Shown: positions 1 through 64,000 of the stretch, in pieces
Layout of the letters: each line of letters begins with the position of its first letter
How positions within the stretch are numbered: position 1 is the stretch's first letter
Virus record (IMG/VR): IMGVR_UViG_3300036715_002842
Location: 32,001-96,000 of that record
Source: a virus
Direction: 5' to 3' (one strand)
DNA length: 64,000 bases
The notes under the pieces: generated by a model
What the model was told of the DNA's origin: nothing
Seen by the model: only the letters and a program-made list of their open reading frames with translations
The model's database searches: none
Position numbers and translations under genes: made by a program

Positions 1-51
1 CGGGTATGTAGTTTACCTCGTTTGTCATAGCATTTACCTCGGTTCTGGAAA

Positions 52-126
52 TGGTGCCCCCGGTGGGGTTCGAACCCACGACCTGAAGATTATGAGCCAT
101 CTGCTCTGCCGCTGAGCTACAGGGGT
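52..126 (-). tRNA. tRNA with CAU anticodon (Met or Ile2)
   Basis: Reverse complement folds as a cloverleaf with anticodon loop CTCATAA, T-loop TTCGAAC and encoded CCA. A1-C72 mismatch; Met versus Ile2 cannot be resolved. Confidence 0.85.
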
Positions 127-168
127 ATTGGTATATTGGTTTGACTTGAGGAAAGATGGATTTCGGAA

Positions 169-252
169 TGGTACCCCTTCTCGGACTCGAACCGAGACGC
201 TCGAAAGCATAGGACCTAAACCTATTGACTGGACCAATTCGTCTAAAGGGGC
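169..252 (-). tRNA. tRNA-Leu(UAG)
   Basis: Anticodon arm ATAGG-TTTAGGT-CCTAT, long variable arm, A73 and CCA. Confidence 0.9.
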
Positions 253-277
253 ATTTGATCTTCTGTCCTTACTATTG

Positions 278-362
278 TGGAACCCGCAACCGGGTTTGAA
301 CCTTACCACACGCGGATATCAGTTCCGCCACGCTCGCATTGGTTGATGAATTAGGCGGATTC
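278..362 (-). pseudogene. Degenerate tRNA-like sequence
   Basis: Ends in GCGGGTTCCA, has a GGTTCAAACC T-loop-like element and a GCGGA-ACTGATA-TCCGC hairpin, but no normal D arm. Confidence 0.45.
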
Positions 363-515
363 ACCACTGGTCGGTTTTCCCTCCCCATTAAGACCAGTGC
401 GCACCAGCCTTAACTACGGTCGACCTTTACGGTTCTCTGGGGCTAAGCCACTTGAATCCGATAGGTGGTACCCGTTCTCGGAAATGACTTAACGATACGA
501 AGAGCCGTCAAGAAT

Positions 516-591
516 TGGAGCCCACAACCGGGTTCGAACCGATGACCTCCTGATTACAAAGCAGGTGCTCTACCAACTGAGCTATGCAGGC
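516..591 (-). tRNA. tRNA-Thr(UGU)
   Basis: Canonical 76-nt cloverleaf, loop TTTGTAA, CCA end. Confidence 0.95.
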
Positions 592-610
592 AAAGGTGTC
601 GGACTGAAAC

Positions 611-1048
611 TTGAAGGGCCATCCGACTGCCACTCAAAGGTGGGTGCATATATCGCTAGGCCGAAGGTATTTTGGATGCGGTAGATCTAAGAGATCCGAA
701 GTCCTTGACAGTTTTGGAAAGAAGGTTCTTCTTGACTCGACTTACGAATTGGAGGTTTCGGAACTTTTGAATCAGCTTGGAATTCGTTGGATTAGACCCA
801 AACCATTGAGTTGGTATTTGGAGGGCAAGCAGCACCTATACCACCCAGATTTCTTTTTAACGGATTTCAATCTCTATCTGGATCCGAAGAACGACTATCT
901 AGCTCGAATTGATGTAGGGAAAATTTCCCTAGTAAGTTGGCAGAACGCAGTTGTAATTCGAATTCTAACCAAGAAGCAAATTACACTTGAGTATCTGAAA
1001 GGATTGGTAGCCCCGGAGAATTTTGAAATCTCGACCTACCGCGTGTAA
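611..1048 (+). CDS. PD-(D/E)xK endonuclease domain, likely a truncated homing endonuclease
   Basis: DSTYE...HLYHPDFFLTDFNLYLDPKN resembles phage PD-(D/E)xK nuclease domains. Antisense to the tRNA array, 3' end overlaps tRNA-Val, and the start is a weak TTG. Confidence 0.55.
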   Translation: MKGHPTATQRWVHISLGRRYFGCGRSKRSEVLDSFGKKVLLDSTYELEVSELLNQLGIRWIRPKPLSWYLEGKQHLYHPDFFLTDFNLYLDPKNDYLARIDVGKISLVSWQNAVVIRILTKKQITLEYLKGLVAPENFEISTYRV

Positions 1049-1079
1049 GGCGATTGCTCTACCTCTGAGCTACAGGGCT
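1005..1079 (-). tRNA. tRNA-Val(UAC)
   Basis: Cloverleaf with loop CTTACAC, A73 and CCA. Confidence 0.9.
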
Positions 1080-1080
1080 A

Positions 1081-1735
1081 AGGTCGGGGATTCTTCAGCG
1101 GCGCCACCTAGGAGATCCCCTACAATTGCCGCCTGCTGGGGACTAGCATTGCTGCCCCACCCTCACCACCAGGTCTACCGAGTTAGGGCCTGATCCTGGA
1201 TTAAGATCCGGCCCCCTTGACCGGTGCGCACAACTGATCTTGTTCGGGGAACTGGAGTCCCGGCCGGATGACAACTCCAACTCCCCTTCAACCACCGCCC
1301 TCGAGGGGTAACAGTGAACCGAAGTCCACAGTGGTCGATCTAGTTCGGGGACCCACCACCCGCGTGGTTGCAGGTCCCCTTCGGACGCCTGACGGCCAGT
1401 CCGATCTTTAAGATATTCGGGAGTTCACGCCTCACTCCCTAGCGTCCAAGACTTTGCGGCGAAGTGACAATCCTAAGATCGTCTCCGAAGTTGCAGAGCA
1501 TCTTCGTGTAGCGCGTGGATCCTTTTGTAACTTTGACAGTTTCCAACAACCTTTAGAGGGAAGTCTTTCACTATCCTGGAGATTGCGGGAGTAGGTGCTG
1601 TGTCGGGCACCACGACCTTCAGAAGCAAGAAGAGGCTTGAATGACCGTCCAAGTATCTCTCCACCCTCACACGCGGTAGGCGTGGGGCTCGTCCTTCTGT
1701 TCCAGACCGGTTTCTGGCTGTGTACCGGTAAATGC
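1081..1735 (-). ncRNA. Candidate large structured ncRNA A (~650 nt)
   Basis: No credible ORF. Continuous series of GC-rich hairpins and a repeated junction motif, located between two tRNAs of one operon. Confidence 0.55.
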
Positions 1736-1810
1736 TGGTGGACCTGGAGGGAATTGAACCCCCGACATCTGCCTTGCAAAGGCAGCGTTCTCCCGCTGAA
1801 CTACAGGCCC
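1736..1810 (-). tRNA. tRNA-Ala(UGC)
   Basis: GGGCCTG acceptor strand with G3-U70, loop TTTGCAA, CCA. Confidence 0.95.
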
Positions 1811-1846
1811 GTGCTGTCAAACAACTTAATCTTTAACCTACTTTGT

Positions 1847-1921
1847 TGGTACTCCCAGTTGGAATCGAACCAACGTCTAGAGCTTAGAAGGCTCTTGCTA
1901 AATCCCCTCAGCTATGGGAGC
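1847..1921 (-). tRNA. tRNA-Arg(UCU)
   Basis: Anticodon arm AGAGC-CTTCTAA-GCTCT, CCA end. Confidence 0.9.
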
Positions 1922-1924
1922 GAA

Positions 1925-2007
1925 TGGAGGCCCGGTGGAGAGTCGAACTCCTAACCTTTCGGACGAGGGTTGCAATCTCGCGCCAGTCCACACCAGCTTC
2001 CCGAGCC
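1925..2007 (-). tRNA. tRNA-Cys(GCA) with tRNA-Sec-like (selC*-like) fold
   Basis: GCA anticodon and U73-CCA. Also a 6-bp D stem with 4-nt loop, extended anticodon stem, CC-GAAA-GG variable hairpin and 4-bp T stem. Confidence 0.8.
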
Positions 2008-2025
2008 TAGGTCTTGCATCTTGAA

Positions 2026-2102
2026 TGGTAGCCCAGGTGGGAGTCGAACCCACAGAACCCAGATTTTGAATCTGGTACCTATACCAATTCGGTTACTGAG
2101 CC
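2026..2102 (-). tRNA. tRNA-Leu(CAA) lacking the long variable arm
   Basis: CCAGA-TTCAAAA-TCTGG anticodon arm, 5-nt variable loop, A73 and CCA. Confidence 0.88.
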
Positions 2103-2291
2103 ATTGAGTACGTGGCGGACCCTTTCATAGTTTCCACCCTTTGGAGTCAATCCAACTTGTAGTAGGATTTGACGAATGTTTTTGCAAGTTTTAGACGCTT
2201 CTGAAATTTGCTCATCTGTTACTTTTGTCTTGCAGTTGATGTTTCTTCCTCGGTACGTTTCAGTTTGGCTATGACAGTTTGGACATAGAAG
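2103..2291 (-). pseudogene. HNH homing endonuclease C-terminal remnant
   Basis: Manual translation LLCPNCHSQTETYRGRN...NIRQILLQVGLTPKGGNYERVRH matches the end of the HNH motif typical of phage tRNA-region endonucleases. No start or N-terminal half. Confidence 0.75.
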
Positions 2292-2305
2292 AGAATTTTA
2301 AGGAT

Positions 2306-2587
2306 TGGTGCGCCCGGCCGGAATCGAACCGGCACGCTCTTACGAACAACAGATTTTCATCCTACTTCATGTTGCCATGACCGTTTCCGTTGTAGGCTGG
2401 ACTATCCCTTGACCTTATCCGAGGACTTAGGCCCCCACCGTCTAGTCTCTACACCTTCCTATTTCTAGGCTTGGCTCGGGATTGTCCTAAGGAGTTTCCC
2501 CGAATTTGATGGGATTCACGCTGGAGGTTTCCGACCCAGGTGCTCAAATCATAAGTCTGTGGCGTCTACCAGTTCCGCCACGGGCGC
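2306..2587 (-). tRNA. tRNA-Leu(UAA), split by a group I intron (exons 2553-2587 and 2306-2357)
   Basis: Joining ...CAGACTT to AAAATCTG... restores the loop CT-TAA-AA. Long variable arm and CCA. Confidence 0.92.
2358..2552 (-). mobile_element. Group I self-splicing intron (IC3-like, 195 nt, no ORF)
   Basis: Starts after U and ends in G. Core motifs CAAATTCGGGGAAAC, GTAGAGACTAGACGG and AAGGGATAGTCC. Inserted U^AA in the anticodon, as in cyanobacterial and plastid tRNA-Leu introns. Confidence 0.92.
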
Positions 2588-2716
2588 AAAAGTTAGGGCT
2601 CGCTACGACACTTCCCACCTATCGATGGATCAACATGCCACCGGGTCTTACGGCCACACCTAACACAACCTCCGATTTACCCAAGATAATCGGTTTAAAA
2701 TACTGCTTGGGGCAGT

Positions 2717-2804
2717 TGGAGCGGGAGATGGGACTTGAACCCACGATGGACTTTCGTCACGTCAGCTTGGAAGGCTGATGCCTTAACCACTAGGCTACAC
2801 CCGC
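2717..2804 (-). tRNA. tRNA-Gly(UCC) with an atypical long variable arm
   Basis: GCGGG acceptor, TCAGC-CTTCCAA-GCTGA, U73-CCA and a 17-nt variable region containing GAC-GAAA-GTC. Confidence 0.88.
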
Positions 2805-2939
2805 TTTGGAGAAACCTGGAAAATTTCATCCAGATTTCAAGGTAGAAGGAAAATTTGTGGCAACGTGATGACATTCGCTACTACGTATCCCCAAGCCTAA
2901 CACTCTAGGTAGCTTGGTTTATGTCAAGAGGACTTTTAT

Positions 2940-3308
2940 TGGTGGAGGTGGGGGAAATCGAATCCCCGTCCGAAAAGCTTCAGAAGGTAATTCATTCACA
3001 GGCTTAGTTCGAATCTAGTGACCTCTGTGGAGGATCGAACAACTCCAATCGAGGACTTGTTCCTTTGTCTCAACTGGAAGCCAGGAACACTCTTCCAATC
3101 CAGTTTATCTCTTCACCTCAGCAGGACGAATCCACCCTCGGATCTGATGCAACTAGGCTACTAAACGATCACCTAGAGGTTGCTGCTTACGCAGCCTGGA
3201 GAAAACGATCGTTTTCGGCAGTTGTGTTTGTTGGGCTTTTTAGGAGGCCAGCCCACCTCCGCCTGCACTACACTCCGGATTAGCCATCCGTCGAAACCTG
3301 GCACCCCC
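2940..3308 (-). ncRNA. ssrA: tmRNA, tag peptide (A)AENDRFLQAA* at 3187-3219
   Basis: 5' GGGGGTG...TTCGAC and 3' GGACGGGGATTCGATTTCCCCCACCTCCACCA with G3-U70. Internal resume frame ends Ala-Ala-TAA. Confidence 0.96.
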
Positions 3309-3441
3309 AAGAGTTGGATTGGCTTGTAGGACCAATCCTGAGAGATCGTTACATTTGGTTTGCACCTACTAACGATTCACACCTTAGCACCGGTTCACCT
3401 TCCACCGAAAGGTTCCCCAAGTTGCTTAGACCTGGGAATTG

Positions 3442-3512
3442 TAGGTCCAGAGGGTATCGAACCCTCTTCCTCGCCTTAAAAGGGCGATGCTTCACCTTAA
3501 AGCTTTGGACCC
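3442..3512 (-). tRNA. tRNA-Lys(UUU), CCA not encoded
   Basis: TCGCC-CTTTTAA-GGCGA anticodon arm and GGGTCCA/TGGACCT acceptor. Confidence 0.88.
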
Positions 3513-3604
3513 GTTTGATGGGGATAGGAGGCAATGACCCATTCGGAGCCGCCTACCGTTAACCCATGCTGGACCCCACGGTCAGACCAGCATGCCCAAG
3601 ATTC

Positions 3605-3680
3605 AGACCAAAGAGTGGGTTCGAACCACTGTCCTCCCCAGACGTGCTGGGCGCTCTGACCGGCTGAGCTACCTTGGTCC
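3605..3680 (-). tRNA. Atypical tRNA-like RNA (ACG in a 5-nt loop, no U33, no CCA)
   Basis: Canonical D and T arms and acceptor stem, but the anticodon arm is CCCAG-CACGT-CTGGG. Confidence 0.6.
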
Positions 3681-3684
3681 TTTC

Positions 3685-4524
3685 CAGCTAGTGCACTAGC
3701 GTCAACAAGCCCGGATGTGGGTCTAGAACTCCACGGGGCTTGCAGGGAACTGATTGGTGGTAGCCCGATCCTCTGCTACTGAGCAAGTTGACCGGCACCT
3801 CATCGGGATGACGACCAACTGGCACCGAAGTGCACCACGGGGCTTGCAGGGAACTGATTGGTGGTAGCCCGATCCTCTGCTACTGAGCAAGTTGACCGGC
3901 ACCTCATCGGGATGACGACCAACTGGCACCGAAGTGCACCAAAGAACTACTTCACTCCCTCCTTTCTCCGGAGCAGCTCGAACTTCGCTGCCGCGGCCAG
4001 AAGGGATCCTGACTGAACCACCGCCTGCAACTGCGAGACGGTCATCCTACGCACGCTCTCTGCGTGCTTGCTTGATTGTGCCATGGGGCACCTCCTTCCA
4101 ACAAGTTGTTGGAAGGTCTTACGTGTCTGCGTACCTCATCGTTGCTCCTTTTGGAAAAGTGGAAGGATCGGGTTCGGTGTTATTTCACCCTCCAGGTCGT
4201 GTAACGTCCTAGGGAAGTCCCACCCGATTTCTTGAAGATATTTGGTTGGGGATTGGTGGCCACCGCACCCCAACCTACCTGTCGGTCCTATTGCCGTGGA
4301 TCGTTCATTCCCAACCTCCACGAGGAGTAGGTCCTTTTCGTCCCTGTTGGCAGCGACCGGTCTGTGCCGGGCTCACCGCTAGTTCTGTGGAGTCAGGGCT
4401 CCAGACATCCCGAGGGGAATTTGCACGGGACGATCTTGTGTTACAGAAAGGTACGAGTAGGAGTTCGCAAAGCTCCATTCTCCACTCATTGCGGAGATCC
4501 TGCACTTGGAGGTGATACTCGTAA
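3685..4524 (-). ncRNA. Candidate large structured ncRNA B (~730-840 nt)
   Basis: No credible ORF. Many perfect helices, e.g. 4452-4459/4516-4523, 4094-4103/4107-4116 and 4051-4067. Lies inside the tRNA operon. Confidence 0.55.
3731..3941. repeat. Exact tandem duplication of a 104-bp unit
   Basis: 3731-3834 is identical to 3835-3938. Confidence 0.95.
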
Positions 4525-4601
4525 TGGTCGGCTATGAGTGATTCGAACACTCGACCTTCGCGACCCAAACGCGACGCGCTACCAGGCTGCGCTAATAGCC
4601 G
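4525..4601 (-). tRNA. tRNA-Pro(UGG)
   Basis: C1-G72, loop TTTGGGT, A73 and CCA. Confidence 0.95.
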
Positions 4602-4798
4602 GGAGGACTCGGTTTTAGTGGAGTTGACTGGAACCCGACCCCGAGTCACCCAGTTGCGCTGCTCCGCTGGGATGCCGGAGGTATTCACCGCTTTCGCGGG
4701 GCGCTGGAGGTCCCCTCAGTCAGTGGGAACCGGGGTCTAACACCTGATGCGCTTTTCGCTCTTGGGCCGCTTTTCATGACCGTTCAGGCAGTTACCTT

Positions 4799-4872
4799 TG
4801 GTTAGGGTGGTAGGATTCGAACCTACGAGGGGAGCGTCAAAGACTCCTGGTTTACCGCTAGCCTACACCCCA
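4799..4872 (-). tRNA. tRNA-Gln(UUG)
   Basis: U1-A72, GGAGT-CTTTGAC-GCTCC, CCA. Confidence 0.92.
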
Positions 4873-4953
4873 ATGGTTGGTGACTTTAGGAAAGCCACCA
4901 GAACCCTCAAAGGATGCCCTGAAGCATCGTTTGGATGGTAAATGCATTATTCG

Positions 4954-4966
4954 GTTGTCAGAGATC
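4954..4966 (-). promoter_or_regulatory. boxA-like antitermination element in the tRNA operon leader
   Basis: GATCTCTGACAAC resembles rrn boxA (TGCTCTTTAACAA) and lies just downstream of the promoter. Confidence 0.45.
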
Positions 4967-4999
4967 TGTTACTTGACCGAAGTCAAACTCAACTCATAA

Positions 5000-5028
5000 A
5001 GGATAGGGTTGAGGGTAAAAATTGTCAA
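5000..5028 (-). promoter_or_regulatory. Sigma70-type promoter of the tRNA/tmRNA operon
   Basis: TTGACA-N17-TATCCT upstream of the first tRNA. Confidence 0.75.
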
Positions 5029-5225
5029 GGCTGAAAAATTGCGGTCCCACAAAATTAAACCCCGGTTTTGCCGAGGTCCGTGGGAAAGATCAGAATGCCT
5101 TTACCAGGACCCGGGAGACCCTTTTGTTAATCTTCCTTGTGGTAGACATACGAACATGGATTACCTCTTCTTAAAAAGTATAACCGTCTTTTTGAAAAAT
5201 GCAAGGGAAATCTTTACCTCAACTT

Positions 5226-5537
5226 TTACCGACGGAAATAGTTCTCGTCCTTCAGCAGAGAATGCTCTCCACCATCAGGTCCGATTGCGAAGACGCCATC
5301 AAGAGGGGCGCCACCAGTCAGGACCTGAACATTCCCGAAGGTCTGTCCAGCAGGTGCCTTGACCGCGTACTTCCGTCCATTGAGAACAATGGAAACGATC
5401 CGGTTACCATCCACATCCTTCGACTTCTTCAGGTGCTCTTCGAAGTGAGTGAGGTACTTGTCGGAGATATAGACATGGGAGACTGGGTATCCCTGGCCTT
5501 CGTATTCCTTGAGAGCTAAGCTAATCTGCTGAAGCAT
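5226..5537 (-). CDS. Hypothetical protein
   Basis: ORF with GGAGG RBS at the end of the minus-strand gene run. Confidence 0.65.
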   Translation of the reverse strand: MLQQISLALKEYEGQGYPVSHVYISDKYLTHFEEHLKKSKDVDGNRIVSIVLNGRKYAVKAPAGQTFGNVQVLTGGAPLDGVFAIGPDGGEHSLLKDENYFRR

Positions 5538-5563
5538 GTGGCCTCCAGATTAGATAACCGTAT

Positions 5564-6097
5564 TTACACGTTCTCGATTTTACGAAGATGTTGGATGGTC
5601 TTCTGAAGATCCCCTTTGCCCCACTCACGCATCGCATCAATTCCATGATCACGATCTGATGGTGTTCTTAGGGTTTTCAAGAAGGAGTCAAATTCATTGT
5701 ACATCTTCTCGTAGTGCGGATCTGTAATGCCAATCACTTCGTTTGATTTTGACCATAGATCGTAGCTGTTCAGATCGGTGATGAGCTTGTCTATGGCACT
5801 AGACTGAGTTCGGAAACCAGCGGTTTTACCAATGGATCGAACTATTTGATCATACTTGTAATCGTATAGAAATTCTGGATCGTTGAGGCGTTTACGTACC
5901 ACTTCCTTGAATTCTGGTTTTTCTTTCCACTCAGTCCAGGCTTTACCATTCTCCGGCGTTACAATGCTGAAACCTTCCCGACTGGAGTCCCCCTCCGCAT
6001 CGGTGACCTTGAATGCCTTGCCGTAAAGCTTATCGAAGTCAAGATGTACACGGTTCCCAGACTGAGTTCGGAAACCAGCTACAATCCGCAGCTTCAT
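5564..6097 (-). CDS. Hypothetical protein, probable internal head protein (MKLRIVA N-terminus)
   Basis: Start overlaps the upstream stop. Shares an N-terminal motif with neighbours, and AGFRTQS occurs twice. Confidence 0.65.
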   Translation of the reverse strand: MKLRIVAGFRTQSGNRVHLDFDKLYGKAFKVTDAEGDSSREGFSIVTPENGKAWTEWKEKPEFKEVVRKRLNDPEFLYDYKYDQIVRSIGKTAGFRTQSSAIDKLITDLNSYDLWSKSNEVIGITDPHYEKMYNEFDSFLKTLRTPSDRDHGIDAMREWGKGDLQKTIQHLRKIENV

Positions 6098-6423
6098 CAC
6101 TGCACCGTTGGAGATTTGATGGTGTAACCATCTCGATGCGAATCCACTTCCCAACCCAGATTCTTGAAGTAATCCAGGACAGCAGGGTCCTCATTCGTAT
6201 CAAAGAAGATCACGAACTTCCCACCCTCAAGATGGGCCGAGGTCGTCACCGGACGTAGATACTCAATCTCAACCGTTGTCTGCGTTCCCAGTCCAAAGTT
6301 CAGTTTCTCGATCTTAGGTGGCAGATGCATCTCGATTGGCATGGGGCAGTGGGACAGAATATCTTTGATGGTCCCAAAGGTGAGGGACTTAGGACGATCA
6401 GCTGCCACAATCTTGAACTTCAC
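6097..6423 (-). CDS. Hypothetical protein (MKFKIVA N-terminus)
   Basis: GTG start with GAGGAG RBS. Confidence 0.65.
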   Translation of the reverse strand: MKFKIVAADRPKSLTFGTIKDILSHCPMPIEMHLPPKIEKLNFGLGTQTTVEIEYLRPVTTSAHLEGGKFVIFFDTNEDPAVLDYFKNLGWEVDSHRDGYTIKSPTVQ

Positions 6424-6443
6424 TTGCTCTCCTCTTGGAGTCA

Positions 6444-6695
6444 TTATTGTAAGAAAACTTGATTCCCAAATAGGATAGCAGTAATGCCTTCTTTGAATGT
6501 TACTAAGCTCATATATTGATTGGGTGACGAGCTCTCTCTAGGACTACGGACTTGAGTAAACACTTCGATAGTTTCTATCGTTACATCTTGTTGAGTTCCA
6601 CCTTTAGTGAAGATACGGATTGAATCTCCGATGACAAAATTCTTATTTTGATATCGTAGATGCTCGCTTGTTTTCGCAACAATCTTCAGTTTCAT
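6444..6695 (-). CDS. Hypothetical protein (MKLKIVA N-terminus)
   Basis: ATG with GAGGAGAAGG RBS. Confidence 0.6.
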   Translation of the reverse strand: MKLKIVAKTSEHLRYQNKNFVIGDSIRIFTKGGTQQDVTIETIEVFTQVRSPRESSSPNQYMSLVTFKEGITAILFGNQVFLQ

Positions 6696-6706
6696 ACCTT
6701 CTCCTC

Positions 6707-7144
6707 TCACTTGCTTTCCTCTTGAAGCTGTAGAATCTGCTCTTCAGAGTAAGGGATTGCAACTACAGAATAGCCTTTTTCCTTGTCACCCAAGAACTTC
6801 ATCTTGATGGACTTGGGCACTGCGTAAGGTTTCAGGGGTGTACCAGATTTCAGATTCAGGTGGACCCAGTGCCCCTTGATCTCAGTGGTGAACATCCCGG
6901 GTAGAAGGGAGGTAGTCATCACCTGGAACATTGGCTCACATACGATCACTCCCTTGTGAATGGTGTAGGTCTCTGCGAGGAGCCTTACCGCCCAGAAGGT
7001 GTTGTTGTGGGACTTGGGGTCCAGTACCTTACTGTTACGATCCGGGAGAACTACCTTACCAAGAGTCCGAGAAATCAACGGAAAGGAGTTTGGATTAGTC
7101 GAATCGTACTTGTTGTTCTCAATGAACTTTATGATTGTGTACAT
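6707..7144 (-). CDS. Hypothetical protein
   Basis: Translationally coupled to the upstream gene. Confidence 0.65.
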   Translation of the reverse strand: MYTIIKFIENNKYDSTNPNSFPLISRTLGKVVLPDRNSKVLDPKSHNNTFWAVRLLAETYTIHKGVIVCEPMFQVMTTSLLPGMFTTEIKGHWVHLNLKSGTPLKPYAVPKSIKMKFLGDKEKGYSVVAIPYSEEQILQLQEESK

Positions 7145-7968
7145 CAGAAGAGCCTGGTCCGGTCGATAGCAATCTCGGAGATGTTTACTGCTGGAACTCC
7201 GGAGACTTGTAATTTGAGGATGTCACTGAAAGAGTAAGCCCTGAAGGGATACACCAGTGTTTGGGTTGTGTAACTTGTTGCGGAGAAGCTCATGTTGGTC
7301 TTGATGGTTGTTGAATTTCCATTCTCAAAGGTCTTGAGAGCTTCTACGCTCAGAACCGCTGGCGCATCCCCACGTGCAGTGATTCGAATGCTTGAGATGT
7401 AACGATCTTTGTTCTCTGGAATTTTCAGGTAGAAGGCGCTGTCCGTATTCTTGAAGTTACGGAATAGAATCCCATCAGTGTAGCTGAGATCCACGATGGG
7501 AGTATAGATCTGTGGGAAAGGTGGTACCAAGATTTCTGGAGCGTCTAGGGACCTCTGACCCAAGTCCACTACTGTGAAGATGTTACCGACCTTCTGAATC
7601 CACGCAAGAGGCATGCGAACCAGATTGGTGATGTTCGTTAGTGCATCCGCGGCAACCTTGTTCTGAACAACTTCGTATCTAACCTCGTCGTTCATCATCC
7701 CAGGCTCAATCAGCCGGGTAGCGATCAGGGTTGCCCAGTAATCTCCAGTTCCAGGTTCTACGAGCTGGATCTTGACTGGTTCTGTCTCACCGATGACCAT
7801 TCCATCTGGCAGGATCATGTAGCCTGGAGCGATGGTCAAGGTCATGTCTGTGGTATTCAGATAAGTAGTGAGCCCGTACTTAACCCCAGGCTCGGAGTTC
7901 GCCTTCACCATAAAGAGAAGGTTTTCCTGCGTTAAATCGTCTTGAAAACCAATGAAGCGCTTTTGCAT
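7144..7968 (-). CDS. Putative virion structural (baseplate/tail) protein
   Basis: LTIAPGYMILPDGMVIGETEP segment resembles phage baseplate/tail-fibre N-terminal domains; structural-gene context. Confidence 0.55.
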   Translation of the reverse strand: MQKRFIGFQDDLTQENLLFMVKANSEPGVKYGLTTYLNTTDMTLTIAPGYMILPDGMVIGETEPVKIQLVEPGTGDYWATLIATRLIEPGMMNDEVRYEVVQNKVAADALTNITNLVRMPLAWIQKVGNIFTVVDLGQRSLDAPEILVPPFPQIYTPIVDLSYTDGILFRNFKNTDSAFYLKIPENKDRYISSIRITARGDAPAVLSVEALKTFENGNSTTIKTNMSFSATSYTTQTLVYPFRAYSFSDILKLQVSGVPAVNISEIAIDRTRLF

Positions 7969-7969
7969 G

Positions 7970-8383
7970 TTACTCTTCTAGGAGAAGTTTAGAATTGATG
8001 GCGGCGCTAGAAAGGGCTTTCCGAAGACTGTCTACTACCTTGGGATCCCCGGTTACCTGCTGGGCCAGAGTCATGCACTCCTTCAACTTGAAGTTGAGTT
8101 GGATTGCTCTTTGATCCAGTCGGATGGCAGCGATCTTGGTGGATTCGATTTCTGAGAGAAAGTCACTCAGCCACTGATGAACCCGATCCGATAGGGCTCT
8201 GGATGGGGTGGAAGAATGAAGATCAATTTCCAGATCGGACTGCACATCATAGAGATGCTCCAGTCGCTTTCCATTGGCTGGAGTCTCTTCCGAACTCTCG
8301 ATACGCTTGATCTCTTTCCGGATGTAGGAAAGAACCTTGCGAACCTCGGATTTGTCCGAACCAGCCTTGATCCGAAACTTCAT
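7970..8383 (-). CDS. Hypothetical protein (MKFRIKA N-terminus)
   Basis: ATG overlaps the stop of 8383-8766. The longer 210-aa track ORF is an upstream extension overlapping the neighbour. Confidence 0.65.
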   Translation of the reverse strand: MKFRIKAGSDKSEVRKVLSYIRKEIKRIESSEETPANGKRLEHLYDVQSDLEIDLHSSTPSRALSDRVHQWLSDFLSEIESTKIAAIRLDQRAIQLNFKLKECMTLAQQVTGDPKVVDSLRKALSSAAINSKLLLEE

Positions 8384-8766
8384 TACAGCACCGTGTCGTA
8401 GTTGGTGGCGTACATGTCCGACAAGCCCTTCCACTGGGAAACCGCTTCTGTCAGCTTGACCAGATTTACATCGCAGAATGTCTTGGCGGCAAGAGCGGGA
8501 TCCGGGGTTTCCGCGGTTACCTTGAACACTCTCATATAGGTAACCTCGGTCGAGTTGGAAGGATCGATCACGAGATTGATGGGTTCTAGGCTGAAGTTGC
8601 AAGCCGGGGCGCCACCGCCAGCATCGGCAGCAAAAGCGCCACCAAAGTTGACGGTCATGGAACCGTACTTGGTAGCCTGTACCTTTTCACTGGACGAGAA
8701 GTTGTTGATCTCGACATTGGCCTTGACTGCTCCGCCCTCGACCGATGTCCAAAGTTTCACTCGCAT
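8383..8766 (-). CDS. Putative virion protein
   Basis: GAGGTG RBS, codon style like the other structural genes. Confidence 0.6.
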   Translation of the reverse strand: MRVKLWTSVEGGAVKANVEINNFSSSEKVQATKYGSMTVNFGGAFAADAGGGAPACNFSLEPINLVIDPSNSTEVTYMRVFKVTAETPDPALAAKTFCDVNLVKLTEAVSQWKGLSDMYATNYDTVL

Positions 8767-8819
8767 GAGCCACCTCTTTTAATATTCTGGGAGAAAATCA
8801 CTCTTTTGTTGAATTTGAG

Positions 8820-11800
8820 CTACACGGGATTCGCTACGATGGTGAAGGTCGAGATCTTCACGAAGTTCTCTTGCGAGGTGATCTGGAGCTTGATGTTGTA
8901 AGTTCCGCCACTGGTAACGGTTCCACCAATGGTGAAGGAGTTCATGGAAACGTTGGAATCGTATACAATCGTCGGAACTGGCAGGTCCGCAATTCCGGTG
9001 AGCATGACATCGATTGTGTAGGGTCCAGTACCACCCAGAATCTCAAAGGGTCCAATGTCGGTCAGAACGTGAGCGCCTGGGGTGTTGGGATAGGCGGCTA
9101 CCATGTCTGCTGGAGGTAGGATCAGGAGGTTCTGCACTGGCGGGATCACAATGGAGATTGGAATTTCCGAGCTAACGCCATTGCTATCTGCAACGAATAC
9201 GTGGAGCAGGCCATTCAAGCCGCTTGTTGGAATGTCATGGATTGTGAAAGAGTTTCCGGTATTGACTGCGTTGGAGGCAAGTCCACCGGGCATGGTTGTG
9301 TAGGTGTAGGTTCCCACCCCGTTCACCCCATTGAGAAGGAAGGAGAACGTTGAGGACCACACAGGGCTTGAAACATAGAGTGGGGTAATTCCGATGGTGT
9401 AATTTGCTGCTGGAACTGTGATGTCTAGCAGGTAGATGTTCGACAGACCATTGAAGTCCGTCACCTTGACATTAACGGTTCCCTGAAGCCCTGTGTTGTG
9501 GATGTTCGATATCACCAACTGGTAGGTGTTCATCGCACAATCGCTATACGGAATTGTGCCACCACTCAGAACTGCAATCGAGTACGGAGAAGTTCCACCG
9601 GTCGGCTGGAGATTGAAGGTTGCGGTGCTGGTGTAAGATGGGGCAACGAAGGTGGTTGTCAGTAAGCTACCACTACCAGATCCGCCTGCCTTCGCGGGAA
9701 TCGTTACGGGAATGATGCGTGTAGCAGACTGACTCATCGGAAGACTGCTATCCACTACTCGAACCTCTACTATACCGTTGAGGCCGGAAGCTGGAACGCT
9801 TGGAACCGAGATGATCTCTCCATTCAGTACCGCGTTTGTGATGTCAGAGTTTAGCAGGGTGTAAGTGTAGGGTCCCATACCGCCAGAGACTGAAAGGTTG
9901 AAGTTGAAGAAGTCCACGTTCAGTGGGTAGGTAACCTCTTCCGGTCCGATCGTAAGTGGAAGGGGAACGCTACCAGATGGTGGGGGTGCTGGTAGTGGGG
10001 TATCGGTCATGAAGTTGATTGCGACGGAAGCAAGACGGTTTCCGGAATCCGGTGGGCTGGAAATCTGGAGGAACTGGTACTTGTTGTTTGGAACCTCGAA
10101 CCGATAGAGCATCTTCGAATAGTTGTTGTCGAATGTGAGTGGTGTAAGGGTCAGGGTCCCAGCGCTATCGTACTGAGAGATTGAAACATCTGGTGGATTG
10201 GTGGAGTCCAGAGTGTTGAAGTTTACTTCCATCAGGTAGGAACCCTTCAGGAAGTAGATTGGTCTCGACTGATAGATACTGCTGTAGATGCCTTCGAGTA
10301 CAGTGAACGTTGAAGTCTCTGGATTGAAGGATACAGGGTTCGTAAAGTCTTCGTAGAACAGATCCTTTGAAACTTTCTGAACCCCGATTTTCTGAATTCT
10401 GGTATCGTACACCTTGCTCGTTGTGCCGCGGTTGGTTACCAGGATGGTTGCCAGCTGAATGAGATTTGCCTTGTTCGCAAGACTCTGGGTCATCAGAATT
10501 GTGGTATCCGTTGGCATGTTCGAAGAGGAAGAGTCGATTGAGATCTTCGTTATCGAGGTGTAGGACTTGACAGTTGGTACCCACTGCCCAGGGTAACGGG
10601 TAGTCTGTAGAGCCTTGAGATCCGTTGTGACCGGAACGGTAAAGTTGGCACCTGTACCGGTGTTTATGACGGTCAGGTTCTCCGTAACGGTCTCAGTTCC
10701 ATTCTTGCCCTCGATCTTGAGGACCACGGACATGGAGGCTGGTACTACGAAGTTTCCAAGCGCAAGATTCAAGGTGCCAGTCTGAGGAAGGAAGACCTCA
10801 CTGAACGCATTGTTGCTGAGCTTGTAGAAGTTGGTCTGGAAGACTGGGATCGGATCCAGGACCAGGACTCCGTAGGTATCGGAGTACATGTCGTACCGAT
10901 TCGATACCCCGGAGAGTGCCTGAGTGTTGAATTCCTGGGACTGAAAGCTAGGAAGAACACCAGAATCCGTCACGAAGTACTCAAAGTCGATGGCACCCTC
11001 AATCTGGAGGATGAACTCGTTCCCCTGCTGGAGTGTAACGGTTCCGGCATGAATGACCAGGCACTTGACGGTGAGGGGTTCTGCGATGATCGCGTTGGAG
11101 TAAACGGTCACTACGCGATTGATTCGATCGTACTTGAAGTTATGGAAGGTTCCAGATCCTTCTCTAACGCTCAGTACGTGGGCAGCACCATTCGTGATTG
11201 TGAAGGTTGCCGGGGCATTCCCACCTACGTTCGTATCGATGGAAAGAGGTGGAATGGAAATCTCCACCAGATCCCCGTAGTGGTTTGAGTTCTGGTAGGT
11301 CGAAACAACACCCACGAGACCATTCTGGGTCCAGTACGAAAGGCCCGGAAGGGTTTCCAGGTCCATCATACTCATTCCGTGTGGGTTGTTCGTGCTGGCT
11401 CTTCCAGTTCCTAAGAGGGATCGATGGGTTACATCTTCCCAGGTGAACCAAGGCCTCGTAGTAATCGGAGAAGTGGATTCGATGTATGATGGAGTGATGT
11501 CGGTCTGCTTTGTGAACTCACCCAGTACGATGGTGTAATCCAGATCTGTGTTGGAAAGGAACTGGTATTCGTTCATTGCCAGAAGCTGGATCTCGAAAGC
11601 CATCCCCAACTCAATCGGCTCTACAATTTCTGTTGCCACATTGTAGCGGGTTTCCATCGTAACGTTCGGAATCATTCTCACTACCAGAACGTAGGAGAGA
11701 TCCAGCTCATCCACATTCACAGCGAAAGCGATCTGTGTAGCGGTAAGCAATTCGAAAACGTAACCACTACGGAAGATTGCTTTGCCAGGTTCGATCTGGA

Positions 11801-12017
11801 ACGTGGTGGAATCCGAAAGGGAAACGGACAAGGGACCAGCATTTGAAACTGGATTTGTGGTCGAGAAGATTCCTGGGGTGATGCAGGCTTCGAAGATCTT
11901 GTCGAACTTCGATTTATAGATATCCTGAACAGTGTTCAAGTCTTCCGGGTAGAGGTTGCCCTCGTGGAAGACTCGGTCAGTTAGAATCTGGGTGTTGGTG
12001 AGTCTGACTGCTTGCAT
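8820..12017 (-). CDS. Large virion structural protein with C-terminal Ig-like repeats
   Basis: 1065 aa, rich in Thr/Ser/Gly. Four GGx(G/S)PY(T/S)-type repeat units in the C-terminal third; baseplate-like N-terminus (IEPGKAIFRSG, NNPHGM). Confidence 0.75.
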   Translation of the reverse strand: MQAVRLTNTQILTDRVFHEGNLYPEDLNTVQDIYKSKFDKIFEACITPGIFSTTNPVSNAGPLSVSLSDSTTFQIEPGKAIFRSGYVFELLTATQIAFAVNVDELDLSYVLVVRMIPNVTMETRYNVATEIVEPIELGMAFEIQLLAMNEYQFLSNTDLDYTIVLGEFTKQTDITPSYIESTSPITTRPWFTWEDVTHRSLLGTGRASTNNPHGMSMMDLETLPGLSYWTQNGLVGVVSTYQNSNHYGDLVEISIPPLSIDTNVGGNAPATFTITNGAAHVLSVREGSGTFHNFKYDRINRVVTVYSNAIIAEPLTVKCLVIHAGTVTLQQGNEFILQIEGAIDFEYFVTDSGVLPSFQSQEFNTQALSGVSNRYDMYSDTYGVLVLDPIPVFQTNFYKLSNNAFSEVFLPQTGTLNLALGNFVVPASMSVVLKIEGKNGTETVTENLTVINTGTGANFTVPVTTDLKALQTTRYPGQWVPTVKSYTSITKISIDSSSSNMPTDTTILMTQSLANKANLIQLATILVTNRGTTSKVYDTRIQKIGVQKVSKDLFYEDFTNPVSFNPETSTFTVLEGIYSSIYQSRPIYFLKGSYLMEVNFNTLDSTNPPDVSISQYDSAGTLTLTPLTFDNNYSKMLYRFEVPNNKYQFLQISSPPDSGNRLASVAINFMTDTPLPAPPPSGSVPLPLTIGPEEVTYPLNVDFFNFNLSVSGGMGPYTYTLLNSDITNAVLNGEIISVPSVPASGLNGIVEVRVVDSSLPMSQSATRIIPVTIPAKAGGSGSGSLLTTTFVAPSYTSTATFNLQPTGGTSPYSIAVLSGGTIPYSDCAMNTYQLVISNIHNTGLQGTVNVKVTDFNGLSNIYLLDITVPAANYTIGITPLYVSSPVWSSTFSFLLNGVNGVGTYTYTTMPGGLASNAVNTGNSFTIHDIPTSGLNGLLHVFVADSNGVSSEIPISIVIPPVQNLLILPPADMVAAYPNTPGAHVLTDIGPFEILGGTGPYTIDVMLTGIADLPVPTIVYDSNVSMNSFTIGGTVTSGGTYNIKLQITSQENFVKISTFTIVANPV

Positions 12018-12026
12018 CGGTTATCC

Positions 12027-13163
12027 CTAGAAGTCTACTTTGTGGTCCGACTGCTTTACGTTCTTGAGATGCTGATCTTGTAGTTTCAAGGAGAAGGCTC
12101 CAATTCGAAGAGCCTTCCCTTGATAGATTCTATCCCCGTCTCCCTCACCATGAGGACCTGACAACTGAAGAATCTGGAAAATCTCTGGTCTGGAACTGTA
12201 TAGCTTCACGCCCAGAAGATTCGTCTTGATCGTGATGATGTAGTTCTGACCCATGTGAACTACCATTGGAAGATCGTGGGCCAAGATCATCTTACCTGGG
12301 GTGTTGGAGATCTGGAGCTTCTCGTAACCTGGGATGAATCTGATGGACTCGTACTCAACCTCAAAGCTGAGGGTGTACCGATAAGCACGTTCAACGTTCG
12401 AATCCTGCTGGAAGTCCCTTGAAAGGACTTCTGATTGGGTGTATTCTTGTGGGAGAATGATTTGGCTGTTGCTCGCATCTCCGTAGATCACGTTCTGGTA
12501 ATACTCTGGGAGATGTTGGAGGAAAATCTCATTCAACAGTTTCGCGAGCTTGTTGGTCGACTGCTCCTGCGAGGTCTCTGCCGTGAGGGTAACGGAGTAC
12601 TTTCCAATGTTCCTCTTCTGCAAGCAGTTCGACTGATTACCCGCGACGGAGTGCTCAACTGCGATACCCAAACCAGTCTTGATCACCCTAGGACTTCCAA
12701 CCTGGATAATAATGGCCGGCTCTCTGCGGAAGACGTAGGTCGAGAGATTGTAGATATTGATTTTCTGTTGCTTGGTATTGACCGGATCGATAGCGTATCC
12801 ATCTGCGAATGGAGACTGCTCAGTGAACAGGTTGCGATGCTTTCCATTTACGCTGAAGAACCAGGTCAGAACCTCTTTAAGAACCAGCGTAAGTACGGAA
12901 GATTCCTCTTCGACCGGCTGAGTCGCTTTGCTCTCTACGTTACTTCTTGGGACGGATGAGAATGGAGATGCCAAGTGTACCTCCCCATTATTGTAACCGA
13001 AACCCCTGAATTCTCCTCTTTTGAAAACTAAACGAACCTGGTGGACTAGGTTATCTCTTTTAGGAGTAGTTCTATGGATCAAGACTACTTGGACCAGTTC
13101 GGGACACTGTTGAAAGAGGCCGGTACCCCTCTCGGCAAGATGAAGGTTCTCCAAGAATTTCAT
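12027..13163 (-). CDS. Putative tail completion/neck protein
   Basis: PAIII...SVTLTAET...NKLAKLL pattern loosely like tail-terminator folds; heads the structural run. Confidence 0.45.
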   Translation of the reverse strand: MKFLENLHLAERGTGLFQQCPELVQVVLIHRTTPKRDNLVHQVRLVFKRGEFRGFGYNNGEVHLASPFSSVPRSNVESKATQPVEEESSVLTLVLKEVLTWFFSVNGKHRNLFTEQSPFADGYAIDPVNTKQQKINIYNLSTYVFRREPAIIIQVGSPRVIKTGLGIAVEHSVAGNQSNCLQKRNIGKYSVTLTAETSQEQSTNKLAKLLNEIFLQHLPEYYQNVIYGDASNSQIILPQEYTQSEVLSRDFQQDSNVERAYRYTLSFEVEYESIRFIPGYEKLQISNTPGKMILAHDLPMVVHMGQNYIITIKTNLLGVKLYSSRPEIFQILQLSGPHGEGDGDRIYQGKALRIGAFSLKLQDQHLKNVKQSDHKVDF

Positions 13164-13178
13164 CTCTACAGAGCAAAC

Positions 13179-13559
13179 ATGATGAAGATGGAGAAATATG
13201 CCAAACGGGCCAGACCCCTAACTCAGAAGATTCCGGAACCAGAGGATTTGGTTGGGATCAAGTTCGATGAGCAATCACATATTCGAGAACAGAATTTTGC
13301 GAAATTAAAGCTGCCTGACCAGTACCCTTACGTGATGGACCAGATCTGGAAGATTTCAAAGAATGGTTACATGAGGGTAGTGGTGATGCAAGATCACGAT
13401 TACGCAGAGATCACCTTTCACAAGTGGAACGATGTAGTACTGAAATACCTACCATACGAGAGAAAGAAAACCATTCATCCCCGGACCGCAGAAGCTCTTA
13501 CAGAGAAGTTCTCCAAGCTGGGTGCCCTCCTAATTTATAGTCAATCAATCGAGAGCTGA
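13179..13559 (+). CDS. Hypothetical protein
   Basis: Coupled to the RuvC gene (TGATG). Start uncertain and moved downstream to avoid overlap with the divergent gene. Confidence 0.5.
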   Translation: MMKMEKYAKRARPLTQKIPEPEDLVGIKFDEQSHIREQNFAKLKLPDQYPYVMDQIWKISKNGYMRVVVMQDHDYAEITFHKWNDVVLKYLPYERKKTIHPRTAEALTEKFSKLGALLIYSQSIES

Positions 13560-14095
13560 TGAGAATTCTTGGGCTGGATCCTGGATCTGTGAACTTTGGG
13601 TACGCAGTAGTAGACGTTGACGATGAATACTCCTATCTGAAGGACACCTACGTAGAAGTACCAACGGTCCTTGAACATGGACTACTCAAGAACATCCCCG
13701 GGTACTTTGCGAATAACGATCTGGATTCCGCACTCCTTCGTATCTGCGTTCAGGAGCTTCAAGAGATCTGCCTTCGTCATTCTGTTGATCGGATCGCAAT
13801 CGAACGTTGGATGGGTCGAGGTACGTTCATGCCGGGTTGGGTTGAGCGCCTGAACCATATTATTGGAGCCATGCTCTATTCGAGCCCCATCCCGATCAAG
13901 GCTATTACCGCGGCTTCGTGGAAAACTAGAATTTTAAAGCGTTATGGAATTAAGTCCACCAAGACACTGGTTGGATCCGTCAAGTCCGAGCATGCGGGAG
14001 ATGCGGTCATGCAGGCCACCTATCTCCACGAGCTGGAACTGGAAGCCCTTCTGAAAAGCCGAAAGGCTGCGGCTCGAAAATCTAAGAAGAAGTGA
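13559..14095 (+). CDS. ruvC: RuvC-like Holliday junction resolvase
   Basis: ILGLDPGSVNFGYAVV, IAIE and HAGDA catalytic motifs. Confidence 0.85.
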   Translation: MRILGLDPGSVNFGYAVVDVDDEYSYLKDTYVEVPTVLEHGLLKNIPGYFANNDLDSALLRICVQELQEICLRHSVDRIAIERWMGRGTFMPGWVERLNHIIGAMLYSSPIPIKAITAASWKTRILKRYGIKSTKTLVGSVKSEHAGDAVMQATYLHELELEALLKSRKAAARKSKKK

Positions 14096-14129
14096 GAAAT
14101 CGAAGGTTACAATTGAGGAGACCCACACC

Positions 14130-14897
14130 ATGAACTACCCAATTACTGAAATCTTCCACTCTATTCAGGGAGAAGGCGCTAATGCAGGTCGTAGCGCAAC
14201 CTTTATTCGTCTTGCAGGTTGCAACTTAGCCTGCACAGTGACAATTGAAGGGAAAGAGTATCCTTGCGATGAACCGCTTCACGACGATGCCAACGCCAAG
14301 AAACAGATGAGCGTTGCAGATATTCTAGAGCAGGTGAATGCCTTTGGTCCGGTAGAGGTAATTGTTATTACTGGTGGTGAGCCCACTCTCTACGATCTCA
14401 AACCCCTAACGGACGCGCTTAACAGTGATCAGGTCACCTGGCGTCATGAAGTTAATCGTCTCCACCCTCTCACTGGTTATGTTCGTGCCAGGGGCATTGC
14501 AGGTCTTCTTGGCGGTGTTGCGAATGGCCCACTGATTTGCATGGAGACCAATGGGACCTTGAAGCTCCGAGGTGACATCGACTTCATTAGCCTTTCTCCC
14601 AAGCCTGCGCGCTTCGGTAAAGGTGGAAAGAGGATTCCGGTCCTTGATGAGATGATCGAGAAGGCTGGGGAGATCCGAATCGTAGCCGGATGGGATACCG
14701 CGGATGAGGTCCAGTCCAAGATTGAAGACTACTTCTTCAAGACCAGCGGCCAGATTTTCATCAGTCCACTAACGAAATTCCCTGGTAATCTTTTGATCCA
14801 GGAGACTGCTGAGATGGCAGTTGAGCTGGTAAAATCAAATGCCAGAAAGGGAATTCGCTTGAGTCTTCAGACGCATAAGTGGATGCAAATTCGGTAA
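14130..14897 (+). CDS. queE: 7-carboxy-7-deazaguanine synthase (radical SAM)
   Basis: EIFHSIQGEG, FIRLAGCNLAC...CD, ITGGEP, ETNGT, SLSPK and LSLQTHK. Confidence 0.93.
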   Translation: MNYPITEIFHSIQGEGANAGRSATFIRLAGCNLACTVTIEGKEYPCDEPLHDDANAKKQMSVADILEQVNAFGPVEVIVITGGEPTLYDLKPLTDALNSDQVTWRHEVNRLHPLTGYVRARGIAGLLGGVANGPLICMETNGTLKLRGDIDFISLSPKPARFGKGGKRIPVLDEMIEKAGEIRIVAGWDTADEVQSKIEDYFFKTSGQIFISPLTKFPGNLLIQETAEMAVELVKSNARKGIRLSLQTHKWMQIR

Positions 14898-15153
14898 AAG
14901 ATTTCTCTACCCCCTCTGGGCTATTTGCCCGGATAATTGAGTCCAAGATCCATCAAGGATGACTCGATGCTGGTCACCACCTTAGGCACTTTCAGAAACC
15001 CGTGTAAAATAACGGAGATTCGAGGTACCACGGGTCAAATGGTGGTTGGTATTCTATCCGTTAAGAGTATTACTTTCTACCATTTGAGGAAAGTTCTAAA
15101 GGGCAATTTTCTGGGTGACTTTGCATTTTCAAAGTTCCTCAAAAAATTGAGCC

Positions 15154-15181
15154 TTGATTTTTCTTCGAGACCCGGTAAATT
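15154..15181 (+). promoter_or_regulatory. Sigma70-like promoter
   Basis: TTGATT-N16-TAAATT upstream of 15252. Confidence 0.5.
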
Positions 15182-15251
15182 AGTAGTATATGTTCCCCAG
15201 AGGCCCCGGCTCCCCCACCTTCTCTACTGCCCCACTTTCTAGAGGTGCTTA

Positions 15252-16343
15252 ATGCGCTTGCTGATGTTCCGGTCTCAACTCACACCTCAGGGGATAACAT
15301 TCGTACCTCGTGAGGGTGAGCCGGCGCGATATAGCATCTTCCAGGACATCCACGACTACATCAAGATGAGCACTGAGAGTCTTCTCCATCCTCAGGCGGC
15401 GGTCGATCTGGTCATGGACAGCATCGCTCTACGTATCCTGCACCTGCCTCAGGCTCCGGACCACAAGGAGATCTACAGCAGTCAGTGCACCATCCGTAAG
15501 ACCAATGCGGATACCGGGAACGAGTGGTATGAGAAGACCCGGGACTTCAAAAACAAGTTTATGTATTGCATCAACTTCAACCGTATATCTCGTGCAGCGG
15601 AAGAAGCGATTGACAATCCGAAGAAGACCCTCATCTCTATTGCCAGCTTCTGGGATGTTTCCGAATACGAACTGGAACAGATTCTGAACTGGTATTACGA
15701 AACCGGACAGCAGCTCTACGGTGCCAAGGACCAGCGCCCTGAGTGGTGGGGGCAGCGCATTGATGAGGTTGCCCGCTACAAGGCTCTGGAATTTGAGTTC
15801 GTCAAGCAGGTGAACAAGAAACTGGCTACCCCGGCCTTCAGCTACCTCGTGGACTTCTACGAGTCCAGAGAATCCATCGTCCAGGACTTGATGCGAGAAG
15901 CCTGGCGCGCAGTTCTGGATACTTCCCACAAGCCGGAGCTTGATACCCTTCGCATGGGTAAGACCTACATCAATACGGTCATCCATCACGTGGCCCAGAG
16001 CTACACCAAGCACCATGGGAAGCAGGCTTACAACAAGCAGAACGATACTTACGAGACCATCGAGTTCTCTCTTCTGAGTGAACCGGACATGGATGAGTCC
16101 AAGCACTTCTTCCTGGCCCACGAGGTAAGTGAGTATCACGAAATGGAAGTCTTCCATACCCTCGACAAGGTTCTGGCTGACAATGAGATGACCCTGGTGC
16201 GGGTCCTCACTGGTGATCTGGAGAGTCCGGAATTCGAGAGTTACGCCTCGGGAATGTCCAGTCGTAGGATTGCGGCCTTCACCTTCTTCAAGGTGGACGC
16301 TGAGAACCTGCGGGACAAGTTCGGATACCTGTTCCACAGCTAA
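15252..16343 (+). CDS. Putative divergent sigma-factor-like protein
   Basis: ESIVQDLMREAWRAV resembles sigma region 2 and TLDKVLADNEMTLVRVL resembles the start of region 4. Confidence 0.45.
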   Translation: MRLLMFRSQLTPQGITFVPREGEPARYSIFQDIHDYIKMSTESLLHPQAAVDLVMDSIALRILHLPQAPDHKEIYSSQCTIRKTNADTGNEWYEKTRDFKNKFMYCINFNRISRAAEEAIDNPKKTLISIASFWDVSEYELEQILNWYYETGQQLYGAKDQRPEWWGQRIDEVARYKALEFEFVKQVNKKLATPAFSYLVDFYESRESIVQDLMREAWRAVLDTSHKPELDTLRMGKTYINTVIHHVAQSYTKHHGKQAYNKQNDTYETIEFSLLSEPDMDESKHFFLAHEVSEYHEMEVFHTLDKVLADNEMTLVRVLTGDLESPEFESYASGMSSRRIAAFTFFKVDAENLRDKFGYLFHS

Positions 16344-16391
16344 GTTCAAAAACCTCCAACCTTCTACTAAAATAGGTGGAAGGAGGTTTTC

Positions 16392-16769
16392 ATGGTCTGG
16401 TTTAAAAAACCTTCACCAGTTGGAGTTAAGAAAGAGCACTCCAAAAACGTGGAAACTCTACTTTCGATGGTTCCGCACCCAATTCGTGCCCTCAAAGAAC
16501 TCATTAGTCCCGGCGGTCCAAGTGTGGCCACTCTGGTTACCCTCACGACTTGCATGTGCTTGAACGTTGAGTGCCTGATACTTGTGTGGTTCCGCGCCAA
16601 GTGGAACCAGCCAGTGACTGCGGAGCTTACGATCATAGCCGGTATGCTAAGCGCGCTCATTGGCTACGTGTACCATCGCTACAAGTCCTCGGAAGAGAGA
16701 ACCGCGGCTCACAAGCCGAAAAGATCAACGGATAAGAACCCTCTTACGCGTGCAGAGGATAAGGGTTAG
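16392..16769 (+). CDS. Small membrane protein (holin-like)
   Basis: Two hydrophobic segments, basic C-terminus and strong AGGAGG RBS. Confidence 0.5.
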   Translation: MVWFKKPSPVGVKKEHSKNVETLLSMVPHPIRALKELISPGGPSVATLVTLTTCMCLNVECLILVWFRAKWNQPVTAELTIIAGMLSALIGYVYHRYKSSEERTAAHKPKRSTDKNPLTRAEDKG

Positions 16770-16826
16770 AGTTACTCGAAGGAGCGCTCTACCCCGTTAA
16801 TCTCGGCAGCAATCACCGTTTGGCCT

Positions 16827-17105
16827 CTAACTAGCGAGCGGCAGCTTTTCAATTTCTGCCATGAATGAAGGTGGGGTTGTGAAAGCTGCCGCTCGAGGTA
16901 TCTTAAAGTACGGATCGGTAAATCCGATGGCACCTTCAGAGATGGCATCCTTAATAAGGAACCGTGGAGTGTCCAGGATGACCAGAGTTTCGTTCTTCCA
17001 CTCTTCCGGATACTCTAGAACGAACTGAGCAATAGCGTGCCCAGCTTGAGACATCTTTTGTCCGAAAGAAAGTTTTTCGTCGATCAGAATGTAGAGCTTA
17101 GTCAT
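16827..17105 (-). CDS. Pth2-like peptidyl-tRNA hydrolase
   Basis: KLYILIDEKLSFGQKMSQAGHA, WKNETLVIL, FTDP and C-terminal KLPL match the phage Pth2-type pattern. GAGG RBS before ATG 17105. Confidence 0.75.
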   Translation of the reverse strand: MTKLYILIDEKLSFGQKMSQAGHAIAQFVLEYPEEWKNETLVILDTPRFLIKDAISEGAIGFTDPYFKIPRAAAFTTPPSFMAEIEKLPLAS

Positions 17106-17409
17106 CGCTTTCCTCGTCTTCATCGTTCTTCTTGATGAGATAGGGTTTGAGAGGGTCCATATAAATGACCCCATCCTTCTTGAACGCTTCCTCGATTGCA
17201 GACATGGGAAACTTGAAAGTGTAATAGTTGTCGTTACAACTGTAAGAACAACGGCAAGGATTCACTTCCCGAATATTCGCGATAAGATGGTCACCCTCCA
17301 TTCGAAATCCCTGCAACCTAAAGTTGCTGAAGAGCTTGGAGTGATAGAAGGCGTCCTTGAGCTTCTGTTCAAACTTCTTCGTGGCTTGAAGGGTTTCGGT
17401 GTAAGACAT
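17098..17409 (-). CDS. Hypothetical protein
   Basis: GGAG RBS before ATG 17409; overlaps the Pth2-like start. Confidence 0.65.
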   Translation of the reverse strand: MSYTETLQATKKFEQKLKDAFYHSKLFSNFRLQGFRMEGDHLIANIREVNPCRCSYSCNDNYYTFKFPMSAIEEAFKKDGVIYMDPLKPYLIKKNDEDEESDD

Positions 17410-17499
17410 TGGAATTCTCCACAAGTTGTAAAAGTTGATTGACAAACCGGATATGCAGCTCCGTTAACATCCTCTTCAAAGGCTTGCTGTCTAACCTCT

Positions 17500-17673
17500 T
17501 CAGATTGTGGGATGGTAATCCTTTCCAGCAATCTTTACCCAGTTTGACATTCCAATCAAGAGGTGACCGTGCTGAGAAGGGGAGAAGGGGACTAGCCCCT
17601 TCCCATCACAGTGCAGACTTGGCTTAGACGATTCGAAGACCGTCCGGCAACCAAGACAGATCCACTCTTTCAT
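17500..17673 (-). CDS. Small Cys-containing protein (57 aa, not in the ORF track)
   Basis: TGATG coupling to the upstream gene; MKEWICLGCRTVFESSKPSLHCDGKG... Confidence 0.5.
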   Translation of the reverse strand: MKEWICLGCRTVFESSKPSLHCDGKGLVPFSPSQHGHLLIGMSNWVKIAGKDYHPTI

Positions 17674-18119
17674 CACTTCCCCTCTTGCATGTCGAGGAGG
17701 ATCTGCGTACTCAGACCCTGCTGGAAGTCCAGAGTCTCCTTACGGAAACGCTTCTTCTCTTCCCAAGCGGCGATGTCCTCAGCAATCATTTCCTTCCATT
17801 CCGCGAGCTGGCGCTGAGAATAGTGGTCGGCTTGCTTGTGGAAGTAAGAACGGCTGGGATTCCGGTTGGGCTCGATCTGCTCGAGGGTACGTCCACGGAG
17901 AAGGCAGTAAGCGATGTGCTTCGCTCTCCAATTCTGATCGTCGCAGCTGTAGAAGTTCTCGGGCTTGATTGCCAGGAGCTTGGCGCGAAGTTCTTCCTGT
18001 TGCTCCCCGGGAATGGAAGGCTTGAAGGTGGCATCGTAACGCCGTTCCCAATGCCTGCAAGCCACTTCGTGCTTGAGCTCTGCCTTGATGGTTGCGATCA
18101 GTTCTTTGTAAGTGGTCAT
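17673..18119 (-). CDS. Phage protein of unknown function (RAKHIAYCLLRGRTLEQIE motif)
   Basis: GGAG RBS. I recall this motif from phage proteins found near Pth2-like genes, but that recollection is unverified. Confidence 0.75.
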   Translation of the reverse strand: MTTYKELIATIKAELKHEVACRHWERRYDATFKPSIPGEQQEELRAKLLAIKPENFYSCDDQNWRAKHIAYCLLRGRTLEQIEPNRNPSRSYFHKQADHYSQRQLAEWKEMIAEDIAAWEEKKRFRKETLDFQQGLSTQILLDMQEGK

Positions 18120-18121
18120 TA

Positions 18122-18173
18122 GATTCTCCGAAATTTGAAAAGTTTGAGAAAAGGTTTTCGAATTTGGAGAATC
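18122..18173 (-). promoter_or_regulatory. RBS-sequestering hairpin
   Basis: GATTCTCC (18166-18173) pairs with GGAGAATC (18122-18129), which contains the RBS of the 148-aa gene. Further pairing is possible inside the loop region. Confidence 0.7.
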
Positions 18174-18198
18174 ACTAAGGTGGGCGGTTCTACGTCAT
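18172..18198 (-). other. Leader minigene 2: ATG ACG TAG (readthrough MT*NRPP then TAG TGA)
   Basis: AAGGAG RBS 6 nt upstream of the ATG. Confidence 0.7.
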
Positions 18199-18219
18199 CG
18201 TAGGCTCCTTTACGAACAG

Positions 18220-18260
18220 AAAAAACCCAACAGAGGCTGCTGGGCAGCTGATCCGTTGGG
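18220..18260 (-). terminator. Intrinsic terminator/attenuator in the leader
   Basis: CCCAACGGA/TCTGTTGGG stem with an inner GCTGC/GCAGC hairpin, followed by T6. Confidence 0.75.
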
Positions 18261-18320
18261 GAGGAAGTGTTCTTGCGAACACAGATTTTTGTGGTGTGGC
18301 AAAACTTTGGAGCCGCGAAT

Positions 18321-18329
18321 CTACTTCAT
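18321..18329 (-). other. Leader minigene 1: ATG AAG TAG (readthrough open to TAA at 18210-18212)
   Basis: GAGGGA RBS 7 nt upstream; 36 further sense codons span the terminator. Confidence 0.65.
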
Positions 18330-18342
18330 GGTCTTGTCCCTC

Positions 18343-18380
18343 AAATGGTTGGTACTACCCAAAATGGTTGGTACTACCCA
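18343..18380. repeat. Two tandem copies of AAATGGTTGGTACTACCCA (19 bp)
   Basis: Seen directly, immediately downstream of the predicted transcription start. Confidence 0.85.
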
Positions 18381-18387
18381 AAGACTA

Positions 18388-18416
18388 ATTATAACCCCGG
18401 ATCTTTCGTTTGCCAA
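18388..18416 (-). promoter_or_regulatory. Sigma70-type promoter of the Pth2 operon
   Basis: TTGGCA-N17-TATAAT. Confidence 0.75.
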
Positions 18417-18480
18417 GGTTTGACGGAAAAATTATTTTACCCTTGGCTTCATGGTTACATATCAGTGACGATCTTGATGG

Positions 18481-19518
18481 TCATGGCTGACTCCCAGAAG
18501 TAAGGACGTTTCGTTCCATGGGCTGACCGTGCATCCAGTGTTTCACGGTCTGGACATGGGAGGCCCGGACGAACTTCCCAACCTTGACCCGAAACTCAGA
18601 GAAGGGGAATGCCTCGGCCACCCGGACCACATAGCCCTCCTGGCGATCCCATTTGCGCTTGTCCCACAAGGCGCGGATGGCCTTTTCGTCATAGATTCCG
18701 TCGTAGAGTACGGGAACAGGAGTAATCCCCAACAGGGCAAACCATTCCAGCGTCTCGTCCCAGGGGAGGCAGATGTTCCGGTCATCCCAGATGGAGAACC
18801 CAAGCAGGTAGCTGGGAAGGCCGTCGTAGCCGATGGAATGCTTGGCGTAGAGGTTTTCGCCGCACACTCGCCATCCTTCCGGGATGTCCATACGGATCTG
18901 GGACCAGAATTGCTTGACCCAGTTCCGGCTGGGGTGACTGCGCCCATCCAGGCTCCGAGCGTGGATGTGATCCTGGTAGAGGGACGTGTTTTCTCCGTCC
19001 ATTTTCTCGGTAACGATCACCCGCTTCCCTGCGAGGGCTGCGGTGGAATCCATCATTCGGTCGTCGTCGTTCATTCCCTCCGACCATGGCAGATGGTGGG
19101 TCCTGGGATACTTGACCCAGTGGGTGAATAGGCTAAGAACGCCGCCAATGGCGAGCACCTTCTGAACGCTCTCGTCATGGAACAACTCCCCCTTGAGGCG
19201 CTGGCCATTGGGGAGGATGGGATTCCCCCACTTGTCATAAGGCTGGTCCGCGTAGAGATGTGGTGGGAGCAAAGATTTGGTGATCCCGCAGGCGTTACGA
19301 ACATCCTCGGTGGAGATCTCTGTGGTTTCGCACCGCATGTGGTGATCGCCACAAACGGAAGCGCCGTTGTCGAGGTAGTAGCCTCCGTCCGGCCACAGTC
19401 TGCGTTCCAGGATGTGGTGGGCGTCCGCAGCAGGTTCCCCGCAGAAGACACAGCGGCCCTTGGCGCGAGCAAACACGGCCTCGCGGAAAGCGTCTCTGGT
19501 TAGCAGCAGGGCGTTCAT
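18481..19518 (-). CDS. HNH domain fused to an ATP-dependent RNA ligase (Rnl2-like)
   Basis: N-terminal CVFC...DAHHI...NGASVCGDHH HNH motif. KYPRTHHLPWS, TEKMDGEN (motif I), GENLYAKHSI, EGYVVR and KFVR ligase motifs. Confidence 0.88.
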   Translation of the reverse strand: MNALLLTRDAFREAVFARAKGRCVFCGEPAADAHHILERRLWPDGGYYLDNGASVCGDHHMRCETTEISTEDVRNACGITKSLLPPHLYADQPYDKWGNPILPNGQRLKGELFHDESVQKVLAIGGVLSLFTHWVKYPRTHHLPWSEGMNDDDRMMDSTAALAGKRVIVTEKMDGENTSLYQDHIHARSLDGRSHPSRNWVKQFWSQIRMDIPEGWRVCGENLYAKHSIGYDGLPSYLLGFSIWDDRNICLPWDETLEWFALLGITPVPVLYDGIYDEKAIRALWDKRKWDRQEGYVVRVAEAFPFSEFRVKVGKFVRASHVQTVKHWMHGQPMERNVLTSGSQP

Positions 19519-19639
19519 TGGGTGGTTCCTTTCGAGTTGGATTCATTACATTTCAGACGCTACCGTATGGCGTACCTGTGGGTGTATCCCCTTGAATTCT
19601 GGCTCGTAGTGTTTCAAAGCGGTTTCACTCTTAAAAAAG

Positions 19640-19711
19640 TCCCCACGGTGGTAGTCGAAACCACGACACAGTGTTTTAGAAGCACCTGCTCTACCGTTGA
19701 GCTACGTGGGG
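19640..19711 (-). tRNA. Amber-suppressor tRNA (anticodon CUA), CCA not encoded
   Basis: CCCCACG TA GCTC AACGGTA GAGC A GGTGC TTCTAAA ACACT GTGTC GTGGT TTCGACT ACCAC CGTGGGG A. Canonical spacing places CUA at 34-36. Confidence 0.85.
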
Positions 19712-19730
19712 AAAGATCTGCTACCTAGAA

Positions 19731-19758
19731 AGAATAACCTTGAATTTTGAATTGTCAA
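19731..19758 (-). promoter_or_regulatory. Sigma70-type promoter of the suppressor tRNA
   Basis: TTGACA-N16-TATTCT, about 20 nt upstream of the tRNA. Confidence 0.75.
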
Positions 19759-19770
19759 TCCGAAATTATG

Positions 19771-19797
19771 AAAAAGCGACCAGTTCTCTGGTCGCTC
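19771..19797 (-). terminator. Intrinsic terminator after the actin-like gene
   Basis: AGCGACCAG-AGAA-CTGGTCGCT followed by a T-run. Confidence 0.7.
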
Positions 19798-19825
19798 TTA
19801 AGAACAGGAAGAAAAGTTAAATTAT

Positions 19826-20815
19826 CTATTCATCTGAGTGCGCCAGGGCAGCGAACAGGCACCCCTTCGCGATAGCCTTCAGAGGATCCTCAGCACGAAC
19901 TACCTTGCCAATCTTGATGGGGAGGTTCTGCGCCTTGAGAGCCTCTTCGAACAGTTCGATGAACCCGCCGGGAAGAGAGGTTCCACCTGCGACTGCGATC
20001 TTGGGCGGCTTCTGGAAGTCTGGTAGCTTCGCCATGCCAAGGAGTTTGTCCTTGATTTGCTTGGCTACGTACTCCAACATCGCCTTGTAGTAGTACGAAA
20101 TGGCTTCCTCGGTCTGATCCTTGGGCTTGCGGAGATCAATGATCCCCTCCTTTGCGAGCATAGCCTTGACCGTGGAGATACCCAGAGAGGTGGAAACGTT
20201 CTTGTCAATGTAGTCACCGGAACGGGCTACGGAGAAGTTGAAGGCTTCCACACTCAATTGTGCGCAGCAGACATTGCACATGCCAGCGCCCCACGAAACA
20301 CCAAAGCCAGAAAGATTGTCCTCGAGGAGTTCACTGTAAATGACCGACAGACCTTCATTGAGTGGTACTGGAGTGTAACCCATGTCGGTTAGGATCTTGT
20401 TGAACACATTCGAGTGGTAAACTGCATTGAACTCCTGATCGACTGGATCCCCTGGGACGGAGTAGACCACCTTTTCTTTCTTGGTGGCAGGAGCCCCAAG
20501 GGACTCTTTGATGATCGCCTGGATGATTGGCAGCGCCTTAATCTCATGGGGATTGAGAACACCTTGCGACATAGGTCGCTTGGGCTCACTGTTGAAAGCG
20601 CTAGCGAGCTCCAGTGCCTGCTGACCTAAAGCAGAAATTTCCCCCTCAAGTTCCACGTAAGGTGCACCCACCTTCTTGAGCATCGATTTTACGAAGGGGG
20701 ATTTCTCTACTGGTACGAAGATATTGCGGAAAGCTTTGTACTCGAAGCTCTCCCCATCTGCACCAACCCTCGCAGCTACGATATTTCCAGTTCCCAAATC
20801 TAGTCCACAGGGCAT
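19826..20815 (-). CDS. Actin-like ATPase (MreB/FtsA/ParM superfamily)
   Basis: GLDLGTGN (phosphate 1), LNEG, SWGAGMCNV (phosphate 2), VAGGTS (adenosine) and DPLKAIAKG. Confidence 0.88.
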   Translation of the reverse strand: MPCGLDLGTGNIVAARVGADGESFEYKAFRNIFVPVEKSPFVKSMLKKVGAPYVELEGEISALGQQALELASAFNSEPKRPMSQGVLNPHEIKALPIIQAIIKESLGAPATKKEKVVYSVPGDPVDQEFNAVYHSNVFNKILTDMGYTPVPLNEGLSVIYSELLEDNLSGFGVSWGAGMCNVCCAQLSVEAFNFSVARSGDYIDKNVSTSLGISTVKAMLAKEGIIDLRKPKDQTEEAISYYYKAMLEYVAKQIKDKLLGMAKLPDFQKPPKIAVAGGTSLPGGFIELFEEALKAQNLPIKIGKVVRAEDPLKAIAKGCLFAALAHSDE

Positions 20816-20880
20816 ACGGACTCCTCTGAATTTTTAACCTTCTTGGCTCTTCTTTTGAATCTCGAATCTTTTATCGCAGA

Positions 20881-21408
20881 TCATTGAGCGGATTTCCTCA
20901 GTTTTGCCTTGAGGTCTGATAAGGACCCGACCTTCGATTTTGATTCTTCCATGGATATCTGAATATCTTCCACACCTTTAATGCTTGGTACGAAAACATC
21001 GATTGGGCTATCTTTCGAGATTTGAGAAGAAGGGGTACCCCCATTAATTACAAGTGCACCAAGTGCTTCGAGAAGATCCGCTTTTGTAAGTCCAGTAGGT
21101 TGAGGTGTCGGCATTTCCCTTGGCAGAGTTGCCAGATGCTCCCCCACGACTTCTTTGAGCATACTTCTCAGATCTTCTCGATCAATGGTAGGTACTACTG
21201 GGGAAGGTGGCACTGGATCTGCTAGATCCAGGAACTCGAAGGAGAAGATGGTTCCCATCGTCTGCCAATCGGGTGGGAGAGATGCGGCCGAGACCACCAC
21301 CCAGGTTCCAGGTTCCAGAAACTTATTGGCTATCCAGGCGCCAATCGAACCAGACTGGCTACGGTGAGAGATGTTGGTGATTTTGACCAATCGTTCCATT
21401 AATGGCAC
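20881..21408 (-). CDS. Hypothetical protein
   Basis: In the operon directly upstream of the actin-like gene. Confidence 0.65.
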   Translation of the reverse strand: MPLMERLVKITNISHRSQSGSIGAWIANKFLEPGTWVVVSAASLPPDWQTMGTIFSFEFLDLADPVPPSPVVPTIDREDLRSMLKEVVGEHLATLPREMPTPQPTGLTKADLLEALGALVINGGTPSSQISKDSPIDVFVPSIKGVEDIQISMEESKSKVGSLSDLKAKLRKSAQ

Positions 21409-21698
21409 TTTTCAAAGATTCGAAGGTCGCCCAGATCGAACGAGACCTGTATTCCGAACGAGTCCTTCGCAGCTTTTTCTAACTTTGCAACCAGAACGTG
21501 AACTGGAGGATCTACGGAGTTGTCACACTCACCCCGCTTTATTTCCAGGATTCTTGAGGACTTGAAGCAAAGATAGAAGGATTCTTCATCAAATTCCATA
21601 TAAAACGGGGAAGTAGCCATTCCCACCCGGTAATTGATATCCGGGGACCATTTGAAATATCTTTGTGAAACGGTTTTCATAAGTTCACGAATTTTCAT
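21399..21698 (-). CDS. Hypothetical protein
   Basis: Overlaps both neighbours on the same strand. Confidence 0.55.
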   Translation of the reverse strand: MKIRELMKTVSQRYFKWSPDINYRVGMATSPFYMEFDEESFYLCFKSSRILEIKRGECDNSVDPPVHVLVAKLEKAAKDSFGIQVSFDLGDLRIFEKCH

Positions 21699-23380
21699 AT
21701 TTTCACCAATTCAAATTTTAATTGTCCGCAATCCCAGATTCGAAGGATTCCCGCTTGATCCATAATTTCTTTCTGCGTTCCAGAAAGGTGTGGAAATCTC
21801 TTTGATAACTTATCGTGTGTGTAGTTCAAACGGTTGATTCTGAAGTCTCTGAAATTTTCAAAACCATGAAAACTGGGCGGAATTTCACCCACAAGACTGA
21901 AACCAGTTTTTAGATACAATTCCCCACGACTCCAACATCCATCAGCAAAGGTGTAAATTCTTTTCCAATTTACCTTTCTTTTGAAGTGTTCGAGAAGTTT
22001 AGAAAATCCACCTACAACACTGCAAGAGGTTGCGTAACGATTGAGATCGTAGGACCCATTTCCCATGGATTTGAGGGTTAACATCGCAACGAGAGCACCC
22101 CCATTCTGAAGCGCGTAGGTTATCGAACCAGCGCCATCCCCTTTGATATGATTTGTCTCATAGAAACTCTTCTTTTGCTGTGAAGTTGGAATTAAGATTG
22201 AACATTTTCTAGCAAAAACTCTTTCTTTTTCTAATCCAACGAAAGCTCGAATTTTCTTTTCAAGTAGGGTTCTCTTAAGTAACCAATCATCCGACCAGAT
22301 ATGAATCAACCTAATTCCCAACCGTTCACATTCGAGGGTCTTTTCGTGGTGGTACTCTGGTTTTTGATGGAGTTCTGAATGCCAGTAAAGACCGTTGTAT
22401 TCAAAAGCTAGTTTGAAATCTGGTAGATAAACATCTATTTCTTTTCTAGATTCAGAAATCTTACCCACCATTTTCGCTAGTTTCTGAAAAGATAACCTTG
22501 CTATCGTTTTCAATTCTAGAGAATCTATGAAGTCAATGAAAGATCTTTCTTCCGCACTACTTCCCTGGTTAGCAAAACCTCTTAACTCCAAATTGGAGTA
22601 TTTCCAGAAGTAATTCGAAGCACCTGCCGCGTTGATTCCAAGTTCAGCTGCAATCTGATCAATACTTCTTTGTTTGTTGCAATACTCTTCTTTCCAGAAT
22701 TCTTCTGAAGTAATTTTTTCGATGATTGCTTGAGGAAGCTTAGGTCTTTGAACAATTCTGCGTCCCCTCGAACTCTGGATAAAATGGGCCACACCATACT
22801 TTCTTAGACTAGTCTCCCTACTTTTCAACTTTATTGATTCAAGTACCGCTGGATTTTCTACCCCATATTTCTGTAAACAGGTGGCTTTCATCTTTAATCT
22901 TATTGATTTTTGTAAGTCAACATTTTTCAATTTCTCCGATATTTTTTCTTTGACTTCCACCGCCTGACTAGCGTTTTCAACTCCAAACCTTTCCAAGTTA
23001 GTTTCTTTCATTCGTTGCTTAACTATATCGGATTGAGCTGGGTGATGAGTTCCATAGTGATTTTGAGAAGTTTCGGCTTTCTTCTTCTTAACTATATCAG
23101 ATTGACTAGCATTTTCAACTCCGAACCGTTCCAAGTTCGTTTCTTTCATTCGTTGCTTAACTATATCAGATTGACTAGCATTTTCAACTCCGAACCGTTC
23201 TAAGTTCGTTTTTCTACACTTGTCAAGAATTTCTTCTTTAGAGGTCTCTAAAATTCGAAGTCTACTTTCACTTTTTCTTTTTCTTGTTGCTGGACAAGAG
23301 TTTGCGGATTTTCCACATCGAGAAGGTTTTTCCGGTGGAAACACCGCAATTAAACCACACCCATACTTACACAACTTCAT
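21695..23380 (-). CDS. Putative free-standing homing endonuclease (Hef-like: 23-aa repeats plus a PD-(D/E)xK/Vsr-like domain)
   Basis: TNLERFGVENASQ repeats (69-bp period, about 22960-23215), EIDVYLPDFKLAFEYNGLYWHS, LIHIWSDDW, RIWDCGQ; AT-rich. Confidence 0.8.
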   Translation of the reverse strand: MKLCKYGCGLIAVFPPEKPSRCGKSANSCPATRKRKSESRLRILETSKEEILDKCRKTNLERFGVENASQSDIVKQRMKETNLERFGVENASQSDIVKKKKAETSQNHYGTHHPAQSDIVKQRMKETNLERFGVENASQAVEVKEKISEKLKNVDLQKSIRLKMKATCLQKYGVENPAVLESIKLKSRETSLRKYGVAHFIQSSRGRRIVQRPKLPQAIIEKITSEEFWKEEYCNKQRSIDQIAAELGINAAGASNYFWKYSNLELRGFANQGSSAEERSFIDFIDSLELKTIARLSFQKLAKMVGKISESRKEIDVYLPDFKLAFEYNGLYWHSELHQKPEYHHEKTLECERLGIRLIHIWSDDWLLKRTLLEKKIRAFVGLEKERVFARKCSILIPTSQQKKSFYETNHIKGDGAGSITYALQNGGALVAMLTLKSMGNGSYDLNRYATSCSVVGGFSKLLEHFKRKVNWKRIYTFADGCWSRGELYLKTGFSLVGEIPPSFHGFENFRDFRINRLNYTHDKLSKRFPHLSGTQKEIMDQAGILRIWDCGQLKFELVKI

Positions 23381-24966
23381 AGTGAAGCCGCCATATCATT
23401 TTCTTTCACTCCACCAGTTAGATCCGTCACCTGGTAGTTAAGAACGTTCGTGCAGACCTTCTTGAACTTCGCAGCACACCCATATAATATCCCAGTACCG
23501 GAATCCGCCCAGTAATAGGTTCGTGGCAAGAACTTGCGTGCGTAGAAGCGCTGCACTCGACCAATTACCTGCTCAATGAATACCTCGTTCGCGGTTGGGC
23601 AAACGATGTGTAAGGTATCAATGCAGGGGATATCAGTTCCCTCGGAGAACAGTTGCTTGGTTGCCACGAGGACATCAATCTTGTTGTTGTAGATTATATT
23701 GATCTGCGCACGCATGTCGGCGTTCAAATCCAATTTCTTTACCTCTTCGAGGAACTGTGGCCAAGTGAGGATTGGATCCCAGTCGATCTCATTCGCTGCG
23801 GCAAGAGAAGAGGTTACGTAGTCAATTGCTTTCTCAAGACCTGTGATCCGGTCAACCAGACTATCTCGATCGGCCTTCTTCATTGGCCCAGTGACACAGG
23901 CGGCGCTGATGCCAGAACTTATGAGCATCGCAGCCAGATTTTCAGCGTGGGCGACTCGCTCGGTAATCACCAGAATACGCCTATTTTCAGCCTGATTCTG
24001 AATTACCTTTTGGACTATCTTCTCATTGCGCGCCTTGTTTTTCACCACGACCGACATGACGGAAACCCAGTTCATGTTCTGCGGCAAAGGGAAGTGGCAG
24101 CCCTTGAGAATCTCGATCTCGCAGTTGTTCTTTACCTTACTCTCATACCGAACGGGTCCGAGAAGATCTGGAAGGAGAAGATGGTAGTTGTCCTTCCGCT
24201 TGGGAGTTGCGGAAACCCCCACAAAGATCTGCGGGTTCATGTACTTCAGGATCTTTGTCAAACTAGCGGCAGGAGCGCGATGGCACTCATCCACCATCAC
24301 TAATCCGAAAAGATTTTGGATTTTCTTCAGTCGATTCACTACATCGTAGTTCACTAGCTGGTAAGTCGAAACTGTAATGGGATAATAGACCGGTTCCCCG
24401 TTCTTGTCGAATTCGAGCTCCCCAACCAACTTTCTGCCAGTTTGAGCTTCAAGTTCGTTGATGTTGGTGTAATCTCGCAACCTAGTAACGAATTGGTCCT
24501 TCAAGTCTACCTTGTTCACTAGGAGAAGGATCTTTTGTTGCTGGAGAGTGATGAACGCAGTCATCACTACAGTCTTACCATAAGCCGGTGGAGCCTGGAA
24601 GATACCACCAATGTTCGGGGTAATGAATGCTTTGATTCCGGCTTTCTGATCATCCTTCAACTTACCGGTGAACTGTAAATCTAATCCAAGGGGGGCATTG
24701 GTTCTACGATCATCAAACTCGAAGTCTTTGAAGAGGTATTGGATCTTGTTAACATCCCCACGGCAGAAAGCGATGTACTCCCCAACCGGACGGTACATAC
24801 GTACATACTCTTCGAGGACTGGGTTGTCCTCATAGTTGTCGTACCCGAAGTCAACCTTCTGTTCGAACCGGTATGTGAAGGACTGCAGAATCGAGGGATT
24901 CTGTTCGACCCACACCCTTGGCACGTAGAGTGCATCTGCGAGAATTGCTTTCACGGCACACCTCAA
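23377..24966 (-). CDS. SF2 DNA helicase (UvsW/XPB-like)
   Basis: APPAYGKT, VDECH, SATPKRKD, SEGTDIP and QVIGRVQR. Confidence 0.9.
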   Translation of the reverse strand: MRCAVKAILADALYVPRVWVEQNPSILQSFTYRFEQKVDFGYDNYEDNPVLEEYVRMYRPVGEYIAFCRGDVNKIQYLFKDFEFDDRRTNAPLGLDLQFTGKLKDDQKAGIKAFITPNIGGIFQAPPAYGKTVVMTAFITLQQQKILLLVNKVDLKDQFVTRLRDYTNINELEAQTGRKLVGELEFDKNGEPVYYPITVSTYQLVNYDVVNRLKKIQNLFGLVMVDECHRAPAASLTKILKYMNPQIFVGVSATPKRKDNYHLLLPDLLGPVRYESKVKNNCEIEILKGCHFPLPQNMNWVSVMSVVVKNKARNEKIVQKVIQNQAENRRILVITERVAHAENLAAMLISSGISAACVTGPMKKADRDSLVDRITGLEKAIDYVTSSLAAANEIDWDPILTWPQFLEEVKKLDLNADMRAQINIIYNNKIDVLVATKQLFSEGTDIPCIDTLHIVCPTANEVFIEQVIGRVQRFYARKFLPRTYYWADSGTGILYGCAAKFKKVCTNVLNYQVTDLTGGVKENDMAASL

Positions 24967-25293
24967 TACGATTAACCATAATTTTAAGGGAAAGAGCGGA
25001 CTTAGTCGACCCTTTGCTTAGTGCCGTTTTCCTTTGCTTTCCGTTTCTGAACTTTCTTCGTGAGCAATCTTGGTGCTGGGTACCCTGGCCAGAGGTGTGT
25101 CGTGAGTGACTTCTTTTCATCGAAAAAGCCCCGCTAAATCCTGCTAGTTTAAAACAGAAATTTTCTTGGAAAAAGAACTTAATTGAGGAACTCGAAAAAC
25201 GGTTCGAGAAAAAGAACTCATAAAAATATCCTCTACAAATATATGGGGATTTCTGTACCACTTCACATTATCCAATTTATAAGCCTATATAAA

Positions 25294-26424
25294 TTATCTT
25301 GGCCCCAATTTGCGACTCCAGGAAACTGCTTGATTCCATCTGTCTTTTTTCTCAATCCCAGGTATCCTCTTACAGTACTCCAAATAGTCTTCTTCGGACT
25401 GGAATCTGTACACTAGTTTTCCTAACTCATCGTGCCACCGACCATTTTTGATTTTCATCTTCTCAGGTGCTGACAACAGTTCGGTCTTGGGGAGGTTTCT
25501 CAGAATCTCGCCAAACTCTCTTATTGCTCTGTAGGTCTTTGCTTTGTTCAAGGTGCTTTTCTCAATACACTGGATCTGATGGTACTTTCTCAATAATCGT
25601 ATCGCGTCGCTCACATAGGGTTGATGGCTCACTTCATTGGGGAACACTCTCTTAAAGGTCTTCACCATATAGTCTTGAGGAAGATCTGCTCCCTTCAGAA
25701 AATTCGAGCTTCCCAACATAAAAAGGCAGACCTTCACCATCTCTCTTCTTTGCTTTGGAGTGGCTTCAAATGTCTCCATCAAGGAATCAAGTTCCTTATA
25801 TTCTGTTGGCATCGACCATTCATGCTCTAGACGGCTAGTAGGAATGTTTTTATAGAACAGGAATGTCTTGGGTATCACTCTTGGAGGATTCTCAAAGGTC
25901 TCTTTAGACAGGAAGAAGACGGTCATAGCAGACAATCTACTATCGAACTTGCACTCAAATCTACACTTCTTCAGGATCAACTTCAGGTACTCTTCCAGAT
26001 CCTTCGCTCTCTTAGGACCATGAATCTGAACGTGGAACAGCGCTTTCTTCTTACCACTTGGGGTAGTAACGAGAACAGCGCTAGAAGCGAGCTCCTCTAT
26101 TCTCGAAGTATCTTCTACATCCCAGTCGAGGACGAGAAAATTCGAAAGGTTGGCTTGAATAATAGGGTGGAAATCCTTACCCTTTGTCGCGGCCAGCTCC
26201 ATCTCACGAGTCAGATCTTCTTTATATTCACCAACTTTACGTAGGAACTTGGTCGGCTCCTTCACCTTTCTCCATAGGAAAGAGTCGAAGTTCAGCACTC
26301 TTGGGGCACTCATCTCAATAAGAGTGGTTTTGAATGCCTCCGGTTTCGGGAGGGGAACGTCCCAAGTCTGAAGATCTTCTAGGGAAGGTAGCTCATCCAA
26401 GTTCGAAATCAGGGTTGCAGTCAT
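25294..26424 (-). CDS. Putative primase-polymerase-like protein
   Basis: FLVLDWD...VLVTTPSGK resembles AEP/Prim-Pol motifs I and II, but the motif II His is not evident. Confidence 0.4.
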   Translation of the reverse strand: MTATLISNLDELPSLEDLQTWDVPLPKPEAFKTTLIEMSAPRVLNFDSFLWRKVKEPTKFLRKVGEYKEDLTREMELAATKGKDFHPIIQANLSNFLVLDWDVEDTSRIEELASSAVLVTTPSGKKKALFHVQIHGPKRAKDLEEYLKLILKKCRFECKFDSRLSAMTVFFLSKETFENPPRVIPKTFLFYKNIPTSRLEHEWSMPTEYKELDSLMETFEATPKQRREMVKVCLFMLGSSNFLKGADLPQDYMVKTFKRVFPNEVSHQPYVSDAIRLLRKYHQIQCIEKSTLNKAKTYRAIREFGEILRNLPKTELLSAPEKMKIKNGRWHDELGKLVYRFQSEEDYLEYCKRIPGIEKKDRWNQAVSWSRKLGPR

Positions 26425-26513
26425 ATGAGTAGTTAACGCATAATTTCGGGGGATTAGGAATGTCCCTCATATTTTGTGCTCTCAGGTTACTTATTTCTAT
26501 TCGAGGAGTGAAC

Positions 26514-27440
26514 GTGTCCCTACTTCAAGGATCCTTCAACTGGACAGTCTTCGAGACCTTCGGAGAAAACCCTAAGGATGCCGACCTGTTTGATCTGATG
26601 ACCACTCGTGCCCTTTTCAAAGAGGGGTTCCCCGGAGACTACCACTCTATCGGCTTCTGCCACTGGAACGATCCAGGTTCCGTCCCTGTCCTAGATCAGA
26701 CTTTCCTCGCTGATGGTTGGGTCCTGATGGGCATTCGGAAGGATAGCAAGAGGGTTCCCAAGGCCCTAGTGAATATGGAATTCCGTGCATACCTCAAGGG
26801 ACTCTCTGCGGATCAAAAGAAGGGCCTCAATAAGAAGATGATCCTTCAGGACATCACAGACAAGCTTCTGCCAACCATCCCCTTTACCCCTTCCATCCAA
26901 GTCGCCGCATGGCATCGGCCCTCCAAGCGCCTCTACTGCGAGGGAATGGGGCTCTATGACTGGCTCGTGGGCCACCTCGGTACCTTGGGCGTGAAGATTA
27001 CCCCTGCGACCTTCCTGGACCAGCACGGCAAGGCATTTGAGATGATCCGGAGCATGACCTTCGATGCCATCCAGTGCCCTGGAGCACCCTCCCTTGTACC
27101 CAGTCAGGTTTCTTACGCACCCACCCCGGATCTTACCATCCAGCTTGAGGACCAAAAGATCTCTTTTCTGGGAGATGGGGACGATGATGCCGCGAAAGCC
27201 GAGTGCGATTCCCTTCTGACTAAGGGTGGAAAAATTGTCAAGATGAAAGTCCTCACCAATCTTGAGGATGACAACTACGTTCTTCAGCTCAACAGTAGCA
27301 ACCCAAACGTTCTTAAGTTCAATCCTGGCAATATTAGGGGTTCGATCTACGACAAACTTTTCCACCGCCTTGAAAAGGCGGTCGCTATCACCTATACTCT
27401 AGAGAATGTCGTACGCAACGGAGCCAACGCAAAGGTTTAA
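26514..27440 (+). CDS. rdgC: RdgC-like recombination-associated protein
   Basis: SIGFCHW, MGIRKDSKRVPKALV and ITDKLLPTIPFTPS match the RdgC N-terminal pattern. GTG start with GAGGAG RBS. Confidence 0.65.
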   Translation: MSLLQGSFNWTVFETFGENPKDADLFDLMTTRALFKEGFPGDYHSIGFCHWNDPGSVPVLDQTFLADGWVLMGIRKDSKRVPKALVNMEFRAYLKGLSADQKKGLNKKMILQDITDKLLPTIPFTPSIQVAAWHRPSKRLYCEGMGLYDWLVGHLGTLGVKITPATFLDQHGKAFEMIRSMTFDAIQCPGAPSLVPSQVSYAPTPDLTIQLEDQKISFLGDGDDDAAKAECDSLLTKGGKIVKMKVLTNLEDDNYVLQLNSSNPNVLKFNPGNIRGSIYDKLFHRLEKAVAITYTLENVVRNGANAKV

Positions 27441-27448
27441 TACTCACC

Positions 27449-27476
27449 TTGACAATTTTTCAAAACGGGTTAATCT
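27449..27476 (+). promoter_or_regulatory. Sigma70-type promoter
   Basis: TTGACA-N16-TAATCT. Confidence 0.65.
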
Positions 27477-27507
27477 CTACATAGGGACCTAGTGTCCAGG
27501 AGATAAG

Positions 27508-28050
27508 ATGAAAGAGAAACTCCCATCCGGCCGTCTTCGAGTTTATCAACTCCAGCACGTGATGAATCCTGAGAGTTGGTTCAAGAATCACTCCAGACAT
27601 AATTGGGAATTTCACCTGACGAACTTGAAGAGGCTTCAAGAGCTTCTTCCGGGAAGTTGCTACGAGCATCGGGATCCCCACCAGAACCTCCTCTGTCAGG
27701 TCGAGGACTTCCAGTTGATTGGGGATCTGGTCGTCACCAAGACCAAGGTGCTCTCCGCGGACAACATCCTCTTCGATATTGAAGAGGGGAAGATCCGGGC
27801 AACCGTCGAGGGTGAGGATGAGGTCCAGGAAGTTTTCTACTACTCCGCGCTGGATAGTTCCTGGAAGAACCGTCTACCTGCCCCTCGACAGAATGGTGGC
27901 ACGCAGGTCGAGGTCCTCAAGTTCCAGACCAAGCTGATGAAGCAGAATAATGAGGCCGATGAGTGGCTCCGAGAGAGCGCCCGGCGCCGCGAGCAGTTCA
28001 AGAACTACGAACCGGAAGAGGTTGAAGTTCGCGAGCAGAACCATGATTGA
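27508..28050 (+). CDS. Hypothetical protein
   Basis: AGGAG RBS, downstream of a promoter. Confidence 0.7.
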   Translation: MKEKLPSGRLRVYQLQHVMNPESWFKNHSRHNWEFHLTNLKRLQELLPGSCYEHRDPHQNLLCQVEDFQLIGDLVVTKTKVLSADNILFDIEEGKIRATVEGEDEVQEVFYYSALDSSWKNRLPAPRQNGGTQVEVLKFQTKLMKQNNEADEWLRESARRREQFKNYEPEEVEVREQNHD

Positions 28051-28543
28051 GGTTGTAGTCCATTTAGTTCTCTATCGGAACGTTACAGAAGAAAAGCCAA
28101 ACCGGTCTAAGATGGTGCCACTCTCTTGCTACACCAAGAGAGTGACCTTACCTTTCGCACCAGCTATCGGAATGACTCTCAGGTTGAAAGATCTCACAAA
28201 GTTCCATGGAAACAACCGGTTCTATGAAATTCAGTCAATCCAGCTTTTCGATGACCGGGAATTGGCTTCCGTTTACGTGGAAGAGAAGTTCAAGCCCCTG
28301 GAGAAGTACAAGGATCAGGATCCCAGATTCGAGAAGTTTATAAAGTATCTACTTGGTAGCGGCTGGGAAGTTTGCACACCCTCCAGGAAAATCGTCAAGG
28401 GTATATTTAAAGCTGGAGGATGTCATGGCAAAGCGCCGAAAAGGACCATTTCTTGGCAGGTATTTCCTGTCTCGGAAGCAGATGGTCGAAGCCAAAGTCA
28501 TCCAGGACCAGAACAATGGCAGGATGAAACGGGGAGAAATTAA
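28043..28543 (+). CDS. Hypothetical protein
   Basis: ATG overlaps the upstream stop. Confidence 0.5.
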   Translation: MIEVVVHLVLYRNVTEEKPNRSKMVPLSCYTKRVTLPFAPAIGMTLRLKDLTKFHGNNRFYEIQSIQLFDDRELASVYVEEKFKPLEKYKDQDPRFEKFIKYLLGSGWEVCTPSRKIVKGIFKAGGCHGKAPKRTISWQVFPVSEADGRSQSHPGPEQWQDETGRN

Positions 28544-28602
28544 GAATTTCACCCTTGTAACCTGTGGCTGTGTGGTTGTGGCGTCTTCGTTTCCGAGAAG
28601 AA

Positions 28603-29154
28603 ATGAACATCTTTTGCATCGAAGGTGAAGGTGAGATTATTGATTGGGTAAAAAGTGCCCAGTCTCTTGACAATTACCGCGTGGTAAAGATGCTTGTGGA
28701 GACCACCCAGCTTCTTTGCTGCGCGCTGAATGAGCAGGGGATTGAGACTCCTTACAAGACTAGGCACCATAATCCGCAGGCAGTTTCCGCTTGGGTGATG
28801 GCCTCCTCCGCGAATTGGATGAATCTCTACTACCATGCGATTGCAATGCTCGCGGAGTATCGAAGGCGGTTCGGACCCAAGCCTTTCCGGAGTGACGAGG
28901 TTCTCCATACGGTCTTCCAGTTGTTCGATCCCAAGCGGTTCCCATCGCAGAAACCTACCCCAGTGATGCTGGCAATGCCGGACGAGTTCAAGGACCCCAA
29001 GAACCCTGTTCAAAGTTACCGGCGGTTCTACGCAACCAAACCCAACATGAGATACCCTGCTGACAAGATCCCTTCGTGGTTCCTTGAGCTCCGTGGGGAT
29101 ATCCCCTTCGAGGTGGTGAATGACAACGTTCGTAATCGGCCAGTTCTTTCGTGA
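28603..29154 (+). CDS. Pyrimidine-dimer DNA glycosylase/endonuclease V family-like protein
   Basis: MNIF...VVKMLVETTQLL, YKTRHHNP, EYRRRFG and LAMPDEFK...VQSYRRFY. Confidence 0.8.
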   Translation: MNIFCIEGEGEIIDWVKSAQSLDNYRVVKMLVETTQLLCCALNEQGIETPYKTRHHNPQAVSAWVMASSANWMNLYYHAIAMLAEYRRRFGPKPFRSDEVLHTVFQLFDPKRFPSQKPTPVMLAMPDEFKDPKNPVQSYRRFYATKPNMRYPADKIPSWFLELRGDIPFEVVNDNVRNRPVLS

Positions 29155-29671
29155 TGCCCGCAAGCCCGCTGGGTACGAAAAGAGCTACAACGAAGATTCT
29201 CTTCTGAAGGCTGTGGAGTGTAACTTCGCAACTGCCATTCCAGGCTACCGTGATGGTGTGGTCCTGGTCCGAATCCTTCCCAAGTACCTTCGTTCTTCTG
29301 TCGTGGAGTTGACACCGGACCTGAAGATTGTAACCACGTTCGAGAGTCGAGTCCCAGGGGAAACCCCGAGAAAAAGAACTTTCGCCGTAGTGGATGAGCT
29401 CCCTGAAGCTGGAAGTGCCAGTGTGGTTTTGTACCGTGCGGATGTTCTGGCCGAGGATAACGATCGGTCTTCAGATGCTGACTGGGAGGTTGTTACCGTT
29501 CTGGCTCACTGCGATCGGGAGCCAGAACCTATGAACCCTGGTACCCTGATGGCGAACCACTTCAAGGCCGATGGTGGAACTTCCACTTTGATGAACGCGG
29601 AACAGTTCGAGGCAGCTCTTCGTGAGAGCTACAACTTCTGGAAGACCCGCATCCTCGCGGAAGTTCGTTAA
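29120..29671 (+). CDS. Conserved hypothetical protein (DUF3228-like)
   Basis: PGYRDGVVLV, VVLYRADVLAE, DWEV and PMNPGTLMANHF...GGT. Confidence 0.65.
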   Translation: MTTFVIGQFFRDARKPAGYEKSYNEDSLLKAVECNFATAIPGYRDGVVLVRILPKYLRSSVVELTPDLKIVTTFESRVPGETPRKRTFAVVDELPEAGSASVVLYRADVLAEDNDRSSDADWEVVTVLAHCDREPEPMNPGTLMANHFKADGGTSTLMNAEQFEAALRESYNFWKTRILAEVR

Positions 29672-29734
29672 GCCGAGTTCCTAAAACAGTCATATCCCTC
29701 TCCCCGGTTATAATTGGGAGAGGGAGAATTCTGG

Positions 29735-31153
29735 ATGCCACTACTACAGACCTTCATTGCTGCCGACGCCAAGCCCACTGTAGACAATTACAACAACCTG
29801 AACCTCGGAATTCTGCCGAAGGGCATCTATTCTGGTGGAGCAGTCTCGCAGGGTCCGGGTCGTCAGGTGACGGTAGAGGCTTTCCACGCTAAGGCTTACG
29901 ATGGATTCACAATCGTAGGCGAGACTCAGAATATCAACATTCCACCTGCCCCGAAACAGGGCTGGGCGTTGGTACTCTACGCGAAGAGCTGGGTACCTGG
30001 GGACGCACCCCCAAAGAGTCATAAGGTAGAGTTCCGGGTCATTCCTTGGGTTGGCACTGATGCGATCAAAGGTTATACCGATGTCGATCCGGGACCGGAT
30101 TACCCGTACTACATCCTCTTTGCGAAGATCGACGCTCTGAGTAATGAGGTTCGAATTCTTCCTACAGAGATCAATACTTCGTTCTCGGATCGAGTTAATC
30201 TTCTGAACCTCTCATCCACCCAGCTTATGATCGGATCCTCGAACTTTAACGGTCCTATAGGCACCGCCGTTTATCATCACCTGGGCCATACAATGTACAA
30301 GGTTCAGGTCACTCCAACCGAGGCACCTAACGTTGGCATTGGTGACATCTGGGTAGTGAAGGATAGTAAATTCTTCACCGTATTCTCTAACGGCTCGGTC
30401 ACCACCAAATTCGATTGGGCAGTTTCAACCTCTCAGGCCAGTCTGGGGGTAGATGCACAATCCGCCTTTGGTAGTCGATTCGGAAAAGCACTCTTGAAGG
30501 ATCCGGTTCCTATCGTTCACAACGAAGGAGCATCCAACTATGTGCTTCTTGCAGCAGTACTGGGCATGCAGGAGCCCCTATCCCAGTTACCCTACGTGGT
30601 CCAGACCGATACTGTAGGCACCATTACTGGGGATTCTACCGTAACCACTCCCATCTGCTGGCAACTCGTTTCTGGTTCGACGCACCAGAACATGTTGTTC
30701 GATTCCTTCATCATGGGTAATAGCACGTTCGAAGATACCTACGACCAAAACGTAGATGCTAGATCTCTTCGGGTCTTCATTTACCCTGAAGTTTCTCACA
30801 CGAATCCGGTCGTTACAGTAACAAATTACGAGACAACTCAGGGGGATCCGACTACCAATCGGGTGAAGATCAAGTTTGATTGTATCGTTCCAGACGGAAC
30901 TAAATGTCGAAGAGTGATCTTCAAGAATCCTGGTTCTTACCCAAGTGGTACAACGACCGGCATGGGAACTATCGAGATTCTTCACAACCTAGACCTGGAC
31001 ATGTACGTCCCATTCATTTCCTTCACCAACGTTACCGGGGGTTCTTTGACTGGGTATAATGTGGAGATAGGACGTAAGTCCTTCAAGGTTGTAGTACCGA
31101 CTGGGGTTTCTGTTTCCTTTGATTGGCTGCTTGTGCCGAGTTTCACTTCATGA
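29735..31153 (+). CDS. Putative virion structural protein (tail fibre/baseplate associated)
   Basis: Beta-rich. LPKGIYSGG N-terminal motif and repeated H(H/N)(L/E)G...F.V...FDW modules typical of fibre domains. Confidence 0.6.
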   Translation: MPLLQTFIAADAKPTVDNYNNLNLGILPKGIYSGGAVSQGPGRQVTVEAFHAKAYDGFTIVGETQNINIPPAPKQGWALVLYAKSWVPGDAPPKSHKVEFRVIPWVGTDAIKGYTDVDPGPDYPYYILFAKIDALSNEVRILPTEINTSFSDRVNLLNLSSTQLMIGSSNFNGPIGTAVYHHLGHTMYKVQVTPTEAPNVGIGDIWVVKDSKFFTVFSNGSVTTKFDWAVSTSQASLGVDAQSAFGSRFGKALLKDPVPIVHNEGASNYVLLAAVLGMQEPLSQLPYVVQTDTVGTITGDSTVTTPICWQLVSGSTHQNMLFDSFIMGNSTFEDTYDQNVDARSLRVFIYPEVSHTNPVVTVTNYETTQGDPTTNRVKIKFDCIVPDGTKCRRVIFKNPGSYPSGTTTGMGTIEILHNLDLDMYVPFISFTNVTGGSLTGYNVEIGRKSFKVVVPTGVSVSFDWLLVPSFTS

Positions 31154-31160
31154 GGTCTGC

Positions 31161-31478
31161 GTGAGTAAGGTACGACACGTCTACGGCACCTCAGTTGATG
31201 ACCGTAAAAGGGCAATCGCTAACCTTCAGTTTGCCCTGGAGGATAAGGCTCTCTGGTACATGAATTGTAAGTATCGTCCAAACAAAACCGCGATTGCAAA
31301 GGGAAAATTTTGTAATTGGATCACAAAGGACACCTTTGATCTAGCTTGTAAAGCGATTATCAATGCAACGGACCCCATCTATTTCTACACGTTCGGAGAC
31401 ATGGTAGAGTTGGATGGGCAGAAGATCACTGAGTTCGCAAACTGGGACTCAATGGACCTTCGTAAGATATCTGGTTAG
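31161..31478 (+). CDS. Hypothetical protein
   Basis: GTG start after a GAGG RBS. Confidence 0.55.
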   Translation: MSKVRHVYGTSVDDRKRAIANLQFALEDKALWYMNCKYRPNKTAIAKGKFCNWITKDTFDLACKAIINATDPIYFYTFGDMVELDGQKITEFANWDSMDLRKISG

Positions 31479-31485
31479 ATTGATC

Positions 31486-33303
31486 ATGAATACCTGGTAC
31501 AAGAGATATCTTGACTTAATTGGATTGAAGTATCCGGGTGACAGTATTTTTATCAAGAAGAACCCAGAGTTCTGTTCAAGTGTTCTCAATGCAACTTCTA
31601 AATGTTCTTCAAACCTCCCCATCCTTTCAAGGGTTCTTCTTCTAGATATGGGTTTGGAGATTGAACCTCCATGTATAATTTGTGGTAATAAATCTATTTG
31701 GTGGAAGGATCCACACAATCCTTCCAGCGGTTGGAAGGATCACACCTGTTCTGCCTCTTGTAGTCGAAGGGCCGTAAGAGTTCTTCGTGGTGAGACTCTT
31801 ATAGAAAAGCAGAAACAAACGGTTAGGAATCGTTATGGTGTTGAGAATGTTGCGACGCTGAAAGAAGTTCAAGAGACTATTAAGAAAACCAACTTGGAGA
31901 GGTTTGGAACCGAAGCCTCTTCGAGGTCCTTGGTTGTACAAGAAAAGAAACTTAGAACTATTCGAGAACGTTATGGTGTTGATAACGTTATGCAGGTAGA
32001 TAATATTAGAGAGAAAGTAGAGAAGACTTGCCTTGAGAAATTTGGTTTCAAGCATGCTGCTAGTTCTGAAACCGTGAAAGATGCAACAAAGAAGACTAAC
32101 TTGGATCTGTATGGTTGCCCTTACCCAATGCAGAATATAGATGTTAAAAGGAAGAGACTCGAAACTTTTCGAGAGAGATTCAGTGTAGATCATCCAATGC
32201 AGACTGAAGAATATAAGGTCAAGCTCAAATCAACTTTGAAGGTATTATATGGAACCAGAAAAATCGGTTGGCGCTATAAATGCCCAACCGATGTGGCAAT
32301 AGAAAAGTTGAAATCCCGTGAATTTTGGAATTCTGAACATGTTCAGAATAAGAAGAGTCTTCATCAAATAGCGAGAGAACTTAACACTACCAGTTCGACC
32401 GTAGCAATTTATTTCTTCAAATACAGCGGTTTACCCAAAATTCTAATTCGATCTGGCGTTTCTTCCGAGGAACAGAACTTCTTTTCCTTCTTGGAATCAA
32501 AAATAAGTGGGATTCTTCAATCTATTCCTTTAAGTTCCCTCGGTGGGAAGAGTAAAAGATCCTTGGATGCCTACATTCCACAGCTAAATTTAGCATTTGA
32601 ATACAATGGGGTATATTGGCATTCAGAAAAATTTCGTTCTTCTAGGGAGCACTTAGAGAAGACCTTAGAGTGTGAAAAACTTGGCATACGGCTTATCCAC
32701 GTGTGGTCGGACGATTGGATATTCAAACAAGAACTCGTGAAGAAAAAGATTTGTTCGTTACTGGGTTTAGAATTCCAAAAGGTATATGCGAGGAAGTGTG
32801 CCATCGTTTCTGTAGATAGTAAGAAGAAGAAGAATTTTTACAGCACGAACCATATCAAGGGAGATGGTGTTGGCTCAATAAGTTATGGTCTCCAATACGG
32901 TGGGCAACTTGTAGCACTTATCACTTTCAAAAATATTGGGAAGGGAATTTACGATCTCAATCGTTACGCAACCTCTTGCAGTGTTGTAGGTGGATTCAGC
33001 AAATTACTCAGTCATTTCAAGAAAAATACTAATTGGTCAAAAATCTATACCTACGCAGATCGAAGTTGGAGTCGTGGGGATGTGTATCTTAAAACTGGAT
33101 TTACCTTCCTGTCGGAAATTCCACCCTCTTTTCATGGTCTAGAAAAAGACCGAAGAGTTAACCGCTTGAATTATACCCACAAAAAACTATCCCGTAGGTT
33201 CCCAACTGCGGTTGGAACCCAGGATCAGATCATGAGTAGTGCCGGTATACTTAGAATCTGGGATTGTGGGCAGTTGAAGTTCGGAGTGACTAACCATGGC
33301 TGA
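31486..33303 (+). CDS. Putative free-standing homing endonuclease, paralogue of 21695-23380
   Basis: RYGVENV/TNLERFG repeats, AFEYNGVYWHS, LIHVWSDDW, and YDLNRYATSCSVVGGFSKLL identical to the paralogue; AT-rich. Confidence 0.8.
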   Translation: MNTWYKRYLDLIGLKYPGDSIFIKKNPEFCSSVLNATSKCSSNLPILSRVLLLDMGLEIEPPCIICGNKSIWWKDPHNPSSGWKDHTCSASCSRRAVRVLRGETLIEKQKQTVRNRYGVENVATLKEVQETIKKTNLERFGTEASSRSLVVQEKKLRTIRERYGVDNVMQVDNIREKVEKTCLEKFGFKHAASSETVKDATKKTNLDLYGCPYPMQNIDVKRKRLETFRERFSVDHPMQTEEYKVKLKSTLKVLYGTRKIGWRYKCPTDVAIEKLKSREFWNSEHVQNKKSLHQIARELNTTSSTVAIYFFKYSGLPKILIRSGVSSEEQNFFSFLESKISGILQSIPLSSLGGKSKRSLDAYIPQLNLAFEYNGVYWHSEKFRSSREHLEKTLECEKLGIRLIHVWSDDWIFKQELVKKKICSLLGLEFQKVYARKCAIVSVDSKKKKNFYSTNHIKGDGVGSISYGLQYGGQLVALITFKNIGKGIYDLNRYATSCSVVGGFSKLLSHFKKNTNWSKIYTYADRSWSRGDVYLKTGFTFLSEIPPSFHGLEKDRRVNRLNYTHKKLSRRFPTAVGTQDQIMSSAGILRIWDCGQLKFGVTNHG

Positions 33304-34162
33304 ACCTAAGTTAGGTGGGAAGGGACCCCAACTCGGAAACCAAAGTTTTCATCACTACGCATCGAACGAAGGAATACCCCTTCCGGCAACCCATAACTTC
33401 AACAAGGCAGCGCGGGTAAGTCTCTACGACCTCATTCGCTATACCCCCATGAATATCCGCGAAAACAGGCGGAAGGGTTGCCGCACCTTCTTTTATGGTA
33501 CCCAATACTTCAAACGACCAGGCAAGCGTGGAATCCGCATTTTTGCCTACAAAACTGGCTGCGAGAAGAGCACCTATGTTACGCAGATCGGGTTCGTTGA
33601 TTGGAGAAAAGGACTAAAGAGCTCTATCTGGGTTCACTGTACCTGCGATTATTTCAAATATAACGTGGAATACGTTCTAGCTCAGTTGGGTGCTTCTGAG
33701 TTGGTTTTCTCTTGGAACCAACCACCTAATATTCGAAACCCAAAGCATATTCCTCACGCCTGCAAGCATATTCTACTCATCGTTGATGATGCCCTCGGCC
33801 GAGCCAAGCAGTTCGGTAAGAAGGATCTAGAAATGGAATTGCAGGATGTAGATATTGATGAGATCGAACTCACCCCATTTGAGAAAAAGAAATTAGAAGA
33901 TAAGAAACGTTTCGATCAACTCAAGGAAAAAGAGAAACTTCAGAAGCCCAGTAATTTCCGTCCATACTCTCAGCAACCGAAAGAAGAAATTAACGAACCA
34001 GCGGCAAAACCAACCGGAACTCGACCATATACCCAGAATCCGGGTACCGGAATCCATCCTTATACCCAGAATCCAGGTAATCAAGGTACCGGAAGATCCA
34101 CACCAGAGAACCCTGTGAACTCCCCCTTCAGCTCGGTTCCAAGGACTAAGCCTGGTGAGTAA
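33296..34162 (+). CDS. SWIM-type zinc-finger protein
   Basis: VHCTCDYF...PPNIRNP...ACKH (CxCx(n)CxH) and a low-complexity tail with PY(S/T)Q repeats. Confidence 0.7.
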   Translation: MAEPKLGGKGPQLGNQSFHHYASNEGIPLPATHNFNKAARVSLYDLIRYTPMNIRENRRKGCRTFFYGTQYFKRPGKRGIRIFAYKTGCEKSTYVTQIGFVDWRKGLKSSIWVHCTCDYFKYNVEYVLAQLGASELVFSWNQPPNIRNPKHIPHACKHILLIVDDALGRAKQFGKKDLEMELQDVDIDEIELTPFEKKKLEDKKRFDQLKEKEKLQKPSNFRPYSQQPKEEINEPAAKPTGTRPYTQNPGTGIHPYTQNPGNQGTGRSTPENPVNSPFSSVPRTKPGE

Positions 34163-34284
34163 TCTCACGAGACCGTTTGGATCGAGGAAGACTGAAAGTG
34201 TTTAATATCTTTAGTTTAAATCTTAAGGTTTCAAAATCGGATCCTTTAAAATTCGCCCTTAAAATAGAATGAAGGAGTTCAACC

Positions 34285-36894
34285 ATGGCGACCAGACAAA
34301 AGTTGACCGTAACCCGTTACATTCTTCCTGGAACGTATGTGGGGCAAGTTTATCGCCCTAAGGTAGTGAATGTAGGGTTGTTCCCACGTATTCCCTGCTA
34401 CATCGGAAAGGGCCTTCCCTACCTGACAGCAGAGAACATCCCTCTCGTACGTTCCTTCGTCTACAAGGAAAAGTGCGATTTCCCAACCTCCGCTCCCTAT
34501 CTCTCCACACTGAACTATCCTTCCAACGGTAGCCAGCTTGCAGCGTACAGCCAGGCACCCATCCGCCTTTACAATACCAATGGCGAGGAAGTACCCACTC
34601 GCTTCTGGAAGTTCACCAAGGCAACCCCCTCTGGTCCGTATGACACCGTTGAGGTGTTCAGCGAAGCCTACAACCCCAACGATACCTACTACATCGACTA
34701 CCAGTCGACTTCCGATTCGATCCTGGATCCTCTGCCGCTAACCGGAGTCCGCCAGATCAACATGGTAGGCGATCAGCCCCACGAAGCGCTCTACCAGGAG
34801 CACACCGACTGGGAGAGCTACACCAGCACAACTGGACCGGTTCCCGATCAGGCAAACGTGGGTCTGGTGGGCATCATCAATCAGAACTTAGCCTCCAAGT
34901 ACAATGGTCCCGACCGTAAGTACTACCTGACGGTAGAGGGCAACGATCTGACCAGCTATCCAACGTTCGCAGTGACCAAGACCAGCGCCGGCACCATGGC
35001 AATCAACGAAGCCGCCATGACCCTTTCTGGTGGTGGAAGCTCCTACACTGGCGCCAACCCAGCAACCTACGATATGACCGTGGCCAATTATACCGTGGCC
35101 GGTTCCACCACCAGCTTCGATCTGAACTGGAGCGATGGATCCGCTACTGGCGTGGTCCATGTCAGCACCACCCTGGCAGCAGTAACGGCACAGCCCGTGA
35201 TGAACGGCATCCTGGTGGATATCGGAAACATCAATGGCATCACCAACGCCGACACCTTCCACATCGCCGCAGCTCAGACCCACCGCGTTCGGATCAGCTG
35301 GTACTCGGATGACTACCAGAGCACAGGCGCTGTCTTTGTCTTCCTGTCCAATGGTGACAAGCTGAACCAGGCAATGGAAGCCGGGGTAACCCTGGACTTC
35401 CTGAGCCTACCCTCTTTCGTAGTAGGGGACAAGTTCCTTCTGACCGCAAACAACACCGACACGATTAACTGGAACTTCACCCGTCAGGTCAGTCAGGACT
35501 TCACCCCTTCGGACATCTACTACGATGCAATGGGTCTTGTGACCGGTACCCCACGTACATACTACATCACCTTGAACAATACCCCGGTGGAACAGGTTCT
35601 TCCTGCTGAGACCGTGACCCTGGTGCGAATCGACAACAACGTGGTGATTCCACACACTAACATTCCTGGAACTCCCTACGTCAAGCTGAACATCCAGACG
35701 CCCTTGCTGGTGAACTTCCGTGCAACGTATCACTATCACAATGCACCTCACGCAGGTCAACAGTACTACGTGACAGCAACGTACACCCGTCCAGAGAGCC
35801 AGTTTAATGCGGTCAGCATCTACAGCGGTTACGCAGATGCCCTTCTTGAGCGTGGGTACCCCTCGGCCGACAACCACATCGGTGTAATGTTGGACTACGC
35901 CTTCAATGTGGCGGCTTGCGACTTCGTCGCCTGCGTCCAAGTGTTCGATGCCGACCACGATAGTGTTTACAACACCGCCGACTACCGCACGGCACTACAG
36001 GCAACCGAGAAGAACAAGGAAATCACCGACATCGTTGTGCTCAGCAAGTTCGATACCCTGGCCGACCAGATGTATCAGTCTCAGGTGAGCAACGATCCCA
36101 TCGTGGGCGCCCTCCGGCTCTACTGGATTGGTTACCCCATCGGTTACCAGGTGGGAACTCCTGGAACTAGTGGAACGATCAGCAATACTTCCCAGAACGT
36201 TCTTCAGGTATCCGGTTCCAACGCAGCACATGGAACCTTCATCAGCTGCGCAAATGACTTGGTGAAGAGAACCGTAACCCTCCAAACTGGCAAGGCACTT
36301 CAGCTGACCCTAGATGGTTCCTTCTTCGCTGGAATGCTCTGCGCCATCAATGATGCGTACCGCGATCCCAACACCCTACTCAACAATCAGGTTGTTCCAG
36401 GAATCGACGACATTCGCACCTACACCGATACGCAGATGGAGATCCTTGGATCCTCCAGCAACACCTTCGCCAGCCTCCCGAAGAACTCCACGGTGGTCAA
36501 GGTTATCGATGCGGTCACCACGGACATCAGCGCCGACGACTATCACGAGATCAATGTGATGTGCGTCAAGCAGCTCGTTTCCAAGAGAGTCATTCGTGCG
36601 GGTAACGCAGGTGTAATCGGATACGTTCCCCGGAATGTGGACGATGGCGTCTCCTTCGTGCGTTCCGTCATCTCCCGCGAGCTCACCGCCTGCGTGGGTG
36701 AAGGACTCATCGCTGACTACACTGACGCAAGCGGTCGCCCACGCGATCTGAAGCCCGAGCAGGATGTGGATGTATGGCGGGACGAAGAGAAGACCCGCTA
36801 CAACTTCACCTTCTGGTTCAATGGCCGTTACGGCATCAAGCGCCTGACCGGTCTGTACAGTGTGGATGAGAACGTCTTCAAAACAAATGCCTAA
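34285..36894 (+). CDS. Contractile tail sheath protein
   Basis: N-terminal YILPGTY, sheath-like C-terminal domain (YHEINV...DVDVWRDEEKTRYNFTFWF), 869 aa, close to a tube-sized gene. Confidence 0.8.
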   Translation: MATRQKLTVTRYILPGTYVGQVYRPKVVNVGLFPRIPCYIGKGLPYLTAENIPLVRSFVYKEKCDFPTSAPYLSTLNYPSNGSQLAAYSQAPIRLYNTNGEEVPTRFWKFTKATPSGPYDTVEVFSEAYNPNDTYYIDYQSTSDSILDPLPLTGVRQINMVGDQPHEALYQEHTDWESYTSTTGPVPDQANVGLVGIINQNLASKYNGPDRKYYLTVEGNDLTSYPTFAVTKTSAGTMAINEAAMTLSGGGSSYTGANPATYDMTVANYTVAGSTTSFDLNWSDGSATGVVHVSTTLAAVTAQPVMNGILVDIGNINGITNADTFHIAAAQTHRVRISWYSDDYQSTGAVFVFLSNGDKLNQAMEAGVTLDFLSLPSFVVGDKFLLTANNTDTINWNFTRQVSQDFTPSDIYYDAMGLVTGTPRTYYITLNNTPVEQVLPAETVTLVRIDNNVVIPHTNIPGTPYVKLNIQTPLLVNFRATYHYHNAPHAGQQYYVTATYTRPESQFNAVSIYSGYADALLERGYPSADNHIGVMLDYAFNVAACDFVACVQVFDADHDSVYNTADYRTALQATEKNKEITDIVVLSKFDTLADQMYQSQVSNDPIVGALRLYWIGYPIGYQVGTPGTSGTISNTSQNVLQVSGSNAAHGTFISCANDLVKRTVTLQTGKALQLTLDGSFFAGMLCAINDAYRDPNTLLNNQVVPGIDDIRTYTDTQMEILGSSSNTFASLPKNSTVVKVIDAVTTDISADDYHEINVMCVKQLVSKRVIRAGNAGVIGYVPRNVDDGVSFVRSVISRELTACVGEGLIADYTDASGRPRDLKPEQDVDVWRDEEKTRYNFTFWFNGRYGIKRLTGLYSVDENVFKTNA

Positions 36895-36904
36895 CGTAGA
36901 ATCA

Positions 36905-36937
36905 GGGGTGGGCGGGTAAACTGCCCACCCCGATTTT
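36905..36937 (+). terminator. Intrinsic terminator
   Basis: GGGGTGGGCGG-GTAAA-CTGCCCACCCC followed by GATTTT. Confidence 0.75.
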
Positions 36938-36951
36938 ATCGAAAGAGACTC

Positions 36952-37407
36952 ATGTCGCTCAAGTTAACATTCGTCACGGGATTTGATACAGCCATTCGCA
37001 AGAAACGGCTGGCAGGTCTTCTTGACATCAAAGCATTTCTGGATGACTTTGATGTTGCAGGCTACCAGGACAATCTTCCTATCCTGGAAGCAATCGGTAA
37101 CGAGTTGGCATCTTTCTACGCAACAACCAGCACCAATCCCTATGTCATGGACAGCTTGACCAAGCAGTTTCTGGCGAGCTTAGAAGTCCTCAAAGAGAAG
37201 CATCACAAGGGGTCCTTCAATTCCTTGACAAAGTGTGTCGCTCAATTGAAGCCTGAACTTTCAAAAATTGTCTCCGATGAGCTCTCGAAATTGGAGAGCC
37301 CTCACACCACAATTACCGTTACAGGGACGAAAAAGTCCGAAGACAGTGCTTCAACCGAGCAACCAGCACCTGAAGGTAAATTGATCATCCAACGAAAGTC
37401 CCTGTAA
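36952..37407 (+). CDS. Hypothetical protein
   Basis: ORF between the sheath and tube genes. Confidence 0.65.
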   Translation: MSLKLTFVTGFDTAIRKKRLAGLLDIKAFLDDFDVAGYQDNLPILEAIGNELASFYATTSTNPYVMDSLTKQFLASLEVLKEKHHKGSFNSLTKCVAQLKPELSKIVSDELSKLESPHTTITVTGTKKSEDSASTEQPAPEGKLIIQRKSL

Positions 37408-37427
37408 AATTGGGATAGGAGGACCTC

Positions 37428-37940
37428 ATGCCAGCAAGAAATGACTTTGGCGTCACAGTTCCGGCTGTAGCGCTTAACATCACCAAGACCTATCACGGGC
37501 TCACCATCATCAGTGAAACTGGACAGATCGTCGGCCGCGTGCAGACTTACACTCCCAAGTTCGCTGAGCGCGATGTAACCCTGGTGTACGAGCTGAACGC
37601 TTACACCTGGGGACGCCCGATCGACAACGTGCCCGGCGTGGAAAAGGGTCGTACCCTCTCCGTGCATCGGATCGAAGTCTGGGACGAAGAGATGGAACTG
37701 GCCTTCGGTGGCGCAGAAGACAACTCTCGTAACGGCGGCGTCGAGTGGATCGACCTGTGCGAACAGACACAGCCCTTCATCTTCCAGGAAGCCATCTTCC
37801 GTGGTAACTCCCGCTACCGTTCGTGGGAATACCTCGGATGCTGGTTCACGAGCAAGGACATTGATGCCTACAACGCAACCGGAGACGCAAAGATCATCGC
37901 GACTTCGAACATGTCCTACGTGATTCGTCGTTCTCTGTAA
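37428..37940 (+). CDS. Tail tube protein
   Basis: 170 aa, IVGRVQ...YEL...IDNVPG and WEYLGCWFTS...YNATGD pattern typical of myovirus tube proteins. Confidence 0.7.
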   Translation: MPARNDFGVTVPAVALNITKTYHGLTIISETGQIVGRVQTYTPKFAERDVTLVYELNAYTWGRPIDNVPGVEKGRTLSVHRIEVWDEEMELAFGGAEDNSRNGGVEWIDLCEQTQPFIFQEAIFRGNSRYRSWEYLGCWFTSKDIDAYNATGDAKIIATSNMSYVIRRSL

Positions 37941-37951
37941 AGGATCTCGCC

Positions 37952-39313
37952 GTGGTACAACAGCTGTTCGCAGGTAAGCCTCCCAAGCAGGTCGTCAAGA
38001 GGACGGCTAGCACTTACTGGGATCAGGTTGGTAAGTACCAGGACCTATACAATGAGCTCTTCCAACAACTCGTTCCTTCCGCTGGCAAGTGTGCAACGGT
38101 TGAAGGGGAGCTCCTTCGTGCGGCAAGCAAGATCTACTACGACTACTACAACAACGGATTCGGCAACAACTGGTCTGGTCCGTGGCGGTTCCTTGAGACT
38201 TTCGCCGGAAAGCTGGATCTTTACAAGGAACTGGAAACCCTGAAGCCGTACGCTCATGGTCGCATGACCCAGAACCGGGCGGTAGATTCCGCTTTGGATT
38301 CTCTGGTCGACAAGGTGATGGAGTACCTACAGAGCAAGAACGGAGAATTCTCTCCAAACTCTTCCGACATGTGGGATCTTCAGGAACGAGAGGATGTCGG
38401 AGAACCGGAATTCCTTGACGATGATAAGGACTACGAAGCTACCGCCCGTAAGATCCTTACCGCGTCTTACAAGTTCAAGCTTCGGAAGGCAGATGACCTT
38501 TCTTGGGGTGAGAAAGACAAGATCGAAGCCTATGGCGTCAAAGGCATGAAGTCTACCCCCTGGCGTAAGGTTTTCAAGAATCAGAAAGAGTTCGAAAAGT
38601 GGCTGGACAAGAACGAGGGAAACGTTGAGGTCCAGGGAACCCGAAAGTACCTGGGCGCCATCGGGATGCCAACCGATTTTTCTGACCGACATCCACTGGA
38701 GACTTCCAAAACTGAGAGATGTAGTAAAGAAGATCTTTATAAAGTAGTACAATTACTGAATAAAAATGGTTTCCAAGCTGAACTAGATATTCGGATAGAT
38801 AGAGGCGAAGAAGATGTAATATCTATGAAATCTGATAAAACCAAGATTCCATTAGAAGCATTCCAGCTTTTAATAAAAAATGGCTATTCTCCTTCGGCAG
38901 CAACCTACAGTAAGCGAAAAGAAGGCTATAAAATCAAGTTTTTAGTTTGGAACATGAAACCTCACCCCGCAGAGAAGCGGAAAGCTGCGAATTGGATCTA
39001 CACCATCGATCTCTCCAGACCCTGGGAAGTACTGGACATGCTCCAGGAAGAGGATGCACCGGCCGAGTCCAAGATCAAAGCCGAGTTCCGAAACATCGCA
39101 GACATTCTTGACAAGGTACCCGACGCTCTGAGAGTTCCTGGTCGTGGGTTACTAAATCTACACGACGATGTTGCGGATCTAGTTGAGACCCTGAGAGGGC
39201 TTGCTGAGGGTGACAGTTCCTCTGATGAGCTGTTGGAAGAAGGAAACCGGATTCTTCAGGAATTGTACGACTGGGCGGATTTGGTAAAGGTCTGGATCAA
39301 AACAACCATCTGA
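37952..39313 (+). CDS. Multi-module hypothetical protein, probable internal head polyprotein
   Basis: Four apparently unrelated modules separated by KRTA, ILTA/RKA and RKAA linkers; base composition shifts within the gene. Confidence 0.65.
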   Translation: MVQQLFAGKPPKQVVKRTASTYWDQVGKYQDLYNELFQQLVPSAGKCATVEGELLRAASKIYYDYYNNGFGNNWSGPWRFLETFAGKLDLYKELETLKPYAHGRMTQNRAVDSALDSLVDKVMEYLQSKNGEFSPNSSDMWDLQEREDVGEPEFLDDDKDYEATARKILTASYKFKLRKADDLSWGEKDKIEAYGVKGMKSTPWRKVFKNQKEFEKWLDKNEGNVEVQGTRKYLGAIGMPTDFSDRHPLETSKTERCSKEDLYKVVQLLNKNGFQAELDIRIDRGEEDVISMKSDKTKIPLEAFQLLIKNGYSPSAATYSKRKEGYKIKFLVWNMKPHPAEKRKAANWIYTIDLSRPWEVLDMLQEEDAPAESKIKAEFRNIADILDKVPDALRVPGRGLLNLHDDVADLVETLRGLAEGDSSSDELLEEGNRILQELYDWADLVKVWIKTTI

Positions 39314-39322
39314 GGTGAGTCT

Positions 39323-40405
39323 ATGCCTTGGTCAGAAAACGATTACCCAGACTCAATGAAGAACCTCAGTCCAGCGGTTCGGAAAGACGCAATTGAAATC
39401 GCTAACGCAATTCTGAAAGACGGTGGGGATGATGGAGTAGCAATCGCCACTGGTATCAAACAAGCGAAAAAGAAACATCACACTTCAGGGGTGCCAATGT
39501 ATTACGACATGAGAAAGAAAGCCGCAGAAAAGTGCGAGAACGACAAGTCCTTAGCCAAAGAAACCCCACTCGATGGTGGCAAGGTCGTGGATAATCCCGC
39601 GAAAATCAAGGACCTGAAGGATATTCCAATCGAGAAAGTTGGTGGGGAGACTAAGGTCTGCCCGAACTGTGGTGGTAAGGGATGCGAAGTCTGTGAAGCT
39701 GAAGGTGGCAAGTTTAAGAAGGGGGATGGCGCAGTTGTAGCCGACTCGGAAGGTTCCGAGGGTCCTGGCCTCCAGAGCTTCAACAACAGCTTAACCAACG
39801 GTGGACCTGCTGGAAGCCCCAACGCAAACCAACTAGCACCAGTTCTTGGCCCGAAGGTTTCTTACTACGATGTGCGCAAGACTGCTGGAGATCGAGATCT
39901 GGCTTTTGATAAAGGTTTCATTAACTGGTGGATTAAAACTCATGGAGAAACTTTTAAAGAGATGTCAGGTGCAACCGAAGTAAACTATGAAATTGCCCAG
40001 AATTTCCTTAACTCCGGAACCGACGAGAGGCATTATAAGGAACTGGTGAAGGAATATAACAGAAAGTCAAAAGCTTCCGTTTCTTATTATGACCTGCGCC
40101 CCAAGAAGGCCACAGTGGAGACGGTTGCAGGTGAGAGTCCTCTTCGTCAGGTTCGTCAGATGCTGACCCAGGCCGCTAGCCGGATTGAGCAGCTCCGCAA
40201 TAGTCCAGAAGCCAAGTTCGAAGAAGGTGAAGCTGCCGCTCTTGCAAAGGCAGAAGATCTAGTCGAGAAGGCACGTAAGATTCTCTTCGATGCACAGATC
40301 GATCCACCCGCACGTAAGATCAACGAAGAAGCACCCATCACTGAAACTGCTGTCGAACCCCCAGTTGCTGAGCCAGCACTAGTGGCAGAACCCTCAAAGG
40401 TGTAA
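39323..40405 (+). CDS. YdaT/ChaB-like N-terminal domain protein with repeated YYD.R linkers
   Basis: MPWSENDYPDSMKNL...AIEIANAIL...AIATGIKQAK and three YYD(M/V/L)R...A motifs. Confidence 0.7.
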   Translation: MPWSENDYPDSMKNLSPAVRKDAIEIANAILKDGGDDGVAIATGIKQAKKKHHTSGVPMYYDMRKKAAEKCENDKSLAKETPLDGGKVVDNPAKIKDLKDIPIEKVGGETKVCPNCGGKGCEVCEAEGGKFKKGDGAVVADSEGSEGPGLQSFNNSLTNGGPAGSPNANQLAPVLGPKVSYYDVRKTAGDRDLAFDKGFINWWIKTHGETFKEMSGATEVNYEIAQNFLNSGTDERHYKELVKEYNRKSKASVSYYDLRPKKATVETVAGESPLRQVRQMLTQAASRIEQLRNSPEAKFEEGEAAALAKAEDLVEKARKILFDAQIDPPARKINEEAPITETAVEPPVAEPALVAEPSKV

Positions 40406-40406
40406 C

Positions 40407-40658
40407 ATGAAGCTCCACATCAAAGCTGGGCTGAAAAAGAAATCCAACATGGATATCGGTCGTCTGGAAGAGATTCGGGACGAAGTGATCGAACTGATGG
40501 ATGAAGCCCGGCGTCTGATCCGTGGAACAGATGAAGAGGGCAGATTCAAGGGTTACGTGTATGGTCACGTTCTGAGCGCTATGGGGCACGAGTCCTACCC
40601 AGAGCATTCCCCAACCCTCGAACGCATCATTCAAGCCCTGGAGCACCCAGAGGAGTAG
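40407..40658 (+). CDS. Hypothetical protein (MKLHIKA N-terminus)
   Basis: Shares the N-terminal motif with genes at 5.5-8.4 kb. Confidence 0.65.
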   Translation: MKLHIKAGLKKKSNMDIGRLEEIRDEVIELMDEARRLIRGTDEEGRFKGYVYGHVLSAMGHESYPEHSPTLERIIQALEHPEE

Positions 40659-40661
40659 TAG

Positions 40662-41060
40662 TTGGCCTTCGCCTACAAGAACCTCGTCAAAACGCCCATC
40701 TCAAAACTGAAGGTGGGCGATTTGATTTTCGGCTCTGGTGGCATGGGTCAAGACAGTTTCGATGATGTCAAGATCGAACGTGCAGAAGATGAACATGGAG
40801 CCTCTTTTCAGCTTCTTCTGAGATTCTACCGAATTCTCAAGATCAATCCTTCTAGCTTCTGGATTCTTGATGTACTAGAGCGCAAGCGTTACAAGATGGC
40901 TCGATGGTACTGGGATGGTTCCGGAGAAATGGTTGTTCGAAAGGTTCCCGAAAAATACAAAAAAGAGGTTGAATCCGAGCTGGTTGACTCGGCTTTACAA
41001 TACCGGTTGGAGAATAATTTAACAAAACCGGTTGCATCTGTCCGGATTTCCATACGTTGA
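40662..41060 (+). CDS. Hypothetical protein
   Basis: TTG start with AGGAG RBS; in frame with the upstream gene across TAG TAG. Confidence 0.55.
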   Translation: MAFAYKNLVKTPISKLKVGDLIFGSGGMGQDSFDDVKIERAEDEHGASFQLLLRFYRILKINPSSFWILDVLERKRYKMARWYWDGSGEMVVRKVPEKYKKEVESELVDSALQYRLENNLTKPVASVRISIR

Positions 41061-41085
41061 CTACTTTTCACGTGGTTAACAATCC

Positions 41086-44000
41086 ATGATGGATCTCGTA
41101 ACGCTTACACAACAACGTTTGGACTACCTCCAAGCCTACATCGATCTCGTGCCAGAAGAGTTCAAGAGTAAGGACTTTGAGTACGACTACACCCGAGGGT
41201 ACGACTGCCTAGTTTCCCTTGACATGCCTCTTGCAAACGTTCCAGAGTGGGCCGGTGCATGGATAAACCTCGCAAGGTGGAACTGTGGGGTCTTACCGGG
41301 TGTTCAGCAACTCCAGACTCCAGAACAGAAGACCCAGTTCAATAAACTTCGTAAGACAGTCCTTTCCATCCTCAGTTATATTCTGAACGACACGAACTTT
41401 CCAGCGATCACAACCATCCTGGATCGTATTCCACGAGCGATGGGCAGAAATCAGTGGATTACAGATTTTCTCCGAGAGGATCAGATTGTGGTGGTGAATC
41501 AGGCTAGGCAGTATCTGGCCTACAATGCCGCCTCCTACACCCAGACCTTCTATCAGACCAAAGAAGAATTTTCGAGGATTTACCCGAATCTAAAATCTTT
41601 TCTGAACACACCGGTTTTGATGCAAGATCTCAACAACGTGAATCTTGTTGAGGCTCCGACGGGTACAGGCAAGACGAGGATCAGCATCGTCGCCAACATG
41701 AACCGGTTCAGCTGGACTAACGATCTGGCAGTGAATACCGTTGCATCCGACCAACTGTTAGTGTTTGTTAGAACTCGAAGCCAGACCCAGTCCTTTATCA
41801 AGGAGTCCAACCGGCTTGGACTTACCGTGGCATGCCCCATTTCACAGGGTTTGGGTTGCGATGCTCACAATACCACAAACCGCCTACTGTTAGCGAACCT
41901 CGAGAACATTATCTACCGAACTTCGAACAAGCACAGCTACGCAGAGATCTGGGTTCCAAGAGCAGTTCCGATTGAGCTTTACGATTACAACTTGAATCAG
42001 GAATCTACCGAGACTTCTTCGTTTGGTAGGATGCTTCGGAAGGTCATTGAGATTGGTCTGAACCATACGGACCTGAAACCTTTTCTGGCTGAAGTGAAGA
42101 AAGCCGGAATCGGTAACGCTCTGATGGAGTGCTTCCGGAACAAGGACTTGAAGAAGGACATGCAAGAATATTTGTCCAGCACCACCCAGAAGTGTGCCTC
42201 TTGCAAGGCAGGTCAGCTCAGCATCGAGAAGGATGTGAAGAAACACGATCTCCAGGATCTCCCCTACTTCCCACAACTGAAGTCCGATTTCTTCGATTTC
42301 AGCAAAGCGGGCAAGAATGTGGATATCAACTTCCTGGCTCACTTCTACCAGAATGAACGTGGATGGTGTGGTCGTAAGGAGAGTCAGGAGAACCTGGACA
42401 AGAAGGATGTGCTGATTCTGACCTACAATTGGTTGACCGATGTTGATCTGTCGGCTCAGCTTATTAAGAGGTTCGAGAAGGTATACCTTGATGACGACAA
42501 TCCTGACCATGACTTCCAAATCCTTGAAAAAGCGGTAATTTGCGATGAGGCTCATACCCTCTACAACTACAACTATACCTTCTCGTTTGGTTTCTCAAAC
42601 CTTATTCAGACGGTTGTAGATCTCCAACGCCTGAAATTGCTCCTGAGCTATCCCTCTTTCAAGTTGAAAGGGATGGACATGATGGTAGCAAATCCTTACT
42701 TCAGCAAACACTTCAAGCCCCTAAGACTTGAAGTTCCGGTGAATGGCAAGGAGAAGTTCATTGTTGATGATGTCGAGGGTTACTACGCAGGTATCTGGCA
42801 TACCCTGCACAGCATCAACGAGGGCATCTACCAGGTCTTGAACCAGCTCAACTTCACCAAGAACGATCGTCCAATGATCGCAAACCTCTATCAAGCGCTG
42901 ATAGGTGGTGGCTACGGTCTACCCTGGAAGATCTACAGTTGTTTTGACGACCCGGTCTCCACATTCAAGATGGATTACGAGATGGGTGACCACGCGGCCA
43001 AGGTGATGGCATGCTATACCCAGATGAATGAGGTCTACACCCAACTGGACTATCTCACAACCACTCTGGAATTGGATAAGAAGACCCGTGAGGCCGACAT
43101 CCAAACACTCCTGAAAGAGGAATCCGTCGCTGGTGGACCTTGGGTTCGGGATTACCGAAAAGCCTGGCAAACTTTCCCAGATCGGGATAAGGTGACCATT
43201 CGGAAGTACGTGAATCACCTGGAGCATCTCTACGTAGATCCCATTAGAGATCTTGCGAAGATTGCTGCGGAAACTCGCGATTTCTTGTTACTGTCACTTG
43301 AGGTCCTTTACAGTGGTTCTGGAGACAAGACCAGAATCCTCGCGGTAGGTTCGGAAGACGATGACAAGAACGGTCTGGACTACAGACCATTCGATAAGTT
43401 CAGGCTAGTTGGGCTCGAATCTCCCATGGAAATGAACCCAGCGTTCATCGAGGCAACTTTCAAGTCATACAAGTTCTACGATCTGTACAATACCAAGGGA
43501 AACATCTACATCGACTCCTGCCGTTTCCGTGGTTACTACAAGAAGGTTAGTTGTAGCCTGAAGGTAAATCGACCTGCAATCCAGTGGGCGCTCCGGCCTT
43601 ACTCCTACGTGACATTCCTGACTGGAACCGCTCCAGCGCCTACTATCTGGAAGAGTAAGTCTGGATTCAATCAATTCAACGTTAGCACCTACCCAGTTCA
43701 GAAAAATCCCTTCGAATACGAGTTCGTTGCGGATGTCACCCTTACTTACGCCAATAGATCAAGGGACAACTATAAGAAGCTGGCTACGAATATTTTTAAG
43801 CGAACCCAGGCAAAGCAGACTTTGGTGTGCTATCCTAGTGGAAAGGTCCTCGAGGATATTCGGAAGATCTACGAAGAGGATTGCACGGAGTTTCCGGGCT
43901 ACTTAGATGCAAATCTCTTCGAAACCAAGGGGGCGAAACTTTCCTTGGATGACATCCAAAAGTATGTAGAAGGCCAGAAAGATGGAGCAGTTCACGTAGT

Positions 44001-44319
44001 TATGGGTGGAAAATACGTGGAAGGTATCGAGTTTACGGACGATACAGGGAGCAGTTTGATCAAGCAGGTTATCATTGTAGGAGTTCCATTTAATCCTCCC
44101 TCTGAAGAGCTTACCCAGGTGGAAGAATACTATCAGAAGGTGTTCGGTTGGAACCCTTGGGATTGCCGTGCTGCTTTCTGGTATGGTCCGGTCAAAGAGA
44201 AGGTTTTGCAGGCAAGAGGCCGTTCTGTCCGAAATCTTACAGATAGAGCGAAAATTGTCTTCATGGATAGTAGATATGTTACAGACAATACACTAAGAAC
44301 CGCGTTAAACCTTCTCTAA
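41086..44319 (+). CDS. Rad3/XPD/DinG-family helicase
   Basis: EAPTGTGKT, VRTRSQ, candidate Fe-S cysteines, CDEAH, GGKYVEGIEF, IIVGVPF and QARGRSVR. Confidence 0.88.
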   Translation: MMDLVTLTQQRLDYLQAYIDLVPEEFKSKDFEYDYTRGYDCLVSLDMPLANVPEWAGAWINLARWNCGVLPGVQQLQTPEQKTQFNKLRKTVLSILSYILNDTNFPAITTILDRIPRAMGRNQWITDFLREDQIVVVNQARQYLAYNAASYTQTFYQTKEEFSRIYPNLKSFLNTPVLMQDLNNVNLVEAPTGTGKTRISIVANMNRFSWTNDLAVNTVASDQLLVFVRTRSQTQSFIKESNRLGLTVACPISQGLGCDAHNTTNRLLLANLENIIYRTSNKHSYAEIWVPRAVPIELYDYNLNQESTETSSFGRMLRKVIEIGLNHTDLKPFLAEVKKAGIGNALMECFRNKDLKKDMQEYLSSTTQKCASCKAGQLSIEKDVKKHDLQDLPYFPQLKSDFFDFSKAGKNVDINFLAHFYQNERGWCGRKESQENLDKKDVLILTYNWLTDVDLSAQLIKRFEKVYLDDDNPDHDFQILEKAVICDEAHTLYNYNYTFSFGFSNLIQTVVDLQRLKLLLSYPSFKLKGMDMMVANPYFSKHFKPLRLEVPVNGKEKFIVDDVEGYYAGIWHTLHSINEGIYQVLNQLNFTKNDRPMIANLYQALIGGGYGLPWKIYSCFDDPVSTFKMDYEMGDHAAKVMACYTQMNEVYTQLDYLTTTLELDKKTREADIQTLLKEESVAGGPWVRDYRKAWQTFPDRDKVTIRKYVNHLEHLYVDPIRDLAKIAAETRDFLLLSLEVLYSGSGDKTRILAVGSEDDDKNGLDYRPFDKFRLVGLESPMEMNPAFIEATFKSYKFYDLYNTKGNIYIDSCRFRGYYKKVSCSLKVNRPAIQWALRPYSYVTFLTGTAPAPTIWKSKSGFNQFNVSTYPVQKNPFEYEFVADVTLTYANRSRDNYKKLATNIFKRTQAKQTLVCYPSGKVLEDIRKIYEEDCTEFPGYLDANLFETKGAKLSLDDIQKYVEGQKDGAVHVVMGGKYVEGIEFTDDTGSSLIKQVIIVGVPFNPPSEELTQVEEYYQKVFGWNPWDCRAAFWYGPVKEKVLQARGRSVRNLTDRAKIVFMDSRYVTDNTLRTALNLL

Positions 44320-44329
44320 GAGGTAATCC

Positions 44330-44500
44330 ATGGCTGTACTGTGTCAAGTGATTGGTCCTGAGGATCTGGATGTCCAGGTCTCCTTCGAACTTCCTCCGCT
44401 AGCAGGGGATGAGGTTCAGATTACGGAAAAGGTCTTTAAAGTTCTTCGTCGTCGCTGGATTCTCGGTCAAGAGCCCAGCCTCATCCTCACTGTGGAGTAA
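44330..44500 (+). CDS. Small hypothetical protein (56 aa, not in the ORF track)
   Basis: GAGGT RBS; fills the gap between the helicase and folE. Confidence 0.55.
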   Translation: MAVLCQVIGPEDLDVQVSFELPPLAGDEVQITEKVFKVLRRRWILGQEPSLILTVE

Positions 44501-44503
44501 TAC

Positions 44504-45154
44504 ATGTCAACAGACCAAACTGTCGTGGTAGCCTTGAATGGCACCAAGAGCACCCTCTCCAACAGAATTTCCAAGATCAAGCTGAAAGCGGCCACGAAAG
44601 GCATTCGTGCTCTTCTGGAAGTGATTGGAGAGAACCCAGATCGTGAAGGTCTCTTGAAGACTCCACATCGCGTTGTAAAGGCTCTCCTCGAACAGACTGA
44701 GGGCTTGACCATGGACCCGATCTCAGCTCTGGGTACGGTCTTCAAGGAAGACATTCACTACGACGAGATCATCCTGAAGAAGAACATCGAGTTCAATAGC
44801 CTCTGCGAACACCACCTGCTGAACTTCACCGGGCATGTGGACATCGCATACATTCCCAACCAGGAAATCGGTGTGGTGGGTCTTTCCAAGCTGAGCCGTG
44901 TGGTGGATGTCTTCGCCAAGCGCCCTCAGGTACAGGAACGTATGACAGTCCAGATCGCGGATGCAATCGAGCAAGCTCTGAAGCCCGCTGGCGTAGCAGT
45001 TCGTGTAACTGCCATGCATAGCTGCGTTCGTTGCCGTGGGGTCCAGAAGCAGAACACCGAGATGGTTACCCAGGTCCTTCGCGGGGAATTCCGTGAGAAG
45101 GCTGAGGTCCGTCAGGAGTTCAGCGATCTACTTCAAAACGGTGGAAATAAGTAA
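44504..45154 (+). CDS. folE: GTP cyclohydrolase I
   Basis: REGLLKTPHRV, SLCEHHL, GLSKLSR, QVQERMT and HSCVRCRGV. Confidence 0.96.
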   Translation: MSTDQTVVVALNGTKSTLSNRISKIKLKAATKGIRALLEVIGENPDREGLLKTPHRVVKALLEQTEGLTMDPISALGTVFKEDIHYDEIILKKNIEFNSLCEHHLLNFTGHVDIAYIPNQEIGVVGLSKLSRVVDVFAKRPQVQERMTVQIADAIEQALKPAGVAVRVTAMHSCVRCRGVQKQNTEMVTQVLRGEFREKAEVRQEFSDLLQNGGNK

Positions 45155-45163
45155 GGGGCACCA

Positions 45164-45532
45164 ATGGGTGGAATCGCCGCAGGAAACCGCTTTCATCTAA
45201 AAGATGAAACTGGTAGGGTCCTGCACAAGACGGGGAACCTCGTTACCCTGAACAAGCTGGACCTTCACTACAAGAAGCTGGGCCAGAAGATCACGATGTG
45301 GGATTCCAAGTCCAACAGTGAAGCCTTCATCCCGGATAGCATTAAAAAAGGGGAACGGAAAGTAACCCTACCCCAAGCCGAAGTAGACTTTCAGATCTTT
45401 CCGGATTTCGTTATGATGCGAGTCAGCGATGGACCCTGGTGTACCCTGAGAGAAGACGATGCCAAAGTTTTTCGTATGGTTTCTAACCGTTTGAGCGCCT
45501 TGGCATTGGCAAAGCAAATCCTCGAGAAGTAA
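45164..45532 (+). CDS. Hypothetical protein
   Basis: AAGGGG RBS, follows folE. Confidence 0.6.
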   Translation: MGGIAAGNRFHLKDETGRVLHKTGNLVTLNKLDLHYKKLGQKITMWDSKSNSEAFIPDSIKKGERKVTLPQAEVDFQIFPDFVMMRVSDGPWCTLREDDAKVFRMVSNRLSALALAKQILEK

Positions 45533-45546
45533 AACTTGATTCCTCA

Positions 45547-45585
45547 AAATATGCCCTTGACAATTTAATGGTCAAGGGCATATTT
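45547..45585 (+). promoter_or_regulatory. Promoter embedded in a perfect 15-bp inverted repeat
   Basis: AAATATGCCCTTGAC-N9-GTCAAGGGCATATTT, containing TTGACA-N16-CATATT. Confidence 0.7.
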
Positions 45586-45604
45586 ATTAGTGGGAGGAAA
45601 GTCC

Positions 45605-47869
45605 ATGAAGCTTGAAGTAGATAGCTCCGAGATCCTGAAGTCGGACCTTGGTGTCCAGCAGGCGTTCACGATCAAGGCGACCGCGAAAGCCTTCTCCATT
45701 CTGAGCTCCGGCCTTTATTCAGACAAGATCTGGGCCATTCTCCGGGAACTGTGTGCCAACGCCCAGGATTCCCACATCGAAGCCAAGAAGAGTCACGTAC
45801 CCTTTGAGATCCATCTCCCAGATCACTGGGACAGCCATTTCTGGGTCGAGGATTTCGGTATGGGCCTCTCCCACGAGGATGTGCTTCATCTCTATACCAC
45901 CTACTTCGAGAGCACCCGGAACAAGTCGAACGATTTCACTGGCGCCCTGGGCCTCGGCAGTAAGAGCCCTTTCAGCTATACCGACTGCTTCAGCGTTACC
46001 AGCACTTACGAAGGTGTGGTGCGCAACTATTCTGCGTACCTGGATGAAACCGGTTGTCCCAACATCACGCTGATGTCCGAACAACCTGCCGAGACCGGCA
46101 AGGTGAATGGCGTCAAGGTTGCCTTCGTCACTCGGCAAGGGGATCAGGATTCCTTCCGCACCAAGATCTGTGGTGTGCTGGAGTTCTTCGACAACTACAA
46201 GATCATCAACCCTCAGCCCCCTCAGATCTGGCGTCAGAGTTACGGCTTCATCAATACCAACTGGGCTCTGCGGGAGCGCGATCGGGTGAAGAACTATTCC
46301 GGCGCCCGCATCATCCAGGGTCCCATCGCCTATCCCCTGAACATCAAGAACTGCACCGATCCGGTTTACAAGGTTCTCTCCCAGCTCCCGATCGACATCT
46401 TCGTCAACATTGGTGACCTGGACATCGCGGCTTCCCGCGAAGAACTCTCCTACACCAAGGGGACCATCGACAAGATCCTTGTTCTCCTGGCCGAGATCAA
46501 GGATGTGATCGTTGCCGAGCTGGAATCCAGCCTGACTCCCTGCAAGACTGACTGGGAGCGCGTGCAGCAGGTGGTTCGCACCAAGTTCCGCAACCAGGTT
46601 TACCAGCGCGTTTACGAGAACTTCAGCTCCGACATCTTCAAGGGTGGATTCCGGTTCGCCAGCGGTGAACTGAAGGTCAATCTGAACTCCTACGATTTCC
46701 TGACCGTTCGAGGCATCACTTCGCAGGAACGGAAGTTCGTCTCCTACACCAAGAACAACTCCAAGGCAACCATCAAGATCAATACCAACAGTGAAGTCCT
46801 CTTCATCTACAACGATGTCAAGGTCAACGGTGAGCAGATCCTCAAGGATTTCCTGAAGACCAAGCGCGGCACGATGATCTACTTCGCTTCTCCCAGCGGT
46901 CTGTGGACCTGGGAAGAGATCAAGACCCCGAAGCCGACCATTGAGAACCCCAAGGCAGTGGTGGTCACTCGCAAACGGGTTGCTCTTGGAACCCCCGATG
47001 ATTCCTATAAGCAGTTCGAAGAGTTCATCGATGCCTGCGGCAACCCAGAGTTCATCAAGCTGTCCTCCATCCTGGCTGGCGTGCCAAAGGCCGTGGTGGT
47101 TCGCGAGAAGATCAATGCCTACCTGTTCAACAAGCACGGTTACGGCACTGCCGATCGTTGGAAGGAAAAGCAGGACTTCGACATCGCGGTCCCCAAGTAT
47201 TACGTGGAAATGTCCTACTTCCGCCCGATCAAGCTCGGTGCCAGTTCCAGTGACGATACCTACACCATGGATCAGTTCGTGGAACACCGGAAGCTCCTGA
47301 TCGACCTGGGCCTAATCACTTCCGACACCGAGATCTATGGTATTCCCCGCTCGACCATGAAGAAGTCCATCGAGAAGGATCCGAACTGGATCCCCTTCTT
47401 CCCTGCCATGAAGGACAAGGCGATCAAGACCTTCGAGCCTCTGGAACAGGATTGGCATCTGGCGATCCTCGTCAGCAATGTCGAGGATTTCTACAAGAAC
47501 TACGCGCAGGACAAGAGCCTCGAGAATATGGTTCCATGCGCTTTCAAGACCTACCTCGAGACCATCAAGACCCACCTGAAGGTCAAGGCGCCGAAGCACA
47601 ACTGGAACACCGTACTGCGCTTCTACGATTACCAGTTCAAGCCTTCCGTACACAAGGATCTGAAGACTCCCCAGTTCGTCAAGCTCTATCCCCTGTTCTA
47701 CTGTAACATCAACAGCTACAACACCACGGACACTTACCGGAACCTGACTCACTACGTGAACCTGATCGAAGCCGAGAACGAAGTCAAGCGCGCCGAAGAA
47801 GAGATCACCAAGATGTTCAAGATTCCGGTTATTCCTGCTGACGGCGTAAATTCCACCTTGACAGTTTAA
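45605..47869 (+). CDS. rIIA: rIIA-like protein (GHKL/Hsp90-type ATPase N-terminus)
   Basis: KAFSILSSGLYSDKI.AILRELCANAQDSH, DFGMGLS, GALGLGSKSPFSY and SREELSY. Confidence 0.92.
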   Translation: MKLEVDSSEILKSDLGVQQAFTIKATAKAFSILSSGLYSDKIWAILRELCANAQDSHIEAKKSHVPFEIHLPDHWDSHFWVEDFGMGLSHEDVLHLYTTYFESTRNKSNDFTGALGLGSKSPFSYTDCFSVTSTYEGVVRNYSAYLDETGCPNITLMSEQPAETGKVNGVKVAFVTRQGDQDSFRTKICGVLEFFDNYKIINPQPPQIWRQSYGFINTNWALRERDRVKNYSGARIIQGPIAYPLNIKNCTDPVYKVLSQLPIDIFVNIGDLDIAASREELSYTKGTIDKILVLLAEIKDVIVAELESSLTPCKTDWERVQQVVRTKFRNQVYQRVYENFSSDIFKGGFRFASGELKVNLNSYDFLTVRGITSQERKFVSYTKNNSKATIKINTNSEVLFIYNDVKVNGEQILKDFLKTKRGTMIYFASPSGLWTWEEIKTPKPTIENPKAVVVTRKRVALGTPDDSYKQFEEFIDACGNPEFIKLSSILAGVPKAVVVREKINAYLFNKHGYGTADRWKEKQDFDIAVPKYYVEMSYFRPIKLGASSSDDTYTMDQFVEHRKLLIDLGLITSDTEIYGIPRSTMKKSIEKDPNWIPFFPAMKDKAIKTFEPLEQDWHLAILVSNVEDFYKNYAQDKSLENMVPCAFKTYLETIKTHLKVKAPKHNWNTVLRFYDYQFKPSVHKDLKTPQFVKLYPLFYCNINSYNTTDTYRNLTHYVNLIEAENEVKRAEEEITKMFKIPVIPADGVNSTLTV

Positions 47870-47885
47870 TTGTCAAGGGTATATT
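47856..47885 (+). promoter_or_regulatory. Promoter with CCTTGACA-N7-TGTCAAGG palindrome
   Basis: TTGACA-N16-TATATT; same palindrome geometry as at 45547. Confidence 0.7.
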
Positions 47886-47925
47886 TAAAAGTCTCAGAGC
47901 AGTTCACCCTTCAAAGGAGCCACAC

Positions 47926-48927
47926 ATGGCTGAAACGTATCCGTTCATTATCCACCGCAACTTCCTGAACGTTGTCATCGGTGGCACGCCTTACACCCTC
48001 GACGCCAGTCACCAGGCGTTCGACGCCTGCGTGGAGGCAGTCAAGAAGGGTGACTGGGGCAAGGTCCAGACCCTGGTGAGCAAGGAGAAGATGATCAATG
48101 CGACCGGTGAGGGTCTGGTCACCTTCGCCAAGGGTCTGGTCTACTTCAAGGGGGAACCTGTTCACTCCACGCTGACGGTGCACATGCTGCGCCTGATGGA
48201 AGAGGGCAAGAACATCAAGCCGATGATCAAGTTCCTCGAGAACCTGATGTCGAACCCTTCCGTCACCGCCGTGACCGAGCTCTACAGCTTCCTGGAGAAG
48301 GGTGATCTGCCTCTGACCGAGGATGGTCACTTCCTGGCCTACAAGCGCATCAAGGGCAACTGGCGCGACATCCACAGCGGCACTGTCGATCACTCCATCG
48401 GCGCCAAGCCCTACATGGAGCGCGATCAGGTGGACTGGAACCGGAACAACACCTGCTCGACCGGCTTCCACTTCTGCAGCTTCAAGTATCTCTCCAGCTT
48501 CGCCTCCAAGGATCCCAGCTCGGATCGGATCGTGGTGGTCAAGATCAATCCCCGCGATGTGGTGAGCATCCCTGCTGACTATAACGACACCAAGGGTCGC
48601 GCCTGCACCTACGAGGTCTTCGCGGAAATCCAGGGTGCCAACAAGCTGGAAGTTCCTGCCTTCGATTCCTCCCTGGTGGTCACCACCCGGACCAAGTCCA
48701 AGGCCAAGAAGCGGAGCCGCGTCAAGGTCGAGGGTCGCACCCCGGCCGAGAAGAAGAAGAACGCCACGCGGGTCAAGAAGGCCAAGAAGGACGCGGTCAA
48801 GGAAGTCACCCGCAAGAGCCGCGCCAAGAAGAAGACCCCTGGCGCCATCTCGGCTGGCCCCGCCCGCGATGCCAACGGCCGCTTCATCAGCAACTCGGCC
48901 AAGAAGGCGCGTAGCCGCAAGCGGTAG
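47926..48927 (+). CDS. rIIB: rIIB-like protein with a Lys/Arg-rich tail
   Basis: FLENLMSNPS, ELYSFLE, LTEDGHFLAYK, CSTGFHFC, VKINPRDVVSIPADYN..KGRACTYEV. Confidence 0.92.
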   Translation: MAETYPFIIHRNFLNVVIGGTPYTLDASHQAFDACVEAVKKGDWGKVQTLVSKEKMINATGEGLVTFAKGLVYFKGEPVHSTLTVHMLRLMEEGKNIKPMIKFLENLMSNPSVTAVTELYSFLEKGDLPLTEDGHFLAYKRIKGNWRDIHSGTVDHSIGAKPYMERDQVDWNRNNTCSTGFHFCSFKYLSSFASKDPSSDRIVVVKINPRDVVSIPADYNDTKGRACTYEVFAEIQGANKLEVPAFDSSLVVTTRTKSKAKKRSRVKVEGRTPAEKKKNATRVKKAKKDAVKEVTRKSRAKKKTPGAISAGPARDANGRFISNSAKKARSRKR

Positions 48928-48935
48928 TCCAAACT

Positions 48936-48962
48936 GGTGGGGATCCTTCGGGTCCCCACCTT
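48936..48962 (+). terminator. Terminator-like hairpin with a UUCG loop
   Basis: GGTGGGGATCC TTCG GGTCCCCACC TT. Confidence 0.6.
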
Positions 48963-49008
48963 AGTTCTGTAACCCACGCCCATCAAGGGGCACTCATGAG
49001 GTACTACA

Positions 49009-49668
49009 ATGGAATGGATCAAAGCTCACAAGGGTCTGGTGTGGTTCATCGGCATCCCCCTGTTTGTCATCTTCAGCGGTCTGAGCTGCGTGGGCTCCTA
49101 CAACGGCCTCTACGAGACGGGCATCAAGATCGCTACCACCACGGATGAGCGCCTGAGCAACCTGGACGAGGCCTACCGTCACCGCGCAGACATCATTCCT
49201 AACATGGTCGAAACGGTCATGTCCGAGGTGGGCGCCGAGACCAAGCTGGATGTGGAATACGCCGAAGCTCGAGCCAAGATGGGTGGTCAGATCAAGCTGA
49301 CTCCTGAGGCCCTGAAGGATCCCAAGGCCATGGAAGCCTTCAAGACCCAGCAGGGAACTCTGGGCAACTTCCTGAGCCGGATCATGTCCGTGGCTGAGAA
49401 GATCCCAAATCCCAACTTCTCCAAAGCGTACGCGGATCTTCGTCGTACCCTGGATGGGGAGAACAATCGGATCGGAATCGCGATCAAGGACTATAATGCC
49501 GCCGCGAAGAAGAACAATGAGTGGATCCAGGCGCCACTCATCAGCGTGCGACGGTTCGTGGTCAGTGGAAGCACCGACAAGTTCTACAAGCGCGATTACT
49601 ACAAGGTCGAGGAGGAGAAGAAGGCCAATCCGAACCTCAAGGACCTGAACATGAGGACCAAGTCCTAA
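49009..49668 (+). CDS. lemA: LemA family membrane protein
   Basis: N-terminal TM then SYNGL, YRHRADIIPNMVETV and LDGENNRI...DYNAA. Confidence 0.85.
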   Translation: MEWIKAHKGLVWFIGIPLFVIFSGLSCVGSYNGLYETGIKIATTTDERLSNLDEAYRHRADIIPNMVETVMSEVGAETKLDVEYAEARAKMGGQIKLTPEALKDPKAMEAFKTQQGTLGNFLSRIMSVAEKIPNPNFSKAYADLRRTLDGENNRIGIAIKDYNAAAKKNNEWIQAPLISVRRFVVSGSTDKFYKRDYYKVEEEKKANPNLKDLNMRTKS

Positions 49669-49669
49669 C

Positions 49670-50410
49670 ATGCGCAACTTCCTTCTCACTCTTCTGGCTC
49701 TGGTAGGGCTTACGCTCCACGCAGAGTTCACCCCACCGCCGGCTCCTAAGGCTTGGGTGACGGATCAACCCAACGTGTTGAACAAGCAGACCAAGTCTGC
49801 CCTCACGCAGGAACTGATCGGGCTGGAAAAGAAGAACTCCTGCCAGGTGATCGTCTACATCACCAAGACCCATGGAGAAGTGCCCCTTCGGGAATGGACC
49901 CATGCGTGTGCTAGGGCTTGGGGAGTGGGGCAGAAGGATCTGGACAACGGTGCAATCCTTTTCGTATTCACTCATGATCATGAGATCCGTTTGGAGATGG
50001 GAACCCGACTCGAGGGTATCTTCCCAGATCTGATCTGCGGAGACATCACCAGCAAGCTCAAAGAGAAGCTGGACGCTCGGAAGGTCAATGAGGGTTTCTC
50101 CGAAGCGGTGACCACCATAGTCAATCGTGCCACAGCAGAATACAAAGCACCTGAAGGTTGGAAAGGCCCGGATCGAAGTTCATTCGGTACGGTGAACTAC
50201 AAGAACTACATCGCAATCGGCCTTGCCATCCTTGCCTTCATCCTCATCCTCGCAATTCTCAATGGTGTCGGATTCATCGACTTCGACATCCTCTCTTTCC
50301 TTTTCGGATTCATCTTTGGTCAGCTCCTGGGCGGTTCCTCTTCATCCTCAAGCGGTAGTAGCTTTGGCGGTGGTGGGGGAGACTTCTCCGGCGGCGGATC
50401 TGACGACTAA
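49670..50410 (+). CDS. TPM-domain (YgcG-like) membrane protein
   Basis: Signal peptide, VTDQPNVL, WGVGQKDLDNGAILFV, IRLEMG..LEG, TM segment and a GGGGDFSGGG tail. Confidence 0.88.
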   Translation: MRNFLLTLLALVGLTLHAEFTPPPAPKAWVTDQPNVLNKQTKSALTQELIGLEKKNSCQVIVYITKTHGEVPLREWTHACARAWGVGQKDLDNGAILFVFTHDHEIRLEMGTRLEGIFPDLICGDITSKLKEKLDARKVNEGFSEAVTTIVNRATAEYKAPEGWKGPDRSSFGTVNYKNYIAIGLAILAFILILAILNGVGFIDFDILSFLFGFIFGQLLGGSSSSSSGSSFGGGGGDFSGGGSDD

Positions 50411-50422
50411 CCAGGAGACCCC

Positions 50423-50974
50423 ATGAAGACCCTTCATGAACTTTTCAACTACCTCCACGAACACGTGGAAGCCTTCTTCAAGCACGACTCTGCGACCAAT
50501 ACCTACACAGTCCATCAGTCGATGAGCCATCCCATCGCCGTGGCTCGTGTGACACCTCGGGTCATCCAGGACATGGAGCGCGACAACATGCTGGAGCGCT
50601 ACGCAACCGGCTACAAGGTTCGCCAGCAACGTGTTCGCGAGATCTATACCCCGCGCCGGGAAGACTCCTCTTCCTCGCTGGGCTCTACGGCCTTGGGCGC
50701 CGGATTCGGTATCGCTGCAGGACTGGCCCTCAGCAACCTCTTCGATGGAGATGACCACAGCAGCTCCATCAGCCATCACGACGATGACTCCTTCACCGGT
50801 GGCGGGGGTGGGTTCTCCGGTGGCGGTTCTTCCGAATCCCCTTCGTACGATCCTCCCTCCCACTCGGATTCCAGCTCGAGCGACTGGGGTTCCTCGTCCA
50901 GCGATTCCAGTTCTTCGGATTCCAGTTCTTCGGATTCCAGTTCTTCGGATTCCAGTTCTTCGGATTCCGACTAA
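50423..50974 (+). CDS. Hypothetical protein with a Gly/Ser/Asp low-complexity tail
   Basis: AGGAG RBS, FTGGGGGFSGGGSS motif and DSSSS repeats. Confidence 0.7.
   Translation: MKTLHELFNYLHEHVEAFFKHDSATNTYTVHQSMSHPIAVARVTPRVIQDMERDNMLERYATGYKVRQQRVREIYTPRREDSSSSLGSTALGAGFGIAAGLALSNLFDGDDHSSSISHHDDDSFTGGGGGFSGGGSSESPSYDPPSHSDSSSSDWGSSSSDSSSSDSSSSDSSSSDSSSSDSD
50903..50968 (+). repeat. 15-bp tandem repeat GATTCCAGTTCTTCG x4.4 (encodes DSSSS)
   Basis: Seen directly. Confidence 0.9.
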
Positions 50975-51054
50975 AAAGGTCTGGAGCGCCGGGAGCTGAT
51001 GAAGGTGGGTCGAGTCCGTCTTCTGGACTAGAATTAGGCCCACCCTCCAACATT

Positions 51055-51084
51055 AGGGACCCGAAAGGGTCCCTTTTCCTGTTT
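51055..51084 (+). terminator. Intrinsic terminator
   Basis: AGGGACCC-GAAA-GGGTCCCT followed by a T-rich run. Confidence 0.8.
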
Positions 51085-51118
51085 TATGATGGTTAGAATA
51101 GACGAGGGAGACTCTACT

Positions 51119-52708
51119 ATGTCGTTTTTCTGGTTACCGAGTGGAATGCTTAAATCGTACATGCATTTCAACATGTGGGTGAAACCAAAGGCACAATCGA
51201 AGCAATTCGCAAACTTGGACTTCAGTGTAACTGAGTTCGAGGAACCTAGTCCAACCAAGCCAGACAAGATGCAGACCACGAAGATCATGCATGCCCCACA
51301 TGCGGATTTCATCTTCGACAACCAGAACCGAACTGCCAAGGATCGTACCCAAGATGGTTGGTACAAATGCTCCATTGGGCCTTACGCCGAAGGGAGCGTA
51401 CTACAGCCGAAGCTAGACTGGGTAATGGTCTCTGCCCACTACTTGAAGCCAGAAGAAGGCAACTTCGCAAAACCCTTTGGTATGCGGATTGCCTGTGACT
51501 CCGGCGGCGCCCAGATGAAGTTCGGGACTGCCCGTTACGTGGATCCTCACCACGTGATTGAGGTCTATAACAAGTGCGCAGATTTCGGTATGGCCCTGGA
51601 CGTTCCTCCAAAGGCTGGCATCGATGGTTTCAATACCAAGGCGCTGAGAATCCTCGCTCGCATTCAGAAGAAGAACAATGAGATCTTCAAGGCCAAGCGG
51701 CGCCCAGATCTGGGCCTGTTGAACGTTGTGCATGGCATGAAGGGTGACGATATTCGGCGCTGGATTGACGATGTGATCGATCCGGAATTCCAGGGTTGGG
51801 CATCTGCGTGGGACGATCTGAGCCAGATCGAAAGCATCTATCGTACGACTGCAATTCTCTACCGGGAATACGGCCTCAAGGACAATACCCAGTGGGTCCA
51901 CCTGTTCGGCGCCTCCGGTCCCAAGACCATTCCGGTCATGGCGTGGATGGGTAAGTACATCCCGTTTCTAACAGCCGACTCCAGTTCGTTCCTAGAGGGG
52001 GCTAAGCGCCGAACGTACTTCGCGGACCATGGTGGCTCGCTCAAAGTGATCTCCTGCACTAATCACGGCAAGGGGAAGTCCTTTGCCGAGTCTGGGTTCC
52101 ATGAGAGCTCCATCCTGCCATGCTGCTGCGAAATCTGCTCTCTGGTCAAGTACTTTGGTGTGCTGAGCCGGAACGTAGAGTACACGCAGAGCTATCCTGC
52201 CATCGTGGCCCACAATCTCATGATGATCAAGCAGGCGGCAGATGAGTGGAACACCCTGGCCGCTAAGAGCACCCTCGAGGAGTACGTTTCCCTGGTAGCG
52301 AAGAACATTGGTAAAGATTCCGCCATGTTCGTACGTTACGCGGATGCCTGCTTCACCGATGGACCAGATTATGCTGACAAGCACTTCAGCAACTTCCTGG
52401 TGAATGGAAGTGCCTCGATGGATGCTACTTCCGTCGACATGCGTACCAAGATGCAGATGACCCGCGTTCCCATGTTCAGCTCGACCAAGGGTAATGGAAC
52501 CGACAACATTCAGGGTCTGGGAGTCGCTGGTTCGAACCTTGAGCTGATTGGTGGTTACCTGACTCCAGAGGAAGTGCACTCCACCCTGAAGGAGTTTGGA
52601 TTCGATCAGGCCCTTGAGAAGCTGATCCTTGAAAAGCACCTTGAACCCCTACCGGATGCAACAGCAACAGATTTTGAATCCGAGCTTCAGCTTCCTCCTG
52701 AGGAGTAG
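51119..52708 (+). CDS. TGT/DpdA-family guanine transglycosylase
   Basis: DSGGAQ, ALDVPP, NVVHG, VHLFG, ADSSS and CCCEIC...HNL zinc site. GAGGGAG RBS before ATG 51119. Confidence 0.85.
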   Translation: MSFFWLPSGMLKSYMHFNMWVKPKAQSKQFANLDFSVTEFEEPSPTKPDKMQTTKIMHAPHADFIFDNQNRTAKDRTQDGWYKCSIGPYAEGSVLQPKLDWVMVSAHYLKPEEGNFAKPFGMRIACDSGGAQMKFGTARYVDPHHVIEVYNKCADFGMALDVPPKAGIDGFNTKALRILARIQKKNNEIFKAKRRPDLGLLNVVHGMKGDDIRRWIDDVIDPEFQGWASAWDDLSQIESIYRTTAILYREYGLKDNTQWVHLFGASGPKTIPVMAWMGKYIPFLTADSSSFLEGAKRRTYFADHGGSLKVISCTNHGKGKSFAESGFHESSILPCCCEICSLVKYFGVLSRNVEYTQSYPAIVAHNLMMIKQAADEWNTLAAKSTLEEYVSLVAKNIGKDSAMFVRYADACFTDGPDYADKHFSNFLVNGSASMDATSVDMRTKMQMTRVPMFSSTKGNGTDNIQGLGVAGSNLELIGGYLTPEEVHSTLKEFGFDQALEKLILEKHLEPLPDATATDFESELQLPPEE

Positions 52709-52710
52709 CC

Positions 52711-52980
52711 ATGGCAACGAGAATGCCCGATGGAACCTTCGGACCCACCCAACCCTTTCCGGAAGCCCTAGAGACTTTCCTGGATCTGGCTGGAAAGGGT
52801 CTTGCCAAGTCCTTTCACGTGGGCACGCCCCAGCAGATCGAGGCTCAGAAAGAAGAGCTCCAGTCCGCTCAGAATGTGGCAGATCTTGCGAAGAGGGTCG
52901 CTGCTCTCGAGGCAGAGAAAAATAGCCTCATCGTCCGCCCAACTTTCGAAGATGTGGAGAAGTTCGGGGTTACAAAGTAA
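52711..52980 (+). CDS. Hypothetical protein
   Basis: GAGGAG RBS; coupled to the next gene. Confidence 0.65.
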   Translation: MATRMPDGTFGPTQPFPEALETFLDLAGKGLAKSFHVGTPQQIEAQKEELQSAQNVADLAKRVAALEAEKNSLIVRPTFEDVEKFGVTK

Positions 52981-53636
52981 TGCTAGCAATCAACGATGCC
53001 CGAGCCGTGAAGACAGATTACGAGCGCTTTCTGGTGAGGCACGGGATTCCTCGTCACTACTGGAAACTTGGGGTTGAAGAAGCAAAGTTCATCTCCTACA
53101 AGGTCCATCGTACGTTCGAGGGAGCGAAGAACAAGGGTAACCTCGTTCGGGAATGCTCGGATCAGGAACAAGCTGGCTACTGGGTTGGTCTCAATCAGAT
53201 GGTTGAGAACTGGAAACCGGGTCTAGGGCAGAACGCAGAGAACAATCTGATCGTCTTCTGTAGTGAGGATGAAAAGCTAGCCCACTACTGCATGTACACG
53301 CTTGTGCACCGCATGCTGCAGTCTCTGATGAAGGAAAACCAGAAGTCCTACCGACTGCAGACCTACCGCTACTACGAGCTGTGGAAGCTCCTACAGCTAG
53401 ACGATCCTCTCGATTGTCCGAACGTGGTTATAATTCCGTCCGTGATCGATGAGGGGAACTCCAATCAATATACTTCATTTCGTGAACTGTTCACCTCTTC
53501 GTATCAGATTTTCACTAGCACTGCCCTGGGACCTCAGGCATTCTTCAACAAGTATCACGTGGTTCCGGGTTACATGTTTTACGTAGAGAGTTTGGTCAAG
53601 ATGTTCGATGCGACCAAGCTAGCTGAGAGGCGTTAA
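52980..53636 (+). CDS. Degenerate DnaC/IstB-like helicase-loader candidate
   Basis: HGIPRHYW resembles the loader N-terminal motif, directly upstream of dnaB; Walker A absent. Confidence 0.4.
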   Translation: MLAINDARAVKTDYERFLVRHGIPRHYWKLGVEEAKFISYKVHRTFEGAKNKGNLVRECSDQEQAGYWVGLNQMVENWKPGLGQNAENNLIVFCSEDEKLAHYCMYTLVHRMLQSLMKENQKSYRLQTYRYYELWKLLQLDDPLDCPNVVIIPSVIDEGNSNQYTSFRELFTSSYQIFTSTALGPQAFFNKYHVVPGYMFYVESLVKMFDATKLAERR

Positions 53637-55066
53637 TGTCTTACGATCTCCTAGATCAAGAGAAGGTCCTCCTCCATTCCCTTCTGATGGGACGGGATGA
53701 GACGAAGGCGTACATTCTTCGGAAATACCTTCCTGAGCACTTCATCAATCTCATTACGGTTTACAACTACGTAAGAGAGAATATGGGTCTAGGAAACATG
53801 GATATTCTCACCATCGATACTCTAGCCAGCAATGCGATTTTTGAAGGCCCCGTCAGAGGTATCATCGCCAGCCTGAAGTTCAGTACCCTCATTGACGATC
53901 CTGCCCAGTTGGAGGTGATGTGCAAGGGATTGCTGGACCATTATGGAACTGAGTTCCTTCTTGAGACCCTACGGTCACCACTAGAGAAGTTGCAGTCTGG
54001 TGAGGTTGACTATGTAACGGTCTTAAAAACCCTGCAGACGGATCTTGAGGGTGCCAGCGTCAAGCTATTCAAGGACGCGGTGGTGCCCCTCGGTTTGGGT
54101 GTGGGAAGCAACATCGAAGATACCATCCAGCGAGTTACTTCGCAAGAAAACAATATCTTCATTCGAACCGGCTTTTCAAGCATTGACAAGCAGATTGGTG
54201 GATTCTCCAGAGGCGATGTGATCGTCCTCGCGGCTCCATCCAGTCATGGTAAGACCTTGATGATGCTATCATTCGCAGTCAACATGATTTTCAATGCCAA
54301 GCAACCTCTTTCCGTCTTGTTCGTCACGATGGAAGTGAAGGATGTTACGATTGCTCATCGCCTTGTAGCGCAGAAACTTTCCATGCCCTTGAACCAGGTC
54401 AAGGAAATCACCATGCCAGACGAGTTCGTGGTGGAATACCTGGCCCCTGAGATCCGTGAACGGAAACTGTCTGAAATCCAGGCCAATCGTGAGAAGGTCA
54501 TGAAGGCGCTCCGGAAGTTCAACGAAGATCTGCAAGAGAAGGGATCCAAGTTCGATGTCAAGACTTACGGATCTTTCTCACCGGATGACCTGCTTCGTGA
54601 GCTGGCCCTTCATCCCTACGATGTAGTGGTTTTGGATTACTTGAACCTGATGTCCAGTTCTTCTGCATCCGAGGCAGATTGGCTTAGACTTTCGTTGTTA
54701 ACCCGCGAACTCAAGAACATTGCAACTTCCCGGGACATGTGCGTAATCACTGCCCAGCAGCTCGACGAGGTCAAGAAGGAAATTCGTTACTCGATGGCCG
54801 TTAAGGAACATTGCGATATCCTCATCCAATGGGAACTTCCTCCAGAAGTTAGGGAAGCTCAAGGCGGGGTATTGGACATGTACTTCAAGAAGGGTCGTAA
54901 CGTTGGAACCTTCACTTTCAATTTGAATGTGGATCTGGCTTGCCAGAGAGCTTACGAGGCGGATCCAGACAATCCTGGGTTGATCGACAGTCCCCTAGCG
55001 ATGCCTGGTAGTGGTTTTGGATCCGATCTGATGTCAGCAATCAACGTACAGGGGATCCTCGGATGA
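53636..55066 (+). CDS. dnaB: DnaB-like replicative helicase
   Basis: TGFSSIDKQIGGFSRGDVIVLAAPSSHGKT, TMEV, VVLDYLNLM, AQQL and KGRN. Confidence 0.93.
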   Translation: MSYDLLDQEKVLLHSLLMGRDETKAYILRKYLPEHFINLITVYNYVRENMGLGNMDILTIDTLASNAIFEGPVRGIIASLKFSTLIDDPAQLEVMCKGLLDHYGTEFLLETLRSPLEKLQSGEVDYVTVLKTLQTDLEGASVKLFKDAVVPLGLGVGSNIEDTIQRVTSQENNIFIRTGFSSIDKQIGGFSRGDVIVLAAPSSHGKTLMMLSFAVNMIFNAKQPLSVLFVTMEVKDVTIAHRLVAQKLSMPLNQVKEITMPDEFVVEYLAPEIRERKLSEIQANREKVMKALRKFNEDLQEKGSKFDVKTYGSFSPDDLLRELALHPYDVVVLDYLNLMSSSSASEADWLRLSLLTRELKNIATSRDMCVITAQQLDEVKKEIRYSMAVKEHCDILIQWELPPEVREAQGGVLDMYFKKGRNVGTFTFNLNVDLACQRAYEADPDNPGLIDSPLAMPGSGFGSDLMSAINVQGILG

Positions 55067-56061
55067 GCTTTAACCTCTTCAATCCAACTGAACAGGTAAC
55101 TTTGGTAGATTTTTCAGGAATAGTTTACCGCTCTCAGTATTCTCAACAAGCTGCAAGCATTAGCACCTTCGTTGGGGATCAAGCTGCAGGACCTACCGTG
55201 ATTCTTCTAGGTAGTGTTATGAAGCTGGTCAAGGACTTCACGAATCCAATCTTCGTGATTGATGGTTGGCCGAAAGGGAAGTATAAGATCTATCCAAAGT
55301 ATAAATTTTCTCGGAAAGTTGAAAAAGAAAAGGATCCTCAGAACGAGGTGAAGAGAGCGGTTCGTAACTCGTTAAAAAACTCTCTTCTGCAATATATTCC
55401 ATCCGTGAATGCCTATCATCCAGATGAAGAAGCGGACGACAGTATCGCTTCCTTGGCGGTTCAGTTGAAGGCAAAGGGAGTGAAGGTCTGCATCGTCAGT
55501 GCTGACCGAGATCTCTGGCAGCTTCTCGATGATGGAATCCGGATCTTTGCCCCATCGAATGAAGGTGGTTACTTCGAAGTCACCCCTGAAAAGGTCTTAG
55601 ATACCTTCGGATGTCCAAAAGAGAAGATTGCACTCTACAAGACCTGGCTTGGAGATGCCGGAGACGATGTACCCAAGATTTTCCGACTTCCCACGAAGCT
55701 CGCTCTGACTCTGATCAATGCCAGTGATGATGTGGAAGATTCTCTCGTGAAGATTCCATACATCATCAACGATCCCAAACATTCGAAGTGGAAGTCTGCC
55801 ATGCTGGAATTCGCAGATCAGGCACGCATCAACTGGGAATTGGTCAACGCAAAGAGGGATCTTGAGGTGGGCTTCGCTTACTTTCGCTCAGACCCAAACA
55901 TCCTCCAGTCTCTTCTCGATGCTTATCAGGTTCAAGGGTTCACCGCCCAGGAACTTCACCATACAATGATTCCCCATCAAGAGAACGCTCTTCAGATTCT
56001 GAACAAGCACGGTTTCCTTGGTAAGGTCTGGAAGTTCGAAGAAATCTACTCGGCAAGCTAA
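55063..56061 (+). CDS. 5'-3' exonuclease/flap endonuclease (Pol I N-terminal-like)
   Basis: LVDFSGIVYR, YPKYK..R, EADD, SADRDLWQL and LGDAGDDVP. Confidence 0.92.
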   Translation: MSFNLFNPTEQVTLVDFSGIVYRSQYSQQAASISTFVGDQAAGPTVILLGSVMKLVKDFTNPIFVIDGWPKGKYKIYPKYKFSRKVEKEKDPQNEVKRAVRNSLKNSLLQYIPSVNAYHPDEEADDSIASLAVQLKAKGVKVCIVSADRDLWQLLDDGIRIFAPSNEGGYFEVTPEKVLDTFGCPKEKIALYKTWLGDAGDDVPKIFRLPTKLALTLINASDDVEDSLVKIPYIINDPKHSKWKSAMLEFADQARINWELVNAKRDLEVGFAYFRSDPNILQSLLDAYQVQGFTAQELHHTMIPHQENALQILNKHGFLGKVWKFEEIYSAS

Positions 56062-56258
56062 TGCGATCTCAAAAATATCTCAAAGCAAATATGCCGTGCC
56101 CTAAGTGTGGGGAGAACATTGTTTTCCTTGTTTCAGATCATCCAGATTTCAAGGAACCCTTGATTTTAAAACTAGAAAAGGAAGTAGCTACCCTGAAGAA
56201 GAAGTTGAAACAACTTCAGTCTCCGGAAAAAATAACGGTTAACAACAGTAAGAGGTGA
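56061..56258 (+). CDS. Small hypothetical protein
   Basis: Coupled start, CPKC motif and coiled coil. Confidence 0.5.
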   Translation: MRSQKYLKANMPCPKCGENIVFLVSDHPDFKEPLILKLEKEVATLKKKLKQLQSPEKITVNNSKR

Positions 56259-56262
56259 AAAC

Positions 56263-57477
56263 GTGGCAATGCCCATCCAGTTTAGTCTTCCATACGCGTC
56301 TCTACAGAATTACCGTCACTTGATGGCGGTGATCGACAAGACGGATTCGGTCGGTTCTACTTTCGATTTGATGATCACTCCAATCAAAGGGGATGGAACA
56401 AACCCCGATAGCCTGACCTTGGAAGTCTCCCGGGACAAGGCTTACGGTCTGGTTCAGATCACCAAGGACGTAAAGGTCACCGCCGGTTCTGGAGAGACCT
56501 TCCTGCTTTCCACCTCCATCTTTGCTGCCCTTCCGGAGACGGATTCTACTAGTCCGATCGAGTTTACCGTAGATGAAAAGCTGTTCGTGACCTACCCCAA
56601 CACCGCGGACATGCAGGATGTGAAGTTCGACTTCGAGTACAGTGACAATCCGGCCTTATTCCTTCGGAAACCAGTCGTTCAGCCTCAGTATACCTTCAAC
56701 CAGGCAACTTGGAAGGTGCTGGATTCGTTCATCGAGGCGGCTTCGGACTATACCCTGAAGAAGGAAGAGGCCGAGTCCATGTCCACGGTCAAGCTGACCC
56801 TGGATCCCAATGGTTCGGCCGTGATCGAAGCTACCAATGGAACAGATGCCTTCACCTCGGAGATTAAGCTCACGAACGTGGCTTTCACTGGAACAGCGGC
56901 CTTCGAGTGCCTTCTCCATCCTCCCACGTGGACCGCTGCAATGCTGCTGGGTTCCCGTGCATCTGGGGATGTCTACGTTGGAATGGACAAGGACAATATC
57001 ACCTTCGCTTCCGATGGAATGGTGCTGACTCATTCGATCATGAACTACCCAAACTTCCCGACCGTGATGGATGTTATTAAAGAGCACATCCAGAAGCCGA
57101 ACGACACCTTCAGCTCGAAGATCAATCCCATGCTCTTCCATGGAAAGCTGAAGTATCTCGAGAACGTTGGTATGACTGCGAAGACCTGGGAGCCCTTGTT
57201 CATCGTTTCCGACAATGGTGGGGTTCCTCTTGTGAAGCTGAAGGGTTTCCAGTCCAATGGTCAGGCGAAGATCGCGGACAAGGCAATCTTGGATATCACT
57301 TGGAAGCAGACGAAGGATATCCGTATTCCGGCTCGTTTGATGCTTCGCTCACTAGTAATCTGCGATACCCTGGGACTTACGGATCTGTTCGATATCGAAG
57401 GACTGCCGGCGGTCTTCATGTCGAACCCAGAGAGAAGCTGCTTCATTCTTCTCGCACAGGAAGTTTCTGAAGGATAG
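56263..57477 (+). CDS. DNA sliding clamp (DnaN-like)
   Basis: About 400 aa, EATNG and NFPTVMDVI motifs at beta-clamp-like positions, within the replication cluster. Confidence 0.55.
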   Translation: MAMPIQFSLPYASLQNYRHLMAVIDKTDSVGSTFDLMITPIKGDGTNPDSLTLEVSRDKAYGLVQITKDVKVTAGSGETFLLSTSIFAALPETDSTSPIEFTVDEKLFVTYPNTADMQDVKFDFEYSDNPALFLRKPVVQPQYTFNQATWKVLDSFIEAASDYTLKKEEAESMSTVKLTLDPNGSAVIEATNGTDAFTSEIKLTNVAFTGTAAFECLLHPPTWTAAMLLGSRASGDVYVGMDKDNITFASDGMVLTHSIMNYPNFPTVMDVIKEHIQKPNDTFSSKINPMLFHGKLKYLENVGMTAKTWEPLFIVSDNGGVPLVKLKGFQSNGQAKIADKAILDITWKQTKDIRIPARLMLRSLVICDTLGLTDLFDIEGLPAVFMSNPERSCFILLAQEVSEG

Positions 57478-57496
57478 TCAATCTGGTTTAAAATTG

Positions 57497-57523
57497 GGGA
57501 GGGATCTCGGTCCCTCCCTTTTT
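57497..57523 (+). terminator. Intrinsic terminator
   Basis: GGGAGGGATC-TC-GGTCCCTCCC followed by a T-run. Confidence 0.8.
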
Positions 57524-57626
57524 CTTCCCCGTTTAGACGTTGATTCCGCCCTGTTGGGTTACTTCATAGAGGACCGGTTTTTCCAAAACGGGATCCTCTA
57601 CTATAATCAATTGAGGGAGATGTCCT

Positions 57627-58427
57627 ATGCCGGCTCTTTTTTCGAATGACAGGCCCAAGGTTAATTTTCAGCTAGTGACTTTCAAGTACTCCGAAATGTC
57701 CGAGCTGGATGGATCTGCCCGCACAAGAATCTCGAAGCGAATGGATCTTCGGATCCCTTTCAACTCCCCAGAAATTCAGGCACAGGTCAATGTTCTCTAC
57801 TATATCAATCTAGGTACCAATCACCTTCCGGAAGCGGATTTCAGCTTGGCTTTCTGGTACACAGACGAAGCTGTACCAGCAGTCGAAGCCGCGATCCTTT
57901 CCATCAAGAAGAAGAATTCCCAGACCCTCGTGAATGTGTTGGGTGTGGTACGTGGAAAGATGGCCGAGGTCTCCCAGAAGGAGTTCTATCCTGACAAGGA
58001 GATCAATGGCGTCAAGACCCAGCCTACGATCATCACTCCAGAAGTTCTGAAGAACCTGGAAGCCGAGAGAGCTGCAGCGGCTTTTATGATGCGTTCGTAC
58101 CTCGTGAGCGTGGACCTGAGCTTCGACAGTTCCTGGAAGGACCTTGACAAGTCCAAGAAGGATTCAATGCTCAAGGCCCTGATCGGTCATGCAGAGAAGA
58201 CCTTCCCTGGAATCGTTTCTACGGTCCTGGTGGATACCCCCATGTCAACCCACCCACAGACCTTGGTGATCTACGCGGATCATTATACGGACGTACAGTC
58301 CTACATGGCAACCCTGTCAAACCTTTCAATCTACGCTTACATCGAGGACTTCACGAAGGTCCTGATCTGCAACCATACCTCCTGCGCGACATTGGAGTCC
58401 CCAAAGGAAATGGTCCGTCGGAGCTAA
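57627..58427 (+). CDS. Chlorite dismutase/HemQ-like fold protein (divergent)
   Basis: Two-domain pattern. EADFSLAFW and W.DL...K..ML....H..TFPG...LVIYADH..DVQSYM..L align by eye to Cld/HemQ. Confidence 0.45.
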   Translation: MPALFSNDRPKVNFQLVTFKYSEMSELDGSARTRISKRMDLRIPFNSPEIQAQVNVLYYINLGTNHLPEADFSLAFWYTDEAVPAVEAAILSIKKKNSQTLVNVLGVVRGKMAEVSQKEFYPDKEINGVKTQPTIITPEVLKNLEAERAAAAFMMRSYLVSVDLSFDSSWKDLDKSKKDSMLKALIGHAEKTFPGIVSTVLVDTPMSTHPQTLVIYADHYTDVQSYMATLSNLSIYAYIEDFTKVLICNHTSCATLESPKEMVRRS

Positions 58428-58464
58428 CTCTCCATTCTACTTGTCTCAACTTCTCGGAGAAGCC

Positions 58465-58668
58465 ATGGCACAAGAATGGTTTGAAAGACCCCTGATGGAC
58501 CCAGTTGAGTCCTTGTCCCAATTCGAGACAATCAAGCAGCGTTTACGTAGGCTCTCTGAGGATTACGCGTCACACCTAGAGTTCCTTCAACAGCAGCTAC
58601 ACCCAAGCACCATGGTAGAGGGTGTAACGCAATATGACTTCTTCTCTACCTCGGATAAGAAACTCTAG
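58465..58668 (+). CDS. Hypothetical protein
   Basis: GGAG RBS before ATG 58465. Confidence 0.55.
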   Translation: MAQEWFERPLMDPVESLSQFETIKQRLRRLSEDYASHLEFLQQQLHPSTMVEGVTQYDFFSTSDKKL

Positions 58669-58669
58669 T

Positions 58670-59257
58670 ATGACAGCTGACGGTGAAGTTCAGAAACCAG
58701 AAATCGGGGAGCGCCTTGAGTACTTGAAAAAGGCTACCCAGGGTTTCAAGATGGACCTGGAGAGCTCCAACACCAAGTTGGAAGAGGTAAAGGTCTGCCT
58801 CGGAGAAATCACCGACATTCTTGAACTGCTGAGCAAAACCCTCACTATCTCTGATCAGATGGACTTAAGTTATCGGCATCGGATCATCCAGGATCTCGAA
58901 TCTTTCAAGAGCACAAAAGCGCTTCTTGAGAAGCTGACGGAGTCCCTGAGTAAAGACAATCCAGACATTTACAAGAAGATCCTGGACTTCGTTTCCACTA
59001 ACGAGAAGACGATTCTGGACATTGGAACTGCAGTTAGGCAGAACACTGTCGACATGGCAACTTCTCTGAAGTACCTTCGCAAGCTCAACTGCGAGGATGA
59101 GACTGGCAGACCCTTGACTGGATTCGCTTGGCTGGGATACCATCTCATGAAGGGTGCTCAGGGCGCTCTCGCAGGTATCATCATTGCATTGATTTATTGG
59201 TTCCTGAGATACGTACTGCCAGCGATTATGAACTGGGGCTCCAACGTAAAACCGTGA
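58670..59257 (+). CDS. Coiled-coil protein with a C-terminal transmembrane helix
   Basis: Heptad-rich N-terminal region and a ALAGIIIALIYWFL TM segment. Confidence 0.65.
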   Translation: MTADGEVQKPEIGERLEYLKKATQGFKMDLESSNTKLEEVKVCLGEITDILELLSKTLTISDQMDLSYRHRIIQDLESFKSTKALLEKLTESLSKDNPDIYKKILDFVSTNEKTILDIGTAVRQNTVDMATSLKYLRKLNCEDETGRPLTGFAWLGYHLMKGAQGALAGIIIALIYWFLRYVLPAIMNWGSNVKP

Positions 59258-59273
59258 TCTACGTTAAATATAC

Positions 59274-60599
59274 GTGGATACTTCTATTCTGACGGAGCAG
59301 TACCTCCAGGCGCTTTACCGATATCGAAAGAATATCGGTTGGATCTCGAGCATCTATTTCGACGATGCTGTCTCTACCGCTTGCATAGACATCCACAGCA
59401 ATGTCACGATTAGTCCGGCTTTCTGTGAGATTTGGATTACCTGCATTGAAGACTGGGCGTTTCTTCTGGGTCATGAGAATGGACATAAGACTGTTTCAAC
59501 TATCCTCTGTTCGAACTTCGAGTTGAACTGGCGCTATTCACTTCTGAGTGAGCACTTTGGTTCGAACTACATGCAGGATCTTTTCATCAATCAGATGCTC
59601 TTCCATGCAATCCCAAGCACGGTTCCAGAGAGGTACTACGGTAACCAGCCTGCGTGGGATCTGTATCTGTTACAGCGTTCCCCTAAGATCCTGAAGAAGT
59701 GCCCTCAGAATACTCCAGAATTGGAGAACAAGCTCAAGCTGATGCTCCTGGCTTGCAATCGGTGGTACCGCTCAGCAGATTACGCAGATCTGTTTAAGGT
59801 TTTTGAAACCGCTTGCGACTACCTCCTTCTATGCCTGAACTCCGGTCATCGTCCCCAGTCTAAACCTGATCAGATGATGGTTCAGCACGAAGAGGCTGAG
59901 AAGGACTCCGAGAGTACTCTTGATCCGGATGACTGTTCCGTGGATGGAGAAGCAGAGACCACCACGAAGATCAAGTACAAGCTGAATATCCCTTTCGTAA
60001 CAGACTTCTCAGATCTAATGGATTTCGATAACGAGACATACCAAAAGGTCAAATGTATGTCGGATCTGATCGAGGATCAGGTTGCGAAGATTCCGGACAT
60101 GTTCGGAAATAAGTCGTACGTGGGTTACTCGGATCCTCAGGTTGATGAGCTTGTTGCCTGGCAACTTGAACAGTACATTCCTTGGACCGAGAGATTCCAG
60201 TCTTCCCCAGATAGGGAAGTCAAGGTCATTTTCGACGTATCCGGTTCGATGTTCCCTTACCTCACGCTCCTGTCTAAGGTCCGAAGCCTCCTACAGACTT
60301 ACCAGACTGACTACTATGCGTTCAGCACCATTCTGGCGAAAATTGAATTTTTCCAGGACCACGCAGAGACTTACACTGGAGCAGGAACCGACCTGGACCC
60401 CATCCTCGCTCTACTAGATCGAATCGAACCGTGCCTAGCCTTTATTATTACCGACGGTGGTTGGGGACTTCGTAAGAAGAAGCTACCAGATGAGATTCAG
60501 GCTATCTTCGAGAAGCATCGCGTTGTTGTGTTTCAACAGGGAATCGGAAAGATCCCCTATTTACCCTCTTCAGTTGGGGTCCTCCAGATAGGAATATGA
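59274..60599 (+). CDS. Metallopeptidase-like (HExxH) plus vWA domain protein
   Basis: LGHENGH, FDVSGSM (MIDAS), GAGTD and IITDG. Confidence 0.85.
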   Translation: MDTSILTEQYLQALYRYRKNIGWISSIYFDDAVSTACIDIHSNVTISPAFCEIWITCIEDWAFLLGHENGHKTVSTILCSNFELNWRYSLLSEHFGSNYMQDLFINQMLFHAIPSTVPERYYGNQPAWDLYLLQRSPKILKKCPQNTPELENKLKLMLLACNRWYRSADYADLFKVFETACDYLLLCLNSGHRPQSKPDQMMVQHEEAEKDSESTLDPDDCSVDGEAETTTKIKYKLNIPFVTDFSDLMDFDNETYQKVKCMSDLIEDQVAKIPDMFGNKSYVGYSDPQVDELVAWQLEQYIPWTERFQSSPDREVKVIFDVSGSMFPYLTLLSKVRSLLQTYQTDYYAFSTILAKIEFFQDHAETYTGAGTDLDPILALLDRIEPCLAFIITDGGWGLRKKKLPDEIQAIFEKHRVVVFQQGIGKIPYLPSSVGVLQIGI

Positions 60600-60600
60600 C

Positions 60601-61701
60601 ATGGTTTCAAAACTTCAGCGGTTGCCGCAAGACCTTGGAATCCTGGGTTGGGACTCAGTCTCCCCGACCTTTTTCTGTGCCTGGATCTCCAATATCCCTT
60701 GCGTGTTTATTGGAGATCCAGGAGCGGCAAAAACTACCTTTCAGGTTCGTTTTGCTAGAGCTCTTGAATTGAAGCTAGACGTATTAGATTTGCAGTATCT
60801 TTCAACTACTAGACTCTTGGGCATACCAAACCCGGAAAAACTACGTGTTTCAGTTCTTGAGTACGTGGGCGGTCTACTTTCTACAAAACCAGATGTGGTC
60901 ATTCTAGATGAGTTGAATCGTTGTCAAGATCAGGTTCAGGGCATTATTCTAGAGTTTCTTCGTGAAGGTAGATTGAACAACAGCTACCTCAAGTGCAAGA
61001 GAGTAGCAAGTTGTAACCCACCAGCAAACAATCTCGTGGGAGTTCATTACTTAGATTACGCACAGGCCACTCGTCTGATTCATATCTCAATTCCGAATCT
61101 ATCGATCTCCCTGCGCGAACAGTTCATTGATGATTGGAACGTTCAGTTCGTTACAACACCTGAAACGAAGCTTCTTTGTCAGGAACTTAATTCGCTGGAG
61201 CTTCTCAAGCCCAACCCAGCACACGTTAAGTCCATCGCAATCGCCTTGCTCGATTCATTCAACAATATTCCTGTTTCCGGGCGGCAAATTGATCTTCTGT
61301 TGCGACTTCTGTCCGCTAGCTGGACTCTCGAGACCAACGGGTTCCATAGTTTCACTGGTCTGGACATCGCAAGACTTGGCGCTTCAATCGTTCCATTCCA
61401 GTTAACTAGAAACAGCTGGAATATTACTGACGGGGAGCTTTTCGCTACCCAGATGTCCAAGAAACTGCCGGATTTCCCATGGAAGTCAGAAGAAGTAATC
61501 AAAACCCAGAATTTATCAGTTCAAGTTGAACAAACGCAAATGAAGTTTCAAATGATGGAAATCGAATCAATCCTTCCACATTGTAAAGGAACTTCTTTAG
61601 AGAATTTCATTGCGTTTGAGGTCTTTGTTGCGAAGGCAGCGTCCGACCCCAGGTTCCAGGTTGAGTTCGATAACTGGAACCTTCTCGAAAAGTTGAGGTA
61701 A
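60601..61701 (+). CDS. MoxR-type AAA+ ATPase
   Basis: GDPGAAKT, ILDELNR and ASCNP; adjacent to the vWA partner. Confidence 0.85.
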   Translation: MVSKLQRLPQDLGILGWDSVSPTFFCAWISNIPCVFIGDPGAAKTTFQVRFARALELKLDVLDLQYLSTTRLLGIPNPEKLRVSVLEYVGGLLSTKPDVVILDELNRCQDQVQGIILEFLREGRLNNSYLKCKRVASCNPPANNLVGVHYLDYAQATRLIHISIPNLSISLREQFIDDWNVQFVTTPETKLLCQELNSLELLKPNPAHVKSIAIALLDSFNNIPVSGRQIDLLLRLLSASWTLETNGFHSFTGLDIARLGASIVPFQLTRNSWNITDGELFATQMSKKLPDFPWKSEEVIKTQNLSVQVEQTQMKFQMMEIESILPHCKGTSLENFIAFEVFVAKAASDPRFQVEFDNWNLLEKLR

Positions 61702-61762
61702 CGCAAAGGATTCTAGAGCTTATCAATTCCGACTGTATCCCAACGAAGCTCAGAAAGCTAAG

Positions 61763-62032
61763 TTGAAAAAGGATTTTGGTACTTATAGATGGCTTTGGAA
61801 TCAATACACGGCTCGTTGGCAAGGTAAGGTAGTTCTGAAAGTGGATCATTGGTTTCCTTCCAGCCAGCTTTGCCACAAATGTTACAACCAACAGAAATTG
61901 TCGCAGGGCTACTCGGTTACTGCGGATGGAGGCACGGTAAGACCTCGTGGTAGGCGCAAGTCAACTACGAGGCTGGTACTTGTGAAATCCAAAAAACCCC
62001 TAGATTTATATCACAATCCTCAAAATTTATAG
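61763..62032 (+). pseudogene. tnpB: IS200/IS605-family TnpB C-terminal remnant
   Basis: QYTARWQGKVVLKVDHWFPSSQLCHKC and TADGGTVRP. Internally deleted; right-end-like CCCCTAGATTTAT..TCAC. Confidence 0.7.
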
Positions 62033-62142
62033 ACCCTTAATTAAAAGTTGAGGTAACGTAAAAATATAACTTCTGAATCCTCTCTGATTATCAAATGGGA
62101 GGATTCTACTTTCAACCATCCATTTTACCCTAGGAGGTTAGC

Positions 62143-63240
62143 ATGGCAAAGTTCCAAGACCTGCTTCCCACCGGCAAGAAAAATCCTCGTGCTACTTCGG
62201 TCACCGCAAATCGTCGGAAAGCTGACGACGAAATGCCAACCGATTTAGCCGCGCCGGGGGAAACTGAAGCCGTAGAGAACACTGAGGTCCCAGAGGACGC
62301 AGTGGAAATCGATGGCAAGATCTACACAACCGTCGAAGGTGACCTGCTTGTGGTCCCCGACGAGCCCCTAGTTGTTGAGGGCCTCGACGAGCCCCTTCAC
62401 CAGGTTGAGATCTCCCTCGTTTCCGAGGAAGAGGTTGCTCCTGCTGAAGCAGCTCCTGCCGACCTGGCAACTGAGCCCGCGGGTGAGTCCAAGCACGCTG
62501 AGGGGGATGAGGCCGATGAGGATCTGTATGAGAGCATGGTAGCTTTCGACGATCCTTCCACCCACTCCGCTTTCTTCAAGGGCGGATCTGAGGCCAATCC
62601 AACTTGGTACCTCACCTTCAATGGCGACCTGAAGGCCCACGTGGCATTCAGCGACCAGGCCTCCGACGACAAGTTCAAGGAGTTCTTCGCCAGCGACAAC
62701 TTCCCCGCAAAGGTGAAGGACACCGCACGTTCCCTGGGTTGGGGCAAGGTCCTGTCCAGCTTGAAGGCCAAGATCTACTCGGCCAAGAACGTAAAGGCCA
62801 TGCCCGAGAAGATCGACATGGCAGCTCTGCGCGAAGAAGTTCGCACGGAGATCAAGAACAACATCGGCCTGGCATACTCTGCCATGGTTGGTTCGCTCCG
62901 CACCAATCCCATCGCCGCAACCCTCTTCGAGGCAGTGCGCGAGAGCGGAATGGAAGCCCCTGAGGTCTTCACCGCCTCGGTAATCCAGGCATCGGCCGGA
63001 GAGTTTGTCAACTCCCTGCTCGACACCGTGGATGAGGTGGCTGGCATGAGCAAGCAGGTACAGGGCGAGTTCAAGAACCTGATCGCACGGACGATCGTTC
63101 CTGTCGAGTCCCGTCCTACTTACACCCCTGACAAGGCGTTCATGGCTAAGCTCCAGGAGAACAGTGTCCCTGTCGCTCCCGTAGCCTCCACCGACGCGCC
63201 CAAAACCTCAACCCGCCGTTTCGCTGGCATTCTTTCCTAA
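62143..63240 (+). CDS. Putative prohead scaffold/core protein
   Basis: Acidic, low-complexity N-terminal half, strong GGAGGT RBS, host-like codon bias, upstream of head genes. Confidence 0.5.
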   Translation: MAKFQDLLPTGKKNPRATSVTANRRKADDEMPTDLAAPGETEAVENTEVPEDAVEIDGKIYTTVEGDLLVVPDEPLVVEGLDEPLHQVEISLVSEEEVAPAEAAPADLATEPAGESKHAEGDEADEDLYESMVAFDDPSTHSAFFKGGSEANPTWYLTFNGDLKAHVAFSDQASDDKFKEFFASDNFPAKVKDTARSLGWGKVLSSLKAKIYSAKNVKAMPEKIDMAALREEVRTEIKNNIGLAYSAMVGSLRTNPIAATLFEAVRESGMEAPEVFTASVIQASAGEFVNSLLDTVDEVAGMSKQVQGEFKNLIARTIVPVESRPTYTPDKAFMAKLQENSVPVAPVASTDAPKTSTRRFAGILS

Positions 63241-63253
63241 GAGGAGGTAATAC

Positions 63254-63937
63254 ATGTTAGATCTCACCCGTATCCAAGGTGGAACCATGATCCCGGAGAT
63301 CCCTCTGGCTCTTGGCGTCAACCCTGACGAGTCCGGTCTGGCTTTCGTCCGCGTCGCCGATGTACAGGGCAACGAGGCCATCAAGCCATCTACCGGAGCT
63401 GTTGGCGAAATCTTCGTCGGCGTCGCCTATCTGGACAAGCACGCTGCCGCCACTGGCGTTCGTGTGGGCTACCGCGTTCTGGTGCCTGCTTCGAATCCCC
63501 TGAGCGTCACCCTGCCCGATCAGATCGGTATCAGCAACCTGAAGGTCGTCAGCGCCACCGGCGTTGTGGCCCCAGCAGCTGACTACACCCTGGCTGGCAA
63601 TGTGCTGACCTTCGTTGCCGGCTATGCCAGCACCGAGCAGTTCCTTTCCTACAACTACACCCTGAGTCAGTCGCAGCTCACGGCGCTGGGCATTAGCCCC
63701 GTTCCCTCTGCGGCTTCCTTCCTGGGTAAGATGGCCGTCCTGGCTGGCACCGTTCGCGTCTTCGTATCGAACTTCGATGCAAGCGCTGACTTCGCCATCA
63801 CCGGCGCCAACTCCCAGGTGACTCTGGCAGCGGATGGTATGTTCTCTGTCGGTGGCGCAACTGCCATCGGTCACTGCTTCCACGTGCCAACTGCTCAGGA
63901 TCCTTATCTGGGTGTTGAGTTCACGACTGGCAAGTAA
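63254..63937 (+). CDS. Putative head decoration/cement protein
   Basis: GEIFVGVA...GKMAVL...NFD...IGHCFHVPTAQDPYLGVEF pattern of proteins preceding major capsid genes in large phages. Confidence 0.55.
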   Translation: MLDLTRIQGGTMIPEIPLALGVNPDESGLAFVRVADVQGNEAIKPSTGAVGEIFVGVAYLDKHAAATGVRVGYRVLVPASNPLSVTLPDQIGISNLKVVSATGVVAPAADYTLAGNVLTFVAGYASTEQFLSYNYTLSQSQLTALGISPVPSAASFLGKMAVLAGTVRVFVSNFDASADFAITGANSQVTLAADGMFSVGGATAIGHCFHVPTAQDPYLGVEFTTGK

Positions 63938-63967
63938 ACCACAACCCCATCTGAGGAAAGGATCGTC

Positions 63968-64000
63968 ATGCTGAGAACCGCTAAATCCTTAGATGGGCTG
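63968..64000 (+). CDS. 5' end of the next gene (MLRTAKSLDGL...), possibly the major capsid protein
   Basis: RBS and ATG at the window edge; identity inferred from gene order only. Confidence 0.35.
   Translation, partial: MLRTAKSLDGL

What the first reader, a model, noticed from the sequence alone, without database searches (positions are those of the whole stretch)
18210..18416. First amber gate: Met-Lys-UAG minigene whose readthrough frame spans an intrinsic terminator
Seen: TTGGCA-N17-TATAAT promoter, a 19-bp tandem repeat, then GAGGGA-N7-ATG AAG TAG. Past the TAG the frame stays open for 36 codons (IRGSKVLPHH...LLGFFCS), crosses the whole terminator (18220-18260), and ends at a TAA overlapping the RBS of the second minigene. 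Known: a trailing ribosome prevents terminator folding, and two-codon minigenes (lambda bar type, notably with Lys codons) cause peptidyl-tRNA drop-off and are Pth-sensitive. Inference: transcriptional attenuation relieved by amber readthrough. Alternatively the minigene senses peptidyl-tRNA-Lys or Pth status, which also fits the downstream Pth2.
Basis: partly seen in the sequence, partly recalled or inferred. Interest (0 to 1): 0.88.

Follow-up and report, generated by a model that had tools for sequence, protein, structure and literature searches.

The report
Amber-stop-gated leader of phage Pth2 operon
A phage with the normal genetic code puts a two-codon mini-gene ending in the stop codon UAG, then a transcription terminator, in front of an operon with a peptidyl-tRNA-hydrolase-like gene, next to its own UAG-reading tRNA; distant phages share this design, so the operon is probably expressed only when that tRNA overrides the stop.

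Summary

The mini-gene is not chance. A relative whose downstream protein is only 38% identical (L055) has the same order: -10 box, SD-Met-Thr-UAG, terminator, SD-Met-Leu-UAG, SD-hiding hairpin, gene. About 0.002 UAG mini-genes are expected per 200-nt leader.

The link to amber suppression is supported independently:
- A tRNA(CUA) sits beside the same gene pair in this phage and in a very distant one (L184).
- XacN1-type jumbo phages, which carry tRNA(CUA), start their Pth2-domain gene with in-frame ATG-AAG(-AAG)-TAG.
- Cluster C mycobacteriophages show [A/G]TG-TAG-GTG at the Pth gene, with tRNA(CUA) next door.
- A phage with a Pth2 gene but no tRNA(CUA) has no gate.

Not shown: that read-through relieves termination. 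The open frame alone is not significant (P about 0.17 and 0.15). Published data also show that terminators within the first 100 bp of an ORF still work. A purely translational relay is a serious rival.

This scan has already noted amber-gated Pth2 genes with suppressor tRNAs on other DNA. I found no paper describing them.

The parts
19731..19758 (-). sigma70-like promoter of the suppressor tRNA (TTGACA-N16-TATTCT)
19639..19711 (-). solitary tRNA with anticodon CUA (amber suppressor), about 15 kb from the main tRNA array, followed by a T-run
   Evidence: ARAGORN; Rfam tRNA 57.7 bits; sequence
18481..19518 (-). RNA ligase gene with a Cys/His-rich N-terminal region, lying between the tRNA and the leader
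   Evidence: Pfam RNA_ligase E 3e-32. Its relatives in 54 phage loci lack this leader
18388..18416 (-). leader promoter TTGGCA-N17-TATAAT
   Evidence: 11 of 12 consensus matches
18345..18382 (-). two exact 19-bp tandem repeats at the start of the transcript, each with a GGTAnTACC palindrome. Operator-like; role unknown; absent from L055
18337..18342 (-). Shine-Dalgarno sequence GAGGGA of mini-gene 1. In the predicted fold it pairs with UCCUCC just 5' of the terminator
18321..18329 (-). mini-gene 1: ATG AAG TAG (Met-Lys-amber)
   Evidence: The same nine bases start the Pth2-domain gene of XacN1 and RAS14
18210..18320 (-). read-through frame: 36 sense codons then TAA, spanning the terminator. 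The TAA abuts the SD of mini-gene 2
18267..18282 (-). small 6-bp hairpin between mini-gene 1 and the terminator; a possible RNA polymerase pause site (inference only)
18220..18260 (-). intrinsic terminator: hairpin 18260-18226 plus U-run 18225-18220
18172..18210 (-). second gate: AAGGAG, 6 nt, ATG ACG TAG (18198-18190), then four codons, TAG (18177-18175) and TGA (18174-18172)
18122..18173 (-). long hairpin whose 3' arm holds the SD (GGAG) of the 148-aa gene
17673..18119 (-). 148-aa all-helical protein of unknown fold (p148), the conserved partner of the Pth2-like gene
   Evidence: pairing seen in L055, L184 and the contig of P0007/P0010
17500..17676 (-). 58-aa protein with a CxxC motif
   Evidence: no Pfam hit
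17098..17445 (-). 115-aa (103 aa from the SD-preceded ATG at 17409) protein of unknown function
   Evidence: no Pfam hit
16827..17105 (-). 92-aa Pth2-like protein (peptidyl-tRNA hydrolase 2 fold); its start overlaps the stop of the preceding gene
   Evidence: model pLDDT 87.6. Foldseek ranks 1-11 are PTH2-fold entries (Bit1, MJ0051, PH1539, AF2095, TA0108, S. solfataricus Pth), best E 7.5e-4, TM about 0.6. No Pfam hit

Best explanation
The stretch is the first stage of a leader that senses amber suppression and controls an operon made of p148, two small proteins and a Pth2-like enzyme.

Proposed mechanism:
1. Host RNA polymerase starts at the sigma70-like promoter. A ribosome loads on the strong SD and makes Met-Lys.
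2. At codon 3, release factor 1 competes with the phage's own tRNA(CUA), encoded 1.3 kb upstream.
3. If RF1 wins, the ribosome leaves 60 nt before the terminator, the hairpin forms and transcription ends at 18220.
4. If the tRNA wins, the ribosome reads 36 more codons straight through the hairpin and U-run, and stops at a TAA that touches the SD of the second Met-Thr-UAG mini-gene.
5. That ribosome keeps the terminator from forming (pyrBI-type attenuation). It also delivers ribosomes to the second gate, where another UAG read-through carries a ribosome into the hairpin that hides the SD of the 148-aa gene.

The result would be operon output that rises steeply with UAG read-through.

Shown: the anatomy; its conservation in a distant relative; the recurrent link between tRNA(CUA), an early UAG and Pth2-like genes.

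Inferred: that the tRNA is made and charged; that read-through happens; that it acts on termination rather than only on translation.
For: (1) Conserved leader design. L055's downstream protein is 38% identical to p148. L055 has a -10 box, SD-ATG ACG TAG, a 16-bp terminator hairpin with U-run, SD-ATG CTT TAG, then alternative hairpins around the main SD. Its post-UAG frame stays open across the terminator, runs in frame into mini-gene 2, and ends at a TGA overlapping the main ATG.

(2) Rarity. About 0.002 SD-ATG-NNN-TAG units are expected per 200-nt leader; two are seen in each leader, and all four end in TAG.

(3) tRNA(CUA) lies next to the p148-like/Pth2-like pair in this phage and in L184, a very divergent 146-kb phage-like contig.

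(4) In-frame early UAG in XacN1-type phages. XacN1, Xoo-sp13, RAS14 and CM1 start their Pth2-domain gene with SD-ATG AAG (AAG) TAG in frame. In RAS14 and CM1 conserved N-terminal residues follow the TAG with no other start codon. Xoo-sp13 and RAS14 carry tRNA(CUA). XacN1 does too, and its authors could name no target for it (PMC5852040).

(5) Cluster C mycobacteriophages have [A/G]TG TAG GTG seven bases after a -10 box at the Pth gene, with tRNA(cta) next door.

(6) Negative control. Asteriusvirus ph0011 has a PTH2 gene, but no early TAG and no tRNA(CUA).

(7) A ribosome ending close to a terminator represses it in E. coli (PMC4824070).

(8) The genome uses the standard code, so the UAG is a real stop unless suppressed.
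Against: - Only two leaders of this type could be read, because the tool that fetches contigs for the other homologues was closed.
- The open frame across the terminator is not significant on its own (P 0.17 and 0.15). In the window all three frames are open there.
- PMC4824070 reports that terminators within the first 100 bp of a coding region still terminate efficiently, because the ribosome lags behind the polymerase. Here the U-run is about 105 nt from the ATG, and about 70 nt in L055. Coupling would therefore need a polymerase pause, which is not demonstrated.
- L184 has the gene pair and the tRNA(CUA) but no gate.
- The amino acid carried by the tRNA is unknown.
- TAG ends about 20 of about 92 ordinary genes of this phage, so strong suppression would have a cost.
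Confidence: 0.42

Rival explanations
1. Translational relay only. The UAG mini-genes are real amber gates, but the terminator is constitutive and leaky; it may also end upstream transcripts. On full-length transcripts, a ribosome that reads UAG1 melts the structured leader and terminates at the TAA beside SD2. It re-initiates at mini-gene 2, reads UAG2 and opens the SD-hiding hairpin. Control would be on translation, not on transcription.
For: - The TAA of frame 1 abuts SD2, 11 nt before ATG2.
- In L055 frame 1 runs in frame into mini-gene 2, and after UAG2 ends at a TGA overlapping the main ATG. The SD of mini-gene 2 is paired with sequence just after mini-gene 1.
- Terminators early in an ORF are not efficiently repressed by ribosomes (PMC4824070).
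- XacN1-type and mycobacteriophage gates are purely translational.
Against: The order promoter-then-terminator is kept in both leaders. That is the hallmark of regulated termination and is unnecessary for a translational relay. A leaky terminator would waste most transcripts.
Confidence: 0.3
2. A sensor of RF1 or peptidyl-tRNA drop-off, with no suppressor tRNA involved. The two-codon mini-genes (lambda bar type) would report release-factor-1 activity or Pth capacity, and so adjust expression of the Pth2-like gene.
For: - Two-codon ORFs with strong SDs are the class known to provoke peptidyl-tRNA drop-off (background knowledge; PMC2490762 listed).
- The regulated operon encodes a Pth2-fold protein.
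- UAG is read only by RF1.
Against: - A ribosome held at UAG1 would sit 60 nt (window) or 23 nt (L055) before the terminator stem and cannot touch it.
- Codon 2 is not conserved (Lys, Thr, Thr, Leu).
- This reading does not explain why tRNA(CUA) co-occurs with the gate in five lineages, nor why a phage without the tRNA lacks it.
- In RAS14 and CM1 the UAG lies inside a conserved ORF and must be read through.
Confidence: 0.12
3. A short non-coding RNA, or simply the end of the upstream transcription unit. Promoter to terminator would give a RNA of about 165 nt with a job of its own, and the mini-gene would be incidental.
For: - Promoter followed by terminator defines a discrete unit of about 165 nt.
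- The fold is more stable than shuffles (z -2.4 for the window, -6.1 for L055).
Against: - No Rfam match.
- No sequence conservation in 54 RNA-ligase loci.
- The features kept between the window and L055 are SD-ATG-NNN-TAG units and hairpins over SDs, which are translational signals.
Confidence: 0.08
4. A genuine 38-residue amber-containing micro-protein whose gene happens to overlap the terminator.
For: With UAG read, the frame gives a 38-residue product with its own SD.
Against: The read-through peptides of the window and L055 share no similarity. That pattern is typical of leader peptides whose position matters, not their sequence.
Confidence: 0.05

Closest known systems
pyrBI-type and trp-type ribosome-mediated transcription attenuation
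   Same: A promoter-proximal short ORF with an SD, an intrinsic terminator before the structural genes, and (as in pyrBI) a leader frame that runs through the terminator, so that a closely following ribosome blocks the hairpin.
   Different: The regulatory codon is a stop codon at position 3, not a run of hungry sense codons or a nucleotide-sensitive pause. The signal would be suppressor-tRNA activity. No antiterminator helix was identified. Coupling is unproven.
Stop-codon recoding in phages with suppressor tRNAs (TAG read as an amino acid, 'code 15'; bioRxiv 10.1101/2021.08.26.457843; PMC9523058)
   Same: A phage-encoded tRNA(CUA), with in-frame UAG used to hold back expression until the tRNA acts.
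   Different: This genome keeps the standard code: TAG ends about 20 of about 92 genes and long genes have no internal TAG. The UAGs sit in two leader mini-genes of a single operon, not across the late genes.
prfB (RF2) autoregulation through an in-frame UGA at codon 26
   Same: An early in-frame stop codon whose fate (termination or continued decoding) sets expression of a translation-termination-related gene.
   Different: prfB uses a +1 frameshift and senses RF2. Here the event would be tRNA-mediated read-through of UAG, the product is a Pth2-like enzyme, and the stop lies in a separate leader.
Lambda bar mini-genes (two-codon ORFs toxic to pth-defective cells)
   Same: A strong SD, ATG, one sense codon and a stop; a link to peptidyl-tRNA hydrolase biology.
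   Different: Toxicity of bar depends on tRNA sequestration through drop-off. Here the conserved feature is the TAG, not the sense codon, and the mini-genes sit in a structured leader of a Pth2-like operon.
Amber-gated Pth2-like genes with a suppressor tRNA, noted earlier by this scan on other DNA (e1-5815015, e1-5390905, e1-5786325, e1-933198)
   Same: A standard-code phage, a tRNA(CUA), an early UAG, and a Pth2-like gene as the gated product.
   Different: Here the Pth2-like ORF itself has no UAG. The gate has moved into a two-stage leader, combined with an intrinsic terminator and an SD-hiding hairpin, and the first gated gene is the unknown p148.

Membership tests
Leader-peptide transcription attenuator | Short ORF with its own SD between the promoter and the structural genes | tested here: met
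   same in L055
Leader-peptide transcription attenuator | Intrinsic terminator between the leader ORF start and the first structural gene | tested here: met
   window; L055
Leader-peptide transcription attenuator | Ribosome position decides between terminator and an alternative fold, or masks the terminator directly | tested here: inconclusive
   The terminator lies inside the read-through frame. No antiterminator helix was found. The open frame is not significant. The kinetic caveat comes from PMC4824070.
Leader-peptide transcription attenuator | Termination responds to translation of the leader | not testable with these tools
Stop-codon-recoded phage (code 15) | Many genes with in-frame TAG, and TAG not used as a stop | tested here: not met
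   The standard code gives 84% coding density; TAG ends about 20 of about 92 called genes; paired open frames joined by TAG lie antisense to long genes
Stop-codon-recoded phage (code 15) | Phage-encoded tRNA with anticodon CUA | tested here: met
Lambda bar-type mini-gene | SD, ATG, one sense codon, stop | tested here: met
Lambda bar-type mini-gene | Toxic in Pth-deficient cells through peptidyl-tRNA drop-off | not testable with these tools
   Needs an experiment
PTH2 peptidyl-tRNA hydrolase (for the gated gene 16827-17105) | PTH2 fold | tested here: met
   Foldseek ranks 1-11 are PTH2-fold entries, best E 7.5e-4, probability 1.00, TM about 0.6. Only weak PDB profile hit: a peptidyl-tRNA hydrolase, E 0.22.
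PTH2 peptidyl-tRNA hydrolase (for the gated gene 16827-17105) | Match to the Pfam PTH2 model | tested here: not met
   No Pfam family, even at E 10. The protein has 92 aa, against about 115 for canonical PTH2.
PTH2 peptidyl-tRNA hydrolase (for the gated gene 16827-17105) | Hydrolysis of peptidyl-tRNA | not testable with these tools
   Needs an enzyme assay

The most novel reading that the evidence does not exclude
A natural two-stage riboregulator that reads the activity of a suppressor tRNA. Stage 1 would be a transcription attenuator whose leader peptide is interrupted by UAG at codon 3. Stage 2 would be a translational lock with a second UAG mini-gene. Together they would make the p148/Pth2-like operon a steep function of UAG read-through. 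This would give the 'orphan' amber-suppressor tRNAs of standard-code phages a defined target, and would show that a stop codon can serve as the sensing codon of an attenuator.
Probability: 0.4. Interest if true: 0.85.

Novelty: new variant of a known kind. Interest (0 to 1): 0.78.

Why it matters
Many large phages that use the standard code carry an amber-suppressor tRNA with no known target; the XacN1 authors say so explicitly (PMC5852040). This locus and its counterparts offer a concrete target: a Pth2-like operon locked by early UAG codons.

If the first gate acts on termination, it would be the first attenuator whose sensing codon is a stop codon. It would be a natural circuit that measures read-through and answers with a tRNA-recycling enzyme. 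It is directly testable with simple reporters. It would also be a ready-made part for genetic-code engineering, giving expression conditional on a suppressor tRNA at both the transcriptional and the translational level.

The finding also exposes annotation errors. The RAS14 gene start is truncated, and a Myrna tRNA(CUA) is labelled tRNA-Ser.

Tried and rejected
- **Rfam:** no family matches the leader, at gathering or loose thresholds.
- **RNA-ligase loci:** BLASTN and nhmmer of the intergenic region against 54 such loci found nothing. Only one of the 54 has a tRNA(CUA) nearby, so the ligase is not part of the conserved design.
- **The 19-bp repeat:** it occurs nowhere else in the genome or in IMG/VR, and L055 lacks it. 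I could not assign it a role.
- **Whole-genome recoding:** rejected.
- **Searches for p148 relatives that found nothing:** GenBank phages, IMG/VR, the first metagenome scan and the first genome scan.
- **Pth2-like relatives in IMG/VR (L056-L066):** they lack p148 and the leader. Nine of the ten AT-rich loci L057-L066 (Lak-like by my reading) hold an in-frame TAG inside the Pth2-like gene.
- **p148 fold:** no convincing match with Foldseek or VIA-align (best Z 4.9, within helical-bundle noise), and no Pfam or PDB sequence hit.
- **A GTG AAG TAG at window 3955 (-):** it proved to be the ordinary end of a small ORF.
- **Literature:** searches for a prior description found none in the held library.

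Full report
**Setting.** The window is bases 32001-96000 of a 105.6-kb virus record with 50% G+C. It holds a 12-gene tRNA array, a tmRNA and a group I intron at one end. A crude codon-usage gene call under the standard code covers 84% of the genome. TAG ends about 20 of about 92 genes, and the long open frames joined by a single TAG lie antisense to long genes. The phage is therefore not recoded.

**The observation.** The feature lies on the minus strand and is as described:
- promoter TTGGCA-N17-TATAAT, 18416-18388;
- two exact 19-bp repeats, 18382-18345, unique in the genome, each with a GGTAnTACC palindrome;
- GAGGGA, 7 nt, then ATG AAG TAG (18329-18321);
- 36 open codons ending at TAA 18212-18210;
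- inside that frame, a terminator hairpin (18260-18226) and U-run (18225-18220).

The TAA abuts AAGGAG, 6 nt, ATG ACG TAG (18198-18190). Four codons later come TAG and TGA. Then a long hairpin (18173-18122) buries the SD of a 148-aa gene. Downstream lie a 58-aa CxxC protein, a 115-aa protein and a 92-aa protein. A solitary tRNA(CUA) with its own promoter lies 1.3 kb upstream (19711-19639), separated from the leader by an RNA-ligase gene.

**Is it more than chance?** The open frame alone is not. Shuffling gives P = 0.17, and all three frames are open over the terminator. The mini-gene is. In 540 kb of unrelated phage loci I counted 9 SD-ATG-NNN-TAG units on two strands, so about 0.002 are expected per 200-nt leader.

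The decisive datum is L055, a 1.3-kb metagenome contig whose homologue of the 148-aa protein is only 38% identical. Upstream of that gene it has, in order:
- an extended -10 box;
- an SD and ATG ACG TAG;
- a 16-bp hairpin with a U-run;
- an SD and ATG CTT TAG;
- a duplicated SD-containing segment with one complementary arm between the copies, giving mutually exclusive hairpins.

Its fold energy has z = -6.1 against shuffles. The frame after its first TAG stays open across the terminator (32 codons, P = 0.15). It runs in frame into the second mini-gene and, past the second TAG, ends at a TGA overlapping the main ATG. All four mini-genes end in TAG, while the sense codon varies (Lys, Thr, Thr, Leu). 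The read-through peptides are unrelated, as expected for leader peptides.

**The gated genes.** The 92-aa protein gives no Pfam hit. Its AlphaFold model (pLDDT 87.6) matches PTH2-fold structures at Foldseek ranks 1-11 (Bit1, MJ0051, PH1539, AF2095, TA0108, S. solfataricus Pth; best E 7.5e-4, TM about 0.6). The 148-aa protein is a confident all-helical model with no fold match. The two genes travel together: in L055, in the contig of P0007/P0010 and in L184.

**The link to amber suppression.** Five independent lines point the same way.

1. L184, a 146-kb phage-like contig binned with a Cytophagales MAG, has a short p148 homologue and a Pth2-like gene followed 0.7 kb later by a tRNA(CUA). It has no gate, so the gate is not universal.

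2. A tblastn search with the Pth2-like protein finds Lak megaphages, XacN1-type jumbo phages, E. coli Asteriusviruses and mycobacteriophages. Nine of ten AT-rich IMG/VR relatives (Lak-like by my reading) hold an in-frame TAG inside the gene.

3. In XacN1 the SD serves an upstream in-frame ATG AAG TAG, and the annotated ATG four codons later has no SD. Xoo-sp13 has ATG AAG AAG TAG at the same place. In RAS14 and CM1, ATG AAG TAG is followed in frame by seven codons and then by the conserved N-terminal residues, with no other start. The GenBank entry for RAS14 starts 24 codons late. Xoo-sp13 and RAS14 each encode a tRNA(CUA). XacN1 has two, and its authors report that they could not identify target genes (PMC5852040).

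4. About 200 cluster C mycobacteriophage records have a 'peptidyl tRNA hydrolase' gene, and in every record listed or inspected a tRNA(cta) follows it directly. In ET08, DirtMonster, Tonenili, Alice, Myrna and ScoobyDoobyDoo the annotated GTG start is preceded in frame by [A/G]TG TAG, seven bases after a TTGACA-N17-TAnnnT promoter. This fits a leaderless mRNA with UAG as codon 2. It is less clean than the XacN1 case, because an SD-like GGAGG lies 7 nt before the annotated GTG.

5. Asteriusvirus ph0011 has a PTH2 gene with an ordinary overlapping start, and no tRNA(CUA) among its seven tRNAs.

**Mechanism.** I consider it about 70% likely that mini-gene 1 is a selected UAG gate read by the phage tRNA. 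How the gate acts is less certain.

- the order promoter, leader ORF, terminator is conserved;
- the terminator lies inside the read-through frame in both leaders;
- a ribosome released at UAG1 is too far from the stem to matter (60 nt here, 23 nt in L055);
- ribosomes ending near a terminator are known to repress it (PMC4824070).

Against it:
- the same paper states that terminators within the first 100 bp of a coding region still work, because the ribosome lags behind the polymerase;
- I found no antiterminator helix, and a pause is only conjecture (hairpin 18282-18267).

A purely translational relay explains the adjacency of the TAA to SD2, the in-frame chaining in L055 and the simple in-frame gates of other phages equally well. 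I therefore give attenuation 0.42 and the relay 0.30. Sensing of RF1 or Pth without a suppressor gets 0.12, an unrelated small RNA 0.08 and a real micro-protein 0.05.

A plausible logic, by inference only, is demand-matched supply. Read-through of stop codons sends ribosomes into 3' regions and raises the load of stalled complexes and peptidyl-tRNA, so the hydrolase is made in proportion to read-through.

**Prior knowledge.** Searches of the held literature found stop-codon recoding in phages, RF2 autoregulation, bar mini-genes and attenuation. They found no description of an amber-gated Pth2 gene or leader. After I had derived the pattern, a look-up showed that this scan has noted amber-gated Pth2-like genes with suppressor tRNAs many times on other DNA: 410 notes in at least 248 genomes. 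One later check priced the observation at 85/100 and the bold reading at 20/100.

What is particular here is the leader form. The Pth2-like ORF is free of UAG, and two M-X-UAG mini-genes are combined with an intrinsic terminator and an SD-hiding hairpin in front of p148.

**Limits.** No read or RNA data were available. All functional statements are inferences from sequence.

Noticed in passing
window 3735-3945 (-): Two tandem copies of a structured element of about 107 nt, with GGTGCACTTCGGTGCC-type hairpins. They lie in the gap between tRNA-Arg and tRNA-Pro, just after a small ORF that ends in TAG. No Rfam match at the gathering threshold.
   Followed up: no
window 2377-2562 (-) and 2940-3308 (-): A group I intron (Rfam, 57.5 bits) and a phage-encoded tmRNA (tag AENDRFLQAA), both inside the tRNA array.
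   Followed up: no
window 19826-20815 (-): A 329-aa actin-like protein matching Pfam Volactin over its full length (E 2e-79), directly upstream of the tRNA(CUA).
   Followed up: partly
window 14937-15242 (+) and 15252-16343 (+): A 101-codon frame ending in TAG lies in frame with the next 363-aa gene, only three codons away. Amber suppression would fuse them. This may be chance.
   Followed up: no
L184 3775-3965 and 3967-4134: Between the Pth2-like gene and the tRNA(CUA) there is a TATAAT box followed by a structured RNA of about 190 nt, closed by a GCACGGC/GCCCGTGC helix and a T-run, with no Rfam match. After it comes a tRNA with a 97-nt insert in the anticodon loop (Rfam, 45 bits).
   Followed up: no
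L211 86-160 (RAS14, OP752703.1): Besides tRNA(CUA), RAS14 carries a tRNA that ARAGORN reads with anticodon UUA (ochre-suppressor-like).
   Followed up: no
L189 2441-2515 (RAS14) and L257 1161-1232 (Myrna): Likely annotation errors. WAX21615.1 of RAS14 starts at a GTG 24 codons after the ATG AAG TAG and so loses conserved residues. Myrna gene 86 is labelled tRNA-Ser, but ARAGORN reads anticodon CTA.
   Followed up: partly
L057-L066 (IMG/VR): AT-rich phage loci (Lak-like by my reading): nine of ten carry an in-frame TAG at the same place inside the Pth2-like gene, about codon 35, and one has TAA there.
   Followed up: partly
L001, L003, L004, L017, L042 and others: Relatives of the RNA ligase often sit inside or beside large tRNA arrays of jumbo phages, which fits a role in tRNA repair.
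   Followed up: no

What the first reader, a model, noticed from the sequence alone, without database searches (positions are those of the whole stretch)
19640..19758. Solitary amber-suppressor tRNA with its own promoter in a phage that is not recoded
Seen: anticodon CUA, C1-G72 with A73, short variable loop, no CCA, located 15 kb from the main tRNA array with a dedicated TTGACA-N16-TATTCT promoter. Long genes (869-1077 aa) have no internal TAG, and TAG is the apparent true stop of several genes. Known: C1-G72/A73 is the archaeal/eukaryotic Tyr identity set and also occurs in bacterial tRNA-Pro. Inference: its role is regulated readthrough rather than an alternative genetic code; the charged amino acid is unknown.
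Basis: partly seen in the sequence, partly recalled or inferred. Interest (0 to 1): 0.75.

Follow-up and report, generated by a model that had tools for sequence, protein, structure and literature searches.

The report
Phage stop-reading tRNA tied to switch
This is a real phage gene for a tRNA that reads the stop codon UAG; it does not rewrite the phage's genetic code, and it most likely acts as the trigger of a small gene switch, shared by many large phages, that turns on a tRNA-hydrolase-like gene only when UAG is being read through.

Summary
A well-formed tRNA with anticodon CUA lies at window 19711-19640 on the minus strand (ARAGORN; Rfam 57.7 bits). It has C1-G72, A73 and no encoded CCA, and lies 14.8 kb from the 12-tRNA/tmRNA array, between a terminator plus promoter-like site and a T-run.

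The 105-kb contig (about 38% of the genome) is not recoded. TAG ends 18 of 83 called genes, and no gene is interrupted by TAG.

The tRNA is not solitary in function. On the same strand follow a 7-codon leader (Met-Thr-UAG-Asn-Arg-Pro-Pro-stop), a hairpin that hides the next ribosome-binding site, a 148-aa helical protein and a Pth2-like protein.

- **Linkage:** of 80 phage loci found through the Pth2-like protein alone, 75 carry a co-oriented suppressor tRNA.
- **Leader:** 38 of 73 distinct loci carry the same type of leader, always gated by TAG.
- **Covariation:** Lak megaphages, where TAG is sense, carry a UUA tRNA and a TAA-gated leader.

Most likely the tRNA is the input of a read-through-sensing attenuator. 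This is inferred, not shown. The inserted amino acid remains unknown.

This scan noted the cassette earlier on other DNA. I found no paper that describes it.

The parts
19772..19799 (-). Intrinsic-terminator hairpin with T-run, ending the upstream volactin-like actin gene (20815-19826) and insulating the tRNA unit
   Evidence: -18.3 kcal/mol, z -4.3; sequence
19731..19758 (-). Sigma-70-like promoter TTGACA-N16-TATTCT, about 20 nt upstream of the tRNA 5' end
   Evidence: 10 of 12 matches; plausible from its position but not significant on its own
19640..19711 (-). tRNA(CUA): C1-G72, A73, loop UUCUAAA, C31.A39 mismatch, U53-A61, 5-nt variable loop
   Evidence: compensatory changes against the L087 tRNA
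19633..19639 (-). C plus T6 directly after A73: no encoded CCA; possible end of the transcript
18481..19518 (-). HNH-RNA ligase gene lying between the tRNA and the leader operon. It is absent at this place in sisters L086 and L087, but homologs sit just upstream of the cassette in 7 other loci.
   Evidence: (PF09414 3e-32; phrog_24030 3e-141)
18388..18416 (-). Promoter-like TTGGCA-N17-TATAAT of the leader operon
   Evidence: Read; it straddled the edge of the scan
18343..18382 (-). Two tandem copies of a roughly 19-nt repeat (GGGTAGTACCAACCATTT) just after the -10 element; possible operator
   Evidence: Read; not followed up
18321..18329 (-). Minigene 1: ATG AAG TAG. Its read-through frame runs across the following terminator.
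   Evidence: The same ATG AAG TAG opens the Pth2-like genes of XacN1 and RAS14; Xoo-sp13 has ATG AAG AAG TAG.
18219..18260 (-). Intrinsic terminator hairpin with U-run between the two minigenes
   Evidence: fold
18172..18198 (-). Leader 2: ATG ACG TAG AAC CGC CCA CCT TAG TGA (Met-Thr-UAG-Asn-Arg-Pro-Pro-stop-stop), preceded by AAGGAG
   Evidence: same design in 38 of 73 distinct related loci
18122..18173 (-). Hairpin whose 5' arm (GATTCTCC) starts inside the leader's final stop codons and whose 3' arm (GGAGAATC) holds the ribosome-binding site of the 148-aa gene
   Evidence: 22 of 24 loci against 40% of shuffles
17673..18119 (-). 148-aa all-helical protein with motif HIAYCLLRGRTLEQIE; fold and function unknown
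   Evidence: (homolog directly upstream of the Pth2-like gene in 50 of 80 loci)
17500..17676 (-). 58-aa CxxC protein, overlapping the stop of the 148-aa gene; no homolog in the related loci
17098..17409 (-). 103-aa protein of unknown function; no homolog in the related loci
16827..17096 (-). 89-aa Pth2-like protein (mini peptidyl-tRNA hydrolase 2 fold), ending in TAG

Best explanation
The gene encodes a genuine UAG-reading (amber suppressor) tRNA. It is one part of a cassette that many large phages carry: suppressor tRNA, a tiny leader ORF with an early stop codon that matches the tRNA, an all-helical protein, and a small Pth2-like (peptidyl-tRNA-hydrolase-fold) protein.

Proposed mechanism in this window:
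1. The tRNA is transcribed from its own unit (promoter-like site, tRNA, T-run). It is matured by host RNase P, 3' trimming and CCA addition, and charged by a host synthetase. All of this is inferred.
2. Ribosomes on the leader (Met-Thr-UAG-Asn-Arg-Pro-Pro-UAG-UGA) normally stop at codon 3. That point is too far upstream to disturb the hairpin that sequesters the ribosome-binding site of the 148-aa gene.
3. When charged tRNA(CUA) out-competes RF1, ribosomes read on and pause at the slowly terminating Pro-Pro-stop. There they sit on the 5' arm of the hairpin and free the ribosome-binding site.
4. The operon that ends in the Pth2-like gene is then translated.

The tRNA is therefore the trans-acting input of a read-through-sensing attenuator, not an agent of genome-wide recoding.

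What the output proteins do is open. I favour control or clean-up of the suppressor's own aminoacyl- or peptidyl-tRNA, which would make the loop a feedback.

Shown here: the anatomy, its conservation, and the covariation between anticodon and leader stop. Inferred: expression, charging, suppression, stalling and the enzyme's substrate.
For: The tRNA is real.
- ARAGORN and Rfam agree on it.
- Against the L087 tRNA, which also has C1-G72 and A73, pairing is kept through changes at 5-68 (A-U to U-A) and 53-61 (U-A to A-U). In the anticodon stem all five positions differ; four standard pairs are kept and the window's C31.A39 mismatch is a pair in L087.

The Pth2-like call is supported.
- The family profile hits solved Pth2 chains at E 4e-4 and 2.7e-3.
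- 12 of 42 members hit PF01981.
- The model has pLDDT 96, and its top 14 Foldseek hits are all PTH2-family structures.

The tRNA and the Pth2-like gene are linked.
- 80 IMG/VR loci were chosen only by Pth2-like similarity. 75 carry a suppressor tRNA within 5 kb, always on the same strand (68 loci with CUA, 8 with UUA, one of them with both), with 53 distinct tRNA sequences.
- A homolog of the helical protein lies directly upstream of the Pth2-like gene in 50 of 80 loci.

The leader design is conserved.
- M-x(0-10)-TAG-x(1-10)-PP-stop occurs in 38 of 73 distinct loci, against 5 matches in 1.4 Mb of background, and the gating stop is always TAG.
- The base after the gating TAG is a purine in 23 of 23 distinct leaders.
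- A hairpin pairs the ribosome-binding site with the bases just after the leader stop in 22 of 24 loci, against 40% of shuffles. The window's fold shows the same.

Anticodon and leader stop covary.
- UUA-tRNA loci, including Lak-B7, have leaders of the form MKLQHW-TAA-V..RGP-TAA.

Some Pth2-like genes themselves need UAG read-through.
- In-frame TAG lies inside conserved sequence in L028, L050, L068, L077 and L084.
- An SD-preceded ATG AAG TAG (ATG AAG AAG TAG in Xoo-sp13) lies in frame ahead of the annotated start in XacN1, RAS14 and Xoo-sp13.

Sister loci L086 and L087 have the order tRNA, leader region, helical, Pth2-like, with no ligase between.

The genome is not recoded in the sampled part.
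Against: - Nothing is experimental. Transcription, maturation, charging and suppression are all unknown.
- U53-A61 and the C31.A39 mismatch depart from canonical tRNA.
- C1-G72 with A73 and a short variable arm resembles tRNAs that bacterial synthetases charge poorly. This point is from my own knowledge.
- Here the tRNA is 1.4 kb from the leader, separated by a ligase gene, and has its own transcription unit.
- TAG ends 22% of the genes, and their read-through tails are no shorter than those after TAA or TGA. An efficient suppressor should therefore be costly.
- Only about half of the related loci show the strict PP-stop leader.
- L087's leader (Met-Cys-UAG-Asn-Ser-Asn-Ser-Leu-stop) has no Pro-Pro.
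- The purpose of the output proteins is unexplained.
Confidence: 0.6

Rival explanations
1. The tRNA's main job is general, low-level read-through of TAG-terminated phage or host genes, giving C-terminal extensions or perturbing the host. The leader operon would then be only a side-circuit that limits or cleans up that activity.
For: The tRNA has its own transcription unit away from the leader. Eighteen genes end in TAG, seven of them followed by A. The phage also carries its own tmRNA, which could rescue ribosomes that run off message ends. Published standard-code jumbo phages carry suppressor tRNAs with no assigned target (PMC5852040, PMC6102473).
Against: None of the TAG read-through tails looks like coding sequence, apart from one ordinary adjacent gene that happens to share the frame. 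There is no enrichment of in-frame TAG junctions over TGA or TAA (15, 11 and 10). The tight, co-oriented linkage and the anticodon/leader-stop covariation point to the cassette itself as the selected target.
Confidence: 0.22
2. The phage is TAG-recoded after all, in the roughly 62% of the genome that is not in this contig (for example capsid and lysis genes), and the tRNA serves that recoding.
For: The contig is only 38% complete by CheckV. Recoded phages often confine in-frame stops to late genes (10.1101/2021.08.26.457843). Lak megaphages, which are TAG-recoded, carry a relative of the cassette.
Against: TAG is an unremarkable 22% of stops here, and very long tail-fibre-region ORFs (1079-1674 aa) carry no TAG. 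GC is about 50%, not the low GC linked to recoding. In Lak the cassette uses UAA rather than the recoded codon, so the cassette appears to need a codon that is still a stop. No RF gene was found in the fragment.
Confidence: 0.06
3. The tRNA is a decoy or spare part in a tRNA-damage and repair contest with host anticodon nucleases. It would work with the neighbouring RNA ligase and would not be a decoder of UAG at all.
For: An HNH-RNA ligase lies next to it. Ligase homologs sit directly upstream of the cassette, on the same strand, in 7 of 80 other loci, including UUA-type ones. After other suppressor tRNAs and the phage's own tRNA-Met, the nearest non-suppressor tRNAs include several phage Lys tRNAs.
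Against: This does not explain why the leader stop matches the anticodon, or why TAG lies inside Pth2-like genes. The closest sister loci lack the ligase.
Confidence: 0.06
4. The gene is a decaying or non-functional tRNA copy that happens to carry CUA.
For: C31.A39 mismatch, U53-A61, no CCA.
Against: High Rfam score (57.7 bits). Pairing is maintained through double changes against L087, including A53-U61 there. The linkage is conserved across 53 distinct tRNA sequences.
Confidence: 0.04

Closest known systems
Suppressor tRNAs of standard-code jumbo phages (Xanthomonas phage XacN1, two CUA tRNAs; Agrobacterium phage Atu_ph07, one UCA tRNA)
   Same: A stop-reading tRNA in a very large phage that otherwise uses the normal code. 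XacN1 also carries a Pth2-like domain protein.
   Different: [quoted passage not shown] Here a cognate UAG-gated leader and operon sit on the same strand. In XacN1 itself an ATG AAG TAG lies in frame ahead of ORF364.
Suppressor tRNAs of stop-codon-recoded phages (code 15 crAss-like and Lak phages; Borges/Peters et al., 10.1101/2021.08.26.457843)
   Same: A phage-encoded tRNA(CUA) that overrides a host stop codon and gates the expression of genes that contain in-frame stops.
   Different: There is no genome-wide in-frame TAG here, and TAG is a normal stop. The gated targets are one leader and one small operon. In Lak the cassette relative uses UAA and a UUA tRNA instead.
Leader-peptide translational attenuation with ribosome arrest (SecM, TnaC, RAPP/RGPP-type arrest peptides; Pro-stop slow termination). 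This comparison is from my own knowledge.
   Same: A short upstream ORF whose paused ribosome opens a hairpin that hides the ribosome-binding site of the next gene. It ends in Pro-Pro-stop.
   Different: The pause site is reached only after read-through of an early stop codon, so the signal sensed is suppressor-tRNA activity, not a metabolite, secretion status or an antibiotic.
prfB (RF2) autoregulation through an in-frame UGA (my own knowledge)
   Same: A stop codon inside a translation-factor gene reports on how efficiently that stop is being decoded.
   Different: The mechanism is read-through by a dedicated tRNA, not a +1 frameshift. The output is a Pth2-fold protein, not a release factor.
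Lambda bar two-codon minigenes and host Pth (my own knowledge)
   Same: Two-codon minigenes (ATG AAG TAG; ATG ACG TAG) linked to peptidyl-tRNA hydrolase biology.
   Different: bar minigenes poison Pth-deficient hosts by peptidyl-tRNA drop-off. Here the minigene stop is matched by a phage suppressor tRNA, and the phage brings its own Pth2-like gene.

Membership tests
tRNA (Rfam RF00005) | Cloverleaf with 7-bp acceptor stem, D, anticodon and T arms, U33, and a T-loop of the UUCGA type | tested here: met
   57.7 bits against a gathering score of 29; ARAGORN cloverleaf. Deviations: C31.A39 and U53-A61.
Amber suppressor tRNA | Anticodon CUA at positions 34-36 of a 7-nt loop | tested here: met
   Loop UUCUAAA. 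The UCU register gives only 2 of 5 stem pairs.
Amber suppressor tRNA | Is aminoacylated and inserts an amino acid at UAG in vivo | not testable with these tools
   Indirect only: TAG inside conserved Pth2-like genes and leaders in relatives.
Suppressor tRNA of a TAG-recoded (code 15) phage | Many genes with in-frame TAG; low coding density under code 11; TAG avoided as a stop | tested here: not met
   No TAG-interrupted genes, and TAG makes up 18 of 83 stops in 105 kb. The rest of the genome is unseen.
tRNA-Pyl (ARAGORN's label for CUA) | 6-bp anticodon stem, 3-nt variable loop, shrunken D-loop without GG, atypical T-loop | tested here: not met
   5-bp anticodon stem, 5-nt variable loop, D-loop AACGGUA containing GG, T-loop UUCGACU. 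pyl genes were not searched.
Archaeal/eukaryal-type tRNA-Tyr identity set | C1-G72 plus A73, read by an archaeal-type TyrRS | tested here: inconclusive
   C1-G72 and A73 are present. No class Ib synthetase (PF00579) is in the 105-kb fragment. The host is unknown.
Phage cassette: suppressor tRNA + stop-gated leader + helical protein + Pth2-like (defined by this scan, not published) | Pth2-like gene on the same strand within a few kb of the suppressor tRNA | tested here: met
   tRNA at 19711-19640 and Pth2-like at 17096-16827, both on the minus strand. 75 of 80 related loci show the same linkage.
Phage cassette: suppressor tRNA + stop-gated leader + helical protein + Pth2-like (defined by this scan, not published) | Helical protein with the H-I-A-Y-C-x-L-R-G-R motif upstream of the Pth2-like gene | tested here: met
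   148-aa gene at 18119-17673. Here it is separated from the Pth2-like gene by two extra small genes.
Phage cassette: suppressor tRNA + stop-gated leader + helical protein + Pth2-like (defined by this scan, not published) | Short leader with an early stop that matches the tRNA anticodon, ending in Pro-Pro-stop next to a hairpin that hides the ribosome-binding site | tested here: met
   Leader at 18198-18172 and hairpin at 18173-18122.
PTH2 peptidyl-tRNA hydrolase (PF01981), for the neighbouring 89-aa protein | PTH2 fold and sequence family | tested here: inconclusive
   The window protein itself has no Pfam hit. The family profile hits Pth2 structures at E 4e-4, and 12 of 42 relatives hit PF01981. 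Fold search returns only PTH2 at the top, with TM up to 0.71. Hydrolase activity is untested.

The most novel reading that the evidence does not exclude
The tRNA, the stop-gated leader and the helical plus Pth2-like proteins form a self-contained feedback circuit for stop-codon read-through. The suppressor switches on a hydrolase that acts on the suppressor's own aminoacyl- or peptidyl-tRNA, holding read-through at a set level or clearing its by-products. The circuit is portable between phages and tracks whichever codon is still a stop: UAG in normal-code phages, UAA in TAG-recoded Lak megaphages. It would be a natural orthogonal translational controller, and possibly the stepping stone from which phage stop-codon recoding evolves.
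Probability: 0.2. Interest if true: 0.85.

Novelty: new variant of a known kind. Interest (0 to 1): 0.7.

Why it matters
Suppressor tRNAs in large phages that keep the normal code have been reported without any known target, for example in XacN1. This locus and its relatives supply a concrete, testable target: a tiny leader whose stop codon matches the tRNA and controls a tRNA-hydrolase-like operon.

If the mechanism holds, it is a natural sensor of stop-codon read-through. It would bear on how phages manage or evolve stop-codon recoding, and it would offer parts for synthetic genetic-code work.

Cultured phages that carry relatives (XacN1, Xoo-sp13, RAS14, pT24) make the idea testable at the bench.

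Tried and rejected
Searches that led nowhere
- Megablast of the locus against GenBank phages found nothing. A distant search found only the ligase gene in Caulobacter, Ralstonia and Salicola jumbo phages, with no tRNA synteny.
- A D-arm plus CUA pattern in IMG/VR found three unrelated suppressor tRNAs.
- The 148-aa protein alone found no related loci.
- Pfam and PHROGs on the window's small proteins gave essentially nothing.
- A three-sequence profile against the PDB gave nothing.
- The helical protein has no structural match.
- The N-terminal part of XacN1 ORF364 is not the helical family.

Readings I rejected
- The UCU anticodon register.
- tRNA-Pyl.
- Genome-wide recoding within the sampled 105 kb.
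- Back-up stops after TAG: median read-through tails are 18, 18 and 11.5 codons for TAG, TAA and TGA.

Other negative results
- No aaRS (PF00579, PF00749, PF00152, PF00587), release factor (PF00472) or CCA enzyme (PF01743) in the fragment.
- I could not assign the amino acid. After other suppressor tRNAs, the nearest tRNAs are the phage's own Met and several phage Lys tRNAs, but only weakly. TAG positions inside Pth2-like genes fall at variable columns.
- No host was inferred.

I re-ran it from the stored files.

Full report
**1. Observation**

The window is bases 32001-96000 of a 105,575-bp IMG/VR viral contig that CheckV rates 38% complete. It has about 50% GC. Distant DNA similarity exists only to jumbo phages of Caulobacter, Ralstonia and Salicola.

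ARAGORN finds 12 tRNAs and a tmRNA at 52-4872, and one further tRNA at 19711..19640 on the minus strand with anticodon CUA. Rfam's tRNA model scores this tRNA at 57.7 bits, full length.

Read from the sequence:
- acceptor stem CCCCACG/CGUGGGG, giving C1-G72, with A73;
- D-loop AACGGUA;
- anticodon stem GGUGC/ACACU with a C31.A39 mismatch;
- loop UUCUAAA;
- variable loop GUGUC;
- T arm GUGGU-UUCGACU-ACCAC, that is U53-A61 in place of the near-universal G53-C61;
- then C and six T, so no CCA.

Ten of the twelve array tRNAs do encode CCA.

Upstream lie a strong terminator hairpin (19799-19772, z -4.3) and TTGACA-N16-TATTCT (19758-19731). The promoter match alone is not beyond chance: 2 found against 1.3 expected.

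**2. Is the phage recoded?**

A self-trained codon-score gene call on the whole contig gives 84 genes covering 79% of the sequence under code 11. One gene runs off the contig end. The other 83 stop at TAA (39), TGA (26) and TAG (18).

The read-through tails after the 18 TAG stops are short or non-coding. The single exception is an ordinary adjacent gene in the same frame with its own start. Junctions where both sides of an in-frame stop look coding are no commoner for TAG (15) than for TGA (11) or TAA (10), and nearly all lie antisense to real genes. ORFs of 869-1674 aa, including the tail-fibre region, carry no TAG.

Tails after TAG are no shorter than after TAA or TGA: medians 18, 18 and 11.5 codons. 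No aaRS of four Pfam classes, no release factor and no CCA-adding enzyme is found in the fragment.

So the sampled 38% is standard-code. The remainder is unseen.

**3. Surroundings**

Notes from this scan pointed to the genes downstream on the same strand. I tested that lead myself.

Reading the minus strand, the order is:
- tRNA;
- HNH-RNA ligase, 19518-18481 (PF09414);
- TTGGCA-N17-TATAAT;
- a tandem repeat of about 19 nt;
- minigene ATG AAG TAG;
- an intrinsic terminator;
- AAGGAG followed by ATG ACG TAG AAC CGC CCA CCT TAG TGA;
- a hairpin whose 5' arm begins within those final stops and whose 3' arm GGAGAATC is the ribosome-binding site of a 148-aa gene (fold);
- then genes of 58, 103 and 89 aa.

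The 89-aa protein has no Pfam hit. Its family has 177 representatives. A 42-member profile hits solved Pth2 hydrolases at E 4e-4 and 2.7e-3, and 12 of 42 members hit PF01981. The AlphaFold model (pLDDT 96) finds only PTH2-family structures in its top 14 hits, with TM up to 0.71. It is a Pth2-like protein; its activity is untested.

The 148-aa protein is all-helical (pLDDT 89) and has no structural match.

**4. Comparative test**

Eighty IMG/VR loci were retrieved using only the Pth2-like profile.

- **tRNA linkage.** 75 of the 80 carry a suppressor tRNA within 5 kb, always co-oriented: 68 loci with CUA and 8 with UUA, one locus having both. There are 53 distinct tRNA sequences.
- **Helical protein.** A homolog lies immediately upstream of the Pth2-like gene in 50 of 80 loci, sometimes fused to it.
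- **Leader.** A leader of the form M-x(0-10)-stop-x(1-10)-Pro-Pro-stop occurs within 900 nt upstream in 38 of 73 distinct loci, against 5 matches in 1.4 Mb of background. The gating stop is TAG every time.
- **Context of the gating stop.** The base after it is a purine in 23 of 23 distinct leaders.
- **Hairpin.** In 22 of 24 distinct loci the ribosome-binding site of the next gene pairs with the bases right after the leader stop, against 40% of interior shuffles.
- **Covariation.** The loci with a UUA tRNA are Lak-type megaphages, published as TAG-recoded. They carry MKLQHW-TAA-V..RGP-TAA leaders followed by the helical and Pth2-like genes. The gating stop thus covaries with the anticodon and is a codon that still means stop in that phage.
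- **TAG inside the Pth2-like gene.** Five loci have TAG inside conserved Pth2-like sequence.
- **Cultured phages.** In XacN1, RAS14 and Xoo-sp13 an SD-preceded ATG AAG TAG (ATG AAG AAG TAG in Xoo-sp13) lies in frame 21-75 nt ahead of the annotated start of a protein of about 280 aa. Its C-terminus is Pth2-like.
- **Sister contigs.** Two metagenome sister contigs (66% and 57% identity at the Pth2-like protein) have the order tRNA(CUA), leader region, helical, Pth2-like, with no ligase and no extra small genes.

The L087 tRNA shares C1-G72 and A73 with the window's tRNA. It differs by pair-preserving changes: 5-68 A-U to U-A and 53-61 U-A to A-U. In the anticodon stem all five positions differ; four standard pairs are kept and the window's mismatch is a pair in L087. 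This shows selection on tRNA structure.

**5. Mechanism**

The best-supported reading is that this tRNA is the trans-acting input of a read-through-sensing attenuator. Termination at leader codon 3 leaves the hairpin closed. Read-through carries the ribosome to Pro-Pro-stop, where release is slow (established knowledge of Pro-stop and arrest peptides). The ribosome's footprint then covers the 5' arm and opens the ribosome-binding site of the operon that ends in the Pth2-like gene.

The anatomy, its conservation and the covariation are shown. Expression, charging, suppression, stalling and the enzyme's substrate are inferred.

The purpose of the outputs is open. I favour control or clean-up of the suppressor's own acylated species, by analogy with prfB autoregulation. 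This would fit the phage also carrying a tmRNA.

**6. Amino acid**

The amino acid remains unknown. Across 57 cassette tRNAs the discriminator base is A (36), U (9), G (9) or C (3). Four have long variable arms, and the 1-72 pair is C-G in only four. TAG codons inside Pth2-like genes fall at variable alignment columns. The cassette therefore does not seem to require one particular residue.

For this tRNA, U35 with A73 would favour Lys, and a strong C1-G72 with A73 disfavours GlnRS. Both points are from my own knowledge of E. coli identity rules, not from tests here. After other suppressor tRNAs and the phage's own tRNA-Met, the nearest non-suppressor tRNAs include several phage Lys tRNAs, but the similarity is weak.

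**7. Known or new**

Suppressor tRNAs in standard-code jumbo phages are published: XacN1 in PMC5852040 and Atu_ph07 in PMC6102473. The XacN1 authors report that they could not identify target genes; the Atu_ph07 paper names none. Recoded phages with suppressor tRNAs are well described.

No paper in the searched library combines Pth2, suppressor tRNA and phage, and none describes a stop-gated leader of this kind. The same cassette was noted repeatedly by this scan on other DNA. I re-derived it independently here.

I class it as a new variant of known kinds: phage suppressor tRNA combined with leader-peptide attenuation.

**8. Caveats**

- The contig is a fragment, and the host is unknown.
- The gene call is crude.
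- The strict leader pattern is absent from about half of the loci and from L087.
- The tRNA has unusual features (U53-A61, C31.A39, no CCA).
- A strong suppressor would be costly for 18 TAG-ended genes.

Noticed in passing
window 2940-3308 (-): Phage-encoded tmRNA (Rfam 131.8 bits) with tag peptide AENDRFLQAA, inside the tRNA array. It could matter for rescuing ribosomes that read through stops.
   Followed up: no
window 2377-2562 (-): Group I intron match (RF00028, 57.5 bits) between tRNA-Leu(CAA) and an unusually long 88-nt tRNA-Gly(UCC) at 2717-2804. The gene that hosts the intron was not identified.
   Followed up: no
window 19826-20815 (-): Full-length match to Pfam Volactin (PF25216, E 2e-79): an actin-like protein encoded by a phage, directly upstream of the tRNA unit. 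A homolog lies near the cassette in L073.
   Followed up: partly
window 18343-18382 (-): Two tandem copies of GGGTAGTACCAACCATTT immediately after the -10 element of the leader-operon promoter; possibly an operator.
   Followed up: no
window 18481-19518 (-); L016, L021, L068, L020, L056, L059, L061: HNH-RNA ligase homologs (E down to 1e-124) lie directly upstream of the cassette on the same strand in 7 of 80 other loci, including UUA-type Lak loci. This recurring association is unexplained.
   Followed up: partly
L092 (Prevotella phage Lak-B7, MK250026.1) 1841-2900: A TAG-recoded megaphage carries a UAA version of the cassette: tRNA(UUA), a leader gated by TAA, the helical protein and the Pth2-like gene.
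   Followed up: yes
L089 1940-2800 (XacN1 ORF364); L090 1940-2800 (RAS14); L091 1937-2803 (Xoo-sp13): In these cultured jumbo phages an SD-preceded ATG AAG TAG (or ATG AAG AAG TAG) lies in frame upstream of the annotated start of a protein of about 280 aa with a C-terminal Pth2-like domain. The true start may need amber read-through.
   Followed up: partly
L015, L044, L058, L062, L072, L078 (suppressor tRNAs): Several cassette tRNAs have C instead of U at position 33 (loop CCCUAAA), an unusual departure from the universal U33.
   Followed up: no
window 45590-48927 (+), 53636-55066 (+): rIIA and rIIB homologs (phrog_612 1e-111; phrog_609 3e-71) and a DnaB-like helicase. The plus-strand half of the window is an early or replication region.
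   Followed up: no
window 21695-23380 (-): 561-aa protein with DUF7487 and a weak restriction-endonuclease-like domain, next to a ResIII/SNF2 helicase at 23377-24966.
   Followed up: no
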